Assembly (NCBI GenBank): GCA_051867895.1
Contig: JBJDZH010000011.1
Coordinates: forward strand, 82,540-146,539
DNA from: Eubacteriales bacterium
GTDB lineage: Bacteria; Bacillota; Clostridia; Oscillospirales; CAG-272
Length of the DNA: 64,000 bases
Direction of reading: 5' to 3'
Shown here: positions 1 to 64,000 of the stretch, one piece after another
Numbering within the stretch: position 1 is the first letter of the stretch
Layout: the number at the start of each line of letters is the position of its first letter
Made by a program: the position numbers and the translations under genes
The notes under the pieces: generated by a model
What the model saw: only the letters and a program-made list of their open reading frames with translations
Database searches by the model: none
Told to the model about the DNA's origin: nothing

Positions 1-211
1 CAGCCAGAACCACGGCTATGCGGTCGTGCCGGATACGCTGCAAAACGGCAGCGTCCGCTTCGTCAATGCAAACGACGGCACCTGCGAGGGGATCGATTAT
101 CCGTCCCTGAACGCGTTTACCGTGCAGTTCCATCCGGAGGCATGCTCCGGACCGCAGGATACGGAATTTCTCTTTGACCGGTTCATTTCCATGATGGGAG
201 GTACGCACTGA
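1..211 (+). CDS. carA: carbamoyl-phosphate synthase small (glutaminase) subunit, C-terminal fragment; 5' end lies outside the window
   Basis: Frame 2 reads SQNHGYAVVPDT...FTVQFHPEACSGPQDTEFLFDRF, the class-I amidotransferase end of CarA. The stop at 209-211 overlaps the carB ATG (TGATG). Confidence 0.85.
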   Translation, partial: SQNHGYAVVPDTLQNGSVRFVNANDGTCEGIDYPSLNAFTVQFHPEACSGPQDTEFLFDRFISMMGGTH

Positions 212-3200
212 TGCCGCGCAATCCGGAAATCAAAAAAGTAATGGTCATCGGCTCCGGTCCCATCGTGATCGGACAGGCTGCCGAATTCGACTACGCGGGA
301 ACGCAGGCGTGCCGCGTTCTGCGCGAGGAGGGCGTCAACGTCGTTCTCGTCAATTCCAATCCTGCCACGATCATGACGGACAGCGCCATGGCGGACGAGA
401 TCTATCTGGAGCCGCTGACGGCGGAAACAGTCAAGCGTATCATCGAAAAGGAGCGCCCCGACAGCCTGCTTGCGGGACTGGGCGGACAGACCGGTCTGAC
501 GATCTCCATGCAGCTTGCACGGGAGGGCTTCCTCGATAAAATGGGCTGCCGCCTGCTCGGTACGAACGCCGAGGCGATCGACCGCGCTGAGGACAGAAAG
601 CTGTTCAAGGATACGATGGACGCGCTCGGACAGCCGACGATCCCCTCCGAGATCGCAAACGATGTGCCCCACGCGCTGGAGATCGCCGCACGGATCGGAT
701 ACCCGGTCATCATCCGCCCCGCCTTCACGCTCGGCGGCGCGGGCGGCGGCGTGGCATATACGCCCGATGAGCTGCGGGAGGTCGCTGCGGCAGGACTGGA
801 GATGTCTCCGATCACGCAGGTGCTGGTGGAGAAATACATCTACGGCTGGAAGGAGATCGAGTTTGAGGTCATGCGCGACTGTGCGGGCAACGCCATTGCC
901 GTGTGCAGCATGGAGAACTTCGACCCGGTCGGCGTCCACACCGGCGATTCCATCGTGGTCGCGCCCGCGCTGACGCTCTCCAATCAGGAATACCAGATGC
1001 TTCGCACCGCCTCGCTGCGGATCATTCAGGAGCTGAAGATCGTCGGCGGCTGCAACTGCCAGTTCGCTTTGAACCCGGACAGCATGCAGTACGCCGTCAT
1101 CGAGGTCAATCCGCGCGTCTCCCGCTCCTCTGCGCTCGCCTCCAAGGCGACGGGCTATCCGATCGCCAAAATCACGGCAAAGCTCGCGCTCGGCTACACG
1201 CTTGACGAGATCAAAAACGATATCACCGGCGTTACCTGCGCCTGCTTTGAGCCTGCGCTCGATTACGTCGTCGTCAAATTCCCGAAGTGGCCGTTCGACA
1301 AGTTTGCCGGTGCGCACCGCACGCTCGGTACACAGATGAAGGCGACGGGCGAGGTCATGGCGATCGCGCCGACCTTCGAGGCGGCGATCATGAAGGCGGT
1401 GCGCGGTGCGGAGATCTCCCTCGATACGCTGAACGCAAAACCGCTGGACAGCCGTCCGCTCCGCGAGAGACTGACAGACTGCGACGACAGGCGCCTCTTT
1501 ACCGTATTCGAGGCGATCAAGGCGGGGATGCCCGACCGGCTGATTCATGAGATCACTAAGATCGACAATTTCTTTCTGGATAAGCTCCGCAAGCTCGCGG
1601 AATATGAGGATCGCATCGCCGGCGCGGGACTGACGGAGGAGTCCTACCGGGAAGGAAAGCGCCTCGGCTATACGGACTCCGCTCTCCGGCGCATTTCCGG
1701 TGAGAGCAGCATGCCGCATGCGGACGCGTCGTATAAAATGGTCGATACCTGCGCGGCGGAGTTCCGCGCGGAAACGCCGTATTTCTATTCCGTCTACGAC
1801 CGCGAATGCGAGGCGCGCGCCTTCGCGCGTTCGGACAAGCCGCGCATCATCGTGCTCGGCTCCGGTCCCATCCGCATCGGACAGGGCATTGAGTTCGACT
1901 ATTCTTCCGTTCACTGCGTCTGGACGCTGAAAAAGCTCGGCTATGATGTTGTCATCATCAACAACAATCCCGAAACCGTCTCCACCGATTACGATACGGC
2001 GGACCGGCTGTATTTCGAGCCGCTGACGGAGGAGGACGTGATGAACGTCATCCGGGTGGAGCAGCCGATCGGCGTCGTCGTCGCGTTCGGCGGACAGACC
2101 GCCATCAAGCTGACGAAATTCCTCGACCACGCGGGGATTCCGATCCTCGGCACCTCCGCCGACGGCATCGATACCGCCGAGGACCGCGAACGATTTGACG
2201 CGCTGCTGGAGAAATTCGGCATCCGCCGCCCGCAGGGCTGCGGCGTCAAGACGACGGAGGAGGCGGTCGAGGCGGCGGCGCGCCTCGGATATCCGGTACT
2301 GCTGCGTCCTTCCTACGTAATCGGCGGACAGAACATGATGATCGTCCACAGCGAGAGCGAGGTGCGCCGCTATATGGGACGTATTCTCTCCGGCGGAATC
2401 GAGAACCCCGTGCTGGTGGACAAGTACATGAGCGGCACGGAACTGGAGGTCGACGTCATCTCCGACGGCAAGGACGTCCTGATTCCCGGCATCATGGAGC
2501 ATATCGAGCGCGCTGGCGTCCACAGCGGCGACTCCATCGCCGTCTATCCGCCCTATAATCTGACGGACAAAATGATGCAGACCGTCGCGGAGAATTCCAT
2601 GAAGCTGGCGCTCTCCCTCGGCACGAAGGGGCTTGTCAATATCCAGTACCTCATCTACGGCGGCGAGCTGTATGTCATCGAGGTCAATCCGCGCGCCTCC
2701 CGCACCGTGCCGTATATCAGCAAGGTTACCGGCGTGCCGATGGTCGATCTGGCTTCCCGCGTCATGTGCGGCGCGCCGCTCGCGGAGCTTGGATACGGCA
2801 CGGGCCTGTACCGGACGCCGCCGTACTGCGCTGTCAAGGTGCCTGTGTTCTCCTTTGAAAAGCTGACGGACGTCAACTCCAATCTCGGACCGGAGATGAA
2901 GAGCACCGGCGAGGTACTCGGCGTCGGCAAGAACATCCGTGAGGCGCTCTTCAAGGGACTGTGCGCTGCCGGCTTTAAGCTGAAATCTCCCCGCGAGTAT
3001 CCGGGCATCGGCGTTTTCATCAGCGTGGACAACCACGATCTGCCGGAGGCGGTCGGGCTCGCCAAGAAGCTCGACGATCTCGGCTACAGGCTGTATGCAA
3101 CGAAGGACACCGCCGGCATGATCGGTACGCTCGGCATTGACGCCGTATGCGTTCCCGGCGTATGCGAGAGCGGTGAGGTATTCCGCCTGCTGGAGGAAGA

Positions 3201-4245
3201 GAAGCTGGCCTGTGTCGTGTACACCGGCGCGCTGTACGACTCCACGCTGGATGACTATATCGCGCTCCACCGCCGCGCGCTGCTCTCCGGCGTCGCGTGC
3301 CTGTCGTCGCTCGACACGGCGAACGCCTTCGCGGACACGATCGCCAGCCGCTACAGCGAGCAGAATACGGAGCTGGTCGATATCACACGTCTGCGTCGTG
3401 AGCGCGGCAGACTGCATTTCTCCAAGATGCAGGGAAGTGCGGATGACTATATCTTCATCGAGAATTTCGACGGCTCGATCTCCTGCCCGGAATCGCTGTG
3501 CATTCTCATGTGCGACCGGCATTACGGCGTCGGCGCGCTCGGCATCGTTCTGATGGAGCACTCCGATGTGGCGGACGTGAAGATGCGCGTGTTCAACAGC
3601 GACGGCAGCGAGGGCAAGATGGCGGGAAACTCTATCCGCTGCGTCGGCAAGTACATCCGCGACCATGGAATCGTCGATAGGGATGAGATCACGGTCGAGA
3701 CAGCGAGCGGCATCCGCCGCCTGACGCTGTACATGCGCAACGGACTGGTTGGCTCCGCGTGCGTGGATATGGGCGCGGTCTCCCTGGCGGCGAAAGATGT
3801 CCCCTGTACGCTCGGACCGGAGCGTATCGTGAACGAGCCTGCCGTGATCGGCGGCAGAGAATACCGTATCACGTGCGTCAGCGTCGGAAATCCGCACTGC
3901 GTCGTCTTTGTCGATCGCGTGGATCCGGTGGATGTGGAGACGATCGGACCGGAGTTTGAGTATGCACCGATATTCCCGGAGCGGACGAATACGGAATTTG
4001 TGCGTGTCGTCAACCGCAATACGCTGAAAATGCGCGTCTGGGAACGCGGAAACGGGGAAACGATGGCGTGCGGCACCGGCGCGTGCGCGGCGGTCGCAGC
4101 CGCTGTGGCGAACGGTTTGTGCGAAAAGAATGAGGAAATCACAGTCAAGACGCACGGCGGCGATCTGATCGTGCGCTATACGGATGAGAGCGTTACGCTC
4201 ACTGGGAAGGCGTCCCTGGTTTACGAGGGTTATATTGAATACTGA
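211..4245 (+). CDS. carB: carbamoyl-phosphate synthase large subunit fused in frame to a C-terminal diaminopimelate-epimerase-like domain (1344 aa)
   Basis: Two ATP-grasp halves are visible (VMVIGSGPIVIGQAAEFDYAG and IIVLGSGPIRIGQGIEFDYS, IEVNPRVSRSSALASKATG, IEVNPRASRT) plus an MGS-like end. The ORF then continues about 277 aa without a stop into DapF motifs. Confidence 0.9.
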   Translation: MPRNPEIKKVMVIGSGPIVIGQAAEFDYAGTQACRVLREEGVNVVLVNSNPATIMTDSAMADEIYLEPLTAETVKRIIEKERPDSLLAGLGGQTGLTISMQLAREGFLDKMGCRLLGTNAEAIDRAEDRKLFKDTMDALGQPTIPSEIANDVPHALEIAARIGYPVIIRPAFTLGGAGGGVAYTPDELREVAAAGLEMSPITQVLVEKYIYGWKEIEFEVMRDCAGNAIAVCSMENFDPVGVHTGDSIVVAPALTLSNQEYQMLRTASLRIIQELKIVGGCNCQFALNPDSMQYAVIEVNPRVSRSSALASKATGYPIAKITAKLALGYTLDEIKNDITGVTCACFEPALDYVVVKFPKWPFDKFAGAHRTLGTQMKATGEVMAIAPTFEAAIMKAVRGAEISLDTLNAKPLDSRPLRERLTDCDDRRLFTVFEAIKAGMPDRLIHEITKIDNFFLDKLRKLAEYEDRIAGAGLTEESYREGKRLGYTDSALRRISGESSMPHADASYKMVDTCAAEFRAETPYFYSVYDRECEARAFARSDKPRIIVLGSGPIRIGQGIEFDYSSVHCVWTLKKLGYDVVIINNNPETVSTDYDTADRLYFEPLTEEDVMNVIRVEQPIGVVVAFGGQTAIKLTKFLDHAGIPILGTSADGIDTAEDRERFDALLEKFGIRRPQGCGVKTTEEAVEAAARLGYPVLLRPSYVIGGQNMMIVHSESEVRRYMGRILSGGIENPVLVDKYMSGTELEVDVISDGKDVLIPGIMEHIERAGVHSGDSIAVYPPYNLTDKMMQTVAENSMKLALSLGTKGLVNIQYLIYGGELYVIEVNPRASRTVPYISKVTGVPMVDLASRVMCGAPLAELGYGTGLYRTPPYCAVKVPVFSFEKLTDVNSNLGPEMKSTGEVLGVGKNIREALFKGLCAAGFKLKSPREYPGIGVFISVDNHDLPEAVGLAKKLDDLGYRLYATKDTAGMIGTLGIDAVCVPGVCESGEVFRLLEEEKLACVVYTGALYDSTLDDYIALHRRALLSGVACLSSLDTANAFADTIASRYSEQNTELVDITRLRRERGRLHFSKMQGSADDYIFIENFDGSISCPESLCILMCDRHYGVGALGIVLMEHSDVADVKMRVFNSDGSEGKMAGNSIRCVGKYIRDHGIVDRDEITVETASGIRRLTLYMRNGLVGSACVDMGAVSLAAKDVPCTLGPERIVNEPAVIGGREYRITCVSVGNPHCVVFVDRVDPVDVETIGPEFEYAPIFPERTNTEFVRVVNRNTLKMRVWERGNGETMACGTGACAAVAAAVANGLCEKNEEITVKTHGGDLIVRYTDESVTLTGKASLVYEGYIEY
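3412..4245 (+). other. DapF-like (diaminopimelate epimerase fold) domain inside the carB ORF
   Basis: LHFSKMQGSADDYIFIE resembles the DapF N-terminus (M.F.KMHG.GNDY/F). Both catalytic Cys contexts are present: GNSIRCVGKY (Cys codon 3640-3642) and ERGNGETMACGTGACAAVAAA (Cys codon 4078-4080). Confidence 0.8.
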
Positions 4246-4262
4246 TAACGGAGGAAAACAGT

Positions 4263-4604
4263 ATGCCATACGTTCATATCAGCACCTCGGCGGAGCTGTC
4301 CGCCGAAAAAAAGAGCGCGCTTTTGGAAAAGATCGCGCTGCTGCTCCCGATCCTGCCGGGCAAGAACCGGAACAACGCCATGGTGCAGCTCGACGGAAGC
4401 TGCTTTATGGCAATGGGCGATCCGTCGATCTCCTGCGCCTTCGCCGAGATCCGCCTGTACGGAAAGTCGCCTGCGGCGGCAAAGGAGAAATTCGCTGCGT
4501 CGCTGACGGAGCTGCTCTCCGGAGCACTCGGCGTCCCGACGGATCACGTGTATCTCAACTACTTTGAGATGGATCACTGGGGCATGAACGGAACGGTGAT
4601 CTGA
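4263..4604 (+). CDS. MIF-family tautomerase (Pro-1 tautomerase superfamily)
   Basis: GGAGG RBS 7 nt upstream. The N-terminus is MPYVHI (Pro-1 after Met). LPGKN and the C-terminal VYLNYFEMDHWGMNGTV fit the MIF-domain pattern. Confidence 0.65.
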   Translation: MPYVHISTSAELSAEKKSALLEKIALLLPILPGKNRNNAMVQLDGSCFMAMGDPSISCAFAEIRLYGKSPAAAKEKFAASLTELLSGALGVPTDHVYLNYFEMDHWGMNGTVI

Positions 4605-4631
4605 GCTTTCTCAAGGCAGTTCCCGCATCCG

Positions 4632-4685
4632 AAAAAAGCTCCGGCGCGCTGTGCAGAGCACAGCTGCGCCGGAGCATCTGTTTTG
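4632..4685. terminator. bidirectional intrinsic terminator between convergent genes
   Basis: GCTCCGGCGC (4638-4647) pairs with GCGCCGGAGC (4666-4675), with an inner GCTGTGC/GCACAGC stem. An A-tract lies upstream and a T-tract downstream. Confidence 0.65.
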
Positions 4686-4708
4686 AAAGGAGAGAATGCA
4701 GGCGCGCG

Positions 4709-5314
4709 TCAGGTGCCGAGATAGGCGATCATCAGCTTCAGCGCGCGGACGACCTCGGATATGGGCAGAAACGGTGTCCCCGCCGGGAAGCAGGCGAGCT
4801 GTGACTCGTCCGGCGGAATGTGGATAAAGCCGCAGCGAAGACGCGGGTCGTTCAGCTCCGCATAGCGCAGGAGACGGTAGAAGAGATTGTTGCAGACATA
4901 TGTACCCGCGGAGTAGGAGATTTTCGTCGGGATGCCCGCCTCGCGCAGAAGCTGGGACAGCTCGCGCAGCGGCAGACGCGAGGAGACCGATTCCGGTCCT
5001 GCGGGATCGATCTTTTCTCCGCTGAAGGTGATGCCCGCGTTGTCCGGCGCGCTGGCGGCTTTTACGTTGACGGCGGTGTTTTCCAGGGAAACGCCCTCGC
5101 GTCCCGCTGCCTGCCCGAGACAGAGGACGGCGTCCGGTTGCCAGCGGTCGAGCATTGCGTCGAGCATGTCGCCGCAGCGGTCGTAGACGACGGGAATCTC
5201 CGCACGCAGGATCTCATGCTCTCCGAGCGTGTCGGGAAGACGCCGCACCGCTTCATAGGAAGGATTTATTTTACTTTTCCCAAACGGAGCAAAACCCGTA
5301 ATCAAAAACCGCAT
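4709..5314 (-). CDS. pcp: pyroglutamyl-peptidase I (pyrrolidone-carboxylate peptidase)
   Basis: MRFLITGFAPFGKSKINPSYEAV..., GTYVCNNLFY (catalytic Cys context) and GFIHIP (His context). Confidence 0.9.
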   Translation of the reverse strand: MRFLITGFAPFGKSKINPSYEAVRRLPDTLGEHEILRAEIPVVYDRCGDMLDAMLDRWQPDAVLCLGQAAGREGVSLENTAVNVKAASAPDNAGITFSGEKIDPAGPESVSSRLPLRELSQLLREAGIPTKISYSAGTYVCNNLFYRLLRYAELNDPRLRCGFIHIPPDESQLACFPAGTPFLPISEVVRALKLMIAYLGT

Positions 5315-5353
5315 AGCAGCATCCTTTTCCGTATCTGTGAGATTTATGCTTCT

Positions 5354-5382
5354 ATTTTAGCACACGAACTGTTGTTTTTCAA
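5354..5382 (-). promoter_or_regulatory. sigma-A-type promoter for pcp
   Basis: Minus strand reads TTGAAA (5382-5377), a 17-nt spacer, then TGcTAAAAT (extended -10, hexamer 5359-5354). Confidence 0.5.
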
Positions 5383-5511
5383 CGGGATTACAGAAAAAAG
5401 ATTACCAAATTTAGGAGTTTTTTTGCGCGGTTGTGGGGCAGATGTGTCGAAAACTGGTGCAATTCTCGTCGATACGGAGTGCAAACGGAGGGAAAGAGGG
5501 GGGGATGCGCC

Positions 5512-5565
5512 AAAAACAGGCAGCGCCCGCATGAGGGGATCAATGCGGACGCTGCCTTCTTTTTG
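5512..5565 (-). terminator. intrinsic terminator after the SPFH-RHH pair
   Basis: AGGCAGCG (5518-5525) pairs with CGCTGCCT (5550-5557), with an inner CCGCAT/ATGCGG stem. The hairpin is flanked by A and T tracts. Confidence 0.6.
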
Positions 5566-5584
5566 GATGGGATAGTTGTGTGCC

Positions 5585-5788
5585 TCAGTCGTTTTTCTGC
5601 TTTTCCGCCGGGGGAAAGGCGGGCGTGTACGCGCCGTTTTTTGCGCGCTGGCGGACGCATTCCGTCAGGAGATATTCGATCTGACCGTTGACGGAACGGA
5701 AATCCTCCTCCGCCCACGCGGCCAGCGCGTCGTACAGCTTCGGTGAGAGCCGGAGCGGCACCTGCTTTTTTCCTTCCTTATCCGCCAT
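5585..5788 (-). CDS. ribbon-helix-helix (Arc/CopG-like) DNA-binding protein
   Basis: [33 protein letters not shown] is a typical RHH beta-strand plus two-helix pattern. Its ATG overlaps the upstream stop by 1 nt. Confidence 0.6.
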
Positions 5789-6807
5789 CAGTACAGGGAA
5801 CCGGAATTTACGACCGGCTGCGCGTCCTTATTGCCGCACAGCACAACAAGCAGATTCGATACCATCGCCGCTTTGCGTTCCTCGTCCAGGTGCACGATCT
5901 CCCCGTCGTGGAGCTTTTCCAGCGCCATCTCGACCATGCCGACCGCGCCGTCCACGATCATCTTGCGCGCGTCCACAACGGCGGACGCCTGCTGCCGCTG
6001 GAGCATGACGGCGGCGATCTCCGGCGCGTACGCCAGATAGGTGATGCGCGCCTCGAGAATCTCCAGCCCCGCGCACGAGATCCGCGCCTGGATCTCCTCG
6101 CGGATGCGCTCCGCGACAATCTCGCTGGAGCCGCGCAGCGAGCCTTCATCCGGTTCTCCGTCGCCGGTCGTATCGACGTTCTGCGCGACGTCGTACGGAT
6201 ACAGCCGGACAATGTTGCGCAGCGCCGCGTCGCACTGCAGCGAGAGGAATTCCTTGTAGTTGTCGACATCAAACACTGCCTTGGCGGTGTCGGCAACGCG
6301 CCAGATCACCGCGATGCCGATCTCGACCGGGTTTCCGAGGCAGTCGTTGATCTTCTGCTTATTGTTGTTCAGCGTCATGACCTTGAGTGAGATCTTCTTA
6401 TCGGCAGGCGTGACCGTCACCGAGCCGCTGGAACTGACCGTGATCGGATTTTTCGTCTCGGAGCTGACGTCGCCGCTCTGCCGCAGGGAGGTCCGCGCGG
6501 CGGGATTGACCGCTACGCAGAAGGGATTGACACAGTAGAAGCCCGCGCCCTTCAGGGTGCCGATGTAACGGCCGAACAGTGTTAGAACCAGCGCCTCCTG
6601 CGGCTTCAGAACCCGCAGACCGAGCAGCGGTATCCAGCCGGCGATCAGATACAAAAGCCCGAGAACGAACAGGACAATTCCCCCAATCGCACCGGCTTCG
6701 ATGCCGATCGCGCCCAAGATCACCGCGGCGATCGCCGCAAGAAAACCGAGAATTGTCCCGATCAGTACGCCCATACCGCTTTTTGCCTGCAAAATTTTCT
6801 CTTCCAT
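5788..6807 (-). CDS. SPFH/band-7 domain membrane protein
   Basis: N-terminal TM helices are followed by [33 protein letters not shown] and an SPFH-like core. Start chosen at MEEK (6807), with GGAGG at 6823-6819; a GTG at 6810 is also possible. Confidence 0.8.
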
Positions 6808-6899
6808 CACAATGCTTTCCTCCAATTGATTTGGTATCATTATGATATCATATCGATTTTCGCGAAGCAAGATGAAAAAACGCGAATTTACATTTTGTT

Positions 6900-6940
6900 C
6901 ATAAAATAAGGGGAGACGCTTTTATGAAAAGCGCCTCCCC
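6900..6940 (-). terminator. intrinsic terminator after the ABC exporter gene
   Basis: The GGGGAGACGCTTTT / AAAAGCGCCTCCCC hairpin is followed on the minus strand by TTATTTTAT. Confidence 0.55.
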
Positions 6941-7046
6941 GCTTCCTCAGCGAAAGCTATTCATCCGGATCCCATCCTGTGAATACACTGCCCACAGACA
7001 GTTGCTGTAGTTCAAGAGGTTTTGAAAGGGGTCCGGGGGAAATTTC

Positions 7047-9023
7047 TCATGCATTTTCCCCCGGCATCTCCCGGCATTCTTTCAGCGTCTCCCGGCACCT
7101 CTCGCGTCTTTCCTGCGCGGGCTCCCCGTCGCCGGCGTGCTCGATGTAGCGCTGCGCCTGCGTCGTGAAGAGTTCATAGTATCTGCCGTGCTGCTTCATC
7201 AGCTCGGCGTGCGTCCCTTCTTCGATCAGCCTTCCGTATTCCATGACGAGGATCTTGGAAGCCGTTGTCGCGCTGGAGAGGCGGTGGGATACGAAGATCG
7301 TCGTTTTTCCGGCTGCCAGCCGGTCGAATTCGTTGTAGATCTCCTGCTCCGCCATCGGATCCAGAGCGCTTGTCGGCTCGTCGAGAATCAGAATGTCGGA
7401 ATCGCGGTAGAACGCCCGCGCGATCGCGAGCTTCTGCCACTGCCCACCGGACAGCTCTACGCCGTTTTCTTCAAAATTGCGCATCAGAGGCGTTTCGTAG
7501 CCGTCCGGAAGCTGCGTGATAAAGGTGTCCGCATTGCTCTGCCGCGCCGCCATATGGATCGCTTCTTCATCCGCCTGGCGCTCGATGCCGCCGTAGCGGA
7601 TGTTTTCGGTAACATTCACAGCATATTTCCCGAAATCCTGGAAGATAATGCCGAAAATGCGGTACAGCTCCTCCACATCGTATTCGCGGATGTCCCGCCC
7701 GTCCAGAAGGATCACACCCTCCGTCGGATCGTACAGCCTCGTAATCAACTTGATGAGCGTCGTTTTGCCCGCTCCGTTCAGCCCGACGAGCACGACCGTC
7801 TCGCCCGCCCGAATTGTTAGATTCACATGACTGATGACGTCGCGCTGCGTGCCCGGATAACGGAAGGATACGTCCCGCAGCTCGATCGTGTGTCCGATGC
7901 CGTGAAGGGGCACGGCGGGCTCGGCGAGCGTCGGACGGATGCGCGGCTCCTCCTCCATGAAGGAGATCATGTTTTCAATAAACAGCGTCCCTTCATAGAT
8001 GGTGGCGGTCGTCGTGATGAAATTGGTCACGCCGGAGCCGATGGAGCTGAGGGCGCCGGTGTACAGCGAGTAATCGCCGACGCGCAGAAGCCCGTCGCAC
8101 ACCTGCTTGGCAATGTACAGAAACAGCACGCAGTTGACGGCGGTCCGCAGCACCGACATCAGCATATGCCACATCGTTTCGTTGACAGTCAGGCGCTTCT
8201 GCCCCTTGAAATACTTGCGGAATACCTCGTCAAAGCGTCCGATGAAGACGTCCGCAAGGTTGTAGAGCTTGATTTCCTTGACCATGTGCTGATTTGTCAC
8301 CAGACCGCCGAAGTAGTTCATCTCGCGGCGGTCGCGCGAGCGCTGGCGGATGTAATCCACATTTTTCGCACGGTAGATGAAGTTGACCGCCGCGGAGGGG
8401 ATCGCAAACAGAATGATGATGCCGGGAGCGGCGGGACTGACGCCCCACAGAATGGCGATAAAGCTGAACATGCTGATGAGCGTGCTGACGAGGCTGAAGG
8501 AGGAGTTCAGAATATCCATCGGGCGCGTGCCCGCCTCGCGGTTTGCGTTCTCCAGCTTTGCGTAGAATTCCGGCATGTCGAAGCTCGCAAGATCGACGGT
8601 TTTTGCCTTGCGCATGATTTTCAGCTTGATGTAGTGTACGACGATCTCATTGGAGATGCGGCGGATCAGATTGTTGACCGTGGTGATAATGCTGACGGTG
8701 AAATTAAAGACGAACAGCGTGACCAGAAGCGTCAGGACGGAGCGGAATACCTCCTCGCCGATATAGGCGGCGGCGAGACGGTTGAGAAGCTCCGCGCGGA
8801 TCTTGGCGCCGATGACGGGCGTTACGCCGTTGAAGACCGACATAAAGACCATCAGAAACAGCATCCACGGGCTTGCTTCCCACACGAGCGTGTACATGTA
8901 AAACAGCCGTTTGAAAAAATCGTGTGTGATGCCGCCGATATAGGCGGGCACCTCCCGGATTCTTTTCGGGTGCGGACGCCGGTACGGATTGTCAATATCC
9001 CATCTGCTGTAGTGATATGCCAT
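7047..9023 (-). CDS. ABC exporter, fused permease/ATPase (MsbA/multidrug type)
   Basis: Six-TM N-terminal half, Walker A LVGLNGAGKTTL, signature LSGGQWQKLAIARA and Walker B ILILDEPTSALD. Confidence 0.9.
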   Translation of the reverse strand: MAYHYSRWDIDNPYRRPHPKRIREVPAYIGGITHDFFKRLFYMYTLVWEASPWMLFLMVFMSVFNGVTPVIGAKIRAELLNRLAAAYIGEEVFRSVLTLLVTLFVFNFTVSIITTVNNLIRRISNEIVVHYIKLKIMRKAKTVDLASFDMPEFYAKLENANREAGTRPMDILNSSFSLVSTLISMFSFIAILWGVSPAAPGIIILFAIPSAAVNFIYRAKNVDYIRQRSRDRREMNYFGGLVTNQHMVKEIKLYNLADVFIGRFDEVFRKYFKGQKRLTVNETMWHMLMSVLRTAVNCVLFLYIAKQVCDGLLRVGDYSLYTGALSSIGSGVTNFITTTATIYEGTLFIENMISFMEEEPRIRPTLAEPAVPLHGIGHTIELRDVSFRYPGTQRDVISHVNLTIRAGETVVLVGLNGAGKTTLIKLITRLYDPTEGVILLDGRDIREYDVEELYRIFGIIFQDFGKYAVNVTENIRYGGIERQADEEAIHMAARQSNADTFITQLPDGYETPLMRNFEENGVELSGGQWQKLAIARAFYRDSDILILDEPTSALDPMAEQEIYNEFDRLAAGKTTIFVSHRLSSATTASKILVMEYGRLIEEGTHAELMKQHGRYYELFTTQAQRYIEHAGDGEPAQERRERCRETLKECREMPGENA

Positions 9024-9186
9024 GCAGGCACGCCTCCATTATTTCTAAAATGTGAATTTCTAATTTTAATTATACAGGGGGACAAAGGAAAAAGCAAGGG
9101 CTCCCGCGAAGAATCGGAGCATTGCCCAAAGAGCGGCGGAGAGCAGGGGAATCTGTGACGCTCCTTACCAAAAAATACAGCAATAT

Positions 9187-9231
9187 GCAAAAAAGCAGGT
9201 ATGCGTTTTTGGTGAAAACGTATACCTGCTT
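9187..9231 (-). terminator. intrinsic terminator
   Basis: AAGCAGGTAT (9193-9202) pairs with ATACCTGCTT (9222-9231). A T-tract follows on the minus strand (9193-9189). Confidence 0.6.
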
Positions 9232-9248
9232 GTCGGGGAGAGGGAAGA

Positions 9249-9830
9249 TCAGCCGCCGAGAGCTTCACGCTCGGCGCGGCTCAGCTTGTACGGCTCGTTG
9301 ACGACGTTCTGATCGGCGTAATGGATGACATCACGGGTAATCTCCTCGTCGCCGCAGTACATAATCAGCGTCAGATCGCTCGTTTCGGAAACGTCCACGC
9401 CGGAGAACACCAGCCGCCGGTAATTGTACATCAGCTTTTCCTCGGAGGCGGCGACGTCAGGCGTGAACTGTGCGCCCGACGCGGAATCCGTCAGCACAAA
9501 GCGGAATTCCGTTTCCTCGGGCAGATCGTTATAGGAGTAGACGCTGTCGTTATAGCGCACGGTGATCTGTACCTCGCGCGCCTGCGGCGCCCAGGCGAAG
9601 GAGTACGCCGACATATAGCCGTTCTCCGAGATCTCGCGCACGACCTTGTGCGTGAGGATCTCCGGCTCGCCGTCCGCCGCAGCGTAGGCAGCGCGCAGAG
9701 CGGGGGTGGGGATCAGGGCGGCGAGCGTCCGCTGATCCGCCGCGAAGCAGCAGCGCAGAATGAACAGCGCGTTGAGGAAAAAAATCACAAAAACGACAAG
9801 CCCCTTGGCAATGCGGCCGGCAAGCTTCAT
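9249..9830 (-). CDS. hypothetical membrane-anchored protein
   Basis: The ORF has coding-like GC3 bias and one N-terminal TM helix (GLVVFVIFFLNALFILRCCF). I recognise no family. Confidence 0.45.
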   Translation of the reverse strand: MKLAGRIAKGLVVFVIFFLNALFILRCCFAADQRTLAALIPTPALRAAYAAADGEPEILTHKVVREISENGYMSAYSFAWAPQAREVQITVRYNDSVYSYNDLPEETEFRFVLTDSASGAQFTPDVAASEEKLMYNYRRLVFSGVDVSETSDLTLIMYCGDEEITRDVIHYADQNVVNEPYKLSRAEREALGG

Positions 9831-9991
9831 AAATACCTCCGGAGTACGGCGTTATGTGCATATTGTAGCATATCCCGGGGAAAAAAACAAGTACACAGAT
9901 ACAGAGATGCGTTTTTTTGCGCGATTGCATTGACAGCGGAGCGCTTTGCCTATATAATGGATGCAGGGATTCAGTGAACACGGAGGTGCGT

Positions 9992-10528
9992 ATGCGCATT
10001 GATCTTACGCCGCTGCTGGACGGGCAGCAGTCGGAGCTGAACGTTGAGTATTCCTATACGCCCGATGCGGATGGTCCTCTTCTGCCGAAGGAGATCCATC
10101 TGCGTACGCCGGTGCATGTACGCTGCCGTGTTACCGACAGCCATGGCTATATGACGCTGACGGCTTCCGCCGCGGCGGAGTACGATACGGTGTGCGACCG
10201 CTGCCTTGCGCCGATCACGGCGCCGATCGCCGTTTCCATGGAGCGGCTGATCGCGTCGGGAACGGAGATCTCAGCGGACGGCGAGGAGGGAGACGACGGC
10301 GAGGACAGCCTTCTTGTGATGGACGGAGGCGCGGTGGAGATCGACCGCGAGCTGACCGAAACGCTTGCGCTGGAGCTGCCGCTCTATCATCTCTGCCGGG
10401 AGAATTGCCCGGGGCTGTGCCCGAAATGCGGAAAACGGCTGGCGGATGGGGATTGCGGCTGCTCATCCCAAAAAGAAATCGATCCGCGCTTCGCAATTTT
10501 GCAAAAACTACTTGAAAAGCAGGAATGA
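9992..10528 (+). CDS. yceD: YceD/DUF177 family protein (large-subunit accumulation factor)
   Basis: It lies immediately upstream of rpmF. Acidic core, C-terminal LCRENCPGLCPKCGKRLADGDCGC. GGAGG lies 5 nt upstream of ATG 9992. Confidence 0.8.
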   Translation: MRIDLTPLLDGQQSELNVEYSYTPDADGPLLPKEIHLRTPVHVRCRVTDSHGYMTLTASAAAEYDTVCDRCLAPITAPIAVSMERLIASGTEISADGEEGDDGEDSLLVMDGGAVEIDRELTETLALELPLYHLCRENCPGLCPKCGKRLADGDCGCSSQKEIDPRFAILQKLLEKQE

Positions 10529-10588
10529 ATCGTGTATAATATATCGTAGTATGCAAATTGACTACGAGTCCGTAAGGAGGTGTTCAGG

Positions 10589-10771
10589 ATGGCAGTTCCG
10601 AAGAGAAAAACATCCAAGGCGCGCAGAGACAAAAGACGTTCCAATGTCTGGAAGCTCGAGATGCCCGGCATGGTGAAGTGCCCGCACTGCGGCGAATATA
10701 ATCTCGCTCACTGCGTTTGCAAAAGCTGCGGTTACTATGACGGTAAAGAGATAATCAAAAAAGAGGCTTGA
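10589..10771 (+). CDS. rpmF: 50S ribosomal protein L32
   Basis: [17 protein letters not shown] plus CPHCG...CKSCG zinc ribbon. AGGAGG RBS. Confidence 0.95.
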
Positions 10772-10792
10772 TGCCCGGGTACAGGACCGCTT

Positions 10793-11428
10793 ATGGCGGT
10801 CTTGCGCTTTATATGGAGGAAATCTATGCGCTACTCTCCCCGTCCGTGCGACGCGCGCGCACAGCGCCTGATGTGGGCGTTCCTTGCGGCGGGCTCCGTG
10901 TGCTTCTGCCTGACGCCGCTCTGGCGGCAGGGGCGCGCAGTGTTTCAGCTCGGCGCCGTGGTGCTGATGTGCGGCGGGATCTATATCGCCGTGCGGTATA
11001 TGCTCACATCCTTCGTGTACGAGATAGCGCTGAAAAACAGCGCAGATCCAGGCGATATGCAGACGGCGCCGGCGGGCGGCGAGACGGATGTGCGGCTGCT
11101 CCCGAATTCCTCGCTGGATCTCGTTGTGCGCAAAGCGAGCGGGCAGCGCGCTGCTGTGATTGATGCATGCCTTGCGCTGGATGAGCTGGTGTATTTCGCG
11201 CCGCTTCCGCGCGAGGGCGGCAGGGAGCGTGAGCCGTACAAGCGCTATCCGGGTATGCGCGTCTACAATTATACGGCTTCCGTCGCTCCGCAGGCACAGT
11301 ATATGGCGGTCTTTGTGGACGGGGCGCAGAATGTGACCGGCGTCATTTTGGAGCCGGGAGCAGAGCTGGCGGATTTTCTGAGCGCCGCGGCGGAAAAGAA
11401 CGAGGAAGTGCGGCGGGGAGAACAGTAA
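10793..11428 (+). CDS. hypothetical membrane protein
   Basis: Two predicted TM helices (WAFLAAGSVCFCL, LGAVVLMCGGIYIAV). No recognisable family, and the start is uncertain. Confidence 0.4.
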   Translation: MAVLRFIWRKSMRYSPRPCDARAQRLMWAFLAAGSVCFCLTPLWRQGRAVFQLGAVVLMCGGIYIAVRYMLTSFVYEIALKNSADPGDMQTAPAGGETDVRLLPNSSLDLVVRKASGQRAAVIDACLALDELVYFAPLPREGGREREPYKRYPGMRVYNYTASVAPQAQYMAVFVDGAQNVTGVILEPGAELADFLSAAAEKNEEVRRGEQ

Positions 11429-11490
11429 CGCTGCGGCTGCGCTTTTTTGCGTGCCGCCATGCGTCCGGAGCCAATCCACACAGGAACAGA

Positions 11491-11536
11491 ACTGCCCATG
11501 CAGCAGACGGGTGAATGCGGCATGGGCAGTTTTGTT
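11491..11536 (+). terminator. intrinsic terminator
   Basis: CTGCCCATGC (11492-11501) pairs with GCATGGGCAG (11520-11529) and is followed by TTTTGTT. Confidence 0.65.
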
Positions 11537-11635
11537 ATGTCCCGCCGAAGTGTTGTATCCTGCCGGGAATATAATACTCTCCCATTTATAACAAAAAATT
11601 ACTTTTGCTTCGCGAATAAAATGAGCCCCTTCCCA

Positions 11636-11664
11636 TTGACACATACCCTCATTTGTGATAGAAT
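11636..11664 (+). promoter_or_regulatory. sigma-A-type promoter of the capsule/EPS operon
   Basis: TTGACA (11636-11641), a 17-nt spacer, then TGaTAGAAT (hexamer 11659-11664). Confidence 0.5.
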
Positions 11665-11902
11665 TTTTGATGAATCCGTATGTCTATACAGGCGCTTCTC
11701 CTTTTTCCCGGTCCGGAACCGGAAACAGTCCGGTGCAAAACGATCTTATTATATATATAACCAATATAGCCGGAGGGGCATGCCGTTTTTTCCCTGCTGG
11801 GGATACGGCTGGTACAGCCGCCACGGTAGGATGCCGGATATGCCGCGGTGCGCGGCTGTCCTGCGCACGTGTTCCCATATCACAGTAAAGGTCTGTTCGC
11901 TT

Positions 11903-13810
11903 ATGAAACGCAAGCTCGAGCTTTATCTTATTGATTTTTCTATTACTGCGGGTGTTTACTTCGCTGTATGTCTTTTGATCTTCTTTTGGAACGGAGCGGA
12001 TCCCGGACTTGCCCGCCTCGCGGCGGAAGCGCTTTTCGCCGCCGTTTTTTATTGTGCTTTTGCCGCTCTCTGCAAGGTCAACACCGTGATCTGGCGGTAT
12101 TCCTCTGAGAAGGACTATCTGTACATCTTCTGCGTGTCCCTGCTTTCCGGATTATGCAGCTTCCTTGTCTTCCGTCTTCTCCCCGGTTCCGCGGTGTCCG
12201 TTCTTTACAGTCTCGTCGCGCTGGTGCTGTGCTCCTGTGCGCTCACCTTCTCGCGCATTGTCTACCGTATCCTTGTGACCCGGAGAGTTTCCCGCGATGA
12301 GGAAAACGGGAAGCGCCTGCTCATTATCGGGGCGGGCAACGCGGGCTCCCGGATGCTCAACGAGATCCGCATGGCGCCGAACTGCACGCTGAAGCCAATC
12401 GGCTTCGCCGACGACGACGTCCAGAAGCTCAATCGCAGGATCGGCGGCATTCCGGTGCTCGGCACGGTTGCCGGCATTCAGGATATCTGCCGGGACAAGG
12501 CGATCGATCTGATCTACATCGCCATACCGTCCATCACGAACGAACGCCGCTCGCAGATCCTCAGCGAATGCCTCAAAACGGACTGCGCGGTAAAAACGCT
12601 TCCGATCGTTCCGGAGATCAACGACAGCCGGAATCTCATCGGCAGCCTGCGCGATATTACCCCGGAGGAGCTGCTCGGACGGGAACCGATCCAGGTAGCG
12701 GACGAGGACATCCTCGGCTTCATCAGCGGGAAGAATGTTCTCATCACAGGCGGCGGCGGCTCGATCGGATCGGAGATCTGCCGGCAGATCGCGGCCAAAG
12801 CGCCCCGGCGCCTCGTGATCGTGGACGTGTATGAAAACAACGCGTATGCCATCCAGCAGGAGCTGATCTGCCGGTACGGCGATTCGCTGAATCTTGAGGT
12901 CTATATCACGACCGTGTGTGATTTCAGGAAGCTGAATGCCATATTTGCTAAGGAAACGCCTGATATCGTCATTCATGCCGCCGCGCATAAGCACGTTCCC
13001 CTGATGGAGGTCGTGCCGGATGAGGCGGTGAAAAACAATATCTTCGGTACGCTCAACACCGTGCATGCCGCCATCGACAACAAGGTCGGCAGGATGGTCC
13101 TTATTTCCACGGACAAGGCGGTCAACCCCACCAACATCATGGGCGCGACCAAGCGCGTATGCGAAATGATTATCCAGTATGCCAATACGCTCACCCAGGA
13201 CACGACCTTTACCGCCGTGCGCTTCGGAAACGTCCTCGGCTCCAACGGTTCTGTGATTCCTTTGTTCAAAAATCAGATCGAGTCCCGCCATGACGTGACA
13301 GTGACGCATCCGGACATGATTCGCTATTTCATGACGATATCCGAAGCAAGCCAGCTCGTGCTTACCGCAAGCGCCATGGCAAAGGGCGGGGAGATCTTTG
13401 TTCTCGATATGGGAGAGCCGGTCAAAATTGACGACCTTGCCAAGAATATGATCCGCCTCTCCGGCCTTACGCTTGGGAAGGATATCAACATCAAATACAT
13501 CGGTCTCCGCCCCGGCGAGAAGCTCTTTGAGGAGCTGCTTCTCAGCGAGGAGGGCACACAGAAAACGGTGAACAAGAAGATCTATATCGGGAAAACGATC
13601 CCGATGGATTACCGCGTGTTTGAGAAGCAGCTGGAGGAATTGCGCGGAGTCGCCGAAAGCGGGGACTCCCGGCTCGTTGAGGAGGAGCTTATGAAAATGG
13701 TTCCCACCTTTCACAGAAGACAAAGTCATGCTGCGTCCGACGCCGCCCGTCCTTCCGCACGCGTGTCCGCCCGGCAGACGCCCTCCGTCGCCGCCGCCAT
13801 GATGCAGTGA
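11903..13810 (+). CDS. membrane-bound polysaccharide biosynthesis protein, CapD/PglF/WbpM-type UDP-sugar 4,6-dehydratase
   Basis: Start chosen at MKRKLELYLIDF. N-terminal TM helices are followed by two Rossmann motifs (LLIIGAGNAGSRM and VLITGGGGSIGSEI) and STDKAVNPTNIMGATKR. Confidence 0.85.
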   Translation: MKRKLELYLIDFSITAGVYFAVCLLIFFWNGADPGLARLAAEALFAAVFYCAFAALCKVNTVIWRYSSEKDYLYIFCVSLLSGLCSFLVFRLLPGSAVSVLYSLVALVLCSCALTFSRIVYRILVTRRVSRDEENGKRLLIIGAGNAGSRMLNEIRMAPNCTLKPIGFADDDVQKLNRRIGGIPVLGTVAGIQDICRDKAIDLIYIAIPSITNERRSQILSECLKTDCAVKTLPIVPEINDSRNLIGSLRDITPEELLGREPIQVADEDILGFISGKNVLITGGGGSIGSEICRQIAAKAPRRLVIVDVYENNAYAIQQELICRYGDSLNLEVYITTVCDFRKLNAIFAKETPDIVIHAAAHKHVPLMEVVPDEAVKNNIFGTLNTVHAAIDNKVGRMVLISTDKAVNPTNIMGATKRVCEMIIQYANTLTQDTTFTAVRFGNVLGSNGSVIPLFKNQIESRHDVTVTHPDMIRYFMTISEASQLVLTASAMAKGGEIFVLDMGEPVKIDDLAKNMIRLSGLTLGKDINIKYIGLRPGEKLFEELLLSEEGTQKTVNKKIYIGKTIPMDYRVFEKQLEELRGVAESGDSRLVEEELMKMVPTFHRRQSHAASDAARPSARVSARQTPSVAAAMMQ

Positions 13811-13811
13811 T

Positions 13812-14540
13812 ATGTACGACATCCACTGCCACATTCTCCCGGGCATTGACGACGGAGCGCGCTTTATGGAGGAATCGATCAGTATGGCGCTCGGAGCGTC
13901 CGGGGAGGCGACCAAAGGGATCATCTGCACGCCGCACGTTTTCTCCGAATCTCCGTATGAGGTGCGGGAGGTTCTCACCCGGCTTTGCAGCCTGAGACAG
14001 GCGGCGGAGGAAGCCGGGATCCCTGTGGAACTGTACGCCGGACAGGAGATTCTGCTCGGGGAAAACTATCGCGAGGTGCCGCAGATGCTGCTTTCCGGCG
14101 GGCTTCTGACGCTGGCGGATTCGGGGTATGTACTGATCGAATTTGCACCGCACGAGGAGTATGAGCTGATAGAGCAGAAAACAGCTTTCCTCGCGTCGCG
14201 CGGGTTTGCTCCGGTCATAGCGCATCCGGAACGGTACCGGATGGCACAGGAGCCGGAAAACCTGCTCCGCCTGAAACAAGCAGGCGCGCTGCTACAGCTC
14301 AACAAGGGAAGCCTCAAGGGACGCTTCGGACGCGCAGCGCAGGAAGCGGCGCATTTCCTTCTGGAGAAAAGAGCGGCGGATTTTCTGGCGAGCGACGCGC
14401 ACAGCCCGTATGTGCGCACTCCGCTGATGCGCGAGACGGGAGAGGCGGTCGCCGCGATGTACTCCGTCGGCTATGCGCGCCTTCTGCTGGAGGAAAATCC
14501 GCTCCGCGTCCTGAAAAACCTGCGGATCGCTCCCCGGTGA
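13812..14540 (+). CDS. cpsB: PHP-family protein-tyrosine phosphatase (CpsB/YwqE type)
   Basis: MYDIHCHILPGIDDGA N-terminus, then TPH... and SDAHS metal-binding motifs. Confidence 0.85.
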   Translation: MYDIHCHILPGIDDGARFMEESISMALGASGEATKGIICTPHVFSESPYEVREVLTRLCSLRQAAEEAGIPVELYAGQEILLGENYREVPQMLLSGGLLTLADSGYVLIEFAPHEEYELIEQKTAFLASRGFAPVIAHPERYRMAQEPENLLRLKQAGALLQLNKGSLKGRFGRAAQEAAHFLLEKRAADFLASDAHSPYVRTPLMRETGEAVAAMYSVGYARLLLEENPLRVLKNLRIAPR

Positions 14541-14740
14541 AGCCGGGAATGCACGGCGGTTCCCCGGCAGTATCCTTTCGCCCGCTTTTTTGCGCCGAGC
14601 GCGTTTGTGCGTGAAGGATTATAATCCAACTTGAAATACAGTCGTCATCCTCACGCGAAAGAGACTGCCCTGTGCCGGACAGGATCTTTCAAACATTATT
14701 CGTCCGCGCCCTCCGCGCCGGACGCTGGAGATGCCTTCCG

Positions 14741-15556
14741 ATGAAGATCCTTCGTTTATGTACGACTATTTTGTTTCTTTTGGTTCTCTGCGCTTTTGTG
14801 GTGTTCAATCTCCGGCAGCTGCGCATGGACAAGACCTATCCGGAGATCACCATCGACGGGGAGGTGCTGGAAGTGAGCCTGACCGCCGACCGTGCGGAGC
14901 TCATGACCGGAGTCACTGCTTACGACGAAAAGGACGGCGATATTACCGACAAAGTTATCATAGAATCGATCTCCCGCTTTACGGAGAAGGGCGTATCCAT
15001 TGTCCGCTACGCCGTCTGCGACAACGATGACCACGCGGTCTCCGCCCAGCGGAAGATCCGCTATAAGGATTACGAAAGTCCGCGTTTTACGCTCTCATCC
15101 TCGCTTGTTTTCAGCATGTCGGAGAACATTTATATCCGCTATATCCTGGGCGCGGAGGATTCCATCGACGGCGATATCAGCCGCAAAGTCATTATCACTG
15201 CCTCCGACTACAACGCACAGTCCAACGGCGTCTACTACATCTCGGCGAAGGTCACAAACAGCAAGGGCGACAAGATCTCCATCCTGCTTCCTATTTATAT
15301 TGAAGAAAAAAGCCTTTCCGCCCCCAGAATCGAGCTGGAAAGCTATCTGACCTATCTGCATGTGGGGGAGGAGATCGATCTGAGCGGTAACGTTCTCTCC
15401 GCCGTTGACAGCGACGGGACGGATATCCGGGAACGCGTGCAGATCGATACGGATTTCGATCCGGCGCATCCTGGGCAGTACGAGGCGCATTACCGCTGTA
15501 CCGACGCGCTCGGACGCACAGGGCATGAGATTCTCACGATCATTGTGGAAGAGTAA
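14741..15556 (+). CDS. membrane-anchored protein with about three Ig-like (DUF5011/HYR-like) repeats
   Basis: N-terminal TM helix (ILRLCTTILFLLVLCAFVVF). A D-GD-I-t/s-KV motif recurs (EKDGDITDKVII, SIDGDISRKVII) with a looser third copy (DSDGTDIRERVQI). Confidence 0.5.
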   Translation: MKILRLCTTILFLLVLCAFVVFNLRQLRMDKTYPEITIDGEVLEVSLTADRAELMTGVTAYDEKDGDITDKVIIESISRFTEKGVSIVRYAVCDNDDHAVSAQRKIRYKDYESPRFTLSSSLVFSMSENIYIRYILGAEDSIDGDISRKVIITASDYNAQSNGVYYISAKVTNSKGDKISILLPIYIEEKSLSAPRIELESYLTYLHVGEEIDLSGNVLSAVDSDGTDIRERVQIDTDFDPAHPGQYEAHYRCTDALGRTGHEILTIIVEE

Positions 15557-15610
15557 TACGGCGCGCCCGGCATTGTCCGGAGCCCCGTTTCATGAAAAAA
15601 AGGACCGAAC

Positions 15611-17104
15611 ATGAGCAGTAATACCGGAAACACCGGCAGCAAAAGCAGTTTTCATATAGAGCCGTACAGCCTGATGCGGGATATTGCGATGAATTTCTGG
15701 GTCGTGATTCTCTCTGCGCTGATCGGCATGATGGGCGTGTTCATCTGGAGCCGGGGAATGTACGTGCCGCAGTATACGAGCACCGCGACGCTCCTCGTCA
15801 ACATGAAGAATTCCGCCTCCTATACCTATACCAATCTTGCCACCTCCTCTGAGATCGCGCAGATCTATACGGACGTTTTGGTGCAGCCGATCGTCCGGGA
15901 GCGCGCGGCGGAAAGCCTCGGCATGCCTTCCTTTGACGGAAAGGTCAGCAGCGCTGTTTTGCCCGACACGAATATCTTTACCGTTTCCGTGACCTCCTCC
16001 TCTCCGGAGGTTTCCTACAGCGAGCTCTGCGCGGTGCTGGAGGTGTATCCCGCCGTTGCCGATACGATCTTTCAGGATTCCGTCGTGGAGATCATGCGCT
16101 CCCCCAACCTGCCGACCCGTCCTTCCAACACGATCGACGGAAGAAACGGCGTGCTTGTTGTGCTCATGCTTGCCGCTCTGGCGCTCGGCCTGATCGTGCT
16201 CCTCTCCGTCACGCGGGATACCGTGAAGGATGAGACGGACTTCCGCTGCAAGGTGGACGCGAAGCTGTTCGGCACCGTTCTGCACCAGCGGGAATACGGC
16301 TCTCTGCGCGAGCTGTTCACCCGGAAAAAAATGCCGCTTCTGATTACGGACGCCCGGACCGGTTTTCTGTTTACCGAAAGTTATCAGAAAATGGCGACCA
16401 AATTCGAGTACTTCAAACGGGTGGAGGGCAGCAGCATTTTCCTCATTACCAGCGTGGCGGAGAATGAGGGTAAATCCACAACAGCGTCCAACCTCGCGCT
16501 TGCCCTCGCGGGCAGGGGCAGCCGTGTCCTGTTGGTGGATATGGACTACAAAAAGCCCGCGATCCAGCATATTTTCGGACTGACTCCTCCCGAAAAGACG
16601 GATTTCACCGTCGTGCTGACGGGAAAGACGGCGGTCGAGGACTTCCGCTTTACGCAGTATCGAGATACGACGCTCCGCCTTGCTCTGAACGCCCGGCCGC
16701 ATGAGGATTATGTCCGATGGATCCACACCCCCGCCGTTTCCGCCGCTTTCCGGTATCTTGCGGAGCATTCCTTTGATTATATCCTCATCGACACGCCGCC
16801 GCTTGCCGTCTCCGCCGATGTGATGCCGCTTTCCGATATCGCGGATAAAACGCTTCTCGTCGTGCGGACGGACCGCGACTATACTGCGGATATCAACGAT
16901 GCCGTCCTCTCCTTTCGCGAAAATAAGAACGGCGCGTCATTTGCCGGCTGCATCCTGAACGACGTCCATCGTGAGTTCTCCCTACTCGGGCAGTTCGGCG
17001 CCGACGAATCCGGGAAAAGCGGCGCATATTACGGCTATTCCGGAAAGTATTCCAAGTATTCCGAGTATTCCAAATATTCCGGGTACTCCGACTACCACAA
17101 ATAA
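15611..17104 (+). CDS. Wzz-domain / BY-kinase fusion (polysaccharide co-polymerase tyrosine autokinase), copy 1
   Basis: Two TM helices flank a Wzz-like loop. Walker A is ENEGKSTTASNLA, A' is LLVDMDYKKP and B is YILIDTPP. The C-terminal Tyr cluster is YYGYSGKYSKYSEYSKYSGYSDY. Confidence 0.85.
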   Translation: MSSNTGNTGSKSSFHIEPYSLMRDIAMNFWVVILSALIGMMGVFIWSRGMYVPQYTSTATLLVNMKNSASYTYTNLATSSEIAQIYTDVLVQPIVRERAAESLGMPSFDGKVSSAVLPDTNIFTVSVTSSSPEVSYSELCAVLEVYPAVADTIFQDSVVEIMRSPNLPTRPSNTIDGRNGVLVVLMLAALALGLIVLLSVTRDTVKDETDFRCKVDAKLFGTVLHQREYGSLRELFTRKKMPLLITDARTGFLFTESYQKMATKFEYFKRVEGSSIFLITSVAENEGKSTTASNLALALAGRGSRVLLVDMDYKKPAIQHIFGLTPPEKTDFTVVLTGKTAVEDFRFTQYRDTTLRLALNARPHEDYVRWIHTPAVSAAFRYLAEHSFDYILIDTPPLAVSADVMPLSDIADKTLLVVRTDRDYTADINDAVLSFRENKNGASFAGCILNDVHREFSLLGQFGADESGKSGAYYGYSGKYSKYSEYSKYSGYSDYHK

Positions 17105-17107
17105 GAA

Positions 17108-18604
17108 ATGGCAGAGCCTATGAACGATAAGAACACACAGCCGCCGCTCAAAACCGAAGAGGAGAGCGAGGGCGTTTCCATCCGACCGTTTCTGGAGGCG
17201 ATCCTCCGGTTCTGGTATGTGATCCTGATCCTGGCGCTCCTCGGCGGCGCTCTCATGTTCTGCAGAAGCTATGCCCGCTACACGCCGGTGTATCAGTCCT
17301 CCGTCACCTTTACCGTCCATACGCAGGAGATCAGCTCCTCCGGGATCGGCATGACGTCGTATTCCTTCGCGTATAACCGCGCGACCGCCAAGCAGCTTTC
17401 CTCCACTTTCCCGAATATCATCAAAAGCAACATCCTGCAGGATATCCTCTGCAATGATCTCGGGATGTCGTACCTTCCCGTGTCGCTGTCCGCCGCTTCC
17501 GTCGCCGGCACGAATATGTTTACTATTACGGCAAAGGGAAACGATCCGCAGCTCACCTACGACGTGCTGCAGTCCGTTATCCGGAACTATCCCGCCGTGG
17601 CGGATTACGTTATCGGAAACACGGAGCTTGTAATTCTCAGCGCTCCCGAGATCCCGACGGAGCCGTCCAATGTACGCGGTTCCCGCTCCCAGTTTCTGAA
17701 GGGCGCCGTCGCCGGCGTTCTCCTCGGGCTTCTGTGGGCGCTGGTCTATGCGATTCTGCGCCATACGGTGAACACGCGCACCGACATCCGGCAGAAGCTC
17801 GGGCAGAAGTGCGTCGGCGTGCTGCCGCGGGTCAGCTTCAAAAAATACGGAAAGGATGTCAGCCGCAGCGTAACGGTTACGAATCCTCTGGTCGGCGACG
17901 GCTACCGCGAGGCGGTCCGCGCCCTTCGCAATACTGTCCTGAAATCCGCCTCGAATGGCAGCAAGGTCATCATGGTTACCAGTACGGCTCCCTCCGAGGG
18001 AAAAACGACGACAGCCGTCAATCTTGCCCTGTCGATTGCCGCGATGAAGAAAAACGTAATCCTCGTCGACGCGGACATGAGAAGCCCGAGTGTCCGGAAA
18101 ACACTCGGCGTCAAGCCGCTTGAATTCGATCCCTCCGACCGGCAGATCGTGAAGATCGCGCGCTTCAGCTTTCCGGATGACGTCTCGCTGTCCGTGATGA
18201 ATTTCAATACCGCCCGCTTTCGGCTGTGGAACATCGCGCGGCACGACAATCTCAGCTCCGTTTTTGCGATCCTGCGCAAAAACTATGATTTCGTGATCGT
18301 CGATACCTCTCCCGTCGGGTTGACTTCCGAGGCAGCCGTCGTTGGGAGCGTCTCCGACTGCGCGCTCCTTGTCGTAAGGCAGGATACCGTGCGTACCAAC
18401 CGCATCTGCGCCTCCATCGACAGTATGCAGTCGTCGGACGTGAAGCTGCTCGGCTGCGTTCTCAACGACGCGTCGGAAAGCGCCCTCGGCGGTCATGGCT
18501 ACGGCTACGGCTACGGATATAAATACGGTTACGGGTATCACTACGGCTACGGCTATAGAAGCAAGTACGGCTACGGTTCGGCGTCCGGCGGAAAGACGGA
18601 GTGA
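17108..18604 (+). CDS. Wzz-domain / BY-kinase fusion, copy 2
   Basis: Same architecture as copy 1. Walker A is PSEGKTTTAVNLA, A' is ILVDADMRSP and B is FVIVDTSP. The C-terminal GY-repeat tail is GYGYGYGYKYGYGYHYGYGYRSKYGYG. Confidence 0.85.
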   Translation: MAEPMNDKNTQPPLKTEEESEGVSIRPFLEAILRFWYVILILALLGGALMFCRSYARYTPVYQSSVTFTVHTQEISSSGIGMTSYSFAYNRATAKQLSSTFPNIIKSNILQDILCNDLGMSYLPVSLSAASVAGTNMFTITAKGNDPQLTYDVLQSVIRNYPAVADYVIGNTELVILSAPEIPTEPSNVRGSRSQFLKGAVAGVLLGLLWALVYAILRHTVNTRTDIRQKLGQKCVGVLPRVSFKKYGKDVSRSVTVTNPLVGDGYREAVRALRNTVLKSASNGSKVIMVTSTAPSEGKTTTAVNLALSIAAMKKNVILVDADMRSPSVRKTLGVKPLEFDPSDRQIVKIARFSFPDDVSLSVMNFNTARFRLWNIARHDNLSSVFAILRKNYDFVIVDTSPVGLTSEAAVVGSVSDCALLVVRQDTVRTNRICASIDSMQSSDVKLLGCVLNDASESALGGHGYGYGYGYKYGYGYHYGYGYRSKYGYGSASGGKTE

Positions 18605-18623
18605 ATCCTGGAGCGGGGCATCC

Positions 18624-19097
18624 ATGCATAGAGATCAGGCATCCGAAAATAAAGACAGGGTTCTCACAGACGGCGAGCTTTTGACGCTTTTGCAGGACTC
18701 CGGGGGAGAAATCCGGCTTGCCGTCACCGGCTCCAGCATGGCGCCGCTTTTGAAAAACGGAAAAACGACGGTCGTGCTGTCCGGCAGTTTTACGCCCTCC
18801 CGCGGCAGGATCCTGCTGTACCGTCGGGCGGACGGCTCTCTGCTTCTCCATCGCGTGAGAAAGGTACGCCGGGACGGCTGTCTACTCATGAACGGCGATG
18901 CGCAGTCCTGGTGCGAGACGATCCGCCCCGAACAGGCGGTCGCAGCAGTGGTCGGTATCGATTTCGGAAAAGGAAGAATCAAATACAACGATCCGCTGCT
19001 TTGCGCGTGGGATTTTCTGTGGTACTTTACCCGCCCCGTGCGCCCGCAGCTGTTTCGTTTTTTCGGCAGGATTCGCAAGAGAAGCGAAGGAGATTGA
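18624..19097 (+). CDS. S24/S26-family (signal-peptidase/LexA-like) serine peptidase
   Basis: GSSMAPLL (nucleophile Ser context), LLHRVRKV (candidate Lys) and MNGD. Start chosen at MHRDQ (18624); the longer ORF overlaps the preceding gene. Confidence 0.6.
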   Translation: MHRDQASENKDRVLTDGELLTLLQDSGGEIRLAVTGSSMAPLLKNGKTTVVLSGSFTPSRGRILLYRRADGSLLLHRVRKVRRDGCLLMNGDAQSWCETIRPEQAVAAVVGIDFGKGRIKYNDPLLCAWDFLWYFTRPVRPQLFRFFGRIRKRSEGD

Positions 19098-19099
19098 AA

Positions 19100-20401
19100 T
19101 TGTCAGAAAAAAGCACAAAAAAGAAGCTGTCGCGCGGGAAGATCGTTCTGATCGCGGCGGCGGTGCTGTTATTGCTTATACTGATCCCCGCGGCGGTCAT
19201 CGTGGGGCGGCTTTGGGTAAATTACAGCACGCTTTCCTATGAAAAACACCGTCCGGTCGAACGGACGGACGAATACATCATGCCAGACTATCCCGACGTT
19301 ATCCCCGGCGCGCCGGACGCGCCGCCGGAGGACAGCTCTCTGCCCGCCGGAACGGAACCGCCGGAGACTGTGCCGCCCGCGGAGACAACGGGAGCGGCGG
19401 AAACGACGGAGCCGCCGGAAACAACGGAACCTCCGGAGACGACGGCGCCCCCGCCGCCGGCAACCTCCGGAACAGAGGCGCCCGCGACGAATCCGCCCGA
19501 AACGCTTCCCCCTGTAATCAACGATCCGCCGGGAACCTCGGCCCCCTATACGCCGCCGTCCAATCCCGACGCGTCCTTTGCCAATTCTGACAGAATCGTC
19601 AGCGTGTACGGAAAAACGCCAATCTACAAAGTCACGCAGAAGGACAAGAATGTCAAGAATATTCTCGTGCTGGGCACTGATTCACGCGACGTTACGACGG
19701 ACCGGGGACGGAGCGACACCATGATTATCGTTTCGTACAATTCCGAGAAGGGAACGGTGAAACTGACATCGCTTTTGCGCGACTCCCTGGTACCGATCGA
19801 GGGCTATGACTGGAACCGCATCAATACCGCCTACTTCTTTGGCGGCGTCGGACTCGCGGTGAATACGGTCAATCAGATCTATGATCTGGATATTCAGGAT
19901 TTTGTCGTGATCGACCTTAACGGAGCGGCGGATTTCATCGACTATATCGGCGGAGTCGACGTCACCCTCACCGCGGCGGAGGCGGAGCTGTACAGCGCTT
20001 ATACCGGCAGGAAGATTTCTGCCGGACTGAATCATATGGACTCCACGCTCGCCATGCTGCATATGCGGAACCGCAGCTCTGACAACGATTTCGGACGGAC
20101 AAGACGGCAGCGGGACGTGATTTCGGCAATTGCCGCGAAACTCATCAGTGAAAAATCCGTGTCGGAAATATACGATATCACCAATTACGCGTTTTCGCTC
20201 ATCAAAACGAATATTTCCGCCACATCGCTGGTCTCCCTTGCCGCCTCGGTTCTCTCCCATGGCGCATCCCTGAAGATTGAGACTGCCAACGTGCCGTTCA
20301 GCGACGCCTATCAGTTTGCCTGGTACAAGGGTATGTCCATCATTTCCTTTGATTTGCAGGACGCCGCGAAACGGCTCGGCGAGTTCCTGTACGATTCCTG
20401 A
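19100..20401 (+). CDS. LytR-CpsA-Psr (LCP) family glycopolymer ligase
   Basis: TTG start 7 nt after AAGGAG. TM anchor, a Pro/Thr/Glu-rich linker (TEPPETVPPAETTGAAETTEPPETTEPPETT), and the LCP core ILVLGTDSRDVTTDRGRSDTMIIVSY...LLRDSLVPI. Confidence 0.85.
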   Translation: MSEKSTKKKLSRGKIVLIAAAVLLLLILIPAAVIVGRLWVNYSTLSYEKHRPVERTDEYIMPDYPDVIPGAPDAPPEDSSLPAGTEPPETVPPAETTGAAETTEPPETTEPPETTAPPPPATSGTEAPATNPPETLPPVINDPPGTSAPYTPPSNPDASFANSDRIVSVYGKTPIYKVTQKDKNVKNILVLGTDSRDVTTDRGRSDTMIIVSYNSEKGTVKLTSLLRDSLVPIEGYDWNRINTAYFFGGVGLAVNTVNQIYDLDIQDFVVIDLNGAADFIDYIGGVDVTLTAAEAELYSAYTGRKISAGLNHMDSTLAMLHMRNRSSDNDFGRTRRQRDVISAIAAKLISEKSVSEIYDITNYAFSLIKTNISATSLVSLAASVLSHGASLKIETANVPFSDAYQFAWYKGMSIISFDLQDAAKRLGEFLYDS

Positions 20402-20407
20402 AGTCAT

Positions 20408-20450
20408 CCCCCCGCGTCCGGCTTTGCCGGACGCGGGGGGGTGTGTTTTT
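20408..20450 (+). terminator. strong intrinsic terminator ending the capsule operon
   Basis: CCCCCCGCGTCCGG / CCGGACGCGGGGGG stem with a 4-5 nt loop, followed by GTGTGTTTTT. Confidence 0.8.
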
Positions 20451-20571
20451 ATCCATTTTTCCGGGGACGGATTCCTGTTTCGCGTTTCCGCCTGCGTGCT
20501 TTTGGCGCTTCCCGTCAGCGCCAGAACGGACGGAAACGGTGGAAATATTATGAAAAACTGATGCTTTCTAC

Positions 20572-20600
20572 TTGCAAATACAAACGTTCTGTGCTACAAT
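20572..20600 (+). promoter_or_regulatory. sigma-A-type promoter of the RRE/peptide/rSAM operon
   Basis: TTGCAA (20572-20577), a 17-nt spacer, then TGcTACAAT (hexamer 20595-20600), in an AT-rich island. Confidence 0.5.
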
Positions 20601-20791
20601 AATCTATGAATATATATACTGCCGTATTGTTTCCCTCACCGGGACAGACGCTGCGCGATGGGAAGCGAAAGCGGCGGGAATCTCCGTCCGGCAGAAAGGT
20701 GGAATTTGGCTTGATGAATCAGCAGCTTCGTGCGGGACCGCAGTCTGCAGCACTCTGGCCTCCTGATTCCCTTTTTCAGGAAACCAGAGCG

Positions 20792-21139
20792 ATGACGGAC
20801 GGTGAGTTATACCAATATCTCAAGGACAGCCCCGCGCCTGCGGCACGGCTCCGTTACCGGATCCGGGACGGATACTGCGTGCGTGATTTCTGCGGCGAAA
20901 CCCTTGTGATCCCCGTCAGCGGAGAAGCGATCGCCGGACAGCAGATGGCGATCCTGAGCCCGGGCGGCAGGCTTCTCTGGGACAGGCTGCAAAGCGCGCA
21001 GACCTTTGCGGATCTGCTGCTTGCCCTGCTCAGCGAATACGAGGTCGAGCGGGAAACCGCCGCGGCGGATATCCATGAATTTCTCTCAGAGCTGGATTCT
21101 CATAAATATCTGATGGTTGAAAAGGAGCCGGAAAGATGA
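20792..21139 (+). CDS. PqqD-family protein (RiPP recognition element-type peptide chaperone)
   Basis: RYRIRDGYCVRDFCGETLVIPVSGEAIAGQQMAILSPGGRLLWDRLQSAQTFADLLLALLSEYEVERETAAADIHEFLSELDSHKYL fits the PF05402 pattern. The start is uncertain; in-frame ATGs also occur at 20714 and 20606. Confidence 0.8.
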   Translation: MTDGELYQYLKDSPAPAARLRYRIRDGYCVRDFCGETLVIPVSGEAIAGQQMAILSPGGRLLWDRLQSAQTFADLLLALLSEYEVERETAAADIHEFLSELDSHKYLMVEKEPER

Positions 21140-24100
21140 AGAAACGTTTCTGTGCAATACTGATGACTGCCGCCACACTGTTTGCGGCGCTGCCCACGGT
21201 CAGTTTACCGGCGCGCGCGGCAACAGTCTACAGTGACAGCGACGCAGAATATGTATCTCTGCCTGTCACCATCCGCGACTACGCGGGCGACGGCATGCTG
21301 TTTGAGTGGAACGAGCTGGGTAATACCGGCGATCAGACAATCGGCGGCTCCACCGTGCTTCCCATTGTGAAGCATACCACGCAGGCAGGCGGCGGCGCGT
21401 ATACTGCCACGGCGGGCGACGGCTATGTCCGCTATACGTCTACCTCCACTGGTATATACATCACCTATACGATAAGCGGCGGCTATACCCGTACCCAGAT
21501 GCGCTATGCTGTGGTGAAATACCGCACTAATGGTGGTTATACTTCTCAGCCTACCATCGGTCATCGGTGGAACAATGGCGGAAACAATAATTATGTGAAT
21601 TTCCCGACAGACGGATACAATCAGCCTGAGTTCAAGACTGTCATCAAAGATTTGGGAGAGGGCAGCGATACAGTATCGCATGTGACCATCTATCCCCGTC
21701 TCGCTTCCGGCAACTATATCGATATCGCGGAGATCGCGTTTTTCTCCAGTTTGTCGGATGCGAATAGCTATGCCAGCGGTACGGTAACAGGCGGCGATGT
21801 CTACCATCACGGCAGCACAAGGGGCTACGGTCTGCTGCAGACTGTTGCTGCGGATCATTTCAACGATTTGACGGACAGTGCCGCTATCTCCGGCACGACG
21901 CTTACGGAGAACGGCACATGGAACTCTGCGGAGGTAACGACCAGTACCACCACGCTGAACAGCGGTGCGCTCCAGACACTGTACGGCTGCTATGTCCGTA
22001 CCGATCTGGTTGAGCCGAAGCTGGGCGCCAACGGCAAGCCTGTCTATACCGAGGCGGCTGTCGCCTATCTGGCAAACTATATGGCGAAGACGCTTCCTGT
22101 GGCATGGCAGAATGTCGACGGCACCTACAATATGTGGTACGTCATGGGTACCAAGCTCTTTAACGACAGCAATGTTTTTGTGGGCACGGGCGGCACCGCC
22201 ACCAGAGACCTGGCGACCGTTCTGCGCAGCATCATCACCGGCGGTCTCGGCAGCTACGCGGAGACAAAGGCAAAAACGCTCAGTCAGGTCACGGACTGCA
22301 CCACTTATTTTGACGCGGCATATTTCCTGCTGCACAACACCTTTACGGACAATCCCGGCTACGGCGTGACGGTGCCCGAATACCGGACCGTCAATCTGGT
22401 CAAGAAAACGGTGGACGGAAAGTCCTATTACGTTTACAATTCCGCCTTTGACGGCACGGTATATGACACGACAAACGGCGTGATCTACAATTCGCAGACG
22501 GATACCATCACGACCCGGGAAGGTACTACATACGTTCGCGGCAATTTGCAGCCGGAGAGCCGCTTTGACCCGATCGGCGCACTCGGCAGCGGTGCGTACT
22601 ACGGCTTGAACGGCAACCCATACGTAAGTATTGTCGGGAATGCCAGTGTGCTCAACTATTACAACAAAACCAACTACAACCTGACCCTCGAAGGACACGC
22701 CCAGTTTATCTTCTACGAGGATGACGATCTGTACTTCAACTTCACCGGCGACGACGACGTGTACCTGTACATCAACGGTGTGCGCGTGCTGGACATGGGC
22801 GGCGCGCACGCGATCTCGAAGTGCGGCATCTCTCTGAATAGTGTCAAGGATCTCTGCGGTCTGAAGGACGGCGAGGTGTACGACTTCGACTTCTTCTACA
22901 TGGAGCGGCACGGTACCGCTGCGAACTTCGGTTTGGAGACCAATATCAAGATCGTGGATCCGTCCATGCTGACCAAAAAGAACGCGTACCAGAAGGGAAC
23001 GAACGTCGGAAACTTCGGATACGTCGATCCGAGCATTCCTGTGTCCTATGGATTTGCACTGACCAATAACGGCGAAGCGAAAATTGAGGAGCTGACCTTC
23101 CGGGATAACGACATCGGTGTATATCTGACGAAGGATGCCATCGCTCTGAACAGCGAGACCAACATCCTGCAGCTTTCCGCCCGGGTGACCGATAAGGACG
23201 GCAAGGAGAAAGTCTCCTATGCCGCCGGGAATCTGACGGAGGATATCCTGAAGCAGCTGCTGCTCGCGGGACTGGAGATCGGAGATACCATTGAGATCGC
23301 CGGCTTCCAGTATACGATCCCCACTGCCGCGTGGACGGATGAAAAATTCACGAACACGGTTTACACAACGGCGATCTCCTATGGCAACAACGCTTCGCAC
23401 CGGACGCTGAACGGACTTGCCTCCTGCACCGTGCAGCAGCAGGAGTATTCTTTTGAGCATCTCCACTTCTATGAATGGGTGGGTAAAGGCGTGACTGTCA
23501 CAAAGGATGAGCTGATCGCCGCCGTAATACAGGCGGGCGTTGCGAATCCGGGCACGACTGTCCAGCTCTGCTCTCCCTCCGGCAATACGAGCGATGCGGG
23601 TATCAATCCCCGCGCCGCGTATACGGAAGGCGGCGGTATCAAGTACACCGGCGTTGTGACCGGCGCGGACACGTATTACTATAAGGTAGGCATTTACGGT
23701 CCCGTCGCCGTCACGATATACAGCTACGACGTGGCGGACAATGTGTACGTTCTGGACTACGGTCTGCCGGTGGAGCTGAACGGTCAGGATTTCGGCCTGC
23801 TTGTCAATGATACGCTGACGCTCATCGACAATCCCTATGCGACTACTGCGAGTACGGTGGGCATTACCAGCTCAACCACCAACTACGGCATGTTCAGCTG
23901 GAATGCGCCGTCGCTGAAATATACCCTGACCAACTTCATGAATGGTGAGGATAACGCACTTGTCACCGTGCAGGTGCTTGAGAACGGCGCGACAGAGCTG
24001 ACAAAGGCCACCGGTGTGCTGATGGAGGAGACGGTGCGTGTCATTCCCGCCAATGTGGTGTACTATGAGGACGATTTCGCCGGCATTACCTATATCGGCA

Positions 24101-25692
24101 CGGATAAGAACGGCTGGGTGCAGTACCGCTCCGAGGATTCATACGGTAATGAACAGAGCGCGGATCAGGACAGCTCCTACGGCTCCGATCCGAACTATGC
24201 AGCGGACAAGAAAACGACCTACACGACGCTGACGCTGGATACCAGCAACCTGAACACGTTCCAGACGGACGCCATCAACTACCTGAACAGTTATCTCGGA
24301 CTGATCGAAGGCGACGCCTCCAACGGAACGCTCAGCGGACTGGTCGTTAAGGAAACGGAGGATGTCCTGAGCTTTGAGTTCTGTGGTACCGGCTTTGAGA
24401 TTGTCAGCCGCACGACTCAGTACGATTACGCTGTCGTCTCCGTCAAGGTGGAGCGCAGGAACGCGGATGGCACCTATACCGTTGTCCGGCAGTTCCCGGT
24501 CATCACCGAAAGCAAGGGCGGCGATCTGTATCAGGTGCCGATCATCTCTGTCACCGGTCTGGAGCGCTCCGCGTACCGGGTCACGCTGAGTGCCTTCGGC
24601 AGCACGGCTACCAAAACGCGCGTACTCTATATCGACGGTGTACGCATCTATGAGCCGATCCAGGGACTGGACGAGGTGCGCTATTACAACGCGGACGAAC
24701 AGAATGCGGTATTCCTTGAGGTCAAGTCCCTGATCCAGAATGGTCAGGCGATTTATGCGGATATCTCTGATACGGACGGCGGCACAATTCTCGGGTCCGG
24801 CACGACGGTAATCGAAACGACGGACGATAGCGGATTGGTGTTGAGGAAAGCAACGAGCGTCGATGAGTACATGACATTCGGACCGAACAACGAACTGTAT
24901 CTGAACGGTTTTTTCACTACGCCAGTTCTTGCACTGTACCTTTATCCCGACAGCACGGTACCGGAGAGCGCCCGCACCGTTGAGATCGGCGCGCATCGCA
25001 AGGCAGATTCGTTATTCTACGACAATAGTCCTGCCACTCTTGTGTATGGCAGCACGGCAGCGGACATTCTGGAAATGACGCACGTGTATACCGTTTCCAG
25101 CGGGACGGAGCAGTATTATGAACTGAACGTAGAGAATCTTGTCCAGGATGAAAAAAACCGCTACCTGCTTCTGGTCGGCACGAACGAAAAAGAGGCCTCG
25201 AGTTTGAAATCACTGGCGCTGACGAACCTGAAGGTCAGCGGCTACAGCGTCAGACTGGTCGAGCCGGAGACAGCGGATGCCGCCGCGGCGAACGACCTCG
25301 CTGCAAGTCCGGCTGTGGCTGCCGTCATGTCCCTGCGCAGTCTCAGAGCCGCCTCGATGCCGAAGCCCGAGGAGCCTGTCGTTCCGGTGAATGAAAATCT
25401 GACGGTCACCTCTGCGGCTTTGATGGCGGACAACGTTGTTTCCGGCAAGTTTGCGATAGCTGCGGTTAAGGCAGGCGCGGACGCCGTGAAGCTGACGGTA
25501 GTGGACGCCGCCGGCAATGAAGTGGAGCTCGCCCGCAGCGCCTCAACGACAAAGGATGGTGTAGTCACCTTCCAGGCGATGTGGAAGGTCACCGGCAGCC
25601 GCGGTGATGTGCTTCGCTTTACTGTTCGCGTCTATGATGCAGACGGACTCGCCTCCGTCAATACGATGGACGTCACCGTCACGATCAAATAA
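21136..25692 (+). CDS. 1518-aa secreted protein with fibro-slime/PA14-like domain
   Basis: Signal peptide MKKRFCAILMTAATLFAALPTVSLPARA. The fibro-slime motif is FNFTGDDDVYLYINGVRVLDMGGAHA...DFDFFYMERHGTAANFGLETNI (about 22678-22950). AAAGGAG RBS, and the ATG overlaps the PqqD stop (ATGA). Confidence 0.75.
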   Translation: MKKRFCAILMTAATLFAALPTVSLPARAATVYSDSDAEYVSLPVTIRDYAGDGMLFEWNELGNTGDQTIGGSTVLPIVKHTTQAGGGAYTATAGDGYVRYTSTSTGIYITYTISGGYTRTQMRYAVVKYRTNGGYTSQPTIGHRWNNGGNNNYVNFPTDGYNQPEFKTVIKDLGEGSDTVSHVTIYPRLASGNYIDIAEIAFFSSLSDANSYASGTVTGGDVYHHGSTRGYGLLQTVAADHFNDLTDSAAISGTTLTENGTWNSAEVTTSTTTLNSGALQTLYGCYVRTDLVEPKLGANGKPVYTEAAVAYLANYMAKTLPVAWQNVDGTYNMWYVMGTKLFNDSNVFVGTGGTATRDLATVLRSIITGGLGSYAETKAKTLSQVTDCTTYFDAAYFLLHNTFTDNPGYGVTVPEYRTVNLVKKTVDGKSYYVYNSAFDGTVYDTTNGVIYNSQTDTITTREGTTYVRGNLQPESRFDPIGALGSGAYYGLNGNPYVSIVGNASVLNYYNKTNYNLTLEGHAQFIFYEDDDLYFNFTGDDDVYLYINGVRVLDMGGAHAISKCGISLNSVKDLCGLKDGEVYDFDFFYMERHGTAANFGLETNIKIVDPSMLTKKNAYQKGTNVGNFGYVDPSIPVSYGFALTNNGEAKIEELTFRDNDIGVYLTKDAIALNSETNILQLSARVTDKDGKEKVSYAAGNLTEDILKQLLLAGLEIGDTIEIAGFQYTIPTAAWTDEKFTNTVYTTAISYGNNASHRTLNGLASCTVQQQEYSFEHLHFYEWVGKGVTVTKDELIAAVIQAGVANPGTTVQLCSPSGNTSDAGINPRAAYTEGGGIKYTGVVTGADTYYYKVGIYGPVAVTIYSYDVADNVYVLDYGLPVELNGQDFGLLVNDTLTLIDNPYATTASTVGITSSTTNYGMFSWNAPSLKYTLTNFMNGEDNALVTVQVLENGATELTKATGVLMEETVRVIPANVVYYEDDFAGITYIGTDKNGWVQYRSEDSYGNEQSADQDSSYGSDPNYAADKKTTYTTLTLDTSNLNTFQTDAINYLNSYLGLIEGDASNGTLSGLVVKETEDVLSFEFCGTGFEIVSRTTQYDYAVVSVKVERRNADGTYTVVRQFPVITESKGGDLYQVPIISVTGLERSAYRVTLSAFGSTATKTRVLYIDGVRIYEPIQGLDEVRYYNADEQNAVFLEVKSLIQNGQAIYADISDTDGGTILGSGTTVIETTDDSGLVLRKATSVDEYMTFGPNNELYLNGFFTTPVLALYLYPDSTVPESARTVEIGAHRKADSLFYDNSPATLVYGSTAADILEMTHVYTVSSGTEQYYELNVENLVQDEKNRYLLLVGTNEKEASSLKSLALTNLKVSGYSVRLVEPETADAAAANDLAASPAVAAVMSLRSLRAASMPKPEEPVVPVNENLTVTSAALMADNVVSGKFAIAAVKAGADAVKLTVVDAAGNEVELARSASTTKDGVVTFQAMWKVTGSRGDVLRFTVRVYDADGLASVNTMDVTVTIK

Positions 25693-25704
25693 GGAGCGCG
25701 GAAT

Positions 25705-25923
25705 ATGAAAAAGCCATACAGCAAACCGCAGATTGCAGTGGAGACCGTCCGGCTCGACCATCCGGTCGCAGGCGGATGCATCGCGGATTTTGAGGATGTG
25801 AACGCTCTTGTGGGGATGGGCTACTTCGGGGACGATATGGGTTGTAAAACGGAGTGGATCGACAACGGCAACCACGATACCATCTGCTATCACAGCAATG
25901 TTCAGGTTGCGTTTCTCTCCTGA
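25705..25923 (+). CDS. 72-aa Cys-containing small protein; candidate RiPP precursor
   Basis: AAGGAG lies 7 nt upstream. The sequence is MKKPYSKPQIAVETVRLDHPVAGGCIADFEDVNALVGMGYFGDDMGCKTEWIDNGNHDTICYHSNVQVAFLS. It sits 9 nt from the next gene and carries YxxPxI, GG, three Cys and a C-terminal Ser. Confidence 0.5.
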   Translation: MKKPYSKPQIAVETVRLDHPVAGGCIADFEDVNALVGMGYFGDDMGCKTEWIDNGNHDTICYHSNVQVAFLS

Positions 25924-25931
25924 CCGGAACC

Positions 25932-26759
25932 ATGGCGGTGTTTGAAGCGGAGCTGCAGATCGCCGGGATGACCTTCCGCATAGACGCCCCCTTCCGCATC
26001 ACTCTGCCGGAGTCCTTCCGTCCGTTTCAGCGGACGGAAGGAGCGTCCGGCGAAATTGACTGTCAGATCACGGTTCATGTCGGCAGCATGTCGGATTTTG
26101 CCGTCAGAAATACGGATATCGTGCAGAAGTACCACTGGAGAGACGCGGAATATGTCGTGCGGGTGGAGTCCCCAGGACGCCCGGACGAGATCCGCCTCTT
26201 TATTCCCGAGGCGTACGCGGAGAGCTTTGCGCGCAGCGCGAACTGGCTTCTCTACCTCGCGCCGGAGCGTGCGCTTCTGCGCGGAGGACGGATCGTTCTG
26301 CACGCGTCGGCGGTCGTCCGGAACGGGCAGGCGGTCGTTTTCACTGCGCCGTCCGGCGGGGGCAAATCCACGCAGGCGCAGCTGTGGCAGAAGTACCTTC
26401 ATGCCGAGCCGATGAACGGGGACAAGATCGTTCTCTATGCGGCGGGGGACGCCCTGATCGCCAGCGGAAGCCCGATTGCGGGCAGCTCCGGGATCTATCG
26501 GGATCTGCAGGCGCCGGTGCGGACCATCGTCCGCCTGGAGAAAGCGCCGTTCAACCGGCTCACGCCGCTGTCCGCGCGCGAGTCACTTCTGCTTCTCTAC
26601 GGAGAGGCGGTAAAGAGCCGCTGGGACGAACGCTTCAATCAGAGACTGCTCTCCGCTCTGGAACCCATGACCGCTCTGACCGAGTATTACAGATTTTCCT
26701 GCCTTCCGGAGCCGAGCGCGGCTGACTGCCTGCTTCGCCGGATAGAGAACCCTTCATAA
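25932..26759 (+). CDS. HPr-kinase-like P-loop protein (HprK C-terminal-domain homologue)
   Basis: LHASAVVRNGQAVVFTAPSGGGKSTQAQLW, with the P-loop at 26349-26372. No clear RBS, so the start is uncertain. Confidence 0.65.
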   Translation: MAVFEAELQIAGMTFRIDAPFRITLPESFRPFQRTEGASGEIDCQITVHVGSMSDFAVRNTDIVQKYHWRDAEYVVRVESPGRPDEIRLFIPEAYAESFARSANWLLYLAPERALLRGGRIVLHASAVVRNGQAVVFTAPSGGGKSTQAQLWQKYLHAEPMNGDKIVLYAAGDALIASGSPIAGSSGIYRDLQAPVRTIVRLEKAPFNRLTPLSARESLLLLYGEAVKSRWDERFNQRLLSALEPMTALTEYYRFSCLPEPSAADCLLRRIENPS

Positions 26760-26794
26760 ACCGGAATTCAAAATTGAATTGAGGACAATTGACC

Positions 26795-29281
26795 ATGAGA
26801 AGGAATCAAAGATTACGCCGGCTTCTGACCCTTGTTCTGGCAGTGCTCTTTGCCGCGGCGCCGCTGCCGGTGTGCGCGCAAAGCAGCGCCGGCTGGGCGT
26901 TTGCCTCCGACACGGAGATCTATTGGGTGCAAACGGACGATTCACAGTACACGAACGAAGATCTGCGTGCGCAGGTGCAGCTCTTTGCACAGGAGCTGCA
27001 GGCAAAGAACCTGACGGCGTCCGTGCCGGGCATTACCTATGGCGTGCAGTCGGCGGCGGGCGATCATGATATCGTCCTGATTCTGGATTCCTCTCTCGGG
27101 ATCGCCGCCGAGGGCTTCCGCCTGGAAATCAGCGGTGGGCAGCTTCTGGTGAACGCCTCCGACGCGGATGGGCTGTTTTACGGCTGCCGCTTTGTCGAGC
27201 AGACCCTTCTGACCGGACGGGATCTGAGCCAGGTGTGCGGCGTTGTGAACAGCCCGGATTATCCGGAACGGGCGTTTTTCCTGGACTGCGGACGCAAGTA
27301 TTATTCTCCCGAATGGATCAAGAATATGATCCGGGAGATGTCCTGGTCGAATATGAACGCCATCTACCTCCATTTCTCGGAGGAAATGGGCTTCCGCCTG
27401 GAGAGCAAGACCTATCCATGGCTGGCAGGCGGCGACAACACGCTCTGCGTCGGTGGGGCGAGCGCAGCGGACGCGGATGAGAACAACAAGTACATCACAC
27501 AGGAAGAAATGCGTGAGATCGCAGAGGTCGCGCGGCTGTACCATGTGGAGATCATTCCCTCGCTGGACAGCCCAGGGCATATGAACTATGCCGTCAAAAA
27601 ATACAATGCGGTAAACGGCTCCGATATCGGGAACTATTTCCACTATAACGGGAAAACTGCCATCGTTCAGGGATCCGGTACGGAGACGGCGCAGAAGAGC
27701 TATTCCCGCGGCATCGACATTTCCAATCCGGAGGCGCGCACGTTCGCGCAGAACCTGTACCGGGAATATGCCGCGTTCTTTGCTGAGCTTGGCTGTACCA
27801 AGTTTGACATCGGCGGCGATGAGCTTCTCGGTTGGGGTTCTGCGGTTGTCTCCACCTCATCCGTGTCCAGGTGGCAGCAGCTGGATCATTGGAAAACCTA
27901 CGCGCAGCAGAGAAGCGGAAGCAGCAAAGCCGTCGCCTACGACGCGTTCATGTATTATATGAACGATATCTACGATATCGTCAAAGGCTATGGCTACACC
28001 TCCATCCGCATGTGGAACGACGACGCGCTCCGTACTGCGGATACCGGCTGGAATCAGGTCGTCACCCTGAACGAGGGGTTTGAGATCCAGTACTGGACGC
28101 CAACCGCTAACAACAGCAAAAACAACATCAATTCCTATCTGAACGCCGGATACGACGTCTACAACTTTCTGAATTCCTATAACTACTATGTACTCGGAAA
28201 GGTACACGATGGAACCGGCGATTATCCGGGCTGCACGCCGGAGCGCATCTACATGAACTGGGCGCCGAATATCTTCACTCCGTATGGCGGGAGCGCCGCC
28301 GATACGTCGATCACCGATACGCGTGTCAAAGGCAGTGCTTTCTGCGTCTGGTGCGATCAGCCCAAGACGGAGGGCGAAGTTGTCGTACGGGCAACCGTTC
28401 TGCCGCGCCTGCGCGCCAACGGCGCCAAGGCGTGGGACGCCGATCTGCAAAGTTCACTTTCCTACAGCGACTGGTATGCCCGTCAGGAGAAACTCGGCGA
28501 CGCGCCCGCCAATCTGCCCGCAGCGCCGGAAATTCAGGTGTACATATCACCTGACCTGACGGCATTGAAGAAGGCTGTCGCCGAATATGAGAGCATGGAC
28601 GGCGCCCTGTATACGGAGGAGAGCTTCGCGCTGTATACGGAAGCAGCCGAAACGGGAAAAACGGTTCTGAACAGCAAGAGACCGACGCAGGAACAGGCGG
28701 ATGCCGCGACCTCCGCACTTGAGGCAGCAAAGGCAGCGCTGCGTCTCTCTACCAGCATCGATTATGCGGCGCTGGACGCAGAGCTTGCCGCCTTTGACGC
28801 TGTGAGTGCCGCAGATTATACTGCGGAGACATACACCGCCTACAAGGTGATGGCGGAGAGCGCGCGCCTGCTGCGCAGCCGCACGGATGCGACTCAGGAA
28901 GAGATCGATGCGGTGGCGGACCGTCTCGCTTATCTGAAAAAGCAGCTTCGTGCTGTCGACGCAATCACCGGTGAGAACTGCATTCTGTCATTTGCCTCGA
29001 TGTCTTCCTATGCGATGCGTGGCAAGGTCTTTATCTTTGCCGTCACTGTCCTGACGGATGCCGAAATCGATCACTTCGAGATATATGACGAGGCAGGAAG
29101 CCGTGTTGATATCTGTTACGCAATCTGGAATAAAGTGAATCCGAGAACGCCCGAAAAGCGGAGTGTTCAGATTCGCGTCCGCGCGGAGGTTTTCGGGCAG
29201 CATACCTACACCGTCTACGCGATTCGCGCGGATGGAACGCGTTCTCCCGACATGAAGTCACTGACAGTACTGGTCAAGTAA
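26795..29281 (+). CDS. secreted GH20 beta-N-acetylhexosaminidase with C-terminal helical (FIVAR-like) repeats and an Ig-like end
   Basis: Signal peptide MRRNQRLRRLLTLVLAVLFAAAPLPVCAQS. ERAFFLDCGRKYY, IIPSLDSPGHMNY, and the catalytic pair in FDIGGDELLGW (D-E codons 27818-27823). Confidence 0.85.
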   Translation: MRRNQRLRRLLTLVLAVLFAAAPLPVCAQSSAGWAFASDTEIYWVQTDDSQYTNEDLRAQVQLFAQELQAKNLTASVPGITYGVQSAAGDHDIVLILDSSLGIAAEGFRLEISGGQLLVNASDADGLFYGCRFVEQTLLTGRDLSQVCGVVNSPDYPERAFFLDCGRKYYSPEWIKNMIREMSWSNMNAIYLHFSEEMGFRLESKTYPWLAGGDNTLCVGGASAADADENNKYITQEEMREIAEVARLYHVEIIPSLDSPGHMNYAVKKYNAVNGSDIGNYFHYNGKTAIVQGSGTETAQKSYSRGIDISNPEARTFAQNLYREYAAFFAELGCTKFDIGGDELLGWGSAVVSTSSVSRWQQLDHWKTYAQQRSGSSKAVAYDAFMYYMNDIYDIVKGYGYTSIRMWNDDALRTADTGWNQVVTLNEGFEIQYWTPTANNSKNNINSYLNAGYDVYNFLNSYNYYVLGKVHDGTGDYPGCTPERIYMNWAPNIFTPYGGSAADTSITDTRVKGSAFCVWCDQPKTEGEVVVRATVLPRLRANGAKAWDADLQSSLSYSDWYARQEKLGDAPANLPAAPEIQVYISPDLTALKKAVAEYESMDGALYTEESFALYTEAAETGKTVLNSKRPTQEQADAATSALEAAKAALRLSTSIDYAALDAELAAFDAVSAADYTAETYTAYKVMAESARLLRSRTDATQEEIDAVADRLAYLKKQLRAVDAITGENCILSFASMSSYAMRGKVFIFAVTVLTDAEIDHFEIYDEAGSRVDICYAIWNKVNPRTPEKRSVQIRVRAEVFGQHTYTVYAIRADGTRSPDMKSLTVLVK

Positions 29282-29296
29282 ACGGGTAAATCGAAA

Positions 29297-29330
29297 GCGG
29301 GCTTCCATCAGCCGATGGAGGTCCGCTTTT
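29297..29330 (+). terminator. intrinsic terminator/attenuator-like hairpin directly upstream of the rSAM RBS
   Basis: A 13-bp stem, GCGGGCTTCCATC / GATGGAGGTCCGC (two G-U pairs), with a 4-nt loop and then TTTT. GGAGG lies at 29333-29337 and the ATG at 29344. Confidence 0.55.
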
Positions 29331-29343
29331 CCGGAGGAGCAGT

Positions 29344-30432
29344 ATGGAACTGAAAAGCTACATATTTCACAAAGGTGCAGCCCGTCATATTCCGGTCAGC
29401 GGGACGTTTGAGCTGACGCCCCGGTGTAACCTGCAATGCGAAATGTGCTATATCCGCATGAGCTCCGCTGAACAGAAGGAGGCGGGACGTGAGCGGACGG
29501 CGGACGAATGGATCGCGCTGGGCAGAGAAGCGGTGGATGCGGGCATGGTCTATCTGCTGCTGACAGGGGGAGAGCCGCTGCTCCGTGCAGATTTTCCGCA
29601 GATCTACCGTGAACTGGCGAAGATGGGGGTCGTGCTTTCCCTGAATACGAACGGAACACTCCTGACGGACGGGATTCTCGAATGCCTCTGCGAGCATCCG
29701 CCGGAAAAGGTGAACGTCACCCTGTACGGTGCGTCCGCCGCAACGTATGAAAAAGTCTGCGGAAGCGCAGCCGCCTTTTCACGCGCATCGGACGCGGTCC
29801 GCAGAATGAAACAGGCGGGAATTCCCGTTTTCATCAATACCACCTTCACGAAGAACAACGCCTCTGATATGGAGGATATCGTTTCGTTTGCCCGGGAAGT
29901 CAAGGCGCCCATCCGCATGACGAGCTATGTTTTTCCTCCAGTCCGCTGCGCCCGGGAGGCAAAAACGGACTGCCTGCTCCCGCCTGATGCATACGGCGCT
30001 TTGGCGGCGCGGTTCGATCTTCTTACCTTAGATGCGGAGCAGAAAAAGCGGCGCAGACAGACGATTGACCATATTATGGGAAATATGGAGCCCCCCCCCG
30101 CAGATGAGAAAAGCAGGGCATCGTCCTGCATGGCGGGGAGAGGGGCATTCTGGATCACGTGGGACGGAAAGCTGCTGCCCTGCGGTATGCTGCCTGCCTC
30201 AGCGGTGGAGCTGGGGAACAGTACTTTCCGTGAAGCATGGGAGCGCCTGCCGCACGTCATGAACCGGATACAGTTACCCGTCGAATGCAGCACCTGCCGC
30301 GCGAGGCGGATATGTTCGGTGTGTGTTGCGGTGACGCAGAACGCAGAGGGCGATCCCTCCGTGCCTCCGAGGGATCTGTGCAGGTACGCACAGTCCTATT
30401 TGTCCGGCTTCCTGAAAAGCGGGGAGCGGTAG
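29344..30432 (+). CDS. radical SAM enzyme with C-terminal SPASM domain
   Basis: CNLQCEMC (29425-29448), GGEPLL, SSCMAGRGAFWITWDGKLLPCG and CSTCRARRICSVC (30286-30324). Confidence 0.9.
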   Translation: MELKSYIFHKGAARHIPVSGTFELTPRCNLQCEMCYIRMSSAEQKEAGRERTADEWIALGREAVDAGMVYLLLTGGEPLLRADFPQIYRELAKMGVVLSLNTNGTLLTDGILECLCEHPPEKVNVTLYGASAATYEKVCGSAAAFSRASDAVRRMKQAGIPVFINTTFTKNNASDMEDIVSFAREVKAPIRMTSYVFPPVRCAREAKTDCLLPPDAYGALAARFDLLTLDAEQKKRRRQTIDHIMGNMEPPPADEKSRASSCMAGRGAFWITWDGKLLPCGMLPASAVELGNSTFREAWERLPHVMNRIQLPVECSTCRARRICSVCVAVTQNAEGDPSVPPRDLCRYAQSYLSGFLKSGER

Positions 30433-30486
30433 GAAGCGAGTCCATCCGGAAGCCGGGAAGTGAACGGAGTCCATATATCCTGCGGT

Positions 30487-31698
30487 TTATGGTATGATGT
30501 CGTACAGCTTCAAAAGCTCAATGCGCTCTTTGCCCAGCCGGAGAGAGTCTGCGGCACTGTTGTTCTGGTGGGCGCACATTTCGGATGCGTAGTGGAAAAT
30601 GCGCTGCGCCCAGGCAACCGGCAGCAGAACCGGATGCTTTTTCAGATACACATACTTTTTCTCCATGTACGCACGCCCGGGGAAAACGGAACGAAGAACG
30701 CCGCGGCGTTTCCCTGTGCGGCTGGAATTCACAGCGTTCAGCGTGACAGTCGAGGAATGGAGACGTGCCTCGTCGGAGTGACCGTATATTCCGCCGGCAA
30801 ATACATCGTGCAAAAGCGGCTCAATGGAAACGTGCGGCTTTTCCCATGGCGCCGGGAGCGAAATGTTCATGCCGAGCGCAGTGCGGTCGATTTCAAATAC
30901 AGCGGCTGCAAAGGTTGCGGCGTGTACGCTATCACACTGGCTGTGCAGCAGAGTCCAGTCAATCCGGTCGTAATAGGCATGCGCCCAGAGACCGATGTCA
31001 TAGAACTGCCGAAGACCTACACCGGACAGGACGAAATGCTTGTAGGCGTGCAGCAGAAGATAGAGCAGATGCTCGTGAGGCTGCATGGTCAGATAACCGC
31101 TGATCTCCTCACAGCCGGCGGGGAGGTGCGCAAAGAAACGGTTGATCTCGTTATGCGCGTCTTCGGAGAAATCAAACAGACGCCGGTGCAGTTCGATATA
31201 AAGTGGACTGCCTTCCTTTTTATAGGAGATTTCATCTGCATCCTCCAGCTGCTGCGGAGGGCAGGCAGTATGGAGTCCGTTTTCGAGAAGGACGGCGTGG
31301 CACATGCTGAATTCGGCGTCGGGGATGAAGAGGTCGTCGTCTGCGCTGATACGGTGATCCGGAAGCGGATAGAGACGGCTGCAAAGCTGCCCCTTCACCA
31401 CAATGGGGTGGAGCCCGGCGGCACGCAGTTTCCGGTACAGCGCCGAAAATTCCGCCGCACGGACAGCCTGCGTCAGCACCTGTCCGATCACCTGTCGTTT
31501 TACCGCGGCGAAAAGGGCTGCGTTAGCCTGGGCGGCGTCTGTTTCTCGTACAGTCTCAAAGACGATCGGCAAGAGCCTTTGCTGATCGGCAAGCGCAAAG
31601 ACGGACGGATAATCCGCCCCGGCGGGAGACGCGGACGTGCCCTGCACTGCGGCACGCATGATCGCCAAAAGATCGCTTTCAGTCTGTGTGAGACTCAT
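30487..31698 (-). CDS. PF14907-type (NTP_transf_5) putative nucleotidyltransferase
   Basis: LHPIVVKGQLCSRLYPLPDHRISADDDLFIPDAEF...YIELHRRLF matches the family's lKG..l...Yp....R...DiDllv ... veLH pattern. Confidence 0.7.
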   Translation of the reverse strand: MSLTQTESDLLAIMRAAVQGTSASPAGADYPSVFALADQQRLLPIVFETVRETDAAQANAALFAAVKRQVIGQVLTQAVRAAEFSALYRKLRAAGLHPIVVKGQLCSRLYPLPDHRISADDDLFIPDAEFSMCHAVLLENGLHTACPPQQLEDADEISYKKEGSPLYIELHRRLFDFSEDAHNEINRFFAHLPAGCEEISGYLTMQPHEHLLYLLLHAYKHFVLSGVGLRQFYDIGLWAHAYYDRIDWTLLHSQCDSVHAATFAAAVFEIDRTALGMNISLPAPWEKPHVSIEPLLHDVFAGGIYGHSDEARLHSSTVTLNAVNSSRTGKRRGVLRSVFPGRAYMEKKYVYLKKHPVLLPVAWAQRIFHYASEMCAHQNNSAADSLRLGKERIELLKLYDIIP

Positions 31699-31814
31699 GG
31701 TCGGTTGCAGTCACCTTTTCTTTGTATTTTCGGGCGGAGAAGAGATTGAAAAGCACTTCCCCTTTACGCCCGGAGGTTTGCCGCCGAGCGGAGGAGACAC
31801 AAAGCATCTACCTC

Positions 31815-31843
31815 ATTATACCACTCGCTGCCGCAAACTACAA
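31815..31843 (-). promoter_or_regulatory. sigma-A-type promoter for the nucleotidyltransferase gene
   Basis: Minus strand reads TTGTAG (31843-31838), a 17-nt spacer, then TGgTATAAT (hexamer 31820-31815). Confidence 0.5.
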
Positions 31844-31993
31844 GATTCCCTGAAAAGAAGCCGCTGTGTTTTTTCTCCGAATGCGGCAGCCGGGCGGATT
31901 GGAGTGGAAAATGTGAAGCCGCGCCCAAGGGGAAGGGAGCTTTGGGGCGAGGGATGGAGATGCATGGGCTTCGGGAGCTTTGTGACGAAGCGG

Positions 31994-33934
31994 TCAGGAC
32001 GGCGATACGTCCTTTTTCAATTCTTCCTCTTCCTCATAGAGCTGCATCAGGCGATCCTCCGCGGTGATCCGCTCGTCATCGAGTTCGGCTGCTCGCTTAT
32101 AGTCGGAGGCGGCAGAACCGAACAGCTCGTCCTGTATCTCGGCAAGGCGTTTTTCCAGCGCGTCGATCTCCTGCCCGATCGTCGCCTTACGTTTTTCTCT
32201 CTGGCGGAGGCGGGCGGCTTCCTGCTTGCGTGCGAGATACAGCTCCTTGCCTGCGGACTGCTTTTCGTCCTCCGTCTCCGCCGGCGCGCTTCCGTCCCGG
32301 CGCGCACGGTCGGCAAGATAGTCCTCGTAGCCTCCGCGGAAATCGAGAGCGCCTTCCGACGAGATTGCAAGGATGCGCGTCGCCAACTTCGCGGTGAAAT
32401 AGCGGTCGTGCGAGACGGCGATGATGGTGCCGTCGAAGCCGGAGAGAGCGGTTTCCAGCGCTTCGCGCGACTGGATATCGAGATGGTTCGTCGGCTCGTC
32501 GAGAATCAGCAGATTCATGCGGGATAGGATCAGCTTCGCCAGCGTCAGACGCGCGCGTTCTCCGCCGCTCAGCACCGATACCGTTTTTTCGATATCATCA
32601 CCGCGGAACAGAAAGAGCGCGAGCGTATTGCGGATCTCTGTCTGGGTCAGGGTCGGGTAGGTGCTCCACAGCTCCTCCAGCACGGTGTTTTCAGGGGTCA
32701 GGTTCTGGTTTTCCTGATCGTAGTAACCGACGGTTACGTTGTAGCCGAACTCGATCTTCCCGGCGTCCGGCGTCAGCTTGCCGAGCAGCAGCTTGATGAG
32801 CGTGGATTTCCCGCAGCCGTTCGGACCGAGGATGAACAGCCGGTCTCTCTTTTTGACTTCGAAATTCAGATCGGTAAACAGCGTTTTATTGGGAAAGGAT
32901 TTGGCGAGGCGGCGCACGGAGAGGACGTCGTTGCCGCTCTCCCCCGATTCCGTGAAAGAGAAGCGGATGGACTTGGGAAGATCCGCCGGGCGCTCAACTT
33001 TTTCCATGCGCGCCAGTGCTTTCTCACGGCTTTCCGCCGCAATAATGTTGCGCTCGCGGTTCCATGCGCGCTGCTGTGCGATATATGCTTCCTGCCGGGC
33101 GATTTCTTTTTGCTGAAGCGCGTACTTCTTTTCCTGCGCTGCGCGGTCCTCCGCTTTCAGACGCAGGTATTCAGTGTAGGGGGCACGGTACAGCTTTGCT
33201 GTGTGATTTTCGATGTCCAGCGTTTTATTCGTCACCCGGTCGAGAAAATAGCGATCGTGGCTTACGAGCAGCAGCGTCTTTTTGTAGCCTGCCAGATGTT
33301 CCTCCAGCCAGACCATGGTGTCCGTGTCAAGATGGTTCGTCGGCTCGTCGAGAAGAAGAATGTCCGGCTCGCGGGAGAGCAGGCGCGCGAGCGCCAGCCG
33401 GGTCCGCTGTCCACCGCTCAGCTTTTCGATCGGCATAGTATGGAATTCCTCGGCGAAGCCGAGACGGATGAGAAAGCTGCGGCAGCGGGATTTATAGTGG
33501 AGTCCGCCGTCCTCGGCGAAACGCGCGTTCAGAGAGGCAAATTCCGAGCTCAGGCGGGAAAGCTCGTCTCCCTGCGCATGCGGCAGGAGCGCCTCGATCT
33601 GCGCAAGGCGCGCCTCCATGCGGCAAAGCTCCGGGAACGCGGCGTACATCTGCCCGAGAACCGTTTCACTGACCGGGGAGCCGTCCGTACCCCGCAGGAT
33701 ATGGAAGGCGTCGTCCTGTTCCAGCATGCCGACCGTTTTGTCCTTCGCAATATAGACTGCGCCGTCGTCCGGGGTGTATTCGCCGGTGATGAGGCGCATC
33801 AGAGTCGATTTACCGCTGCCGTTGACGCCGACGATGGCAAGGCGGTCGCCGTCCTCGAGCGAAAATGTGACGCCGGAGAGGATCTCCCGCACGCCGATTC
33901 TGTAGGATAGATTGGATGTGCTGATGGATATCAT
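31994..33934 (-). CDS. ABC-F family ATPase (two NBDs, no TM domain, C-terminal coiled coil)
   Basis: Walker A motifs VGVNGSGKSTL and LGPNGCGKSTL, two LSGG signatures (LSGGQRTRLALA, LSGGERARLTLA), an inter-domain linker and a charged C-terminal extension. Confidence 0.9.
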   Translation of the reverse strand: MISISTSNLSYRIGVREILSGVTFSLEDGDRLAIVGVNGSGKSTLMRLITGEYTPDDGAVYIAKDKTVGMLEQDDAFHILRGTDGSPVSETVLGQMYAAFPELCRMEARLAQIEALLPHAQGDELSRLSSEFASLNARFAEDGGLHYKSRCRSFLIRLGFAEEFHTMPIEKLSGGQRTRLALARLLSREPDILLLDEPTNHLDTDTMVWLEEHLAGYKKTLLLVSHDRYFLDRVTNKTLDIENHTAKLYRAPYTEYLRLKAEDRAAQEKKYALQQKEIARQEAYIAQQRAWNRERNIIAAESREKALARMEKVERPADLPKSIRFSFTESGESGNDVLSVRRLAKSFPNKTLFTDLNFEVKKRDRLFILGPNGCGKSTLIKLLLGKLTPDAGKIEFGYNVTVGYYDQENQNLTPENTVLEELWSTYPTLTQTEIRNTLALFLFRGDDIEKTVSVLSGGERARLTLAKLILSRMNLLILDEPTNHLDIQSREALETALSGFDGTIIAVSHDRYFTAKLATRILAISSEGALDFRGGYEDYLADRARRDGSAPAETEDEKQSAGKELYLARKQEAARLRQREKRKATIGQEIDALEKRLAEIQDELFGSAASDYKRAAELDDERITAEDRLMQLYEEEEELKKDVSPS

Positions 33935-34003
33935 GTCCGTACCTTTCGAGGTTTCATAAAAGCAGGGCAGATCCAGTCTGCCCTGTTGTGTTTGGTTGTT
34001 CGT

Positions 34004-34756
34004 TCAGAGCGCTGCCGGGGCGGGAATGTCGACCGCCTCGCCGAGCGCCTGCCCGACGGGGAGCGGAATGACAAGGGAAGCACGTCGGTCATAAGGTGTC
34101 GGCGTCCGGTTCAGTATGACGAGCGACCTGCCGTGAAAATACCGGACAAGCCCGGCGGCGGGATATACGGAGAGGGAGGTGCCTCCGATGAGGAGTGTAT
34201 CTGCCGCCATGACGGCGTTCAGCGCGGCGCTGAGGCAGTCCTCGTCCAGCGGCTCCTCATACAGAACGACATCCGGCTTGACGATGCCTCCGCAGTCGGG
34301 ACAGCGGGGGATACCATCTGCCGACAGGACGAAGGAGAGCGGGAAAAAGCGTCCGCACTGCATACAGTAATTGCGGTGGACGGAGCCGTGCAGCTCGAAC
34401 ACCTGTTTGCTGCCCGCCGCCTGATGCAGCCCGTCGACGTTCTGCGTGATAACGGCGGTGAGACGTCCCTGCGCTTCCAGCTTTGCCAGGGCAAAGTGGG
34501 CGCGGTTCGGGCGCGCGTCGGGATAGAGCAGATGCTGCCGGTAGAAATCAAAAAACTCGGCGGGATGAGAAAGGAAAAAGGAGTGGCTCAGAATTTCCTC
34601 CGGAGGAATGCGCGCGGTGCGGTTCTGATAGATGCCGTTTGCCGAGCGAAAATCGGGAATGCCGCTTTCCGTGGAAACGCCCGCTCCTCCGAAGAAAACG
34701 ATATTGTTTGCCTGCGCCAGAGTATCGCGCAGGGCGCGGAGTATAGTGTCTTCCAT
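34004..34756 (-). CDS. cobB: NAD-dependent protein deacylase (Sir2 family)
   Basis: GAGVSTESGIPDFRS, TQNVDGLH, and zinc Cys pairs CMQCG and CPDCGG. Confidence 0.9.
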   Translation of the reverse strand: MEDTILRALRDTLAQANNIVFFGGAGVSTESGIPDFRSANGIYQNRTARIPPEEILSHSFFLSHPAEFFDFYRQHLLYPDARPNRAHFALAKLEAQGRLTAVITQNVDGLHQAAGSKQVFELHGSVHRNYCMQCGRFFPLSFVLSADGIPRCPDCGGIVKPDVVLYEEPLDEDCLSAALNAVMAADTLLIGGTSLSVYPAAGLVRYFHGRSLVILNRTPTPYDRRASLVIPLPVGQALGEAVDIPAPAAL

Positions 34757-34798
34757 ATGGTCTGGTTTACTCTCCGGAAAGGGTGATAGCAGGAGCGC

Positions 34799-35794
34799 TC
34801 AACGGCGTCCTGCGCCGCCGCCGCGGGTGAAGCCGCCTGCACCGCCGCGCGAGCCACCGGAGAATCCGCCGGGACGTGAGCCGCCTGAGAATCCACCGGG
34901 GCGTGAGCCGCCGGGGTATCCGCCGGGGCGTGAGCCGCCTGAGAATCCACCGGGGTATCCGCCGGGACGAGGAGCGCTCGGGCGCTGTCCGGGAGGCGGG
35001 CTGCTCGGACGGGGACGCGGAGGCATATTGTATGGACGCGGATAAATGGTAGCGTAGCGCCTTCTGCGCCTTCTGCGTCCGTAACCGCCGCCTCCGCCGA
35101 AACCGGAGAACACAGCGATCAGAAGAATGACGATCACGATCACGATCGCCCATATGAGGATGCCGGCGCTGCTGCTGTCACGCCGGGCGGGCGATTCTTC
35201 ACCAGTCTGAGGTGTCTGCGTGTAGCTGCCGGAGGTTCCGTCCCACTCAGGGAGGGAGATGGAGTAGATCCTCTCGAACTGCGCGATCAGTTCATCAAAG
35301 ATCAGGCGAACGCCGGCGTCGTAGTTTCCCCGGGCAAAATCAGGCTCCAGGTAGCTGTTGAGCAGCAGCTTGAGGGTGCCGCTCGGCAGCAGCTCCTCCA
35401 GCCCTTTTCCCTGCATGATCCAGTAGTCGTCCTCGCCGATGGAGAGCAGGAGCAGGATGCCGTTGTTCTTTTCCGCGGAGCCGATGTTCCATTTGTTGAA
35501 CATTGCCTGTGCGTAATCCTTGATATCGAGTGTGCCGGTCGTTTTCACGCAGGCGACGACAAGCTGTGCGCCGCACAAATCAAACAGCGCGTCGTTTTGG
35601 GAGACAATATAGCTTTCCGTATCCGAATGGAGCACGTCTGCTTCATCCAGAACATAAAAACTGTCGGACGGTTCGGGAATCAGGGCGTCCGTGTCGGATT
35701 TCCCGCCGCAGCCGGCGAAAACGGACAGTGGCAGAAAAAGCAGAAGAAGCATTGCGGCGACGCGGAGACAACGGTGTTTTTTCAAAACGATCAT
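34799..35794 (-). CDS. TPM-domain lipoprotein with TM segment and Gly/Pro/Arg-rich tail
   Basis: Lipobox LSVFAGCGG. TPM-like FYVLDEADVLHSDTESYI...GAQLVVACV...NNGILLLLSIGEDDYWI. The tail is GGSRPGGYPGGSRPGGFSGGSRPGGFSGG. Confidence 0.7.
   Translation of the reverse strand: MIVLKKHRCLRVAAMLLLLFLPLSVFAGCGGKSDTDALIPEPSDSFYVLDEADVLHSDTESYIVSQNDALFDLCGAQLVVACVKTTGTLDIKDYAQAMFNKWNIGSAEKNNGILLLLSIGEDDYWIMQGKGLEELLPSGTLKLLLNSYLEPDFARGNYDAGVRLIFDELIAQFERIYSISLPEWDGTSGSYTQTPQTGEESPARRDSSSAGILIWAIVIVIVILLIAVFSGFGGGGGYGRRRRRRRYATIYPRPYNMPPRPRPSSPPPGQRPSAPRPGGYPGGFSGGSRPGGYPGGSRPGGFSGGSRPGGFSGGSRGGAGGFTRGGGAGRR
34850..34970 (-). repeat. imperfect in-frame tandem repeats (27-30 bp) encoding GGSRPGG(F/Y)(S/P) units; coordinates approximate
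   Basis: GTGAGCCGCCTGAGAATCCACCGGGG recurs at about 34876 and 34930 with related copies in between. Confidence 0.6.
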
Positions 35795-35841
35795 CCTTAT
35801 TATTTATCCGGCGGAGCCGGTGAAGCTCAGGGTGGGGCGGA

Positions 35842-36390
35842 TCAGCCGCCGAAGGTGACGGCGGGAATCCGCTTTCCGCCGCGCACGAATACAGACGCGG
35901 GGAAGGAGCTGACGGCGCGGTTGTATTTTTCAGCGAGCGCGGCATACTCCTCGTTGGCGCTCAGCCGCGCCTGTGTGGACTGCATCTCGTAAAAATAGGC
36001 GGTGGCGGAGTTTTTCTGCGCGTCGGGCAGCGTCTCGTCAAGGGACAGTCTGTAATACATCGCGGAGCAGGCGCGGAACAATTCGTCGCGCCGGTCGGTG
36101 AAGCCGAGAGGGGAATCCAGCGCTGCGCGGAAGTTTTCCAGCGTGCCGCTGTAGCCGTCGTCGCTGCCGTACCTCGCCGTATAGATGGCGTACAGATTCT
36201 GCGCGTAGTCGGCGTATTTCTGCAAATCGGTCTTTACGGTGCCGTAGCGGTCGGAGCCGGAGGCATAGGTTTTGACAAGGCTCCGTTCCAGAGAGCCGAC
36301 AGAGCGGTTGACGCCGAAGACGAGAGACAATAGGATCACGGCGATCATGATGACGACCGCCGCTGTCCGGTTGTATTTGATGAATTTCAT
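35842..36390 (-). CDS. LemA-like membrane-anchored protein (distant)
   Basis: N-terminal TM helix, the C-terminal YNRAVSSFPASVF motif typical of LemA ends, and adjacency to a TPM gene. The central region is divergent. Confidence 0.45.
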   Translation of the reverse strand: MKFIKYNRTAAVVIMIAVILLSLVFGVNRSVGSLERSLVKTYASGSDRYGTVKTDLQKYADYAQNLYAIYTARYGSDDGYSGTLENFRAALDSPLGFTDRRDELFRACSAMYYRLSLDETLPDAQKNSATAYFYEMQSTQARLSANEEYAALAEKYNRAVSSFPASVFVRGGKRIPAVTFGG

Positions 36391-36393
36391 GCC

Positions 36394-37554
36394 TTACTGC
36401 TTAATGTTCAGGAGCTTCGTCTTCAGCTCGTTCTCGATGCGTCCGAGTTCCGCTTCCGCCGCGCGGCGCTTCTCGCGTCCCTCGGTCTGGATCTGCTGGA
36501 CTTCGTCGAGCGTATTGATGAGCTCCTGGTTCGTATGGGTGAGCGTCTCGATATCGATGATGCCGCGCTCTGCCTCGCGTGCGACGTTGACGGTCGTCTG
36601 GTGGAGCTTTTCGGCGTTCTTTTTCAGCATTTCGTTTGTCATGTCGGTGACGGCGCGCTGTGCTTCCAGCGCCTGCTGAGAATGGGCGAGACCAAGCGCG
36701 ATCACCATCTGGCTCTTCCAGAGCGGGATGGTGTTTACGATCGTGGACTGGATTTTTTCGCTCATCAGCGTATCGTTGTTCTGAACGAGGCGGATCTGCG
36801 GCGCCATCTGGATCGAGACCATGCGCGTCAGCTCCAGATCGTAGATCTTCTTCTCAAAGCGATCGCACATGGCGGCGAAATCGTTCGCTTTCTGCGCATC
36901 CTCCGGCAGGCCGGACGCCTCTGCCTTTTTCTTCAGCTCGACGAGCGTCGTCGAGCGTTCCTTCTCAAGCTTCTGCTTGCCGGCGAGGATGTACATGGAC
37001 AATTCCTTGAAGTAGGTCAGGTTTGTCTCATACATCTTGTCGAGCGTCGCGACGTCCTTGAGCAGCGTGACCTGATGATTTTCCAGTACCGAAACGATGT
37101 TGTTTACGCTGACCTCCGCCTTGTCGTACTTCGCCTTCATGACGTTGATGTTCTTCTGCGTCTTGCGGAAGAAAGAGAAGAAGCCCTTGTCCTCTGCGTC
37201 CGTGTTGAAGGATTTCAGCTCGCCGACAAGATTGGCTACCATGTCGCCCACCTCGCCGAAGTCCTTGGTGCGGACGTTCTGGAGTGCGGCGTCGGAGAAA
37301 TTGGCGATCTTCTGCTGCGTACCCGCGCCGTACTGGAGCACGGTGGCAGTATCGGTGATGTCGATCTTCTCGGAAAATTCGCTGACAGCTTTCTTCTCAG
37401 CGTCGGTGAGCTGCGCTTCTGCCAGCTTGACGACATCCTCGGCTGTGGTGGTATTGACGGCGGGGGCTTCCGCCGCTGCGCTTGCTGCCGCGGCGCTCTG
37501 CGCGCCGAACGGATCGAGCGTAAGATTGATTTCAGGTGTATCGTTTGCTGCCAT
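36394..37554 (-). CDS. TelA-family toxic-anion-resistance protein
   Basis: DITDTATVLQYGAGTQQKIANFSD...RTKDFGEVGDMVANLVGELKSF followed by long coiled helices, consistent with TelA/YceH. Confidence 0.8.
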   Translation of the reverse strand: MAANDTPEINLTLDPFGAQSAAAASAAAEAPAVNTTTAEDVVKLAEAQLTDAEKKAVSEFSEKIDITDTATVLQYGAGTQQKIANFSDAALQNVRTKDFGEVGDMVANLVGELKSFNTDAEDKGFFSFFRKTQKNINVMKAKYDKAEVSVNNIVSVLENHQVTLLKDVATLDKMYETNLTYFKELSMYILAGKQKLEKERSTTLVELKKKAEASGLPEDAQKANDFAAMCDRFEKKIYDLELTRMVSIQMAPQIRLVQNNDTLMSEKIQSTIVNTIPLWKSQMVIALGLAHSQQALEAQRAVTDMTNEMLKKNAEKLHQTTVNVAREAERGIIDIETLTHTNQELINTLDEVQQIQTEGREKRRAAEAELGRIENELKTKLLNIKQ

Positions 37555-37694
37555 GTCAGAGTCCTCCGTAATCAGTGAATATAAAAATAGTATAATAAAT
37601 GAAGGGAATCCGTGTACATGTGTCTGGGGATATCAGACGGCGGAGAGGGGAATCCGGTAAAAGAAGGCATCCTGCGGCTGCCGTTTAATGTCCC

Positions 37695-38378
37695 TTATTT
37701 CAGGTTATCCCGCGCCAGCATCGTTTCCAGCACCGTGATATCGGTGGAGACGTCCAGTGCATCGTCCGCATAAAGCGCGTCCAACTGATGGTGGAAGGAG
37801 GTGTTGATTTGGGCGAGAGCCCCCTCGATGGCGGTGATGGTCTCCGAAATGTTGGCTCCGTCCGCATCCTGCGCAGTCACGGCGGCGTATTTGGCTGCCA
37901 GCTTCCGTGTCGTCGGCAGGTAATAGTTGAGAAAACGGCGGATCCGCGGCAGATCGTCCGGTGATTCCAGAATCGACGACTGAATCTTCGCGCAGGTCTC
38001 CTCGATCTCTGCCATAACGGCGGCGGTCTGCGGCTTTCTGCCGGCGATCTTTTCCCGCGCGGCGCGGAGATCGTCCCGTGCGTCTGCAATGGCGCGGGCC
38101 ATGGCATCCAGATCGTCATTGCCGACGTAGAACGGCAGCTCGACCAGGCGCGTTTCCTTCGGGAGAAGGCGCGCGGTCAGAATCGCGGCGGCGGCGGAGA
38201 CGAGTGCGATCAGCACAAGGTGGAACGGGCGGTACATCGGGAGCGCGAGCGCAGCGATCAGCCACACGGCGGAAGCTGCCCAGAAGGGAAGCGCCGGCTT
38301 GACGGGCTCCTCGCGGTATTTTCGGCCGTCCTTTTCGATGATTTTGTCCTTTGCGGGAACATCGTTTTTATGACTCAT
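37695..38378 (-). CDS. XpaC-like (5-bromo-4-chloroindolyl phosphate hydrolysis family) membrane protein
   Basis: Two N-terminal TM helices and then a helical domain. These proteins are usually paired with TelA genes. Confidence 0.5.
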   Translation of the reverse strand: MSHKNDVPAKDKIIEKDGRKYREEPVKPALPFWAASAVWLIAALALPMYRPFHLVLIALVSAAAAILTARLLPKETRLVELPFYVGNDDLDAMARAIADARDDLRAAREKIAGRKPQTAAVMAEIEETCAKIQSSILESPDDLPRIRRFLNYYLPTTRKLAAKYAAVTAQDADGANISETITAIEGALAQINTSFHHQLDALYADDALDVSTDITVLETMLARDNLK

Positions 38379-39213
38379 CCGTATCTTCCTTTCCTTGCGC
38401 CGGCTGTGCGGTGCTCATAGCCTCCGGGTTCTTTTGCAGAGAGAAAACGCGGGCAGCGGCAAAGAGGGCGACTGAGAGGGAAACGGCGCTGTCTGTCAGG
38501 GAAAAACCGTGTCCGAGCGTGTCATGCAGCGCAATGACGAGATGGGAGCCGCCGACGGCGGTACACAGCACAAAGCAGAGCAGAGCGAAAAACAGATAGC
38601 TCGGCGACTGCGTCCGTCCGAGTGCGACGCGCGCTTCGCCGGTGAAAAACAGCGCCATGGAGAGATACATCATCAGATCGTATGATTTGACAGGCGCGTT
38701 CATGCCGTACTCGCCGCTGAAATAGGCAGCCAGAACAGAGAAAAATGCATACAGGATCGGGAGAAGGGAGAGAAACGCGAAAGCTGCGGTCCCTGACGCT
38801 TTCTCCGAGTTCAGCAGGAGAAAGTACGCGGCGGATACCGCCATCAGGGCGAGACGCACAATCGAGAGGGGAGACAGAGGCTCGCCGGCGGAGGCGCGGA
38901 TGGACCAGATAAACGAGGCAAGGAGCAAAAATGCAGTCAGCGTAGAGGCAAAGGCTGCGGTGCCCGACGGCGGGGCGGGTGAAAGACGGCAGCGGGCACA
39001 GGCGCACAGGATTCCCGCGGCAGCGGCGGTGAGCGCGCCGGCAACGCACAGGAGCGCGGCGGCGGCGGCAGGGACGGAGCCGGCGGTAAAGTGGCGCAGC
39101 GCGGTGTCGTAGGTCTGTGTCAGCGCCAGATACAGACAGACGGCAGACGACAGTGCAAACACGGCTGCGGCTGCCAGACAAAGCCGCGGCGCGGCTTTCC
39201 GGAAAGCGGGCAT
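38368..39213 (-). CDS. hypothetical polytopic membrane protein
   Basis: About 8 hydrophobic helices. Start chosen at MPAFRK, with GGAGGA 8 nt upstream. The stop overlaps the XpaC-like start by 11 nt. Confidence 0.45.
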   Translation of the reverse strand: MPAFRKAAPRLCLAAAAVFALSSAVCLYLALTQTYDTALRHFTAGSVPAAAAALLCVAGALTAAAAGILCACARCRLSPAPPSGTAAFASTLTAFLLLASFIWSIRASAGEPLSPLSIVRLALMAVSAAYFLLLNSEKASGTAAFAFLSLLPILYAFFSVLAAYFSGEYGMNAPVKSYDLMMYLSMALFFTGEARVALGRTQSPSYLFFALLCFVLCTAVGGSHLVIALHDTLGHGFSLTDSAVSLSVALFAAARVFSLQKNPEAMSTAQPAQGKEDTDES

Positions 39214-39453
39214 ACGGGGTTCCTCCATCCGGCGTTCCGCACGTGGGCGGAGCGCGAATAAACGTACATATACATTATAATACCACAAATGCGGTGTACA
39301 CGCAAGGGATGCATGCAATTTTGTTGGAATTTCCCTGTGCGATGGGTCGCGTGCGGCGGCGGCAGCAGTAGTTTTGTGGCGATTCGCACAAAAGAAAAGA
39401 GGGTAATGACGAAAAAAATCTACGGAAATTATGAGAAAAATCTCTTAAAACTG

Positions 39454-39482
39454 TTGATGTACCAAAAAATCTGTAGTATAAT
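39454..39482 (+). promoter_or_regulatory. sigma-A-type promoter of the S10 ribosomal operon
   Basis: TTGATG (39454-39459), a 17-nt spacer, then TATAAT (39477-39482), in an AT-rich island. Confidence 0.55.
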
Positions 39483-39741
39483 ATATAGGCTTGATGTGCG
39501 ATGAAGCGGGAGGTTGCCGCAGCCTGGCGCTGCTGCTCCGGGCGGCGGGGAATTTCCGTGGAGTATGTCCGATTCAATCGGGCGAAAGGAAGCACGCAGG
39601 CGTTCTGATTTTTTCTGGATTCCGGTTTTGCGGCGGTTATGCTGGCTGCTGCGGACCCGGCTTCTTTCAGGAGAAAAAGGAAACGCCCGGGCACGTGTTC
39701 CCGCGCCTCAAAGACAAAATCTATACAGGAGGCAGTACAAA

Positions 39742-40056
39742 GTGGCAGGCAATGAAAAGATCCGTGTGAGACTGAAGAGCTATGAGCACACCCTCATTGA
39801 TTCGGCGGCTGAAAAGATCGTCGAGATCGCCAAGAGAAACGGCGCTGAGGTCTCCGGTCCGATTCCGCTTCCGACTGAGAAGCAGGTCGTCACCATCCTT
39901 CGCGCAGTCCATAAGTATAAGGACAGCCGCGAGCAGTTTGAGCAGAGAACCCACAAGAGACTGATTGAGATCCGCCGCCCGTCCCAGAAGACGGTCGAGG
40001 CTCTCATGAGTGTCGAGCTCCCCGCCGGCGTGGACATCGATCTTCAGCTGAACTGA
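39742..40056 (+). CDS. rpsJ: 30S ribosomal protein S10
   Basis: GTG start 9 nt after [23 protein letters not shown]...GPIPLPTEK...RTHKRLIEI. Confidence 0.95.
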
Positions 40057-40219
40057 GGTTGTCCCGCTGCATAAGCCATCACCCCACCGTGCAGAGCGAT
40101 AAACCGCGCGGCTGTGCTGCGCGGCATGCTTGATGACGGCAAGGTCATGTTGACGCCCGCCGTACGGCTTGCGGCAATCCCTGGACGCCAACCAATAACC
40201 TTATCAGGAGGAAAAACAA

Positions 40220-40852
40220 ATGAAAAAAGGAATCATCGGCAAGAAGCTGGGCATGACCCAGATCTTCGACGAGAACGGCAACGTGATCCCGGTAACGGTG
40301 ATCGAGGCCGGTCCCTGCACGGTCGTGCAGAAGAAGACGGTCGAGAACGACGGCTACAGCGCCGTGCAGCTCGGCTTTGAGGACGTCAGCGAAAAGCGCC
40401 TGACGAAGCCTGCCGCGGGTCACTTCAAGAAGGCCGGCGTGCAGATGAAGAGACATCTCAAGGAGTTCCGCCTTGAGGGAGCAGCGGATCTGAATCCGGG
40501 CGACGTGATCGCCGCCGATACCTTCGCCGCAGGCGATAAGGTCGACATTACAGGGATCACGAAGGGCCGCGGATACACCGGCTCCATCAAGAGATGGAAT
40601 CACCACATCCTGAGAATGACGCACGGTACCGGTCCGATCCACCGTCAGCCCGGCTCCATGGGCGCAAACTCCACCCCGTCCCGCATCTATAAGAACAAGA
40701 AGATGGCAGGTCAGTACGGCAACGAGCAGGTCACAATCCTGAATCTTGAAGTAGTTAAAGTAGACGCTGAGAAGAATATCATCGCGGTTAAGGGCGCCGT
40801 TCCCGGCTCCCGCGGCGGCATTGTGTTCCTTCGCAACAGCGTGAAAGCATAA
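40220..40852 (+). CDS. rplC: 50S ribosomal protein L3
   Basis: [33 protein letters not shown]... Confidence 0.97.
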
Positions 40853-40870
40853 TCGGAAGGAGGAAGTACA

Positions 40871-41497
40871 ATGCCAGAAATTAAGGTTGTCAATATGGCA
40901 GGCGCTGAGGTCGGAACCATGACTCTTTCCGACACGGTGTTCGCGTCCGAGGTGAACGGCGCTGTCCTCCATGCGGCAGTGAAATCCTACCTCGCAAACC
41001 AGAGACAGGGCACGCAGTCCACACTGACGCGCACTGAGGTCTCCGGAGGCGGCAGAAAGCCGTGGAGACAGAAGGGTACCGGACGCGCCCGTCAGGGCTC
41101 CACCCGTTCTCCGCAGTGGACGCACGGCGGCGTGGCGCTCGGTCCGAAGCCGCGCTCCTACAGCTTCAAGCTGAACCGCAAGGTGCGCCGCCTCGCCCTG
41201 TTCGGCGCTCTCTCCTCCAAGGTCGCGGGCGGCGAGATGATCGTCGTCGATAAGATCGCGACGGAGGAATACAAGACGAAGACCATGGCGGCGATGCTCA
41301 AGGCGATCGGCGCGTCCAAAAAGACGCTCGTCGTTCTCCCGGAGGCGGACGCGAAGGTCATCGGCAGCTTTGCCAATATCCCGGGCGTTAAGACGACGCT
41401 CTGCAGCACGCTGAGCGTATACGACATTCTGAACTGCGACTCCTTCGTCGCCGCGAAGGACGCCGTTGCGAAGATCGAGGAGGTGTACGCGAAATGA
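40871..41497 (+). CDS. rplD: 50S ribosomal protein L4
   Basis: ...RQGTQSTLTRTEVSGGGRKPWRQKGTGRARQGS... Confidence 0.97.
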   Translation: MPEIKVVNMAGAEVGTMTLSDTVFASEVNGAVLHAAVKSYLANQRQGTQSTLTRTEVSGGGRKPWRQKGTGRARQGSTRSPQWTHGGVALGPKPRSYSFKLNRKVRRLALFGALSSKVAGGEMIVVDKIATEEYKTKTMAAMLKAIGASKKTLVVLPEADAKVIGSFANIPGVKTTLCSTLSVYDILNCDSFVAAKDAVAKIEEVYAK

Positions 41498-41787
41498 AGT
41501 TCGCTCAGGACATCATCATAAAGCCGCTCATCACCGAGAAGAGCATGGACGGCATCGCCGACAAGAAGTACGCCTTCCGGGTCGCGAAGGACGCGACAAA
41601 GCCGGAGATCGCTCATGCGGTCGAGGAGCTGTTTGGCGTGAAAGTCGATTCCGTCAATACCATCAACATGAAGAGAAAGCCCAAAAGACTCCGCTATCAG
41701 ACCGGCTACACCGCCGCGTGGAAAAAGGCCATCGTTACCCTGAAGGCCGACTCCAAGCCGATCGAGTTCTTTGAGGGACTGAACTGA
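41494..41787 (+). CDS. rplW: 50S ribosomal protein L23
   Basis: [11 protein letters not shown]...[15 protein letters not shown]; 4-nt overlap with rplD. Confidence 0.95.
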
Positions 41788-41803
41788 GAGGAGGAGAGAT
41801 AAC

Positions 41804-42634
<831 letters not shown>

Positions 42635-42651
42635 GGAAGGAGGCACCGTAA

Positions 42652-42933
42652 ATGAGCAGAAGCTTGAAAAAAGCACCCTTTGTAGAAGCGAAGCTGTATG
42701 CACGCATCTGCGCCATGAACGAAAAGGGCGAGAAGAAGGTACTCAAGACATGGTCCCGTTCTTCCACAATTTTCCCGGAATTCGTGGGTCATACGATCGC
42801 GGTTCACGACGGCAGAAAGCATATCCCGGTGTACGTCACGGAGGATATGGTCGGTCATAAGCTCGGAGAGTTCGCGCCTACCCGCACGTTCAAGGGACAT
42901 GCCGGCTCCAAAACATCCAACAACGGTAACTGA
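42652..42933 (+). CDS. rpsS: 30S ribosomal protein S19
   Basis: [11 protein letters not shown]...[36 protein letters not shown]. Confidence 0.97.
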
Positions 42934-42960
42934 TTCGCAAAGGGAGGTTAAAAGATAACA

Positions 42961-43296
42961 ATGGAAGCAAGAGCTACTGAAAGCTTCATCCGCATCTCCC
43001 CTCGCAAGGTCAAGGTCGTCCTCGATCTGATCCGTGGCAAGGACGCCGCTGTTGCAGCCGGTATTCTGAAGAATACGCGCAAAGCTGCCTGCGAGCCCCT
43101 GATCAAGCTCCTTGACCGCGTCGTGGCAGACGCTGAGAATAATTTCCACATGGATCCCGAGAAGCTCGTCGTCTCGGAGTGCTATGTGACCCCCGGCATG
43201 ACGCTGAAGAGAATGATGCCCCGCGGCAAAGGCTCGGGCGACAGGATCCTGAAGCGCACAAGCCACATTACCATGACGGTAAAAGAGAAAGAATAA
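42961..43296 (+). CDS. rplV: 50S ribosomal protein L22
   Basis: [17 protein letters not shown]...[22 protein letters not shown]. Confidence 0.95.
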
Positions 43297-43312
43297 AGAG
43301 GGAGGCTGGAAT

Positions 43313-44224
43313 ATGGGACAGAAGGTGAATCCGCACGGTCTGCGTGTCGGAGTAATCAAAAACTGGGACTCCAGATGGTACGCCAGCGACGAGAAGTTCG
43401 GCGATACCCTTGTCTCGGATTATAAAGTAAGAGAATACCTCAAGAAAAAGCTCATGGACGCCGGCATCCCGAAGATCGAGATCGAGCGCGACAACGCCGG
43501 CAAGGCGCGTGTGTTCATCCACTGCGCAAAGCCGGGCATGGTCATCGGCAAGGGCGGCGCCGAGATCGATAAGCTCAAGCTGGAGCTTGAGAAAATGATG
43601 GGTACCACCGTGGCGGTCAACGTCATCGAGGTCAAGCCGGTCGATATGTGTGCACAGCTCGTTGCCGAGTCCATCGCGTCTCAGCTTGAGCGCCGCATCT
43701 CCTTCCGCCGCGCTATGAAGCAGGCGATCGGACGTACCATGCGCCTCGGCGCCAAGGGCATCAAGATCAACCTGAACGGACGTCTCGCCGGTGCGGAAAT
43801 CGCACGGACCGAGCATTACCATGAAGGCACGATCCCGCTGCAGACGCTGCGCGCGGACATCGACTACGGCTTCGCGGAAGCCAACACTACCTACGGCAAG
43901 ATCGGCGTAAAGGTCTGGATCTACAAGGGCGAGGTCCTCTCTGAGGTTGCCCGCACGCAGACCGGCGCATCGGCCGCCGCTGAGGACAAGAAGAGATTCG
44001 CCGACAAGCGCGAGCGCCGCGACAGACGTCCCGGTGATCGCCGCGACGGCGGACGGAATTTCGGCGACAGACGCCAGGGCGACCGCCGCGACGGCGGACG
44101 GAATTTCGGCGACAGACGCCAGAATGCCGACCGTCCGATGCGCTCCGACCGTCCGATGCGCGCTCCGGCCGCTCCCGCTGCTCCCGCAGCACCGAAGGAA
44201 TCTACAGAAGGGGGCGCTAACTGA
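43313..44224 (+). CDS. rpsC: 30S ribosomal protein S3 with a roughly 90-aa Arg/Asp/Gly-rich C-terminal extension
   Basis: [24 protein letters not shown]...[14 protein letters not shown] forms the S3 core (about 215 aa). A tail follows: ...[36 protein letters not shown]...[11 protein letters not shown]. Confidence 0.95.
44033..44122 (+). repeat. 2 x 45-bp in-frame tandem repeat within the rpsC 3' extension
   Basis: Copies at 44033-44077 and 44078-44122 differ at 2 nt, and each encodes [16 protein letters not shown] short GACCGTCCGATGCGC duplicate follows. Confidence 0.9.
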
Positions 44225-44226
44225 TT

Positions 44227-44658
44227 ATGTTGATGCCTAAGAGAGTCAAATACAGACGCGTCCAGAGAGGACGCCTGAAGGGTCGCGCCAGCCGCGGCAA
44301 CAAGATCACGAACGGTACCTACGGTCTCGTTGCTCTCGAGCCCGCATGGATCACCTCCAACCAGATCGAAGCCGCCCGTATCGCTATGACCCGCTATACC
44401 AAGCGCGGCGGTCAGGTCTGGATCAAGATCTTCCCGGATAAGCCGATCACCGAAAAGCCGGCTGAAACCCGAATGGGTTCCGGTAAGGGTTCTCCCGAGT
44501 ACTGGGTCGCCGTCGTCAAGCCGGGCAGAGTCCTGTTTGAGATGGGCGACGTCACCGAGGAGACCGCAAAGGAAGCAATGCGTCTCGCAATGCACAAGCT
44601 CCCGATCAAGTGCCGTTTCGCAACCCGGGAGCAGCTCGACAAAGAAGTGGAGGGATAA
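44227..44658 (+). CDS. rplP: 50S ribosomal protein L16
   Basis: [19 protein letters not shown]... Confidence 0.97.
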
Positions 44659-44661
44659 GCT

Positions 44662-44850
44662 GTGAAGGCTACTGAGATTAAAAAGATGTCGGACGCTGAG
44701 CTGGACGCAAAGCTGAAGGAGCTCAAGAGCGAGCTCTTCAACCTGCGCTTCCAGCACGCGATCAACCAGCTTGACAACCCCCACAAGATCACGGACGTGA
44801 AAAAGGATATCGCCCGCGTGATGACGGTCATCCGCGAGAAGAACGCTTAA
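44662..44850 (+). CDS. rpmC: 50S ribosomal protein L29
   Basis: GTG start. ...[24 protein letters not shown]... Confidence 0.93.
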
Positions 44851-44864
44851 GGGGGCACTGAGAG

Positions 44865-45125
44865 ATGGAAGAAACCCGTAACCTGAGAAAGACCAGAGTG
44901 GGCAAGGTTGTCTCCAACAAGATGGATAAGTGCATCACGATCGCCATCGCGGACAACGTCAAGCACCCCACCTACGGCAAGATCATCAAGCGTACCACGA
45001 AGATCCACGCGCGCGATGAGAAGAACGAGTGCGGCATCGGAGATACCGTCGAGGTCATGGAGACCAGACCGCTCTCCAAGACGATCCGCTGGAGACTCGT
45101 CCAGATCATCGAAAAAGCGAAATAA
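44865..45125 (+). CDS. rpsQ: 30S ribosomal protein S17
   Basis: [21 protein letters not shown]...[19 protein letters not shown]... Confidence 0.95.
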
Positions 45126-45190
45126 GGATGAAAATCCTCATCCGTACGTCAAAGAACGTACGCAAATCATAATCAGGAGGACATGCTAAA

Positions 45191-45559
45191 GTGATTCAGC
45201 AGCAGTCATTGATGACCGTTGCCGACAACACGGGTGCCAAAGAGCTTATGTGCATCCGCGTGCTGGGCGGCAGCGGAAGACGATATGCGAACATCGGCGA
45301 CGTTGTTGTCTGCGCCGTGAAGAAAGCGGCTCCGGGCGGCGTTGTGAAAAAAGGCGATGTCGTAAAGGCTGTAATCGTTCGCAGCGTGATGGGCCTTCGC
45401 CGCGCGGATGGCTCCTATATCAAGTTCGACGAAAATGCAGCAGTCATTATCGGAGACGATAAAAACCCGAAGGGAACCCGTATTTTCGGGCCGGTCGCCC
45501 GCGAACTCCGCGAGCACGACTACACGAAGATCCTGTCCCTCGCACCGGAAGTTCTGTAA
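45191..45559 (+). CDS. rplN: 50S ribosomal protein L14
   Basis: GTG start. [27 protein letters not shown]... Confidence 0.97.
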
Positions 45560-45571
45560 GGAGGAGAAGCA

Positions 45572-45889
45572 ATGGCAAACAATATGCATGTAAAGAAAGA
45601 CGATCTTGTCATCGTGATCTCCGGCAACTCGAAGGGCGTCAAAGGCAAGGTTCTTGAGGTTTCCCCCAAGGAGGGCAAGGTCATTGTCGCCGGCGCCAAT
45701 AAGGTGAAGAAGCACGTCAAACCGAAGGCGCAGGGACAGCAGGGAAGCATCGTTGAGACCGAGGGCGCCATCTACGCCTCCAAGGTCCAGCTCTTCTGCG
45801 AGAAGTGCGGCAAGCAGACCAGAGCTGCCCACAAGATCGAAGACGGCAAGAAAATCCGTGTCTGCGCCAAATGCGGCGCCGCACTGTAA
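45572..45889 (+). CDS. rplX: 50S ribosomal protein L24
   Basis: HVKKDDLVIVISGNSKGVKGKVLEV (KOW motif). Confidence 0.95.
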   Translation: MANNMHVKKDDLVIVISGNSKGVKGKVLEVSPKEGKVIVAGANKVKKHVKPKAQGQQGSIVETEGAIYASKVQLFCEKCGKQTRAAHKIEDGKKIRVCAKCGAAL

Positions 45890-45905
45890 GGCGGAGGTGT
45901 GAGCA

Positions 45906-46448
45906 ATGGCAGCAAGACTGAACAAGTTTTATAAGGACGAAGTCGCTCCGGCTCTCATGAAGAAGTTCGAGTACAAGAGTGTCATGCAGATCCCGAAGAT
46001 CGACAAGGTCGTCATCAACGTCGGCGCAGGCGAAGCAAGAGAAAACGCCAAGGCGATCGACAGCATCATGGCGGATATCGCCCTCATCTCCGGTCAGAAG
46101 CCCGTTCCGACCTACGCGAAGAAGTCCGTCGCTAACTTCAAGGTCCGCGAGGGCATGAAGATCGGCGTCAAGGTGACGCTCCGCGGCGAGAAGATGTACG
46201 AGTTCCTCGACCGCCTCTTCAACTTCGCACTCCCGCGCGTCCGCGACTTCAAGGGTATCAATCCGGACGCCTTCGACGGCCGCGGCAACTACGCCCTCGG
46301 CCTCAAGGAACAGCTGATTTTCCCCGAAATCGAGTACGATAAGGTCGACAAGATCCGCGGTATGGACATCGCGATCGTTACGACCGCAAAGACCGATGCA
46401 GAAGCAAAAGAGCTGCTCACCATGATGGGCGCTCCGTTTGCGAAATAA
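45906..46448 (+). CDS. rplE: 50S ribosomal protein L5
   Basis: ...[18 protein letters not shown]...[13 protein letters not shown]... Confidence 0.97.
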
Positions 46449-46463
46449 GGGGAGGAGAAGAAT

Positions 46464-46649
46464 ATGGCAAAGACATCCATGATCCTGAAGCAGCAGAAAG
46501 AGCAGAAATACTCCACCCGCGAGTATAACCGCTGCAAGATCTGCGGTCGCCCGCATGCCTACCTCCGTAAGTACGGCATCTGCCGTATCTGCTTCCGCGA
46601 GCTGGCGTACAAGGGCGAAATTCCCGGCGTAAAAAAGGCAAGCTGGTAA
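46464..46649 (+). CDS. rpsZ: 30S ribosomal protein S14 type Z (zinc-binding, 61 aa)
   Basis: [46 protein letters not shown]. Confidence 0.95.
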
Positions 46650-46789
46650 TCCGCACGCCGCCGCGCCGGTCCGCCGGCGCAAATCGTTCCGCACCGAAAG
46701 GAAACAGAGGGCTGTTTAACCATCGGTGAGCGGCCGCGCATACGCACGGCAGCAAGAATAATGTACTTGCATGACAGGAGGAAAAAACT

Positions 46790-47188
46790 ATGCAGATATC
46801 AGACGTTATCGCCGATATGCTCACCCGCGTGAGAAACGCAAGCAACGCACGCCATGAAACCGTTGATATTCCCGCGTCCAACATGAAGAAGGCCATTGCA
46901 GACATCCTTCTCGCCGAGGGCTATATCAAGGGCGTCCAGATCATCGAGGACGGCAAGCAGGGCATCATCCGCATCACCCTGAAGTACGAAGCCGGCAAGC
47001 AGAAGGTTATTCACGGCCTGCGCCGCGTGTCCAAGCCCGGTCTCCGCATCTACTCGAACTATGAGGATATGCCGAAGGTCATGAACGGTCTCGGCATCGC
47101 GATCGTGTCTACCTCGAAGGGCATCATGACCGACAAGGCTGCAAGACGCGAAAAAGTCGGCGGCGAGATTCTCGCCTTTGTCTGGTAA
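46790..47188 (+). CDS. rpsH: 30S ribosomal protein S8
   Basis: [13 protein letters not shown]...[14 protein letters not shown]...GGEILAFVW. Confidence 0.97.
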
Positions 47189-47206
47189 GAGAGAGGAGAG
47201 AGTGCA

Positions 47207-47746
47207 ATGTCAAGAATAGGAAGAGAACCGATCGCGATTCCCGCCGGTGTCGAAGTGACGGTCGGCGAGAACAACGCAGTTACCGTGAAGGGTCCGAAGG
47301 GCACCCTCCACTACACGTTCCCGGCACAGCTTACCATCGCAAACGAGGCAGGCGTCCTGCATGTCACCCGCCCGGACGACGAGCAGGAAACCAGAGCTAT
47401 CCACGGCACGACCCGAGCGCTGCTGAACGATATGGTGATCGGCGTGACAAGCGGCTTTGAAAAGAAGCTCGAGATCAACGGCGTCGGCTACCGCGCACAG
47501 AAGTCCGGCAAGACCCTGACGCTCAACCTCGGTCACTCCCACCCGATCGTCTTTGAGGAAAGCGCGGACGTCACTTTCGACGTTCCGGATTCCAACACGG
47601 TCATCGTCAAGGGTGCCGATAAGCAGAAAGTCGGTCAGATGGCTGCCGTCATCCGCTCTCAGAGACCGCCGGAGCCGTACCTCGGTAAGGGCGTCAAGTA
47701 CAGCTATGAGCGCATCCGCCGTAAGGCAGGCAAGGCCGGTAAATAA
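47207..47746 (+). CDS. rplF: 50S ribosomal protein L6
   Basis: MSRIGREPIAIPAGVEV...PEPYLGKGVKY. Confidence 0.97.
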   Translation: MSRIGREPIAIPAGVEVTVGENNAVTVKGPKGTLHYTFPAQLTIANEAGVLHVTRPDDEQETRAIHGTTRALLNDMVIGVTSGFEKKLEINGVGYRAQKSGKTLTLNLGHSHPIVFEESADVTFDVPDSNTVIVKGADKQKVGQMAAVIRSQRPPEPYLGKGVKYSYERIRRKAGKAGK

Positions 47747-47764
47747 GGAAAGGAGACGTAAGCC

Positions 47765-48124
47765 ATGGTCGCAAAGAAAGATAAAAACGCGCAGCGCAAG
47801 AAGAGACACCTCCGCGTCCGCTCCAAGATCAGCGGTTCTGCTGAGCGTCCCCGCCTCGCTGTGTATCGTTCCAACAAGAACATCTACGCGCAGATCATCG
47901 ACGACGTGCAGGGCGCAACGCTTGTCTCCGCTTCTTCTCTCGAGGCTGGCTTCGAGGGTATCGGATCGAACAAGGAAGCTGCCAGAAAGGTCGGCAAGAT
48001 GGTCGCTGAGCGCGCAATCCAGAAGGGCATCGAGCAGGTCGTATTTGACCGCGGCGGTTATATCTATCACGGACGTGTATCGGAGCTGGCTGAAGGCGCA
48101 AGAGAAGGCGGTCTGAAATTCTGA
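47765..48124 (+). CDS. rplR: 50S ribosomal protein L18
   Basis: ...[20 protein letters not shown]...[13 protein letters not shown]. Confidence 0.96.
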
Positions 48125-48222
48125 TCCCGCAGGGACAGAATTTCTCCCGCTTCCGCCTCAGACAGAAGGCCGGTTTGTACACTGTTTAATTCAAAAAATT
48201 AAACATTCATAGGAGAAAAAGA

Positions 48223-48726
48223 ATGGCAAAAAGATTTGACCCCTCGACCGTTGAGCTTCAGGAAAAGCTCGTGGTCGTGAACCGTGTATCCAAGACCGTC
48301 AAGGGCGGCCGTATCCAGCGCTTCGCAGCACTCATGGTAGTGGGCGACGGCAACGGTCACGTCGGTTACGGTCTCGGCAAGGCTGCCGAGGTTCCGGAAG
48401 CGATCCGCAAAGGAATCGAAGACGCAAAGAAAAATATGATCGAGGTATCGCTCTACGGCACCACGATCCCGCATGACGTTCTCGGCGAGTACGGAGCAGG
48501 CTCCGTTCTTCTGAGACCTGCCTCCGAAGGTACCGGCATCATCGCGGGCAAGACGGTCCGCGCGATCGTCGAGCTTGCAGGCGTTAAGAACATCCGCGCC
48601 AAGAGCCTCCGTTCCAACAATCCGACGAACGTCGTAAAGGCAACCTTTGAAGCACTGAAGGCACTCCGTACGGTCGACGAGGTCGCGAAGACCCGTGGCA
48701 TCGGTGCCGACAAGGTGCTCGGCTGA
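48223..48726 (+). CDS. rpsE: 30S ribosomal protein S5
   Basis: ...[38 protein letters not shown]... Confidence 0.97.
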
Positions 48727-48736
48727 GGAGGACACC

Positions 48737-48916
48737 ATGGAAAACGTGAAAGTAACGCTCGTTAAAAGTCTGATCGGCGCCAAGCCGAATCAGAAGGCAA
48801 CGGCAGCATCCCTGGGGCTTCGCAAGATCGGCGACACGATCGTCCATGCCGACTCCACCGTGCTCGCAGGCAAGGTGAAGATCCTTGCGCATCTTGTAAC
48901 CGTGGAGAAGGCATAA
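48737..48916 (+). CDS. rpmD: 50S ribosomal protein L30
   Basis: Start at MENVKVTLVKS, 5 nt after GAGGAGGA. ...LGLRKIGDTIVH. Confidence 0.92.
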   Translation: MENVKVTLVKSLIGAKPNQKATAASLGLRKIGDTIVHADSTVLAGKVKILAHLVTVEKA

Positions 48917-48971
48917 CGCCCTCCGGCAGCACATCCTACATTTCTTGATTTCATAGAAGGAGGACTCATCC

Positions 48972-49412
48972 ATGAAGCTCCATGAACTTTCCCCGGCGGA
49001 AGGCTCTGTCAAGCCGGTATGGCGCAAAGGCAGAGGCGCAGGCTCCGGCAACGGCAAAACGGCAGGCAAGGGCCATAAGGGTCAGAATGCCCGTTCCGGC
49101 GGCGGCGTCCGTCCCGGATTTGAGGGCGGTCAGCTTCCGCTTTACAGAAAGCTCCCCAAAAGAGGTTTCAACAATAAATTCGCAAAGAGCTACGCGATCG
49201 TAAACGTGAGCGCGCTCAACAAGTTCAACGACGGCGATACGGTGAACCTGGCAACCCTGCTCGAGACTGGTCTGGTCACAAAGCCCGGCTGCGGTCTGAA
49301 GGTGCTTGGCAACGGCGATCTTTCCAAAAAACTTACCGTTGAGGCTGCGGTCTTTTCAGCAAGCGCCAAAGAAAAGATAGAAGCGGCTGGTGGAAAGACC
49401 GAGGTGATCTGA
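48972..49412 (+). CDS. rplO: 50S ribosomal protein L15
   Basis: [12 protein letters not shown]...[35 protein letters not shown]. Confidence 0.97.
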
Positions 49413-49413
49413 G

Positions 49414-50703
49414 GTGTTCAAGACTTTTGTGAATGCCTGGAAGCTGGCGGATCTGCGCAAAAAGATGCTTTTTACGCTGATGATCGTCCTGCTGTACAGA
49501 GTCGGTGTTGCGATCCCGATCCCGTATCTGGATTCCAATATGCTCAGCTCCTACATGGCGCTGACAGACGGCTCCATCTTCCAGTACCTGAACATTCTGT
49601 CCGGTAACGCATTTTCACAGGCCACACTCTTCGCACTCGGTGTATCTCCCTATATCACCGCTTCCATCGTGATCCAGCTTCTGACGATCGCGATCCCCGC
49701 CCTCGAAGAGATGGCGAAGGAGGGTCAGGACGGTCAGAAGAAGATCAACCAGATCACCCGCTATGTTACAGTCGCGCTCAGCCTGATCACCGCGTTCGGT
49801 TATTATATGCTGCTGCGCAACAACGGCGTGCTGATCGACAACGGCGTGTTCCCTGCCATCGTTATCATCGCTTCCTACTGCGCAGGCGCTTCCCTGATTA
49901 TGTGGCTGGCTGAAAAGGTGAATGAGTTCGGTATCGGCAACGGTATCTCGATCATCCTCTTCGCCAACATCGTTTCCCGCGCCCCGCAGCTGCTCAGCTC
50001 CTTCTGGCGTTACCTCACCAACGGCAAGGTTACCGGTCCGATCATCGCGATCGTCTCCCTGATTATCGGTCTCGCCATGGTCACGTTCATTGTCTTCATG
50101 CAGGACAGCGAACGCCGCCTGCCAATCCAGTACGCCAAAAAGGTCGTCGGACGCAAGATGTACGGCGGTCAGAGCTCCACGCTCCCGCTCAAGCTCACGA
50201 TGACCGGCGTTATGCCGATCATCTTCGCAAACTCGATCGTTACCATCCCCGCAACGATCGCTCTGTTCTTCCCGACGCCGAGCGAGGGCTCCTTCTGGGA
50301 TAAGTTTCTCAACGCCTTCAGCTCCGGCTCCTGGCTGTATGCTGTCCTTACGTTCGTTCTGATTATCGCGTTCGCGTATTTCTATACCGCGATCACGTTC
50401 AATCCGATCGAGGTGGCAAACAACCTTAAGAAGAACGGCGGCTTCATCCCCGGCATCCGCCCCGGCAAGCCTACCGCAGATTATATCATGAAGATCCTGA
50501 ACCGCATCACCCTGATCGGCGCGATCTGCCTTGGTATCATCTCCGTCGTCCCCATGATCGCCAATATCCTGGCGAAGGGAACGCTCAGCGAGCTTGCCTT
50601 CAGCGGTAACTCCATCATCATCGTGGTCGGCGTAATTCTCGAAACGACGCGCGAGCTCGAATCCCAGATGACGCTGCGTCACTACAAGGGATTCCTTGAG
50701 TGA
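49414..50703 (+). CDS. secY: preprotein translocase subunit SecY
   Basis: GTG start. ...IPIPYLD..., LFALGVSPYITASIVIQLL, ten TM helices and operon position. Confidence 0.96.
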   Translation: MFKTFVNAWKLADLRKKMLFTLMIVLLYRVGVAIPIPYLDSNMLSSYMALTDGSIFQYLNILSGNAFSQATLFALGVSPYITASIVIQLLTIAIPALEEMAKEGQDGQKKINQITRYVTVALSLITAFGYYMLLRNNGVLIDNGVFPAIVIIASYCAGASLIMWLAEKVNEFGIGNGISIILFANIVSRAPQLLSSFWRYLTNGKVTGPIIAIVSLIIGLAMVTFIVFMQDSERRLPIQYAKKVVGRKMYGGQSSTLPLKLTMTGVMPIIFANSIVTIPATIALFFPTPSEGSFWDKFLNAFSSGSWLYAVLTFVLIIAFAYFYTAITFNPIEVANNLKKNGGFIPGIRPGKPTADYIMKILNRITLIGAICLGIISVVPMIANILAKGTLSELAFSGNSIIIVVGVILETTRELESQMTLRHYKGFLE

Positions 50704-50757
50704 GCCGCCTGTGGGATCCGGCACGCCGAAACTGAAAGAGCAAACGAGGTGTGGAAT

Positions 50758-51414
50758 ATGAAGCGTACTCTGAAACTCATTCTCCTCGGCGCCCCCGGCG
50801 CCGGAAAGGGAACGCAGGCGGAGAAGATCTCCGCGGCGTTCGCAATTCCCGCTATCTCTACCGGCGCGATCATCCGCGAGGCGATCGCGTCCGGTACCGA
50901 GCTGGGCAAAAGCGCCCAAAGCTATATCGGCCGCGGCGCGCTCGTCCCTGATGAGGTCGTCATCGGACTCGTGCGCGACCGGCTTGCGTCAGACGATTGC
51001 AGAAACGGATATATTCTGGACGGCTTCCCGCGCACGGTCCCGCAGGCGGAGGCTCTCGAGAAGATGGGCGCCGGCATCACCGACGTTCTCAGCATCGAGG
51101 TCAGCGACGAGCGGATCATCGAGCGCATGAGCGGACGCCGCGTCTGCAAAAAATGCGGCGCAACGTATCACGTCCTTTACAACCCTTCCTCCCGCGGCGA
51201 CCGGTGCGGAGTATGCGGTGAGCCGCTTACTATCCGTTCTGACGACGCCCCGGACGTTGTGCGCTCCCGCCTCGCGGTGTACCACGCACAGACGGAGCCG
51301 CTGAAGGCTTTCTATGAAAAGAAGGGGCTGCTGCGTACGGTCGAGGGACAGGAGAAACTCGAGGACACCACTGCGCTCACATTCCGCGCCCTCGGCGCCG
51401 CCGAGAAAATCTGA
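50758..51414 (+). CDS. adk: adenylate kinase (zinc-lid type)
   Basis: LILLGAPGAGKGTQAE, ILDGFPRT, and lid CKKCGATYH...CGVCGE. Confidence 0.96.
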   Translation: MKRTLKLILLGAPGAGKGTQAEKISAAFAIPAISTGAIIREAIASGTELGKSAQSYIGRGALVPDEVVIGLVRDRLASDDCRNGYILDGFPRTVPQAEALEKMGAGITDVLSIEVSDERIIERMSGRRVCKKCGATYHVLYNPSSRGDRCGVCGEPLTIRSDDAPDVVRSRLAVYHAQTEPLKAFYEKKGLLRTVEGQEKLEDTTALTFRALGAAEKI

Positions 51415-51432
51415 AAGAATCCAGGCAGCATC

Positions 51433-52185
51433 ATGATTTTTGTGAAGAATCCCGAACAGATCCGGCTGATGAAGGTCGCCGGCCGCATTACGGGGGAAGC
51501 GCTCGCGCTTGCAGGTGAAATGGTGCGCGAAGGCGTCACTACGGCACAGCTCGACGACTGCATCCGCCACCATATTGAAAAATGCGGCGCGCGTCCTTCC
51601 TTCCTCGGGTACGGCGGATTTCCTGCCAGCGCATGCATCAGTGTGAACGACGAGGTCATCCACGGCATTCCGTCCCACACCCGCGTGCTTCAGGAGGGCG
51701 ACATCGTCAAGATCGACGTCGGTGCTTTCATCGGCGGCTTCCATGGCGACAGCGCCAACACCTTTCCCGTTGGACACGTCAGTGAGGAGGCTGCCAGGCT
51801 GATCGAGGCGACGCGGGAGAGCTTCTACCGCGCGATTGAGGCAGCAGGCAAGCCGGGCGCGCGCGTCGGCGATATCGGCGCCTCGGTGGACGGCTACGTC
51901 CGCAGCTTCGGCTTCTCCACCGTGAAGAAATACGTCGGTCACGGCGTCGGGCATGAGCTTCATGAGGATCCCAGCGTCCCGAATTACGGCACGCCCGGTC
52001 ACGGCGTCCGCCTGTGCACCGGCATGGTGATCGCCATCGAACCGATGGTGAACGCCGGCGGTGCAGACGTGCGGGAGCTGCCGGATGGCTGGACCGTGAA
52101 AACAGCAGACGGATCGCTCTCCGCGCATTATGAGCATACGGTTGCTCTTACTCCGGACGGCGTGATTCTGCTGACGAAGGTCTGA
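51433..52185 (+). CDS. map: type I methionine aminopeptidase
   Basis: ...VIHGIPS...[10 protein letters not shown]...HGDSANTF...[10 protein letters not shown]...IAIEPM. Confidence 0.96.
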
Positions 52186-52228
52186 GTCCGCATCCGCGGA
52201 AGCGGATGCCAGAGAGGAGGAGATTTTT

Positions 52229-52447
52229 CTGCCGAAAGACGATATAATCGAATTTGAGGGAACCGTAGTCGAGGTTCTTCCCAATGCAACCTTCAAGGTC
52301 AAGCTTCCGAACGATATGATCGTAACCGCCCATATCTCCGGAAAGCTTCGCATGAACTATATCCGAATTCTGCTCGGCGACAAGGTGACGGTCGAGGTGT
52401 CCATCTACGACCCCACGAAGGGCAGAATCACCTGGCGAAGCAAGTAA
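52229..52447 (+). CDS. infA: translation initiation factor IF-1 (apparent CTG start; absent from the supplied ORF track)
   Basis: Translation reads (L/M)[76 protein letters not shown] lies at 52216-52220, 8 nt upstream of the CTG. There is no in-frame ATG, GTG or TTG near the N-terminus. Confidence 0.85.
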
Positions 52448-52482
52448 GCTGAGCCGCATACTTCTGAAAGGTGGTATAAGTC

Positions 52483-52596
52483 TTGAAAGTAAAGCCTTCC
52501 GTGAAAAAAATCTGCGACAAGTGCAAGATCATCAAGAGAAACGGCCACGTAATGGTCATCTGTGAGAATCCGAAGCACAAGCAGAGACAGGGCTGA
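52483..52596 (+). CDS. rpmJ: 50S ribosomal protein L36 (TTG start; below the ORF-track size cut-off)
   Basis: (M)[47 protein letters not shown]. Confidence 0.93.
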
Positions 52597-52654
52597 TATT
52601 TCAGCCGCGCGTCCCAGGACGCATCCATACAAACCATAAAGAGGTGAAAAAACA

Positions 52655-53023
52655 ATGGCTCGTATATCCGGTGTCGATATTCCGAATTCCAAACGCGTCG
52701 AGATCGCTCTGACCTATATCTACGGAATCGGTCTGAAGAGCTCCCGCGATATCCTTGCGAAGACCGGCATCAACCCCGATACCCGCGCAAAGGATCTGAC
52801 CGAGGACGATATCGCAAAGCTCCGTGACGAGATCGAAAACCACTACACCGTGGAGGGTGAGCTCCGCCGCGAGGTCGCTATGAATATCAAGCGCCTCGTT
52901 GAGACGAACTGCTACCGCGGGATCCGCCACAGAAAAGGTCTCCCGGTACGCGGACAGCGCACCAAGACGAACGCGAGAACCAGAAAGGGTCCCGCGAAGA
53001 CGATCGCTAACAAGAAGAAGTAA
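52655..53023 (+). CDS. rpsM: 30S ribosomal protein S13
   Basis: [26 protein letters not shown]... Confidence 0.97.
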
Positions 53024-53040
53024 AGGAGTGAGCAAACTTC

Positions 53041-53442
53041 ATGGCTAAGGCAACCACGACAAAAAAAGTCATCAAAAAACGCCGCGAGCGCAAAAATATT
53101 GAAAAAGGTACGGCGCATATCAGCTCCACCTTCAACAATACGATCGTGACGATCACGGACACGGCAGGAAACGCCGTGAGCTGGGCCTCTGCCGGCGAGA
53201 TGGGCTTCAAGGGCTCCCGTAAGTCGACCCCGTACGCCGCACAGACCGCCGCCGACGTCGCCGCCAAGGCAGCAGTCGAGCACGGCATGAAGACCGTCGA
53301 GGTGTTCGTGAAGGGTCCCGGACCGGGACGTGAATCCGCTATCCGCGCACTGCAGGCAGCCGGACTTGACATCACCCTGATCCGCGACGTTACCCCGATC
53401 CCCCACAACGGCTGCCGCCCTCCGAAGCGCAGACGTGTATAA
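53041..53442 (+). CDS. rpsK: 30S ribosomal protein S11
   Basis: ...[20 protein letters not shown]...[17 protein letters not shown]. Confidence 0.97.
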
Positions 53443-53467
53443 GGAAAACAAGGAGGAATAACCAGAT

Positions 53468-54094
53468 ATGGCAAGATATACAGGTCCTTCCTGCAAGCTC
53501 TGCCGCAGAGAAGGTAAAAAGCTCTTTCTGAAGGGCGACCGCTGCCTGAGCGATAAGTGCGCCGTCTCCAAGCGTTCCGGCGTGCCGGGACCGCATGCGC
53601 AGGCGCGCAAGACCGTAAAGGAATACGGACTTCAGCACAGAGAAAAGATGACCGCCCGCCGCTACTACGGCGTTCTCGAGAATCAGTTCAAGTCCTACTA
53701 TGTCAAAGCCGATAAGCAGGAAGGCGTCGCCGGTGAGAACCTTCTGAGCCTGCTTGAGCGCCGTCTCGACAACGTGGTGTACAGAATGGGTCTCGCCAGC
53801 AGCCGCAAGGAAGCGCGTCAGCTGATCCGCCACGCACATTTCACGCTGAACGGCAAGAAGGTGGACGTTCCCTCCATCATCCTGAAGGTCGGCGACGTGA
53901 TCGCACTGAAGGAAAAATCCCGTTCTTCCGAGAAATTCAAGGCTCTCGCTGAGGAGATGCAGGCAGTCATCACGCCGAAGTGGCTTGAGGTCGACCGTGA
54001 CAACTTCAGCTGCAAGGTCATCGCCATTCCGCAGAGAGACGATATCGACTTCCCGTTCGAGGAACAGCTTATCATCGAGCTCTATTCCAAGTAA
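53468..54094 (+). CDS. rpsD: 30S ribosomal protein S4
   Basis: MARYTGPSCKLCRREGKKLFLKGDRC... plus the S4 RNA-binding domain LERRLDNVVYRMGLASSRKEARQLIRHAHF. Confidence 0.97.
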   Translation: MARYTGPSCKLCRREGKKLFLKGDRCLSDKCAVSKRSGVPGPHAQARKTVKEYGLQHREKMTARRYYGVLENQFKSYYVKADKQEGVAGENLLSLLERRLDNVVYRMGLASSRKEARQLIRHAHFTLNGKKVDVPSIILKVGDVIALKEKSRSSEKFKALAEEMQAVITPKWLEVDRDNFSCKVIAIPQRDDIDFPFEEQLIIELYSK

Positions 54095-54247
54095 TAACCT
54101 GCCGGCAGCTTAGGATTCCTGCGGCAGGCGCCCCGAAGGGCGAGGCGTTTGTTTTCCGGATCCAAAGCGAAATTCAACCCGGCAAAAATCCGTCTGCCAG
54201 GCAAATGTGTGGATTTGCATACAAGATTAAACGGAGGGTTATTATTC

Positions 54248-55219
54248 ATGATTGAAATAGAAAAGCCGAATATTACGACTGTGAATCTGTCAGAGGACGG
54301 CAGGAACGGCAAGTTCATTATCGACCCCCTTGAGAGAGGATACGGGGTGACCCTCGGAAACTCCCTCCGCCGCGTACTTCTGAGTTCCCTCCCGGGCGTC
54401 GCCGTCACCTCCATCAAAATTGACGGCGTGCTGCATGAGATTTCAACGATCACCGGAGTAAAGGAGGACGTCTGCGAGATCGTCCTGAACGTCAAGGGCA
54501 TCACCGCCAAGCTGCATACCGATGCGCCGAAGCTGGTGACCATCGATATGACGGGACCGTGCGAAGTCACAGCAGGGGACATCAAGCCGGACGCCGATAT
54601 TGAAATCCTGAATCCTGAGCTTCACATCGCAACGCTCGGCGAAAATGTTCGTTTCTATATGGAGCTTACCTTCGACCACGGCCGCGGGTATATCTCCCAG
54701 GAAAAGAACAAGCAGCTCTTCGTCGCTGCGAATCAGGGTATCTCTGCGCCGATCGGAACCATATTCACCGATTCGATCTACACCCCGGTTTACAATGTAA
54801 ACTATACGGTGGAGAATACGCGCGTCGGTTCGAATACGGATTACGATAAGCTGACGCTGGAGGTGCTGACGAACGGCACAATTTCCGCAAAGGAAGCGAT
54901 TTCACTCGGAGCCAAGATACTCAACGAGCATCTCAATTTGTTCGTCGATCTTTCCGACGAAGCAAAGAACGCTGAAATCATGGTCGAGCGCGAGGAAACC
55001 ATAAAGGAAAAAGTCCTTGAGATGACCATTGAGGAGCTTGACATGTCCGTGCGCAGCTTCAACTGCCTGAAGCGCGCGGGCATTGACACGGTTGAGGATT
55101 TGACAAACCGCACCGAGGAAGATATGATTAAGGTCAGAAATCTCGGCAAGAAATCGCTGGAAGAAGTGATTCTCAAACTCCATTCGCTCGGTCTCGATCT
55201 GAAGAAAGAGGAAGAGTGA
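54248..55219 (+). CDS. rpoA: DNA-directed RNA polymerase alpha subunit
   Basis: Start at MIEIEKPN. ...[24 protein letters not shown]...; C-terminal domain [19 protein letters not shown]. Confidence 0.96.
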
Positions 55220-55266
55220 ACCGCGCCAACGGGCGCATTCAATTAAGCAAAGGAGGACATGTACAA

Positions 55267-55650
55267 ATGCCCGGTACCAGAAAACTCGGCAGACCGACTG
55301 CGCACAGAAACGCAATGCTCCGCGGTCTTGTCACGTATCTGATAGAGAACGGCTCCATCGAGACGACGCTCACGCGCGCAAAGGAAGTGCGCTGCATCAC
55401 GGAGAAGATGGTCACGCTCGCTAAAAAGAACACTCTCGCAACCCGCCGCGCCGCGCTTGCCTACATCACGAAGGAGGACGCTGTCACGAAGCTGTTCAGC
55501 GTCATCGCTCCGAAGTATGCGGATGTGAACGGCGGCTACACCCAGATCTATAAACTCGGACCGCGCCGCGGCGACGGCGCCGAGATGGCTCTTATCCGCT
55601 TTGTGGAGAAGGAAGCTCCCAAGACGGAAGAAGCCAAACCGGAAAAGTAA
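55267..55650 (+). CDS. rplQ: 50S ribosomal protein L17
   Basis: Start at [32 protein letters not shown]. Confidence 0.95.
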
Positions 55651-55661
55651 TAAACCTACCG

Positions 55662-55696
55662 AAAGGACGGCGTACGCGCCGTCCTTTCTCCTTTTC
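55662..55696 (+). terminator. intrinsic terminator ending the ribosomal superoperon
   Basis: AGGACGGCG / CGCCGTCCT stem (55664-55685) followed by TTCTCCTTTT. Confidence 0.75.
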
Positions 55697-55833
55697 TCCG
55701 GGCGGCATACTCCTGCACAGCCAGCGTCAGAGATATCGCCGGCGGATTCCGGGACGGCGGAATAGCCTCCGCGGCATTGACAACCGCGAAAAAACGGGGT
55801 ATACTTATTCCGGAGAAGGAAAGGAGATCGCCT

Positions 55834-56973
55834 ATGCGTTCACAGTATTCCCCTGAGCGGGTGTCCTATACGGACGCTCAGACAGGCGCTTCCGTTGTAC
55901 GGCTGACCGGATGGCGCGCCGCCAGCAATCATTTGTATTTCACAAACAACTGCTTCTACGATCACGGACGGTCCATTGTCTTTGAAAGCGACCGCGGCAA
56001 CGCACAGAATCTGTTTTCGCTTGCGCTGGACACCGGCGAGATCGAACAGCTGACCGATCTGCCCGTCCTGCCGTATCCGAAGAATTATGGACTGCTCGAA
56101 TCTTATGTCGACGCGACAGGCGCCCAGTGCTGCTTCTTCGCGGGCGACACGCTCTATCTGCTGGATATCGCCAAAAAGGAAACGCGCCCCATTTACCGCA
56201 TGCCGGAGGGCTTCTTTCACCATATCACGAGCATTTCCGCCGACGGAAAGTATGTGTATACTTCCATCTACGAGAGCACTGCGGACCGCCTCGGCGGAAG
56301 CGATCTGCAGGCGATCGCCGATGCGAAGCCGCTGAGCCGGATCCTCCGTATTGCAGCGGACGGAAGCGGCGCGGAGACCGTCTGGGAGGAGCATGCCTTC
56401 ATTGCGCATGTCAACGCTTCGCCGACCGATCCGAACCTTCTTACCTTCTGCCACGAAGGACGCTGGAATCTTGTGGATCACCGACTCTGGCTTCTGGATC
56501 TGCGCACGCGCACACCTGTGCGGCTCCATGTCTGCCGGTCGGGCGAATCCATCGGGCATGAATACTGGTATGCCGACGGAAAACGCATCGGCTATCACGG
56601 AAGCGCAGACGGACAGTGGCAGCTCGGCGTTGTGAACGCCGACGGCAGCGGCGACCATGCATGGCTCTTCCCGTTCCATACCGGTCATATTTTCTCGCTG
56701 GATGAACGCCTGATCGTCGGAGACGGAGGACGGGACGGCAGATACATCCGCGTCTGGCAGCTCGGGGAAAACGGCTATGAGCCGCCCCGCGCGCTATGCC
56801 TGCACAACTGCTCCTTCCGCCGCCAGCGCGCCCATGTACATCCGCGCCTGACGCCGGACGGAAAGGCCGTTCTGTATACCTCGGACGAGACCGGCTACGA
56901 GCAGCTTTACCTTGTCCGGCTCCCGGACGATATCGCCGCGCTGCCGCCGCTTGATACGCTTGTAAACATATGA
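55834..56973 (+). CDS. ogl: oligogalacturonate lyase (PL22 family, beta-propeller)
   Basis: YTDAQTGASVVRLT..., LTFCHEGRWNLVDHRLWLLD, GHEYWYADG and AHVHPRLTPDGKAVLYTSDETGYEQLYLVRLPDD parallel the Ogl family blocks. AAAGGAG RBS. Confidence 0.8.
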   Translation: MRSQYSPERVSYTDAQTGASVVRLTGWRAASNHLYFTNNCFYDHGRSIVFESDRGNAQNLFSLALDTGEIEQLTDLPVLPYPKNYGLLESYVDATGAQCCFFAGDTLYLLDIAKKETRPIYRMPEGFFHHITSISADGKYVYTSIYESTADRLGGSDLQAIADAKPLSRILRIAADGSGAETVWEEHAFIAHVNASPTDPNLLTFCHEGRWNLVDHRLWLLDLRTRTPVRLHVCRSGESIGHEYWYADGKRIGYHGSADGQWQLGVVNADGSGDHAWLFPFHTGHIFSLDERLIVGDGGRDGRYIRVWQLGENGYEPPRALCLHNCSFRRQRAHVHPRLTPDGKAVLYTSDETGYEQLYLVRLPDDIAALPPLDTLVNI

Positions 56974-57072
56974 TCGGAGTGCGGCGGGCGCCGGGAAATC
57001 CGTTTGAATAAGCTAACCATTTTCGCCCCGACGCTTTTCCCCCTTTCCGACAGAAATAATGGAGAAGACGAC

Positions 57073-58122
57073 ATGATTTTCAAGAACGCCGATCTGTTCA
57101 ATATCTGCGATATGCCGCCCGCTGCGGACGGACGCGGCGGGTATGACCTTTTCCGTCTGCCGCCTGAGACGCGCGCGGAGGCGGAGGAGAATCTGCGCGT
57201 GCGCACCTCGCACTTTCTGTGCGGCGCGGAGATCCGGTTTGTCATCCGTTCCGGTACGGCGAGGGTGACGCTCCGCACCGCGTCCGCGCGCCCGGAGGAC
57301 GCGCCTCCCGCCTACGGGCAGCTTGTTACCTATTACGGCGGCATCCAGAGCGGCTGGCAGACAGCGTTCTACCGCTATACCGATCAGCCAACGACGCTCG
57401 AGATCGCGCCGCCCACCAATCTGGCAGAGCTGGAAAAGCTGACGCTCCTGAACGGGTATCCGTACGCGCCGTGCGTCGTGCGGCTGCTGTTTCCCAACGC
57501 GCCCGCTGTTCTGCTCGATATCGAGGGCGATATCCGCCCGCCGGAGGAGGAGGAGCTTCCCACGCTGCGCGGTCTGATGTACGGCTCCTCCATTACGCAC
57601 GGCAGCCTCGCGCTGGTGGCGAACAACTTTATCCCGGCGGCGCTCGGACGGCGGCTGCGCGCGGATATCTGCAATCTGGGCTTTGCCGGCTCGTGCAGGC
57701 TGGAGAAATCGGTGGCGGATTACATTGCATCGCGCACCGACTGTGATTTCTTTCTCTCAGAGCTTGGCATCAACGTCCTTGGCATGCCGCTTGACGAGTT
57801 TGACCGCCGCGTGCGGTACTATATCAACACCGCCGCGCAGGCGCACACGGGGAAATATTTTGTCGTGACGGATATCTTCTACTGCGGCTCCGATCTGAAG
57901 GATCACGCATGGGTGAACTCCTACCGCGATATTGTGCGCACGGCTGCCGCGGAGAGCGGCTGTGCGAACGTGCATTATGTGAACGGTCTGGAGCTGCTTT
58001 CCTCCTCCGCCGGTCTGTCCGCCGATATGACCCATCCGAATGTCGACGGCATGGCGGAGATCGTCCGGAATCTGGGCGACGCGCTGGACAGAATCATGGC
58101 GTGTTCCCCGGAGGACGCATAA
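57073..58122 (+). CDS. SGNH/GDSL-type esterase with N-terminal beta-sandwich-like domain
   Basis: MYGSSITHG (block I Ser), GINVLG, and DMTHPN (block V Asp-x-x-His). Confidence 0.6.
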   Translation: MIFKNADLFNICDMPPAADGRGGYDLFRLPPETRAEAEENLRVRTSHFLCGAEIRFVIRSGTARVTLRTASARPEDAPPAYGQLVTYYGGIQSGWQTAFYRYTDQPTTLEIAPPTNLAELEKLTLLNGYPYAPCVVRLLFPNAPAVLLDIEGDIRPPEEEELPTLRGLMYGSSITHGSLALVANNFIPAALGRRLRADICNLGFAGSCRLEKSVADYIASRTDCDFFLSELGINVLGMPLDEFDRRVRYYINTAAQAHTGKYFVVTDIFYCGSDLKDHAWVNSYRDIVRTAAAESGCANVHYVNGLELLSSSAGLSADMTHPNVDGMAEIVRNLGDALDRIMACSPEDA

Positions 58123-58194
58123 GCCGCCGTCCGCGCGCCACTGGCGGATGAGGTTGACACTGCTTTCAAAAACTATATACGGAGGAACATAAAC

Positions 58195-58845
58195 ATGAAA
58201 CTCTTTATTGACACAGCAAACGTGGAGGACATACGCGCGGCAGCCGAGCTCGGCGTTATCTGCGGCGTTACCACGAATCCTTCCCTGATCGCCCGCGAAG
58301 AAAAGGATTTTGTTAGCGTGATTACGGAGATCACATCGATCGTGGACGGTCCCATCAGCGCCGAGGTTGTCGCAGCGGACGCGGATGGCATGGTGACCGA
58401 AGCCCACAAGCTGGCAGCGATCCATAAAAATATCGTCGTCAAGATTCCCATGACTGCCGAAGGTCTCAAGGCGGCGCACCGCCTCAGCGCGGAGGGGATC
58501 CACACCAATGTGACACTGGTTTTCAGCGCGGCGCAGGCGCTTCTGGCGGCAAGAGCGGGCGCGTCCTACGTCAGCCCCTTCGTCGGCAGACTGGACGATG
58601 TATCCAGCAACGGTATGTCTCTGGTCAGCGATATCTCCTCGATCTTCCGCATGCACGGCATTTCAACGGAGATCATCGCTGCGAGCATCCGCGGACCGCA
58701 GGATGTGACGGACGCGGCGAAGGCAGGCGCGAACATCGCGACCGTTCCGTATAAGGTGATCCTGCAAATGCTGCACCATCCGCTCACGGATAACGGCATT
58801 GAACGCTTCAACCGTGACTGGGCTGCCGCATTCGGCACCAAATAA
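58195..58845 (+). CDS. transaldolase / fructose-6-phosphate aldolase (short TalC/Fsa type)
   Basis: [14 protein letters not shown]...GVTTNPSL..., VVKIPMT (Schiff-base Lys) and SPFVGRLDD. Confidence 0.92.
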
Positions 58846-58857
58846 GCACGCTTTCCG

Positions 58858-58901
58858 AAAAAGGACCGTCCGGACATGTACGCTCCGGACGGTCCTTTTT
58901 A
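58858..58901. terminator. bidirectional intrinsic terminator
   Basis: AGGACCGTCCGG (58862-58873) pairs with CCGGACGGTCCT (58885-58896). Flanked by AAAAA and TTTTT, between convergent genes. Confidence 0.8.
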
Positions 58902-59114
58902 TATACATCTGGGATAAGGCTTGCGCTCATCGGTCAGACCGAGAATATAATCGGTGGACGTACCAAAATACAGCGCAAGACGGATCAGCAGCGTGAGCGG
59001 CAGCTGCCGCTGACCGTTTTCATACTGCGAGTAGGTGCTCTGCCGGATATGAAGATACTCCGCCAGGGCTTTTTGTGTGGTGTCGCTGTCCTCCCGGATA
59101 TCGCGCAGACGCAT
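58899..59114 (-). CDS. XRE-family helix-turn-helix transcriptional regulator
   Basis: TQKALAEYLHIRQSTYSQYENGQRQLPLTLLIRLALYFGTSTDYILG. Start chosen at ATG 59114, 8 nt after AAAGGAG. Confidence 0.85.
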   Translation of the reverse strand: MRLRDIREDSDTTQKALAEYLHIRQSTYSQYENGQRQLPLTLLIRLALYFGTSTDYILGLTDERKPYPRCI

Positions 59115-59144
59115 GTGGTTCACTCCTTTCCGGAATAATTATAA

Positions 59145-59188
59145 ATATCACAAAATGAGATATTGACAAATATCACATTTTGTGATAT
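59145..59188. promoter_or_regulatory. two tandem palindromic operators (likely XRE regulator sites)
   Basis: O1 is ATATCACAaaaTGAGATAT (59145-59163, one mismatch). O2 is ATATCACAtttTGTGATAT (59170-59188, perfect 8+3+8). Confidence 0.6.
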
Positions 59189-59191
59189 CAT
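59163..59191 (+). promoter_or_regulatory. sigma-A-type promoter of the TM2-domain gene, overlapped by the operators
   Basis: TTGACA (59163-59168), a 17-nt spacer, then TGaTATCAT (hexamer 59186-59191). Confidence 0.55.
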
Positions 59192-59234
59192 AAGCAAAAA
59201 AGAACCGGCATATACAGTCGGGAGGGAGGACATC

Positions 59235-59663
59235 ATGGAAAACGAAGCCTTGGAAAACACCCGGGCGCAGGAGCAGCAGGCGCCGGAAAGCGCGCAGCCA
59301 ACGAAATTCTGCAAGAATTGCGGGGGAAAAATCGCAGAGAAGGCGGTCATTTGTCCGCTGTGCGGCTGTCAGGTGGAGGAGCTGAAAAGCAGCGACGCCG
59401 CACAGCCGCAGATCGTCATCAACAATGCGAACAGCAACGTCAATCAGAACAGCATTGTGGGCGCGGCAGGCGGACGGATGCGGAACAAATGGACGGCAGT
59501 GCTGCTCTGTCTGTTTCTCGGCGGGCTCGGCGCGCATAAATTCTATGAAGGGAAGATCGGCATGGGTATTCTGTATCTGTTTACTCTGGGACTGTGCGGG
59601 ATCGGAACGCTCATCGATTTCATCGTGCTGCTGCTCAAGCCGAATCCGTATTGGGTCGCCTGA
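59235..59663 (+). CDS. zinc-ribbon + TM2-domain membrane protein
   Basis: FCKNCGGKI...CPLCGC, then WTAVLLCLFLGGLGAHKFYEGKIGMGILYLFTLGLCGIGTLIDFI (TM2 signature). GGGAGGGAGG RBS. Confidence 0.8.
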   Translation: MENEALENTRAQEQQAPESAQPTKFCKNCGGKIAEKAVICPLCGCQVEELKSSDAAQPQIVINNANSNVNQNSIVGAAGGRMRNKWTAVLLCLFLGGLGAHKFYEGKIGMGILYLFTLGLCGIGTLIDFIVLLLKPNPYWVA

Positions 59664-59875
59664 TAAAAACAGCGTCACGCGGCAGAACGCGCCGCACAGA
59701 AACCACGGGAGCCACAACCTATGGCAAACGGAGTCATTGCGCGGCGGCGGGGCAGCTTGTTGCACAAGCTGCCCCGCCGCTGTTTGCTCTCTCCCCGCGT
59801 TCGGCGTTCCGCCCTCCTGCTTTACGCAGGCGAGCGCGCAGGCGTGAAAAAAACATATTTTTTTCAAAAAAAGGA

Positions 59876-59904
59876 TTGCAATTTTCCCCCGGATATGATA
59901 TACT
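59876..59904 (+). promoter_or_regulatory. sigma-A-type promoter for the tRNA gene
   Basis: TTGCAA (59876-59881), a 17-nt spacer, then TGaTATACT (hexamer 59899-59904), about 24 nt before the tRNA 5' end. Confidence 0.55.
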
Positions 59905-59927
59905 GTTACAGTCTTCCGGGGGCATAG

Positions 59928-60003
59928 CTCAGCTGGGAGAGCGATGCGTTCGCAACGCATAGGTCATGGGTTCGAATCCCACTGTCTCCACCAAAAATTC
60001 CGA
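59928..60003 (+). tRNA. tRNA-Ala (anticodon CGC), CCA encoded
   Basis: 76 nt. Acceptor GGGGGCA/TGTCTCC includes G3:U70. D-arm GCTCAGCTGGGAGAGC, anticodon stem-loop ATGCG-TTCGCAA-CGCAT, T-arm GGGTTCGAATCCC. Confidence 0.93.
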
Positions 60004-60036
60004 ATGCCAAAGCATTCGGAATTTTTACTTATTTCC
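60004..60036 (+). terminator. intrinsic terminator after the tRNA
   Basis: TTCCGAATGC (60008-60017) pairs with GCATTCGGAA (60022-60031), followed by TTTT. Confidence 0.8.
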
Positions 60037-60219
60037 TATTCCACGCTTCACTGAATCCGTGTATCCGGGATTTTGGGAAGTGACGGATAATAGCTGATTG
60101 TGAAGAAGGTGTGGCGTCCCTTCACGGACGGTCAAAATGAGCGGTATCTGCAGCACTGCGATGGCTGGATATCACTTGGTACGCGCCACGCAAAGGATAC
60201 CATCATGGCTTCGGCATTA

Positions 60220-60255
60220 TAAAAAGAACGGCTGTGGGCGCAGCCGTTCTTTTTT
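60220..60255. terminator. bidirectional intrinsic terminator (ends the TetR-ABC operon on the minus strand)
   Basis: AGAACGGCTG (60225-60234) pairs with CAGCCGTTCT (60241-60250). Flanked by AAAAA and TTTTT. Confidence 0.75.
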
Positions 60256-60305
60256 CGTATATTCTATTCCGCCGACGCGTCGTCCGCCGGCTTTCGCGCT
60301 CCGTC

Positions 60306-61904
60306 TTACAGTTCGGCGAAAATGCGGCTGCCGCTTTTCTTGAGCCAGAGATACAGCGCGGTGGAGAGCGCCGCCGTCACAAGGGAAGCGGCGGCAAGAT
60401 AGGCCGGCGCGCCGATTCTCCAACCGATCGCCATATATATGCCTGCCAGAGCGATGGCGTAAGCCCAGCCGCCGAGCAGCCCGATCATGACGTTTATGCT
60501 CTGCTTGATGGGCACCAGCTCGTTCGTCCAGGTGAGATTCGGCATCCGGACGCCGAGAAACAGGTTCAGGCAGGCGGAGAAGAACGTATACAGAAGCGCC
60601 GTGAGGATCAGAAGAAGCGCGTCGAGCGGCTGACCGGGGAGAAGGAATGCAGCGCAGCACGCGCAGAACAGCGCCGGGATCCCGGTCAGAAGCAGCTGCA
60701 CGGACAGCTTGGCGCGCAGAGCCTGCCACGGCGTGACGGGCAGCGACTGCGAAAGCCAGAGATTTTTTCCCTCCAGGGATACGGACGGAGCCGCCATGTC
60801 GTTCATGGAAGCGACCATGCATACGGCGGCGCACAGCAGTACCGCCGTGCATCCCGGACGTGTGCCGAGCACCTCATCCAGTAGGAGGACGAGGTTCTTG
60901 CCCTGCAGCAGAAGAAGTACGCCGCAGACCGGCAAAAGCAGCGTGCCGAGACCGCAGTTGAGCATGTAGTTGGGGCTGGCGGTGAAGCGCCCGAACTCCT
61001 TTGTGAGCAGGGCGGCAGAGACGCTTTTCTGGCGCGCCGCCGTTTCCTTATAGCGCGTTTTGGACGCAGCGCCGCTGGAGGTCGCGATGCGGATAAAGCT
61101 GCGCGAGAGGATCCGCCATGTCAGGACGAACAGCGCCGCCGTGGCGGCGGTGAGGATCAGCATGGCAAGCCAGTCGCCCTCCCCGATGCGTCCGAACAGG
61201 TACAGCGGATAGGCGGCCCCCTTGATTTTCTCGCCGTACACGGCGGCGTTGGCGATCAGCTCGGCGATCAGGGACTGCGCCTTGAAATAGAAGAGATAGT
61301 ACGCAGCGAGGAAAAGCAGGGACACGAGCACCGTGATGAAGCTCTTGTTTTTCAGCCGGAGGCTGATTCTGGCGACGACCCAGCCGAGAATACAGGACAG
61401 GATCAGAACGATCACGGAGATGAGGAACACGAGAAGAAGCGAGCCGATGAACGCAGCGGCGCTCAGGGGAACGCTGATCCAGTATACGATGACGGCGGGC
61501 AGGATCACCACTGCGGAGTACAGCAGTCCGATCAGATAGACGCTCAGAAGGCGGGAGATCATGATATAGCGCACCGGGATCGGCAGAGAGAGGAGAAAAT
61601 CGTTGTCCTTTGCCAGATAGAGTCCGGAGTAGGTGCTGAACACGCTGCCGAACACGCCGAGGAGAACGGCGAGCAGTCCCATCAGCGAAAAATACAGCCA
61701 TCCCATCCCAGTACAGACAAGCGCTTCGCACAGGGAGACGGACAGAAGGGCGAACATGCCGCCCAGAACGCCCACCATCAGGAATGCATACATGCAGAAC
61801 AGCAGCACGGTCGAGAGGGAGGAGCGCTTCTGATTCTTTTTCGCGTCGTAGAAGTAGGCGCGGAAGATCTCGGTCAGCTGCTTTTTAATCAGAGCTTTCA
61901 GCAT
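60306..61904 (-). CDS. putative ABC exporter permease (multi-TM, ABC_export/ABC-2-like)
   Basis: About 12 hydrophobic helices. The start overlaps the ATPase gene stop by 7 nt. Confidence 0.6.
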   Translation of the reverse strand: MLKALIKKQLTEIFRAYFYDAKKNQKRSSLSTVLLFCMYAFLMVGVLGGMFALLSVSLCEALVCTGMGWLYFSLMGLLAVLLGVFGSVFSTYSGLYLAKDNDFLLSLPIPVRYIMISRLLSVYLIGLLYSAVVILPAVIVYWISVPLSAAAFIGSLLLVFLISVIVLILSCILGWVVARISLRLKNKSFITVLVSLLFLAAYYLFYFKAQSLIAELIANAAVYGEKIKGAAYPLYLFGRIGEGDWLAMLILTAATAALFVLTWRILSRSFIRIATSSGAASKTRYKETAARQKSVSAALLTKEFGRFTASPNYMLNCGLGTLLLPVCGVLLLLQGKNLVLLLDEVLGTRPGCTAVLLCAAVCMVASMNDMAAPSVSLEGKNLWLSQSLPVTPWQALRAKLSVQLLLTGIPALFCACCAAFLLPGQPLDALLLILTALLYTFFSACLNLFLGVRMPNLTWTNELVPIKQSINVMIGLLGGWAYAIALAGIYMAIGWRIGAPAYLAAASLVTAALSTALYLWLKKSGSRIFAEL

Positions 61905-62611
61905 GCGTCTCCCTCCAGCTCCAGAAAGACCTCCTCAAGGCTGTCGTCTCCCTTGACCTCCTCCATCGTGCCGGAGCGGATCAGTTTGCCGCCCTTGATG
62001 ATCGCCACCTTGTCGCATAGCTTTTCCGCCACCTCCAGCACATGGGTGGAGAAGAAGATCGCGCCGCCCTCGGAGCACAGCTCCCGCATCATGCCCTTGA
62101 GAAGGTGGGACGCCTTCGGGTCCAGCCCGACGAACGGCTCATCCATGATAATCAGCCGCGGAGCGTGGATCCACGCGGAGATGATCGCCAGCTTCTGCTT
62201 CATGCCGTGGGAGTAGGCGGCGATGGGCTGCGCGAGATCGTCTGTCAGCTCAAACAGATCCGCATAGCGGCGGATGCGTTCCTGCCGCTCCGCTGCGCCG
62301 ACGCCGAAGATGTCGGCGATGAAGTTCAGGTAGCGGATGCCGGTCATGAAGTCATACAGATCGGGATTGTCGGGGATATAGGCGAGCTGGCGCTTGTAGG
62401 CGAGGGGATCCGCCTGAACGGACACGCCGCCGATCGTAATCTCCCCGGCGTCGAACTGCAGGATGCCGACGGCGGCCTTCAGCGTCGTCGTCTTGCCCGC
62501 GCCGTTGTGTCCGATGAAGCCGTAGATCTCGCCCGGCGCGATGTGCAGGCTCAGATCGTCTACCGCTTTCTTTTCACCGTAGGTTTTGGTCAGGTGTTGA
62601 ATGTTCAGCAT
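61898..62611 (-). CDS. ABC transporter ATP-binding protein
   Basis: Start at MLNIQHLTKTYG. Walker A GHNGAGKTTTL, signature SHGMKQKLAI, Walker B LIIMDEPFVGLD. Confidence 0.9.
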   Translation of the reverse strand: MLNIQHLTKTYGEKKAVDDLSLHIAPGEIYGFIGHNGAGKTTTLKAAVGILQFDAGEITIGGVSVQADPLAYKRQLAYIPDNPDLYDFMTGIRYLNFIADIFGVGAAERQERIRRYADLFELTDDLAQPIAAYSHGMKQKLAIISAWIHAPRLIIMDEPFVGLDPKASHLLKGMMRELCSEGGAIFFSTHVLEVAEKLCDKVAIIKGGKLIRSGTMEEVKGDDSLEEVFLELEGDAC

Positions 62612-62675
62612 GTTGCTTTCTCCTTTTTCCGCCCGCAGGCGGCTGACAGTTCTGAAATCACAGGATATGCGCGGG

Positions 62676-63293
62676 TCACGTGTTTGTTTTTCCGAGCGGG
62701 TCAAAAAGCGTGGGAAGGTCCGCGTCTCCCCGGTGCAGCTGGTACATCACGGCGGAGAACTCCCGGCTGAGCATCTGCGAAAGCTCCTGCTCCGAGAAGC
62801 GGCACATGCCGCTCGCGCACAGCACGGCGAGACCGTAGGTGTAGATCCACACCTGCTGGAACAGCGTCCGCGCCTCCGTCTCGCTCAGCGCGTAATCCCG
62901 GCGGAGCACGTCGATGCAGAGCGGAGCGGTGGAGCCGAGGGAGACGAATACGTCTTCAAAGCGCGTCGCGCCCCGGTGCTCCCGCATGAACAGAAACTGA
63001 AAGAGCTTCGGGCAGTCCCGGGCGAACAGAAGCATCCGCAGACCGTACTGCTTGAAGACGGGCGTGCTATGTTCCGCTTCCCGTATACAGGCTTCATAGC
63101 GCGTCATGGCGGCGGCGCGGACTGCGTCCGTCAGCTCCTCCATGTTTTTGAAGACGGTGAAGATCGGCCGGGCGGAGCTGCCGAGTCGCTGTCCGAGACT
63201 GCGCGTGGTCAGCGCGCCGATCCCTTCCTCGCTGATGAGGGACAGCGCGGCGTCGATGACTTCTTCCCGCGTGAATTTCGGCTTCGGTGGCAT
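62676..63293 (-). CDS. TetR/AcrR-family transcriptional regulator
   Basis: Start at MPPKPKFTREEVIDAALSLISEEGIGALTTRSLGQRLGSSARPIFTVFKN (TetR HTH). Confidence 0.85.
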   Translation of the reverse strand: MPPKPKFTREEVIDAALSLISEEGIGALTTRSLGQRLGSSARPIFTVFKNMEELTDAVRAAAMTRYEACIREAEHSTPVFKQYGLRMLLFARDCPKLFQFLFMREHRGATRFEDVFVSLGSTAPLCIDVLRRDYALSETEARTLFQQVWIYTYGLAVLCASGMCRFSEQELSQMLSREFSAVMYQLHRGDADLPTLFDPLGKTNT

Positions 63294-63504
63294 TCGGTTC
63301 TTTCCTTTTTGTTTCGTATCAGTTGTTATGTACCGTGCGTTCTGCATCGGATGATTTTACTGTACCACAGAACAAAGCGTTTGTCAATGGTCTGTCGCAT
63401 ACGGACGAAAAAACGACGGCAAAAAACGCGGAGGATCCGCCAAGGGAGCCCCCGCGTCGTGCGGCAGGTATATACGCTTTGCGCTCCGGCGCAGTCCTGA
63501 CCTG

Positions 63505-64000
63505 TTACGGGCGCTCCGGCGCGGCAGCGGCGCACAGCGGCAGCTCCGTCATGCGCAGCTTGGCGCAGCCGTACGGATACAGTACCGTCGTCTGCGGCGG
63601 ACTGAGCGGCTCGCCGCCGGCGGGGAGCGCGGCGGCAACGCTGTCGTAGCCGTCCTCATATTCCCATGCGACGCGGCACAGCGGCGCCGTGAGCGTCAGG
63701 CTGGGCTTCCGGGAAGAGAACGGGATGCCGTCCCCCGCCGTCTCGCACACCTGAAGCGTCTCCCCCGCGAAGCCGAAGCGCCACTCCGAGCGCGGATACA
63801 GCTCATAGTCGCAAAAGGGGAATTTCCGTTCCACGCCGTCTTTCACATATTCATGCTTTTTGTATTCCGCTTCCACCGGCACGGAGAACAGAAGCGGACC
63901 GTATTCGGCGCAGTACAGACCGGACGGACGGCGCGTCAGATGCGCGTCCCCGTGCAGCCGGAGGACGAAGGATTCGCGTCCGTTCCACGTTTTGCGCATC
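63505..64000 (-). CDS. C-terminal fragment of a GH127/DUF1680-like glycoside hydrolase (5' end outside the window)
   Basis: The ORF is open to the window edge. The C-terminal ...TVLYPYGCAKLRMTELP resembles the family's conserved end. This is a recognition-level call only. Confidence 0.45.
   Translation of the reverse strand, partial: MRKTWNGRESFVLRLHGDAHLTRRPSGLYCAEYGPLLFSVPVEAEYKKHEYVKDGVERKFPFCDYELYPRSEWRFGFAGETLQVCETAGDGIPFSSRKPSLTLTAPLCRVAWEYEDGYDSVAAALPAGGEPLSPPQTTVLYPYGCAKLRMTELPLCAAAAPERP

Follow-up and report, generated by a model that had tools for sequence, protein, structure and literature searches.

The window analysed here, a 64,000-nucleotide stretch of the genome of an Eubacteriales bacterium (contig JBJDZH010000011.1), opens at the end of an arginine operon with the order argC-argJ-argB-argD-argF-carA-carB. 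The last of these genes is a single uninterrupted ORF in which CarB is followed, in frame, by a DapF fold (Table 1). The carA stop codon (TGA, 209-211) overlaps the carB start codon (ATG, 211-213) in the string TGATG, and the two genes are translationally coupled. Related loci are organised in the same way: carA lies directly upstream of the fused gene in 59 of 62 cases, and argF is found in 57 of 58.

Table 1. Features of the fused carB locus, in window coordinates (Hi, H. influenzae; Cg, C. glutamicum)
Feature	Position	Strand	Basis or remark
carA 3' end (CPS small subunit)	1..211	+	NF009475, 452 bits; gene start upstream of window, ~G000:C11:81689
carB::dapF-like fused ORF	211..4245	+	1344 aa plus stop; ORF and profile matches
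CarB module, aa 1-1048	211..3354	+	two ATP-grasp halves, oligomerisation domain, divergent MGS-like allosteric domain
Linker, aa 1049-1068 (...SEQNTELVDITRLRRERGRL)	3355..3414	+	length constant among relatives
DapF-derived module, aa 1069-1344 (276 residues)	3415..4242	+	complete two-lobe fold
Asp1078, site of essential Asn of GxGNDF (Hi N11, Cg N15)	3442..3444	+	alignment
Asn1129 (Cg N74), recognition sub-site, invariant	3595..3597	+	alignment
Ala1138 (GCG), site of first catalytic Cys (Hi C73, Cg C83)	3622..3624	+	alignment
Cys1144, conserved non-catalytic Cys of GNxxRC, six residues past Ala1138	3640..3642	+	alignment
Asn1227 of GNPH (Cg N159), recognition sub-site, invariant	3889..3891	+	alignment
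Asn1260 (Cg N194), recognition sub-site, invariant	3988..3990	+	alignment
Glu1278-Arg1279 (Cg E212-R213), binders of DAP amino/carboxyl groups, invariant	4042..4047	+	alignment
Cys1287-Gly1288-Thr1289, second catalytic Cys (Hi C217, Cg C221) and helix N-terminus holding proximal carboxylate	4069..4077	+	alignment

The CarB module is matched from end to end by NF003671 (1424.3 bits against a cut-off of 599, residues 1-1048 corresponding to profile positions 1-1050 of 1058) and by TIGR01369 (1374 bits, cut-off 1027). It contains PF25596 and PF02786 twice each and PF02787 once; the MGS-like allosteric domain PF02142 scores barely above its cut-off (24.5 versus 24.1). Alignment to E. coli CarB (1a9x; other structures 1bxr, 1jdb and 1ce8) shows that the duplicated ATP-grasp halves and the oligomerisation and C-terminal allosteric domains are common to both proteins. 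Like the arginine-specific CPS of Firmicutes, exemplified by B. subtilis carAB in the arg operon, the gene has carA directly upstream, within an argCJBDF-carAB cluster, but compared with bacterial CarB the fused protein carries ~296 extra C-terminal residues. In the arginine-operon carbamoyl-phosphate synthase (CPS), this part is predicted to act as the catalytic large subunit. The residues aligned with E. coli K954 and K993, the latter being the UMP-binding lysine (PMC6245113), are Leu and Gly in the fused CarB; the closest relative, in its unfused CarB paralogue, retains both lysines. Such an unfused CarB occurs in 13/13 congeners and is absent from this 77%-complete assembly.

The two modules are joined by a segment modelled as coil (pLDDT 65-78 in an AF2 model), whose flanks, NTEL and F..K, are invariant in relatives and whose junction length is kept. 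The module that follows matches TIGR00652 with 266.9 bits (cut-off 114.65; residues 1069-1342, profile positions 2-268 of 270), and PF01678 (DAP_epimerase) aligns to it in two stretches that correspond to the two lobes. In the AF2 model, which covers residues 553-1344 (pTM 0.75), the DapF module folds confidently, with a pLDDT of ~90 or more. The preliminary description of this DNA had reported one unbroken 1344-residue ORF in which a complete CarB runs straight into a DapF-like domain, and had read the junction as TRLRRERGR followed by LHFSKMQG and a motif downstream as GSADDY; the end-to-end profile matches bear out the former, and both sequence readings are present as given.

Among uncultured gut Oscillospiraceae and Ruminococcaceae this fusion is both widespread and old. 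Of the 120 best database matches, nearly all are 1336-1348 residues long with the same CarB plus PF01678 architecture, relatives are encoded in 138 species-representative genomes (the best 80 were taken for the species-representative analysis), and the closest relative is 84% identical over residues 553-1344 with the frame unchanged. The same domain architecture, which had been suggested as a thing to look for in sister genomes, was found in 49 of the 201 genomes sampled from the order, and the junction length is conserved, so that the fusion is genuine, as had been supposed. The other explanations offered at the outset, an assembly or indel artefact at the junction or a very recent loss of a stop codon confined to this genome, retain a negligible probability: architecture, length and junction recur unchanged in hundreds of assemblies made independently, by several projects and from several hosts, and this conservation refutes both. 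No paper describing a CarB-DapF fusion turned up in a literature search, and automatic annotation labels these proteins plainly as "carbamoyl-phosphate synthase large subunit".

Active-site residues were assigned by alignment to the solved DapF structures 2otn, 9mro and 3ejx. Compared with DapF (TIGR00652; 2otn, 9mro, 3ejx, 5h2g, 2gke), the module has the same two-lobe fold from end to end at up to ~50% identity, and shares with it the second catalytic cysteine, the helix N-termini and a complete recognition sub-site; it differs, however, in having Ala for the first catalytic cysteine, Asp for the Asn of GxGNDF and Leu for the conserved Asp of GxGADG, as well as in its position behind CarB. 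In solved DapFs the first catalytic cysteine sits in the motif (S/M)CGNG(L/I)RC, for which the window reads KM-A-GNSIRC, and the GCG codon of Ala1138 is three changes away from TGC. Where DapF has GxGNDF/Y, the module reads GSADDY. The earlier claim that the contexts of both catalytic cysteines are present therefore holds for the second only, and neither residue had been correctly placed: the Cys of GNSIRC (3640-3642) is the conserved non-catalytic C1144, and the codon at 4078-4080, cited for the second cysteine, encodes Gly1290, the true site being C1287 at 4069-4071. In C. glutamicum DapF, the mutations C83A, C221A and N15A and alanine substitutions in the recognition site almost completely abolish activity (PMC5296763). 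The module is thus predicted to be incapable of acting as a two-base epimerase of the usual kind, because its first thiol, which in DapF acts on one face of the substrate, is replaced by Ala and its essential Asn by Asp.

These replacements are shared by a large group of relatives. Among 117 close homologues the first catalytic cysteine is present in none and the second in all, and the window's module belongs to a clade of 28-30 Cys-less fused domains (SH-aLRT 98-99) in a tree that is compatible with a single fusion origin (support 88, dropping to 26 with added rows). We compiled two sets of Cys-less sequences, 152 domains and 68 species loci, which may overlap. Both have N64, N157, N190, E208, R209 and C217-G218 (H. 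influenzae numbering) without exception, and the position of Cys1287 is unchanged in 220/220 (again counting the two possibly overlapping sets together). The site of the first cysteine varies by branch (A, G, S, F or Y), Asp occupies the Asn site of GxGNDF in 74% of the 152 domains and in 64/68 close loci, and the catalytic sub-site shows a new consensus, A-G-N-C/S and D-D-Y-I-F. Cys-less sequences are ~65% identical overall, yet more than 200 of them agree without exception in five polar ligand-contact residues and in the buried thiol. That the remaining cysteine never varies is better explained by residual chemistry than by pure binding, and speaks against the reading favoured below. The module is not decaying: its dN/dS of 0.01-0.1 is close to that of the C-terminal half of CarB (all compared pairs being of the Ala type), and purifying selection on it matches that on CarB in strength.

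Fusions that retain both cysteines (Cys+) and the Asn occur in the same order (e.g., in G001, G041 and G104); they differ in these residues from the window's module but share its fusion, its junction and its side of the DapF tree. Of the 12 genomes that encode a Cys+ fused domain, five lack both another DapF and meso-DAP dehydrogenase (Ddh), and in three genomes a DapL-like (LL-DAP aminotransferase) gene lies two genes downstream of the Cys+ fusion (above the TIGR03542 cut-off in G041, read by eye in the other two). The Cys+ fusions are probably true bifunctional enzymes.

Would the same apply to the gene in the window? In such a case it would supply meso-DAP as well as carbamoyl phosphate, with LL-DAP being converted by Cys1287 and some other base (water or Asp1078). 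The organism probably needs DAP, since dapA is present and the DAP motif of its MurE (DNSR) retains the Arg; moreover, the whole substrate pocket is invariant together with the second cysteine, the Cys+ fused domain is evidently the sole epimerase in the five sampled genomes mentioned above, and no DapF-like sequence other than the fused module was found in the assembly. Taken at face value the module would be the sole DapF-like protein of this assembly, which is tempered by the 77% completeness and by the missing unfused CarB. The incompleteness of the assembly, in which searches for Ddh, stand-alone dapF and lysA found nothing, also weakens the bifunctional case. All 36 sampled Cys-less relatives, on the other hand, have another route, namely a stand-alone Cys+ dapF (27) and/or Ddh, with Ddh in 9/9 of those without stand-alone dapF and in 12/12 searched congeners. 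In addition, no DapL (TIGR03542) that would supply LL-DAP was found in this genome (G000) or in G204, G071 and G103, and the C. glutamicum variants C83A and N15A are nearly dead (PMC5296763). We infer that meso-DAP is made here by Ddh or a stand-alone DapF, as is shown for the relatives, and consider a bifunctional enzyme in this lineage, with an epimerase module devoid of the first catalytic cysteine and the essential Asn, very unlikely. The preliminary description had asked for a second stand-alone dapF, which this incomplete assembly lacks and the relatives have (or Ddh in its place); the combination it named as contradicting its reading, an inactive epimerase domain with a canonical route elsewhere, is largely what the relatives display.

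The module might instead have become a new enzyme that uses its one thiol for a one-base reaction on some DAP-like substrate connected with arginine metabolism, be it an elimination, an isomerisation or the racemisation of another amino acid. The invariant Cys1287 (220/220 in the possibly overlapping sets) and a catalytic sub-site that has settled on a new consensus instead of drifting at random point in this direction, and proline-racemase relatives with a Cys/Thr pair are dehydratases. DapF homologues that act on other substrates include O-ureido-serine racemase (7vdy), histidine racemase (PMC11602996) and the Dab racemase PddB (PMC8225329). DapF homologues with shifted specificity are not, however, known to have lost either cysteine. 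The recognition sub-site has not departed from that of DapF and so gives no hint of a new substrate head-group, and the A, G, S, F or Y at the first-cysteine site looks like a role lost rather than a new catalytic residue gained, making a new activity unlikely.

Only somewhat less doubtful is a purely structural relic, in which the module would be kept solely for the folding or oligomerisation of CPS and bind no ligand. The conserved linker length, the pTM of 0.75 for a multi-domain AF2 model and the fact that stand-alone DapFs are dimers (PMC5296763) are consistent with this possibility. There is also a precedent in the yeast CPSase-ATCase URA2, which likewise keeps a disabled enzyme fold, an inactive dihydroorotase-like domain, in its CPS polypeptide (PMC6245113), although fold and pathway are different, the protein is eukaryotic, and the dead domain is internal rather than C-terminal. 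A scaffold role nevertheless leaves the five invariant polar ligand contacts and the buried thiol (>200 sequences, ~65% identical) unexplained.

We therefore favour, with a probability of roughly 0.6, an arginine-pathway CPS that has kept a DapF-derived module in a non-epimerase role; the module would be regulatory (ligand-binding) or structural, a regulatory fusion being the preferred reading of the sequence data. An ancient gene fusion put the DapF fold behind the arginine-operon CarB, and the module, no longer equipped for two-base epimerisation, would have been given a new function within the synthase. Its pocket would most likely bind DAP or a DAP-shaped L-amino acid and so tune CPS activity (candidates for the latter are the near-isosteric ornithine, arginine, citrulline and lysine); alternatively, the module may serve as a fixed structural or oligomerisation element. 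Regulation by a DapF fold through contact has a precedent in E. coli DapF, which activates the RNA pyrophosphohydrolase RppH by protein binding (PMC6061791, PMC4227774), although that protein is free, catalytically active and unfused. In its most specific form, which we put forward tentatively, the proposal is that the module could be a new allosteric sensor for CPS: an ex-epimerase whose pocket would take up DAP or an L-amino acid of similar shape. It would stand in for nucleotide-effector control lost from the classical allosteric domain, and flux through the arginine pathway would thereby be coupled to the bound metabolite in many gut Clostridia. The invariant pocket, the dN/dS of 0.01-0.1 and the loss of the UMP-site lysine equivalent point indirectly in this direction.

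Pathway tools that detect the DapF domain would assign the genome an epimerase that is probably absent, distorting reconstructions of lysine and peptidoglycan synthesis in many abundant gut Oscillospiraceae and Ruminococcaceae. Together with their relatives, these genes range from unfused carB-dapF-dapL through fusions with both cysteines to fusions with a single one, a natural series that shows one enzyme being absorbed into another while its role changes. If the module is indeed an effector site, it would represent a new mode of CPS regulation.

The carB::dapF gene is a single open frame, in which searches with NCBIfam and Pfam profiles found a complete CarB (residues 1–1048; NF003671, 1424 bits against a cut-off of 599) followed by a complete DapF (residues 1069–1342; TIGR00652, 266.9 bits against a cut-off of 114.65, with PF01678 matched twice). 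The junction sequence and the GSADDY motif read as the preliminary description had them. Nearly all of the 120 best matches in a collection of 5.8 billion proteins are 1336–1348 residues long and carry PF01678, and those named by NCBI or JGI are called simply ‘carbamoyl-phosphate synthase large subunit’. Across an even sample of the order, a DapF match lies within an open frame longer than 1200 residues in 49 of 201 genomes, the source genome counted, and a scan of species-representative genomes yielded 138 relatives, the best 80 of which all come from uncultured Oscillospiraceae, Ruminococcaceae, Acutalibacteraceae, Feifaniaceae and similar gut MAGs, human and animal. The length of the linker and the residues flanking it are kept across relatives. 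This is a real fusion and a conserved one: the same architecture, length and linker in relatives bear out the earlier suggestion of a genuine fusion, and their conservation in many genomes rules out the artefact or recent event that had been considered beside it. An AF2 model of residues 553–1344 (52 sequences; pTM 0.75) gave the DapF-derived module a pLDDT of about 90 or more and the linker 65–78. The isolated allosteric domain of CarB had no PDB relative at 1e-5; a longer piece that includes it aligns to E. coli CarB. The antisense strand is open over the whole gene, most likely as a by-product of a GC-rich, strongly codon-biased sequence. Antisense frames are also open at related loci, where taking the longest ORF misleads the choice of frame in such GC-rich DNA; reading frames there were chosen by phmmer match, not by ORF length.

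The genes argC, argJ, argB, argD, argF and carA lie 5’ of the fused gene on the same strand, and the stop of carA overlaps the start of carB. This setting recurs at related loci: at 59 of 62 the end of carA lies at most 200 nt from the fused gene, and at 57 of 58 argF is upstream; the fused gene is the carbamoyl-phosphate synthase (CPS) of the arginine operon. Judged by its sequence, the CarB part has all the features that mark a working CPS large subunit in such an operon. Since each of the 13 other species in the genus has unfused CarB and the fused form occurs only in the source genome (G000), its closest relative (G204) and G210, the fused gene is a second, arginine-linked CPS; the unfused CarB of the source genome probably lies in the 23% missing from its assembly. 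The E. coli residues K954, T974, G976, T977 and K993 are all kept in the unfused paralogue of the closest relative, and the CarB of the window reads Leu, Thr, Asp, Thr and Gly at the aligned positions; T977 and K993 have been linked to UMP inhibition and binding in E. coli (PMC6245113). Beyond the 3’ end of the fused gene, a MIF/tautomerase-like ORF had no NCBIfam match and was rejected as a conserved partner, being found 3’ of the fusion only at the locus of the closest relative (L073) among the best 80 related loci. The pcp gene, which here converges on the end of the arg-car operon, is not found there at any of the 80.

Coordinates of the features discussed (plain numbers, positions in the window; otherwise genome:contig:positions)
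Feature	Location	Strand	Details
carB::dapF gene	211-4245	+	1344 codons
Ala1138 codon	3622-3624		GCG
Conserved non-catalytic Cys	3640-3642
Cys1287	4069-4071		second catalytic cysteine
Antisense open frame	97-4269	-	1390 codons, spans whole carB::dapF gene
MIF/tautomerase-like ORF	4263-4604	+	113 aa, Met-Pro start; PF01187 38.7 bits, PF01361 30.3 bits; starts 18 nt past fused gene
Pyroglutamyl-peptidase I (pcp)	4709-5314	-	converges on arg-car operon end
MurE-family gene	G000:C28:162827-164251		over cut-off; outside window
MurE-family gene	G000:C1:66573-67958		over cut-off; outside window
Unfused carB-dapF(Cys+)-dapL operon of G210	G210:C62:12174-17339		locus L153 covers part; dapL TIGR03542 470 bits
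nadE, then DapL gene, 3’ of Cys+ fusion (locus L183)	G041:C44:162535-164600

Catalytic positions were set by alignment to the solved DapFs 2otn (B. anthracis), 9mro and 3ejx (Arabidopsis). Where these read S/M-C-G-N-G-x-R-C, the window reads K-M-A-G-N-S-I-R-C, with Ala1138 at the position of the first catalytic cysteine and a codon three base changes from TGC. The preliminary description had credited the domain with both catalytic cysteines; the second is kept as Cys1287, but the first is missing and the residue cited for it is the conserved non-catalytic one. In addition, Asp1078 takes the place of the Asn of the GxGNDF/Y motif. By motif and spacing, Ala1138 and Asp1078 correspond to C83 and N15 of C. 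glutamicum DapF, one of whose studies reports that C83A, C221A, N15A, N74A, N85A, N159A, N194A, E212A, R213A and T223A each lose almost all activity (PMC5296763). The DapF part thus lacks two residues whose alanine mutants nearly abolish the epimerase, and with Ala and Asp at these needed positions the idea of a complete, active DapF does not hold in this lineage.

The same state prevails among relatives. The first cysteine was seen in none of 117 close full-length homologues (91 have Ala, 3 Gly and 2 Ser, and 21 were missed by the pattern), and the second in all 117; among the fused domains of the order sample, 12 have the first cysteine (Cys+) and 37 are Cys-less, mostly with Ala but also with Ser, Gly, Phe or Tyr. 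Trees of 65–70 DapF domains place the window within a clade of 28–30 Cys-less fused domains (SH-aLRT 98–99). The fused domains all lie to one side of a branch with weak support (88, then 26 with rows added), a topology that would allow a single origin of the fusion, and the cysteine state changed at least four times on the tree. Invariant in 152 Cys-less domains and 68 species-level loci are N1129, G1139, R1143, GNPH 1226–1229, N1260, E1278-R1279, E1283-T1284 and C1287-G1288, which make up the entire recognition sub-site and the second thiol. Only the catalytic sub-site has changed: Ala replaces Cys, Asp replaces Asn (in 74–94%), Phe replaces the adjacent Tyr, the Asp of GxGADG varies, and GNG reads GNC or GNS. 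Nei–Gojobori dN/dS of the module is 0.01–0.1 for close Ala-type pairs, about equal to that of the C-terminal half of CarB. These comparisons show strong purifying selection on a DapF part that retains one thiol and its whole L-amino-acid recognition site. A structural or oligomerisation element would fit the kept length of the linker but would leave the invariance of the recognition sub-site unexplained; we consider it unlikely. A one-base enzyme of new specificity would use the remaining thiol, and DapF homologues with other substrates offer a precedent (7vdy, PMC11602996, PMC8225329); it too seems rather doubtful.

We then set the state of the fused domain against the presence of stand-alone DapF and of meso-DAP dehydrogenase (Ddh, TIGR01921) in the 201 genomes, giving counts only, as kin are not independent. 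Stand-alone dapF is present in 27 of 36 Cys-less relatives and Ddh in all nine others, and no Cys-less relative relies on the module as an epimerase. Among the 12 genomes with Cys+ fusions, a single one has a stand-alone dapF; six of the rest have Ddh and five neither. These five belong to one family and are 95–99% complete, and in them the fused Cys+ domain evidently acts as the epimerase. A residual epimerase in the Cys-less lineage would have this activity in related fusions and the kept second cysteine on its side; against the residue changes and the other DAP routes, it is improbable. We infer that the module is no longer the epimerase of the cell.

The gene for LL-DAP aminotransferase (DapL) lies two genes 3’ of the Cys+ fusion in G041 (TIGR03542, 534 bits), and in G067 and G080 look-alike genes, read by eye, are found at the corresponding place; TIGR03540 gave no match over cut-off and was discarded as the wrong model for these taxa. 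At L183, and also at L181 and L188, nadE (NAD synthase) and then the DapL gene follow the Cys+ fusion, and at two other Cys+ loci (L178, L180) an ORF of ~505 residues resembling GMP synthase (guaA; by eye) stands in their place. In the genus of the window, Ddh is present in 12 of 12 species searched. TIGR03542 found no DapL in G000, G204, G071 or G103. G210 carries its unfused operon together with a Cys-less carB::dapF fusion and Ddh. On one contig of G202 (C14), carB likewise adjoins dapF. Such a neighbourhood is not general: of 26 loci checked, just two, which belong to this genus, have carB 5’ of stand-alone dapF; fission of the fusion is ruled out as the source of these dapFs, which group with stand-alone dapFs on the tree.

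The argument is weakest in the source genome, where Ddh, lysA (over cut-off) and stand-alone dapF were not found in the 77%-complete assembly; unfused CarB was not found in it either. The absence of the three DAP genes is best read as missing assembly, which probably leaves out a whole block of housekeeping genes; lysA is over cut-off in all four other-genus genomes searched. The genome has dapA, with no other DAP genes in its neighbourhood, and two MurE-family genes, one with DNSR for the meso-DAP motif DNPR (Arg kept) and the other with DNPD, which suggests another amino-acid substrate or a paralogous ligase.

With the epimerase role set aside, we tentatively propose that the module serves the CPS, its likeliest role being that of a ligand-binding (effector) part (probability about 0.35–0.4). 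The ligand might be DAP itself; arginine, citrulline, ornithine and lysine, which share its L-amino-acid head on a three- or four-carbon spacer, are further candidates, and the Asn-to-Asp change falls in the catalytic sub-site, the place expected for the far end of such a ligand. There is precedent for both halves of such an arrangement: yeast URA2 keeps an inactive dihydroorotase-like domain within its CPSase-ATCase polypeptide (PMC6245113), and E. coli DapF activates RppH by contact (PMC6061791, PMC4227774). The literature searched, GapMind 2026 included, gave no description of a CarB-DapF fusion or of a like DapF pseudoenzyme. The fusion is widespread, undescribed there and easily tested, and the gene combines known kinds of component, a CPS and a disabled enzyme-derived module.

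What the first reader, a model, noticed from the sequence alone, without database searches (positions are those of the whole stretch)
20572..31843. Orphan RiPP-like module at the end of a capsule locus, with no known class-defining core enzyme
Seen in the sequence:
- One promoter-to-end unit (20572-30432) encodes six products. These are a PqqD-type RRE, an ATGA-coupled 1518-aa secreted fibro-slime/PA14 protein, a 72-aa peptide with a strong RBS, an HprK-like P-loop protein (APSGGGKST), a secreted GH20, and a radical SAM enzyme (CNLQCEMC) with a full SPASM Cys set.
- A convergent PF14907-like nucleotidyltransferase gene has its own promoter.
- An S24/S26 peptidase lies just upstream, at 18624.

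Established knowledge: PqqD-like RREs present leader peptides to RiPP enzymes. rSAM/SPASM enzymes install thioether or C-C crosslinks. HprK-like kinases and PF14907 enzymes are tailoring enzymes in Firmicute lasso-peptide clusters.

Inference: this is a peptide-maturation system, with rSAM crosslinking plus phospho/nucleotidyl tailoring. It fits neither the lasso class (no Asn-synthetase-like cyclase, no transglutaminase-like B2) nor the classic sactipeptide or ranthipeptide layouts. It is also genetically tied to cell-surface glycan genes. From memory, PqqD plus HprK-related kinase neighbourhoods are catalogued in TIGRFAMs without an assigned function; that recollection needs checking.
Basis: partly seen in the sequence, partly recalled or inferred. 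Interest (0 to 1): 0.88.

Follow-up and report, generated by a model that had tools for sequence, protein, structure and literature searches.

The report
Peptide-maturation operon tied to surface glycans
A six-gene operon conserved in many gut Clostridia interleaves a small cysteine-containing peptide and three enzymes that probably cross-link and phosphorylate it with two very large secreted sugar-binding and sugar-cutting proteins. I found no described peptide-natural-product class with this combination, and its function is untested.

Summary
Between a strong terminator (20405-20443) and the radical SAM stop (30432) lie six genes:
- a PqqD-type RRE
- a 1518-aa secreted PA14/fibro-slime protein
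- a 72-aa peptide
- an HprK/PEPCK-fold P-loop protein (Pfam ScmC family)
- a secreted GH20
- a radical SAM/SPASM enzyme

This order recurs in 17 further complete loci and about ten partial ones from gut Clostridia, with unrelated flanks.

The peptide belongs to a large unnamed family: 309 clusters at 90% identity and 210 at 50%. It is under purifying selection (dN/dS about 0.18). Its frame is rigid: Tyr5, Pro8, first Cys about 20 residues after the Tyr, 3-5 Cys, a late C-Y-H motif and a near-universal C-terminal Ser.

By analogy with the lasso kinases PadeK/PsmK, I infer that the P-loop protein phosphorylates that Ser. I infer that the radical SAM enzyme cross-links the Cys residues. The PF14907 transferase, S24 peptidase and an ABC exporter are accessory parts, seen only in some relatives.

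Distant relatives sit directly beside or inside capsule loci.

The chemistry and the role of the giant protein and the glycosidase are untested. I rate it a new variant of a known kind, interest about 0.7.

The parts
20405..20443 (+). Intrinsic terminator closing the upstream capsule/LCP operon. It marks the 5' boundary of the cassette.
   Evidence: 18-bp stem with 15 G-C pairs, followed by a T-run. Also readable in the sequence.
20572..20600 (+). Promoter-like site: TTGCAA-17-TACAAT with TG before the -10 hexamer.
   Evidence: Consensus scan, 9 of 12 matches. Consensus match only; not evidence of function.
20792..21139 (+). PqqD-family protein (115 aa), a discrete RiPP recognition element (RRE). 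The ORF is open from 20606.
   Evidence: PF05402, E 1.2e-10. Weak hits to lasso PqqD chaperone models. Gene call of 115 aa. Orthologues of 96-142 aa stand at the head of every complete cassette.
21136..25692 (+). 1518-aa secreted PA14/fibro-slime protein. Its start is coupled to the PqqD stop (ATGA).
   Evidence: PA14. TIGR02148, 73 bits. Signal peptide and no anchor motif in the translation. No PDB sequence relative. Orthologues at 43-64% identity always lie between PqqD and the peptide gene.
25705..25923 (+). 72-aa precursor peptide. It has a 24-residue conserved N-terminal region, invariant Cys25, Cys47 and Cys61, a DTICYHSNVQVAF motif and an invariant C-terminal Ser72.
   Evidence: AAGGAG RBS. 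Family of 309 clusters at 90% identity and 210 at 50%. Invariant columns. All 121 listed members end in Ser, as do 142 of 149 short 50%-identity representatives. dN/dS 0.18. No Pfam or NCBIfam model.
25932..26759 (+). 275-aa P-loop protein of the ScmC family with an HprK/PEPCK fold. It is the presumed kinase acting on the precursor.
   Evidence: Precomputed PF27840 ScmC hits. Weak hits to TIGR04249 and TIGR04352. AF2 pLDDT 92.5. Foldseek returns only PEPCK and HprK/P among the top 49 hits. Invariant H124, S141-G-x-G-K-S-T147 and N162-G-D164.
26795..29281 (+). Secreted GH20 glycosidase with a FIVAR domain.
   Evidence: PF00728, E 1e-39; GH20b; FIVAR. Signal peptide and GGDE (D341/E342). It lies between ScmC and rSAM in all complete close-family loci. 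A GH20 also accompanies the distant variant L019.
29344..30432 (+). Radical SAM/SPASM enzyme (362 aa) with no fused RRE.
   Evidence: PF04055, E 5e-25. Invariant C28/C32/C35 plus a seven-Cys SPASM set. Nearest solved relatives are SkfB and PqqE. No NCBIfam cut-off is reached.
30487..31698 (-). PF14907 nucleotidyltransferase, convergent with the cassette. It is an accessory component.
   Evidence: PF14907, E 2e-37. ADDD motif. Homologues lie next to related modules in L002, L042 and L054 only. No promoter-like site was found upstream of it.
18624..19097 (+). S24/S26-like peptidase (157 aa), a candidate leader peptidase. It is an accessory component encoded in the preceding operon.
   Evidence: Weak hits to Peptidase_S24 and sigpep_I_arch, both below cut-off. 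GSSM motif. Homologues directly adjoin PqqD or ScmC in L002 and L053-L056.
11447..20401 (+). Capsule-locus context: CapD (11447-13810), CpsB (13812-14540), an Ig-like surface protein (14672-15556), two Wzz/BY-kinase fusions (15611-17104 and 17108-18604), and LCP (19100-20401).
   Evidence: Pfam and NCBIfam. The same gene types flank distant relatives of the module.

Best explanation
The region is a self-contained operon that makes and matures a ribosomal peptide, and couples it to two large secreted glycan-active proteins.

Shown:
- The gene set, its fixed order and its wide conservation.
- The rigid sequence frame of the precursor.
- The folds and cofactor motifs of the enzymes.

Inferred mechanism:
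1. The discrete PqqD/RRE binds the conserved 24-residue N-terminal region of the 72-aa precursor.
2. The RRE presents the precursor to the radical SAM/SPASM enzyme, which cross-links the three invariant Cys. Thioethers to invariant Asp or other residues, as in sacti- or ranthipeptides and QhpC, are the most likely chemistry.
3. The HprK/PEPCK-fold ScmC protein uses ATP to phosphorylate the invariant C-terminal Ser, as PadeK and PsmK do on lasso precursors.
4. Where present, the PF14907 enzyme decorates that phosphate (hexose in pseudomycoidin), the S24-like peptidase removes the leader, and a dedicated ABC exporter exports the product.
5. The mature peptide then acts outside the cell together with the co-translated PA14/fibro-slime protein and the GH20. 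It may serve as a partner, small subunit or ligand, in a cell-surface glycan (capsule) context.
For: Unit and conservation:
- Terminator and promoter bracket the unit.
- The six-gene order is identical in L002, L005, L007, L012-L016, L020-L023, L025, L027, L028, L031 and L033, and in about 10 partial contigs. Flanks are unrelated.

Interleaving:
- The giant gene lies between the RRE and the precursor, and GH20 lies between ScmC and rSAM, so the secreted proteins are inside the maturation operon and not merely beside it.
- Distant variants keep the logic. L017 and L058 have fibro-slime protein-precursor-ScmC-rSAM, and in L017 a secreted GH2 follows. L019 has GH20-precursor-PqqD-ScmC-rSAM.

Precursor frame:
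- Tyr4/5 and Pro7/8.
- First Cys 19-21 residues after the Tyr in 121 of 134 representatives.
- 3-5 Cys.
- C-terminal Ser in 121 of 121 close members, 142 of 149 short representatives at 50% identity, and every one of 16 diverse precursor sequences found next to ScmC, rSAM or a giant-protein gene.
- Purifying selection.

Enzymes:
- ScmC fold is HprK/PEPCK, with an invariant Walker A, His and Asp.
- Precedent: the HprK-family PsmK phosphorylates the C-terminal Ser of the precursor, and the uncharacterised NTP transferase PsmN is needed for adding hexose onto that phosphate (PMC6993621).
- The rSAM has the full SPASM Cys set and is nearest to the peptide maturases SkfB and PqqE.
- Precursor and rSAM genes are paired in L052.
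- The exporter next to the PF14907 gene is orthologous between L002 and L042 (42% identity over the full length).
Against: - No biochemical or expression data exist. All loci but one come from metagenome assemblies.
- The core cassette has no protease and no transporter, so leader removal and export are unexplained in most genomes, and the window itself has no dedicated exporter.
- The ScmC protein does not reach the Pfam Hpr_kinase_C threshold or any NCBIfam cut-off, and Foldseek TM-scores are modest (0.26-0.5). Kinase activity on Ser is therefore an analogy.
- The best NCBIfam score of the rSAM is to heme b synthase AhbD, a non-peptide enzyme, although far below its cut-off.
- The type of cross-link cannot be read from sequence.
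- Nothing shows a physical or functional link between the peptide and the giant protein or the GH20 beyond gene order.
Confidence: 0.6

Rival explanations
1. QhpC-like reading (a refinement of function rather than a true rival). The peptide is not a free natural product. It is a cross-linked small subunit, matured in the cytoplasm, stripped of its leader, exported, and assembled outside the cell with the Sec-exported PA14/fibro-slime protein and/or the GH20. This mirrors how the gamma subunit of quinohemoprotein amine dehydrogenase assembles with its alpha and beta subunits.
For: QHNDH precedent (PMC7876137):
- Three Cys-to-Asp/Glu thioethers made by the rSAM QhpD.
- Protease and ABC exporter.
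- Assembly with two large exported subunits encoded in the same operon.
- The gamma subunit is mostly coil with two short helices.

Parallels here:
- A conserved N-terminal region of about 24 residues, three invariant Cys, and invariant Asp18/Asp31 with near-invariant Asp58.
- The genes for two large secreted proteins are interleaved with the maturation genes.
- Almost the whole peptide is conserved, which is unlike typical antimicrobial cores.
- The AF2 model is low-confidence with two short helices.
Against: - No QhpA, QhpB, QhpE or QhpG homologues are present.
- Distant relatives have precursors with ScmC, PqqD and rSAM but no giant protein or glycosidase (L042, L050, L052).
- L036 lacks the GH20.
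- There is no evidence of a complex.
Confidence: 0.25
2. Glycan-linked peptide. The phosphorylated C-terminal Ser is the attachment point for a sugar or a capsular glycan through a phosphodiester. This would make the peptide a cap, primer or anchor of a surface polysaccharide. The GH20 and the PA14 protein would act on or bind that glycan.
For: - PsmN-dependent hexose is added onto the phospho-Ser of pseudomycoidin.
- The window cassette follows CapD-CpsB-BY-kinases-S24-LCP.
- In L042 the ScmC-PqqD-precursor-rSAM-NTase-ABC module sits between CapD and CpsB-BY-kinase-BY-kinase.
- CapD directly precedes ScmC in L042, L044-L048, L051 and L052.
- L002 has CpsB next to ABC-NTase-S24-PqqD.
- L054 carries GT1 glycosyltransferases next to the module.
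Against: - Most close-family cassettes have housekeeping flanks, with no capsule genes or PF14907 gene within 5-10 kb.
- Several of the CapD-adjacent loci are near-identical variants of one lineage, so they are not independent observations.
- Capsule loci are common insertion sites.
- There is no glycosyltransferase in the core cassette.
Confidence: 0.15
3. Ordinary stand-alone RiPP (bacteriocin or signal). The giant protein and the GH20 would be unrelated passengers.
For: - The enzyme set (RRE, rSAM/SPASM, kinase, and accessory peptidase and exporter) suffices for a RiPP.
- Distant relatives lack the large proteins.
Against: - The large genes sit between the maturation genes, and they keep their positions across peptide identities of 43-64% and across several families of Clostridia.
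- Two different glycosidase families (GH20 and GH2) and diverged fibro-slime proteins accompany diverged modules.
- The core peptide sequence is strongly conserved and not hypervariable.
Confidence: 0.12
4. The radical SAM enzyme matures the giant protein or the GH20 (as a sulfatase-maturase does), or modifies a glycan or cofactor. The small ORF would be irrelevant.
For: - The best NCBIfam scores are to AhbD/NirJ-type enzymes.
- The enzyme lacks a fused RRE.
Against: - All those scores are a quarter or less of the cut-offs.
- No sulfatase maturase appears among PDB hits.
- A discrete PqqD is always present.
- rSAM genes are paired with precursor genes where no large protein exists (L042, L050, L052).
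- The small ORF is under purifying selection.
Confidence: 0.04

Closest known systems
Lasso-peptide tailoring pair PadeK/PsmK (HprK-family kinase) and PsmN (uncharacterised nucleotidyltransferase), in paeninodin and pseudomycoidin
   Same: - An HprK-fold P-loop enzyme and, in the window, a PF14907 transferase.
- A discrete PqqD.
- A precursor whose last residue is Ser, the residue phosphorylated in those lasso peptides. Hexose is then added to the phosphate (PMC6993621).
   Different: - No lasso cyclase and no B2 protease.
- A radical SAM/SPASM enzyme is present instead.
- The precursor is 72-144 aa with 3-5 Cys.
- The kinase-like protein belongs to the ScmC family, not to a curated lasso-kinase family.
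- The transferase is absent from most cassettes.
SynChlorMet (SCM) cassette of TIGRFAMs/NCBIfam (ScmC, PqqD-family ScmD, rSAM/SPASM ScmE and ScmF), and the HprK-rel-A/B systems
   Same: - The same trio of protein types: a ScmC/HprK-related P-loop protein, PqqD and rSAM/SPASM.
- The P-loop protein carries precomputed Pfam PF27840 (ScmC) hits.
- Both are catalogued without an assigned function (from my own knowledge of the TIGRFAMs descriptions; the library here only shows the names).
   Different: - Scores are far below the equivalog cut-offs: ScmC 24 against 125 bits, ScmE 87.5 against 400, HprK_rel_A 24 against 200.
- There is one rSAM, not two.
- The precursor family has no model.
- Giant PA14 protein and glycosidase genes are interleaved.
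- The host range is gut Clostridia.
Sactipeptide and ranthipeptide systems (for example SkfB, PapB, AlbA)
   Same: - rSAM with a full SPASM cluster set.
- An RRE.
- A Cys-containing precursor encoded next to the enzyme.
- SkfB is the nearest solved sequence relative.
- PapB aligns over its full length.
   Different: - The RRE is a separate protein.
- No curated maturase family is matched.
- The leader is unrelated to PapA's (LKQINVIAGVKEPIRA).
- The precursor is conserved along almost its whole length.
- There is an added kinase-like enzyme and an obligatory C-terminal Ser.
- Large secreted proteins are encoded in the operon.
Quinohemoprotein amine dehydrogenase biogenesis (qhp operon: QhpC gamma subunit, rSAM QhpD, protease QhpE, exporter QhpF)
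   Same: - A leader-bearing small polypeptide with three Cys.
- An rSAM in one operon with the genes of large exported partner proteins.
- Accessory protease and ABC exporter (PMC7876137).
   Different: - No homology to the qhp structural or accessory proteins.
- Gram-positive hosts.
- The partners are a PA14/fibro-slime protein and a glycosidase, not a cytochrome and a propeller.
- A kinase-like enzyme is present.
- No Trp-quinone logic is evident.

Membership tests
Radical SAM/SPASM peptide maturation systems (sacti/ranthipeptide type) | CX3CX2C radical SAM cluster motif | tested here: met
   C28/C32/C35 are invariant in six diverged orthologues. PF04055, E 5e-25.
Radical SAM/SPASM peptide maturation systems (sacti/ranthipeptide type) | Seven-Cys SPASM extension for two auxiliary Fe-S clusters | tested here: met
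   Invariant C262, C280, C315, C318, C324, C327 and C346. The Pfam SPASM hit itself is below cut-off (17.6 against 21.5 bits).
Radical SAM/SPASM peptide maturation systems (sacti/ranthipeptide type) | RiPP recognition element, either fused or as a discrete PqqD-like protein | tested here: met
   A discrete PqqD, PF05402 at 42 bits against a 23.4 cut-off. It is present in every complete cassette.
Radical SAM/SPASM peptide maturation systems (sacti/ranthipeptide type) | Adjacent Cys-containing precursor with a conserved leader | tested here: met
   72-aa ORF with three invariant Cys and a conserved N-terminal 24 residues.
Radical SAM/SPASM peptide maturation systems (sacti/ranthipeptide type) | Membership of a curated maturase family (PapB, SkfB, AlbA, SCIFF and others) | tested here: not met
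   PapB 66.7 against 340 bits; SkfB 64.9 against 300. No equivalog cut-off is reached.
Radical SAM/SPASM peptide maturation systems (sacti/ranthipeptide type) | Thioether (S-C alpha, beta or gamma) cross-links in the product | not testable with these tools
   Needs mass spectrometry or NMR of the modified peptide.
Lasso peptides | Asn-synthetase-like macrolactam synthetase (C protein) | tested here: not met
   No such domain on any ORF of 18495-33934 scanned with Pfam and NCBIfam.
Lasso peptides | Transglutaminase-like leader peptidase (B2) | tested here: not met
   Absent from the same scans. Only an S24-like peptidase is nearby.
SynChlorMet cassette (TIGR04249-04251) | ScmC equivalog | tested here: not met
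   TIGR04249 scores 24.1 bits against a cut-off of 125. At the looser Pfam level the protein and most homologues carry precomputed PF27840 ScmC hits, marked weak for several. The local Pfam copy does not return PF27840.
SynChlorMet cassette (TIGR04249-04251) | Two rSAM/SPASM proteins, ScmE and ScmF | tested here: not met
   Only one rSAM gene is present. ScmE scores 87.5 and ScmF 74.5 bits against a cut-off of 400.
HprK/P-PEPCK-fold P-loop phosphotransferases | Fold of the nucleotide-binding domain | tested here: met
   AF2 pLDDT 92.5 and pTM 0.89. Foldseek ranks 1-49 are all PEPCK or HprK/P, with E down to 6e-8.
HprK/P-PEPCK-fold P-loop phosphotransferases | Walker A motif and conserved His/Asp around it | tested here: met
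   Invariant S141-G-x-G-K-S-T147, H124 and D164 in 29 homologues. Equating these with the HprK catalytic residues rests on my recollection of the HprK sequence, not on a test.
HprK/P-PEPCK-fold P-loop phosphotransferases | Sequence membership of Pfam Hpr_kinase_C or of NCBIfam HprK-related kinase A/B | tested here: not met
   No Hpr_kinase_C hit for the window protein; E 0.038 for the L017 homologue. HprK_rel_A scores 23.8 against 200 bits. In a profile search of the PDB, HprK appears only at E 0.12.
HprK/P-PEPCK-fold P-loop phosphotransferases | Phosphorylation of a Ser hydroxyl of the peptide substrate | not testable with these tools
   Inferred from the near-universal C-terminal Ser and the PsmK/PadeK precedent.
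QHNDH (qhp) biogenesis system | Homologues of QhpA, QhpB, QhpE and QhpG | tested here: not met
   No cytochrome, propeller, subtilisin or flavin monooxygenase domains in the cassette. The resemblance is only architectural.

The most novel reading that the evidence does not exclude
Gut Clostridia use a RiPP-type pathway (RRE + rSAM/SPASM + HprK-fold kinase) not to make a free antibiotic but to build a cross-linked small protein that ends in phospho-Ser. That small protein would be a dedicated component of an extracellular glycan-handling machine. It could be a covalently stabilised small subunit or ligand of the 1500-aa PA14/fibro-slime protein and its glycosidase. Alternatively it could be a peptide joined through its C-terminal phosphate to a capsular glycan. 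Either would be a Gram-positive counterpart of the QhpC logic, and a new link between RiPP chemistry and capsule or host-glycan biology.
Probability: 0.25. Interest if true: 0.85.

Novelty: new variant of a known kind. Interest (0 to 1): 0.7.

Why it matters
If the inference holds, three things follow.

- It defines a large RiPP-like family in abundant gut Clostridia that I found unnamed in every database and library searched. The family has at least 210 clusters at 50% identity.
- It offers a simple, testable rule: the C-terminal Ser pairs with the HprK-fold enzyme, and the fixed Cys frame pairs with the rSAM.
- It would extend HprK-type peptide phosphorylation beyond lasso peptides.

The constant interleaving with a giant PA14 protein and a glycosidase, together with the recurrent capsule-locus setting, points to a role for modified peptides in surface-glycan or host-glycan biology rather than in antagonism. 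That would be new, and it can be tested directly by co-expression and mass spectrometry.

Tried and rejected
1. PapA-like leader. I recalled that the MKKPYSKP leader resembled the freyrasin PapA leader. A mass check failed, and PMC12715619 gives the PapA leader as LKQINVIAGVKEPIRA. I dropped the idea.

2. Sequence-only PDB searches with the P-loop protein, alone or as a profile. They returned only Walker-A hits to ABC transporters, with HprK at E 0.12. Only the fold comparison was informative.

3. Literature searches. The terms were SynChlorMet; KKPYSKP; 'HPr kinase + PqqD + radical SAM + nucleotidyltransferase'; PF14907; and 'RiPP + radical SAM + C-terminal serine + kinase'. None found a description of this system. 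The RRE-Finder paper does not mention kinases or glycosidases.

4. PF27840. The local Pfam copy does not return it, so I could not read its description.

5. AF2 of the peptide alone. Confidence is low (pLDDT 62). It neither shows nor excludes a fold.

6. Signal peptide or lipobox reading of 'IAAGC'. Rejected: the preceding 24 residues are charged or polar, with no hydrophobic core (sequence).

7. Sulfatase-maturase-like action on the large proteins. Rejected.

8. The window's other ABC protein (7047-9023, minus strand). It matches the module-associated exporter of L002 only in the ATPase domain, so it is not the dedicated exporter. The ABC-F at 31994-33934 has no membrane domain.

9. Butyricicoccus porcorum BB10. 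This is the only cultured strain found with the peptide, but its cassette is decayed.

10. P0248. This 3806-aa hit to the peptide profile is a repeat adhesin with compositional similarity only.

Full report
**1. What is in the window**

The window is a contig of a gut Clostridia MAG. The P-loop protein of the cassette is identical to NCBI 'MAG: hypothetical protein ACI3XP_02845 [Eubacteriales bacterium]' on a 163.5-kb contig. The rSAM is found on a Logan assembly of SRR30616840. An S10-Clostridia leader lies at 39492. The closest named relatives are Faecousia sp..

Upstream of the finding lies a capsule-type locus:
- CapD, 11447-13810
- CpsB, 13812-14540
- an Ig-like surface protein, 14672-15556
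- two Wzz/BY-kinase fusions, 15611-17104 and 17108-18604
- a 157-aa S24-like peptidase, 18624-19097
- an LCP transferase, 19100-20401

An 18-bp-stem terminator (20405-20443) closes that unit. A TTGCAA-17-TACAAT site with an upstream TG follows at 20572-20600.

**2. The cassette**

- PqqD: most likely 20792-21139. Its stop overlaps the next start as ATGA.
- A 1518-aa secreted PA14/fibro-slime protein.
- A 72-aa ORF behind an AAGGAG RBS.
- A 275-aa P-loop protein with FTAPSGGGKST, most likely starting at 25932.
- A secreted GH20 with FIVAR and an intact GGDE pair.
- A 362-aa radical SAM enzyme. It has CNLQCEMC and seven further Cys that are invariant among six diverged orthologues, which is the full SPASM complement.

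A PF14907 nucleotidyltransferase is encoded convergently at 30487-31698. The scan found no promoter-like site for it.

**3. The arrangement is not a chance neighbourhood**

Exact look-ups of peptide homologues were combined with a species-level genome scan seeded with the peptide profile and a metagenome scan seeded with the P-loop protein profile. Together they returned 58 loci.

tblastn with the window's proteins shows the order PqqD-giant-peptide-ScmC-GH20-rSAM in every close-family contig long enough to hold it. These are L002, L005, L007, L012-L016, L020-L023, L025, L027, L028, L031 and L033. About ten shorter contigs are consistent with it.

Protein identities to the window are:

| Protein | Identity to window |
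|---|---|
| Peptide | 43-64% |
| P-loop protein | 36-53% |
| Giant protein | 43-64% |
| rSAM | 45-60% |

The hosts span Faecousia, other Oscillospiraceae, Ruminococcus, Lachnospiraceae and Anaerostipes-labelled MAGs. The flanks are unrelated housekeeping genes, so the six genes travel as one unit.

The exceptions are informative:
- L036 lacks the GH20.
- L038 is decayed.
- The only cultured strain found, Butyricicoccus porcorum BB10, is also decayed. An IS3-type integrase sits inside its GH20, its giant gene is truncated, and it has no PqqD or rSAM.

**4. The peptide family**

A first search found 28 clusters. A profile search found 309 clusters at 90% identity, all unnamed and without a Pfam domain. 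An exhaustive HMMER search of 1.84 billion representatives found 210 clusters at 50% identity, 52 of them at E <= 1e-10.

The ORF is under purifying selection. Nonsynonymous divergence is about 0.28 against saturated synonymous sites (0.7-0.9). The median dN/dS is 0.18 on the 72 usable pairs.

The sequence frame is rigid:
- M-K-K-x-Y-x-K-P at the start.
- The first Cys 19-21 residues after the Tyr in 121 of 134 representatives.
- Three to five Cys.
- A C-Y-H motif about a dozen residues from the end.
- A C-terminal Ser.

That Ser ends all 121 listed close members and 142 of 149 short 50%-identity representatives. Of the seven exceptions, two look truncated and three have Ser in the penultimate position. 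Ser also ends every one of 16 diverse precursor sequences found next to ScmC, rSAM or a giant-protein gene, which range from 72 to 138 aa (L017, L018, L019, L042, L050, L052, L057, L058).

No NCBIfam or Pfam model covers any of these precursors. AF2 gives a low-confidence model with two short helices. That fits a peptide substrate or a coil-rich small subunit, but it decides nothing.

**5. The P-loop protein**

By sequence it only grazes TIGR04249 (ScmC) and TIGR04352 (HprK-related kinase A), at about 24 bits against cut-offs of 125 and 200. The collection's precomputed annotation places it and most of its 96 homologous clusters in Pfam PF27840 (ScmC). Sequence searches of the PDB see only the Walker A motif.

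An AF2 model built on 29 homologues is confident (pLDDT 92.5, pTM 0.89). Its 49 best Foldseek matches in the PDB are all ATP- or GTP-dependent PEP carboxykinases or HPr kinase/phosphorylases. The Walker A motif, His124 and Asp164 are invariant. So 'HprK-like' is correct at the fold level, but membership of the curated HprK families is not met.

**6. Why I connect this enzyme with the C-terminal Ser**

In paeninodin and pseudomycoidin, an HprK-family kinase (PadeK, PsmK) phosphorylates the side chain of the C-terminal Ser, and it can act on the precursor. An uncharacterised NTP transferase (PsmN) is then required for adding hexose to that phosphate (PMC6993621).

The family here pairs an HprK-fold protein with a precursor whose only universally fixed feature, apart from the leader and the Cys frame, is a terminal Ser. 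In some genomes a PF14907 enzyme is also present. This is inference by analogy, but it makes a sharp prediction: +80 Da on Ser72, dependent on ScmC.

**7. The radical SAM enzyme**

It has no fused RRE, which fits the separate PqqD. No NCBIfam equivalog is approached:

| Model | Score (bits) | Cut-off (bits) |
|---|---|---|
| AhbD | 127 | 500 |
| PqqE | 95 | 381 |
| ScmE | 87.5 | 400 |
| PapB | 67 | 340 |

The nearest solved sequences are the peptide maturases SkfB and PqqE. Anaerobic sulfatase maturases are absent at E <= 1e-3. In L052, precursor genes and rSAM genes lie in adjacent pairs. These points argue for a peptide substrate. The cross-link type is unknown. Three invariant Cys, invariant Asp18 and Asp31, and near-invariant Asp58 make Cys-to-Asp thioethers an obvious candidate, but that is a guess.

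**8. Accessory parts**

The PF14907 gene and the S24-like peptidase are not in the core cassette, but they recur with related modules.
- In L002 the order is ABC exporter (divergent), then NTase-S24-PqqD and the rest of the cassette.
- In L042 it is ScmC-PqqD-precursor-rSAM-...-NTase-ABC exporter.
- L053-L056 have S24 next to ScmC or PqqD.
- L054 adds NTase, an ABC exporter and GT1 enzymes.

The exporters of L002 and L042 are orthologous (42% identity over the full length). The window has no such exporter; its 7047-9023 ABC protein matches only in the ATPase domain. How most cassettes remove the leader and export the product remains open.

**9. The link to large secreted proteins and to glycans**

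The giant gene lies between the RRE gene and the precursor gene, and the GH20 lies between ScmC and rSAM. The secreted proteins are therefore inside the maturation operon.

Diverged modules keep the theme with different parts:
- L017 and L058 have a diverged fibro-slime protein-precursor-ScmC-rSAM, and L057 at least fibro-slime protein-precursor-ScmC. In L017 a secreted GH2 follows.
- L019 has a GH20 without a signal peptide-precursor-PqqD-ScmC-rSAM.
- L018 has a precursor between two proteins of more than 1000 aa.

Other diverged modules (L042, L050, L052) have no large protein.

Independently, capsule genes recur:
- CapD directly precedes ScmC in L042, L044-L048, L051 and L052. Several of these are variants of one lineage.
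- In L042 the whole module sits between CapD and CpsB-BY-kinase-BY-kinase, the same gene types that precede the cassette in the window.
- L002 has CpsB next to the accessory genes.

Most close-family loci have no capsule genes nearby. The capsule link is therefore suggestive, not established.

**10. Interpretation**

The best-supported reading is a RiPP-type pathway: RRE-guided rSAM/SPASM cross-linking plus HprK-fold phosphorylation of the terminal Ser, with optional further decoration, leader removal and export. Its product would work with the co-encoded PA14/fibro-slime protein and glycosidase.

The closest functional model for the interleaved operon is the qhp system. There a leader-bearing small subunit is triply thioether-cross-linked by an rSAM, trimmed, exported and assembled with two large exported subunits (PMC7876137). 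There is no homology to that system, so this comparison concerns how the cassette may work, not what family it belongs to.

**11. Novelty and limits**

The part types are all known. The combination, the precursor family, the terminal-Ser rule and the coupling to giant secreted proteins were found neither in NCBIfam (release of June 2026) nor in the searched literature. The subscription literature is largely outside that library. I therefore rate it a new variant of a known kind.

Everything mechanistic is inference from sequence, fold and synteny. Almost all loci are metagenome-assembled, and the one cultured carrier has a broken cassette.

Noticed in passing
window 211-4245 (+): A single 1344-aa ORF carries the full carbamoyl-phosphate synthase large chain and, at residues 1222-1337, a diaminopimelate epimerase domain. 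It is either an unusual CarB-DapF fusion or two genes joined by an assembly or frame artefact.
   Followed up: no
window 15611-17104 and 17108-18604 (+): Two tandem paralogous genes, each fusing a Wzz chain-length domain to a ParA/MinD-type BY-kinase ATPase. The same doubled pair follows CpsB in the distant locus L042, at 9421-11963.
   Followed up: partly
L052 5688-15553: An array of five paralogous precursor genes of 127-144 aa. All start MKNYVKPMMESE, and the four read in full end in Ser. They are interspersed with three rSAM genes, lie next to CapD-ScmC-PqqD, and are interrupted by apparently unrelated genes at 8632-11398.
   Followed up: partly
L011 (Butyricicoccus porcorum BB10, NZ_NHOC01000003.1) 9165-15409: This is the only cultured strain found with the peptide gene. 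Its cassette is decayed: the giant gene is reduced to its last ~250 codons, the GH20 is split by an rve-integrase (IS3-like) gene at 11467-12312, and no PqqD or rSAM was detected. The peptide and ScmC genes are intact.
   Followed up: yes
L020 15606-18233: A second GH20+FIVAR paralogue (41% identity to the window's GH20) lies just downstream of a complete cassette, after a ZIP transporter gene.
   Followed up: no
L018 95-7504: A 102-aa precursor-like gene (MKKPYSKP..., ends LFAS) sits between a 1050-aa protein without Pfam hits and a 1296-aa lipase-like protein. No PqqD, ScmC or rSAM lies on the 12.5-kb contig. The maturation genes may lie off the contig.
   Followed up: partly
L005 10321-10503; L007 9718-10608; L008 5792-6355: A DUF4379 (zinc-ribbon) gene overlaps the stop of the rSAM gene in some cassettes. 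The window has the convergent PF14907 gene at that position instead.
   Followed up: no
window 31994-33934 (-), 34004-39318 (-): Downstream of the finding lie an ABC-F ribosomal-protection-type ATPase and then SIR2, TPM-phosphatase, TelA and halogen-hydrolase-like genes. The S10 ribosomal operon, with its Clostridia-type leader at 39492-39585, follows. These are not conserved next to other cassettes.
   Followed up: no
P0248 (representative library): A 3806-aa protein gave 29 partial matches to the peptide profile. It is a ~97-aa-repeat adhesin (…LGYTDADSDLAxSC…), and the similarity looks compositional.
   Followed up: yes

Follow-up and report, generated by a model that had tools for sequence, protein, structure and literature searches.

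A giant secreted protein and a RiPP-type peptide form a conserved gene pair in gut Clostridia

The gene for a giant secreted protein of 1518 amino acids is an integral, conserved member of a six-gene cassette, in the order PqqD, giant, peptide, HprK-like, GH20 and radical SAM (rSAM), which lies in the 64,000-nucleotide stretch of DNA analyzed here (hereafter the window). The deeper conserved unit is the giant together with the 72-residue peptide encoded directly after it, and the modifying enzymes can sit or act elsewhere in the genome. Under the best reading of the whole, to which we assign a probability of about one in two, the giant is a secreted glycan-binding adhesin which works with the GH20 enzyme, and the peptide, once matured by RRE, rSAM and kinase, acts with the C-terminal module of the giant. 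Literature searches on RiPPs, rSAM enzymes, HPr kinase and adhesins in Oscillospiraceae gave no account of this pairing.

All six cassette genes are on the forward strand. A strong terminator-like hairpin at 20405-20443 (18-bp stem with 15 GC pairs, then a T-run) closes the upstream capsule operon, and a promoter-like site at 20572-20600, called by consensus match only (9 of 12 positions, with TG 5' of the -10 hexamer), precedes the gene for a discrete PqqD-family RRE (20792-21139; PF05402, 43 bits versus a cut-off of 23.4). The giant gene (21136-25692, TAA stop) and the precursor-like peptide gene (25705-25923) are followed by genes for an HprK-related kinase-like protein (25932-26759), a secreted GH20 beta-N-acetylhexosaminidase with a FIVAR domain (26789-29281; PF00728, 137 bits) and a radical SAM/SPASM-type enzyme (29344-30432; PF04055, 89 bits), the presumed peptide cross-linker. 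The junctions described in an earlier sequence-only reading were confirmed by inspection: the giant ATG (21136-21138) overlaps the PqqD TGA (21137-21139) in an ATGA arrangement, a Shine-Dalgarno sequence, AAAGGAG, lies at 21121-21127, 8 nt before the giant ATG, and the 72-codon peptide ORF begins at 25705, 12 nt past the giant stop, with GGAG found directly 3' of that stop codon. The description of the giant as megadalton-scale was an error, its mass as estimated from length being approximately 165 kDa. A 4-nt ATGA overlap is an ordinary operon junction and is unremarkable alone. In a terminator scan, neither the junction of PqqD and giant nor that of giant and peptide had a strong hairpin, as would be expected if the genes are transcribed as one unit, and two weak short-stem matches (21726-21738 and 22872-22888) were both within the giant ORF. 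As a whole the cassette in the window is compact and operon-like.

The six-gene block is kept in seven other species-level genomes, with giant identities of 43-64%, and an eighth locus, with a giant identity of 39%, is without only the HprK-like gene. The comparison of relatives which had been proposed places the giant between RRE and peptide in all of these loci. The full order was found in L035-L040, and again in L046/L047, which are the same contigs as L037 and L036; in L042 the order is kept and the HprK-like gene is not detectable. L035-L042 have a PqqD orthologue directly 5' of the giant, L035-L039 also conserve the ATGA overlap and the Shine-Dalgarno sequence at the giant start, and in L036 the peptide ATG overlaps the stop of the giant. 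Flanking sequences are unrelated among loci, the two exceptions being the pairs window/L035 and L037/L038. This synteny, which extends to giants at 22-38% identity with a peptide gene behind them, strongly supports the suggestion that the large protein belongs to the system. The emphasis placed on translational coupling of RRE and giant was, however, misplaced, since that junction is confined to this subclade, outside which PqqD is the final gene of the cluster, whereas the giant-peptide junction is widespread.

The part of the giant which co-occurs with the peptide is a module of approximately 550 aa (aa ~850-1400, 23683-25335). By jackhmmer, this module was located near the C-terminus of 29 of 29 peptide-preceding giants, with E-values of 1e-96 to 1e-146, and among these distant giants (22-38% identity, 1385-2831 aa, each followed by a peptide gene) it was the sole part common to all; the C-terminus is conserved and the N-terminal regions vary. 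Among the invariant residues of the module are those of YYED, FxFxGTGF and GPNNE motifs. Homologues of the giant formed at least 424 clusters and those of the peptide 28, while carriers of the module made up 337 representative clusters at 50% identity, drawn from 1.84 billion proteins, with full-length proteins reaching 4668 aa. Some module-bearing giants carry GH20, MucBP, discoidin or VWA domains. With respect to the 401 same-family genomes, the module was present in 39 and the peptide, by profile search, in 36. By our own count these genomes hold 60 module-bearing giants, 52 of which were informative. When a YxxP leader, three Cys and a C-terminal Ser were taken to define the peptide, its gene was in the same cluster for 48 of the 52, and directly downstream, with a gap of 11-38 nt, in 45 of those 48. 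Four module-bearing giants (L093-L095 and L097) have no peptide nearby and the L071 cluster has no giant, exceptions which speak against the partnership; the genomes of L093-L095 each hold an orphan peptide (L082, L060, L063). Loci consisting of the pair only were also found (L051, L052, L054, L062, L067 and others), and in four of five genomes with such loci the HprK-like and rSAM genes lie elsewhere. Read-through of the giant stop codon, fusing peptide to giant, was considered for the window, where the 12-nt gap is in frame, but was rejected because the gaps at other loci are not multiples of three.

The giant starts with a Sec-type signal peptide (aa 1-28, 21136-21219; MKKRFCAILMTAATLFAALPTVSLPARA, with the mature protein starting AT, judged by eye) and is predicted to be built of adhesin- or lectin-like beta-sandwich arrays. 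Its fibro-slime/PA14 domain (aa 509-605, 22660-22950) scored above cut-off with both TIGR02148 (aa 512-605, 22669-22950; 73.2 bits versus 45) and PF07691 (32.6 bits versus 24), and is limited to a subset of peptide-linked giants. PA14 was the sole Pfam match on the protein, with no SLH or other wall-binding repeats; Pfam returned nothing at E<=1 for aa 60-510 or aa 850-1400, and a profile of the giant gave no match at E<=1 to PDB sequences. No wall anchor was recognized, the sequence ending in VTVTIK without an LPXTG motif or transmembrane segment. Structure prediction beyond the fibro-slime module, another suggestion of the sequence-only reading, resolved tandem jelly-rolls in the aa 850-1400 module and a terminal Ig-like domain (aa ~1415-1518, 25378-25689; pLDDT >90, titin-/Ig-like Foldseek matches) which is common to 16 of the 29 distant giants. 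When AlphaFold2 models of the giant (pLDDT 71 and 76) were searched with Foldseek, the SraP adhesin, cadherins, SGBP-B and MAM/CBM22/CBM4 domains were matched, although with multi-domain models such matches are generic only (beta-sandwich, CBM, Ig), and no catalytic fold was recognized. The GH20 gene is kept in the cassette, and the giants of L055, L061 and L079 themselves bear a GH20 catalytic domain as an N-terminal fusion. Together the domains and gene fusions suggest that the giant is an adhesin without catalytic activity, which would bind glycans through its array of PA14/fibro-slime, CBM-like jelly-roll and Ig domains and would work together with the secreted GH20 hexosaminidase.

The peptide resembles a modified precursor: its leader contains YxxP, three of its Cys are invariant, and it has a CYH motif and ends in a Ser. 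Nine columns of alignment A4 were invariant (Y5, P8, C25, F41, C47, C61, Y62, H63 and S72), across peptides at 28% identity; paired peptides are approximately 72-85 aa long. By homology, PqqD would bind the YxxP leader, the rSAM/SPASM enzyme would cross-link the three Cys, probably as thioethers, and the HprK-like protein would phosphorylate a Ser, with the invariant residue at the C-terminus as the most likely site. Removal of the leader would fall to an S24/S26-type (archaeal signal-peptidase-I-like) peptidase encoded in the adjacent capsule operon (18621-19097, forward strand), a candidate leader peptidase which would act like LppS in the LPP clusters discussed below. This gene lies outside the conserved block and its product gave weak matches (PF00717, 21.7 bits, cut-off 23.3; TIGR02228, 22.4 bits, cut-off 51.85), and of 17 loci in relatives, 15 have a homologue next to genes for PqqD and an HprK-like protein. 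The HprK-like gene is syntenic in most clusters; its product matched TIGR04352 (24 bits, cut-off 200) and TIGR04249 (24 bits), both far below cut-off, and had no Pfam match. The rSAM gene is also syntenic, with a SPASM score of 17.6 bits for its product, below the cut-off of 21.5. Against named maturases (PapB, StsB, SkfB, PqqE, QhpD-like and others) the best scores were 67-127 bits where cut-offs are 300-650, and no NCBIfam equivalog reached its cut-off. The remote 24-bit kinase matches and the below-cut-off SPASM match are points against this mechanism.

Conservation of the gene neighborhood suggests that the matured peptide would act with the C-terminal module, be it as a ligand, as an adaptor for anchoring or simply as a small partner, and that it is probably not a free-standing antimicrobial. 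An action of the peptide on or with the surface protein, the second alternative of the sequence-only reading, agrees with the near-obligate pairing and is the interpretation we prefer. A more specific form of this proposal can be put forward only tentatively. Here the cross-linked, phosphorylated peptide would be a dedicated subunit or anchoring adaptor which docks on the 550-aa module, thereby completing or tethering the surface protein, so that it would be required by a whole family of adhesins and glycosidases in gut Oscillospiraceae, and the phosphorylated C-terminal Ser might link the complex to a capsule or wall polymer. No exporter or immunity gene was found in the cassette, and PF00664 (ABC_membrane) had no match in the window, the nearest in the genome being at C11:56264-59010, approximately 45 kb off. 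The lack of a cassette exporter, with a peptide matured in the cytoplasm and a giant secreted by Sec, is an observation against a partnership of the two.

Since adjacent genes are co-inherited anyway, conserved gene order does not by itself tell whether the two products are physical partners or are only expressed together. An ordinary secreted or signaling RiPP (an antimicrobial, quorum or biofilm signal) might simply be expressed with the giant, which would then have no role in peptide function; we regard this as a real though doubtful alternative. It would account for the compact, operon-like arrangement, and the RRE, HprK-like, rSAM and S24 set does occur without giants, in L020 with an ABC exporter and in L014 with several peptides. 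The LPP clusters of Bacilli also need no giant protein (PMC13381572). Against this, the pairing persists where the enzymes are not adjacent, across giants at only 22-30% identity, and the peptide co-varies with one specific C-terminal module rather than with any highly expressed gene. Nine invariant positions at 28% identity would furthermore make the core unusually conserved for a bacteriocin, and the want of an exporter or immunity gene in the cassette is likewise at odds with such a product.

Radical SAM/SPASM enzymes which modify large secreted proteins are known, as with anSME on sulfatases. By this precedent the rSAM enzyme or the kinase might act on the giant itself while it is still in the cytoplasm, ahead of its export by Sec, with the small ORF a decoy or accessory. 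The coupling of the RRE gene to the giant in this subclade would agree with such a role, yet we consider it improbable. The YxxP RRE-binding motif is located in the small peptide and is absent from the giant, the invariant columns of alignment A5 show that the universal module has no invariant Cys, and PqqD is coupled to the giant in this one subclade and comes last in the cluster elsewhere.

The sequence-only reading had also proposed that the giant was inserted into an older operon. A recent or simple insertion was rejected on account of the conserved block. However, giant-less relatives of the RRE/kinase/rSAM set exist (L071, L020 and L014), so these enzymes probably came together before giants joined them. 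One PqqD-peptide-HprK-rSAM cluster without a giant, L071, is a point in favor of insertion. Direct searches of 40 close relatives, 13 of them of the same genus, found neither this giant nor the 72-aa peptide. This absence at first resembled support for insertion, and wider searches reversed that impression. Same-genus relatives without this giant hold a different giant ahead of a different YxxP peptide, gene order is retained in eight species-level loci with different flanks, and 48 of 52 informative giants share their cluster with a peptide. A chance insertion with no functional link is thus very unlikely, and protein identities of 39-64% argue against copies of one recent mobile element. Polymorphic toxin loci have a large secreted protein followed by a small ORF within ~15 nt. 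The giant-small ORF layout resembles these, but a toxin with its immunity protein is the least credible reading of all, because polymorphic toxins show the opposite of a conserved C-terminus with a variable N-terminus, Foldseek on models and Pfam at E<=1 revealed no toxin fold, and the small ORF, which carries an RRE leader, is found together with RiPP enzymes. Like the lasso and anSME-type readings, this one was rejected.

The closest known system is the linear polyphosphorylated peptide (LPP) clusters of Bacilli (Popov et al., Nat Commun 2026, PMC13381572). These demonstrate roles for an RRE, an HprK kinase and an SpI-like peptidase in capsule loci, have a PF14907 nucleotidyltransferase as a core gene and phosphorylate Ser3 of the core; the words "radical", "PA14", "adhesin" and "Clostridia" do not occur in the text (PMC13381572). 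LPP clusters and the window share a discrete PqqD-type RRE with a YxxP leader, a PF14907 gene, the lack of a lasso cyclase and a location in or beside capsule loci. An HprK-like kinase and an archaeal-type leader peptidase (SpI/S24-like) may be further common features, both being candidates in the window from matches below cut-off. In the window the PF14907 gene (30487-31698; 129 bits versus a cut-off of 31) is on the reverse strand, opposite to the cassette, and is an occasional neighbor only, found near the cassette in the window, L035 and L064. Both it and the peptidase gene lie outside the six-gene block, and most orthologous cassettes have neither nearby. The LPP clusters have an MsbA-like exporter, while none is present in the cluster of the window, and they are without the rSAM, GH20 and giant secreted protein, all three of which the window has. 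The peptides also differ, that of the window having three invariant Cys and a C-terminal Ser where LPP has its phosphorylated core Ser3. When the window leader, YSKPQIAVETVRLD, is compared with the LPP motif YxxPxVLxHQxIxFETxxS, YxxPx[I/V] and the later ET are common, but the HQ and FET..S parts are missing.

In paeninodin the C-terminal Ser is phosphorylated. Lasso peptides of the paeninodin type combine an HprK-like kinase and PF14907 tailoring with a [Y/W]xxP leader (PMC13381572). The nucleotidyltransferase, a YxxP-type leader and a putative kinase are shared with the window, in which no lasso cyclase was found; PF00733 (Asn_synthase) matched only on contig C1, and the B2 transglutaminase-like protease PF13471 was not found in the genome (77% complete). 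QhpC, the gamma subunit of quinohemoprotein amine dehydrogenase, is a small Cys-rich, leader-bearing peptide cross-linked by the rSAM/SPASM enzyme QhpD and encoded in the same operon as its larger secreted partner. The peptide of the window may be an analogous small cross-linked subunit of a larger secreted protein. This likeness is one of analogy. The window is without QhpA/B-type subunits, the subtilisin-like QhpE and the ABC exporter QhpF, and its large partner looks non-catalytic, unlike that of the QhpC system. With respect to the giant, we know of no peptide or RiPP association for the fibro-slime proteins of Fibrobacter succinogenes, whose fibro-slime/PA14 proteins share with it a TIGR02148 domain above cut-off. 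These Fibrobacter proteins are described as surface proteins which bind cellulose (PMC4668043). Unlike them, the peptide-linked giants have the fibro-slime part only in a subset.

The usual view of a RiPP cluster is that it produces a free peptide, for example an antibiotic or a signal. In many genera of gut Clostridia, by contrast, a peptide of the RiPP type goes with one specific, undescribed module carried by giant secreted proteins that bind glycans, and this pairing suggests that a modified peptide and a surface protein are partners in a way not yet studied. If the giants are completed, anchored or regulated by the peptide, this would be a new functional role for RiPPs and would give a function to an uncharacterized domain family of 337 clusters. 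The same idea can serve as a working hypothesis for what the related LPP and paeninodin systems, sited in capsule loci, do for their hosts. For the uncultured Oscillospiraceae themselves, such a partnership would bear on how these bacteria attach to and feed on host or dietary glycans.

The cassette junctions described by the sequence-only reading were confirmed by inspection. The TGA of the PqqD-family gene (21137-21139) overlaps the ATG (21136-21138) of the gene encoding the giant secreted protein, an ATGA arrangement which is a common operon junction, and AAAGGAG at 21121-21127 lies 8 nt 5' of this ATG. The 72-codon peptide ORF begins at 25705, 12 nt past the TAA of the giant, with GGAG immediately after that stop codon. 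The giant ORF spans 1518 codons (21136 to 25692), and its product, at ~165 kDa, falls well short of the megadalton scale mentioned in that reading. PqqD (20792-21139) matched PF05402 at 43 bits against a cut-off of 23.4, while the giant matched fibro-slime TIGR02148 at aa 512-605 (73 against 45 bits) and PA14 PF07691 (32.6 against 24 bits). Beyond the peptide lie an HprK-related kinase-like gene with remote matches only (25932-26759; 24 against a cut-off of 200 bits), a GH20 plus FIVAR gene (26789-29281; GH20 137 bits), a radical SAM (rSAM) gene (29344-30432; 89 bits, SPASM under cut-off) and, on the minus strand, a PF14907 nucleotidyltransferase gene (30487-31698; 129 bits). A weak S24 or archaeal SpI-like peptidase match, under cut-off, is encoded at 18621-19097, inside the capsule operon (CpsB, two Wzz-kinase fusions, LCP) 5' of the cassette. 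That operon contains two full-length Wzz-plus-tyrosine-kinase fusion genes in tandem (15611-17104 and 17108-18604), 3 nt apart, both with Tyr-rich C-terminal tails. It is closed by a terminator with an 18-bp stem (20405-20443), and a promoter-like site (20572-20600) is found 5' of PqqD. The scan gave no strong terminator-like hairpin at the giant-gene junctions; the only weak short-stem matches which it listed were two, both within the giant ORF.

No giant and no 72-aa peptide turned up in the 40 relatives searched, 13 of them same-genus genomes. The PqqD homologues of these relatives are found in a compact module (HprK-like, PqqD, (SLH-like protein), S24) adjoining capsule genes. This result at first suggested insertion of the giant gene into an older operon, as had been offered as one explanation, and wider searches changed the picture. 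Public data contained at least 424 homologue clusters of the giant and 28 of the peptide, and relatives of the giant occurred in 11 species-representative genomes. Counting loci with enough sequence only, the order PqqD, giant, peptide, HprK-like, GH20, rSAM was kept in 7 loci from other genomes (L035-L040 plus L046/L047, duplicates on the same contigs as L037/L036), and in L042 the order was the same with no detectable HprK-like gene. Giant identity across block-bearing loci was 39-64%, with similar divergence of the other block genes. Flanks were unrelated between loci, except for the window with L035 and L037 with L038, so that the block appears self-contained; S24, PF14907 and capsule genes adjoin it in the window and L035 only. 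With block order kept and flanks differing, insertion was rejected, and the conserved gene order supports the proposal that the giant is part of the system. The ATGA overlap and GGAG Shine-Dalgarno sequence at the giant start were retained in L035-L039, and in L036 the peptide ATG overlaps the giant stop. Coupling of PqqD to the giant is specific to one subclade.

A search of 401 genomes of the same family recovered more distant giants (27-42% identity, 1483-2362 aa), with a 73-84-codon peptide gene ~10-25 nt 3' in every locus that had downstream sequence, even where PqqD, HprK-like, GH20 or rSAM genes were lacking, stood in another order or did not occur in the region. The deeper conserved unit is thus the giant plus the peptide. 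The peptide profile was found in 36 of the 401 genomes. When 35 further peptide loci were fetched and sorted by upstream gene, an ORF of 952-2831 aa ended 11-38 nt upstream in 24 (a class including gaps of -31 and 118 nt where the ORF or peptide start is uncertain); the ORF was truncated by a contig end in five, one locus was uninformative, and five had no giant. In the reverse test, a profile of giant residues ~850-1400 (the module) matched in 39 of the 401 genomes, giving 60 module-bearing giants, 52 of them informative, with unexplained cases fetched first. The peptide lay directly 3' of the giant in 45/52, 5' of it in the same cluster in 3/52 (L089, L103, L104) and outside its cluster in 4/52. 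Three of these last four (L093-L095) are orthologues from one genus, and their genomes each hold an orphan peptide elsewhere (L082, L060, L063). For four of five genomes with a stand-alone pair, HprK-like and rSAM genes were located elsewhere in the genome; the modifying enzymes can therefore be encoded away from the pair. In L071 the giant is missing from a cluster of PqqD, peptide, HprK-like and rSAM genes.

Several variants were observed among these loci. In L049 (G417:C134, 3626-5911) a 761-aa giant, a signal peptide and essentially the conserved module alone, sits between PqqD and peptide with GH20 and rSAM genes 3', and could serve as a minimal construct of the module. Longer peptides of 120 aa with a Gly/Ser-rich insertion follow module-bearing giants in another genus (L098 2655-3017; L099 5994-6356). 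In the wider family (L059 11397-12176, L064 11309-12073, L079 11349-12080, L068, L084, L058) an extra gene between peptide and HprK-like encodes a protein (~230-280 aa) that has a single transmembrane segment at its N-terminus, a conserved G.Y.G.YMEDGSDE motif and no Pfam match; the window's subclade is without this gene. L084 (G228:C59, 1-16619) has a capsule flank of two Wzz-kinase genes, S24 and LCP, each 44-55% identical to its window counterpart, followed by a convergent cassette with a giant of a different subfamily (2780 aa), which suggests that giant-peptide cassettes are interchangeable at the site beside the capsule operon.

By jackhmmer, all 29 complete peptide-preceding giants had in common only window residues ~850-1400 (E 1e-96 to 1e-146), always near the C-terminus and usually followed by a terminal Ig-like domain, and the PA14/fibro-slime region (aa 230-700) was present in 8/29. 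Pfam gave no match to the module at a threshold as loose as E<=1. In a set of 1.84 billion proteins the module was found in 337 representative clusters, with full-length carriers of up to 4668 aa. AlphaFold2 models (aa 29-1100, pLDDT 71; aa 1040-1518, pLDDT 76) were almost wholly beta-sandwich domains. Foldseek matched them to adhesin/cadherin arrays (SraP), CBM-like parts of GH2 enzymes and a surface glycan-binding protein of Bacteroides, and the C-terminal part to an Ig domain and jelly-rolls of the MAM/CBM22/CBM4 types. A catalytic fold could be recognised in neither model, and the giant profile found nothing among PDB sequences. The giant has a signal peptide and no recognised wall anchor. 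Three distant giants (L055, L061, L079) carry a GH20 catalytic domain as an N-terminal fusion, with discoidin, MucBP or PA14 domains, and this fusion links the window's separate GH20 gene functionally to the giant; the giant of L088 has VWA and tip-pilin-like domains. Given the models, structural matches, fusions and varied domains, the family appears to consist of secreted, glycan-binding adhesins or glycosidases in which the "working" N-termini vary and the C-terminal module stays constant.

Despite identity down to 28%, the peptides share invariant Y5, P8, C25, F41, C47, C61-Y62-H63 and S72, of which Y5 and P8 form a YxxP leader motif and S72 lies at or adjoining the C-terminus. A lasso system was rejected, since the window has no cyclase and a search of the genome, 77% complete, for a B2 protease gave no hit. 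The closest studied system is the linear polyphosphorylated peptide family of Bacilli, found in capsule loci, with a YxxP leader motif and a biological role reported as unknown (PMC13381572). Several of its features are shared by the window cassette, although its exporter is missing; conversely, the rSAM, GH20 and giant proteins do not appear in that paper (PMC13381572). The window rSAM matched none of the named rSAM maturase families at cut-off, and the giant-peptide pairing was not met with in searches of the literature. The cassette is a variant of RiPP-type systems. Same-genus genomes carry what seems to be another giant-plus-peptide system, distinct from the first (L015 4770-9349; L017 75-2983; L018 2249-6717; L024 2180-9342; L025 129-9336; L029 5055-9077), in which giants of 921 to 3018 aa, without the window's module and with their own common C-terminal region of ~200 aa, each have behind them an acidic YxxP peptide of 39-48 aa that contains no Cys, and then HprK-like, PqqD, SLH-like, S24 and capsule genes; no rSAM gene is present in these loci. 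Two further clusters are without a giant: L020 (G034:C23, 5291-8274, minus strand), in another family, has S24, a 392-aa fused HprK-like/PqqD protein, rSAM, a 55-aa YxxP peptide and an ABC transporter, and L014 (G024:C74, 3534-10267) has two rSAM genes, a tandem array of at least three YxxP-type peptides, Cys-rich and 73-88 aa long, and HprK-like, S24-like and PqqD genes.

By homology, PqqD would bind the YxxP leader, the rSAM/SPASM enzyme would introduce cross-links at the three invariant Cys, phosphorylation by the HprK-like protein would fall on a Ser that is probably the invariant one at the C-terminus, and the S24 peptidase would cleave off the leader. No exporter gene was found in the cassette. 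Mere co-expression of peptide and giant, without partnership, is also compatible with the synteny and is a less likely alternative. That the peptide acts with the surface protein, one of the options offered by the sequence-only reading, is plausible, and the pairing statistics point to the giant's conserved module near the C-terminus as the part with which the matured peptide may act. In quinohemoprotein amine dehydrogenase the gamma subunit is cross-linked by an rSAM enzyme; purely by analogy, this would offer a conceptual precedent for the peptide as a partner of the giant.
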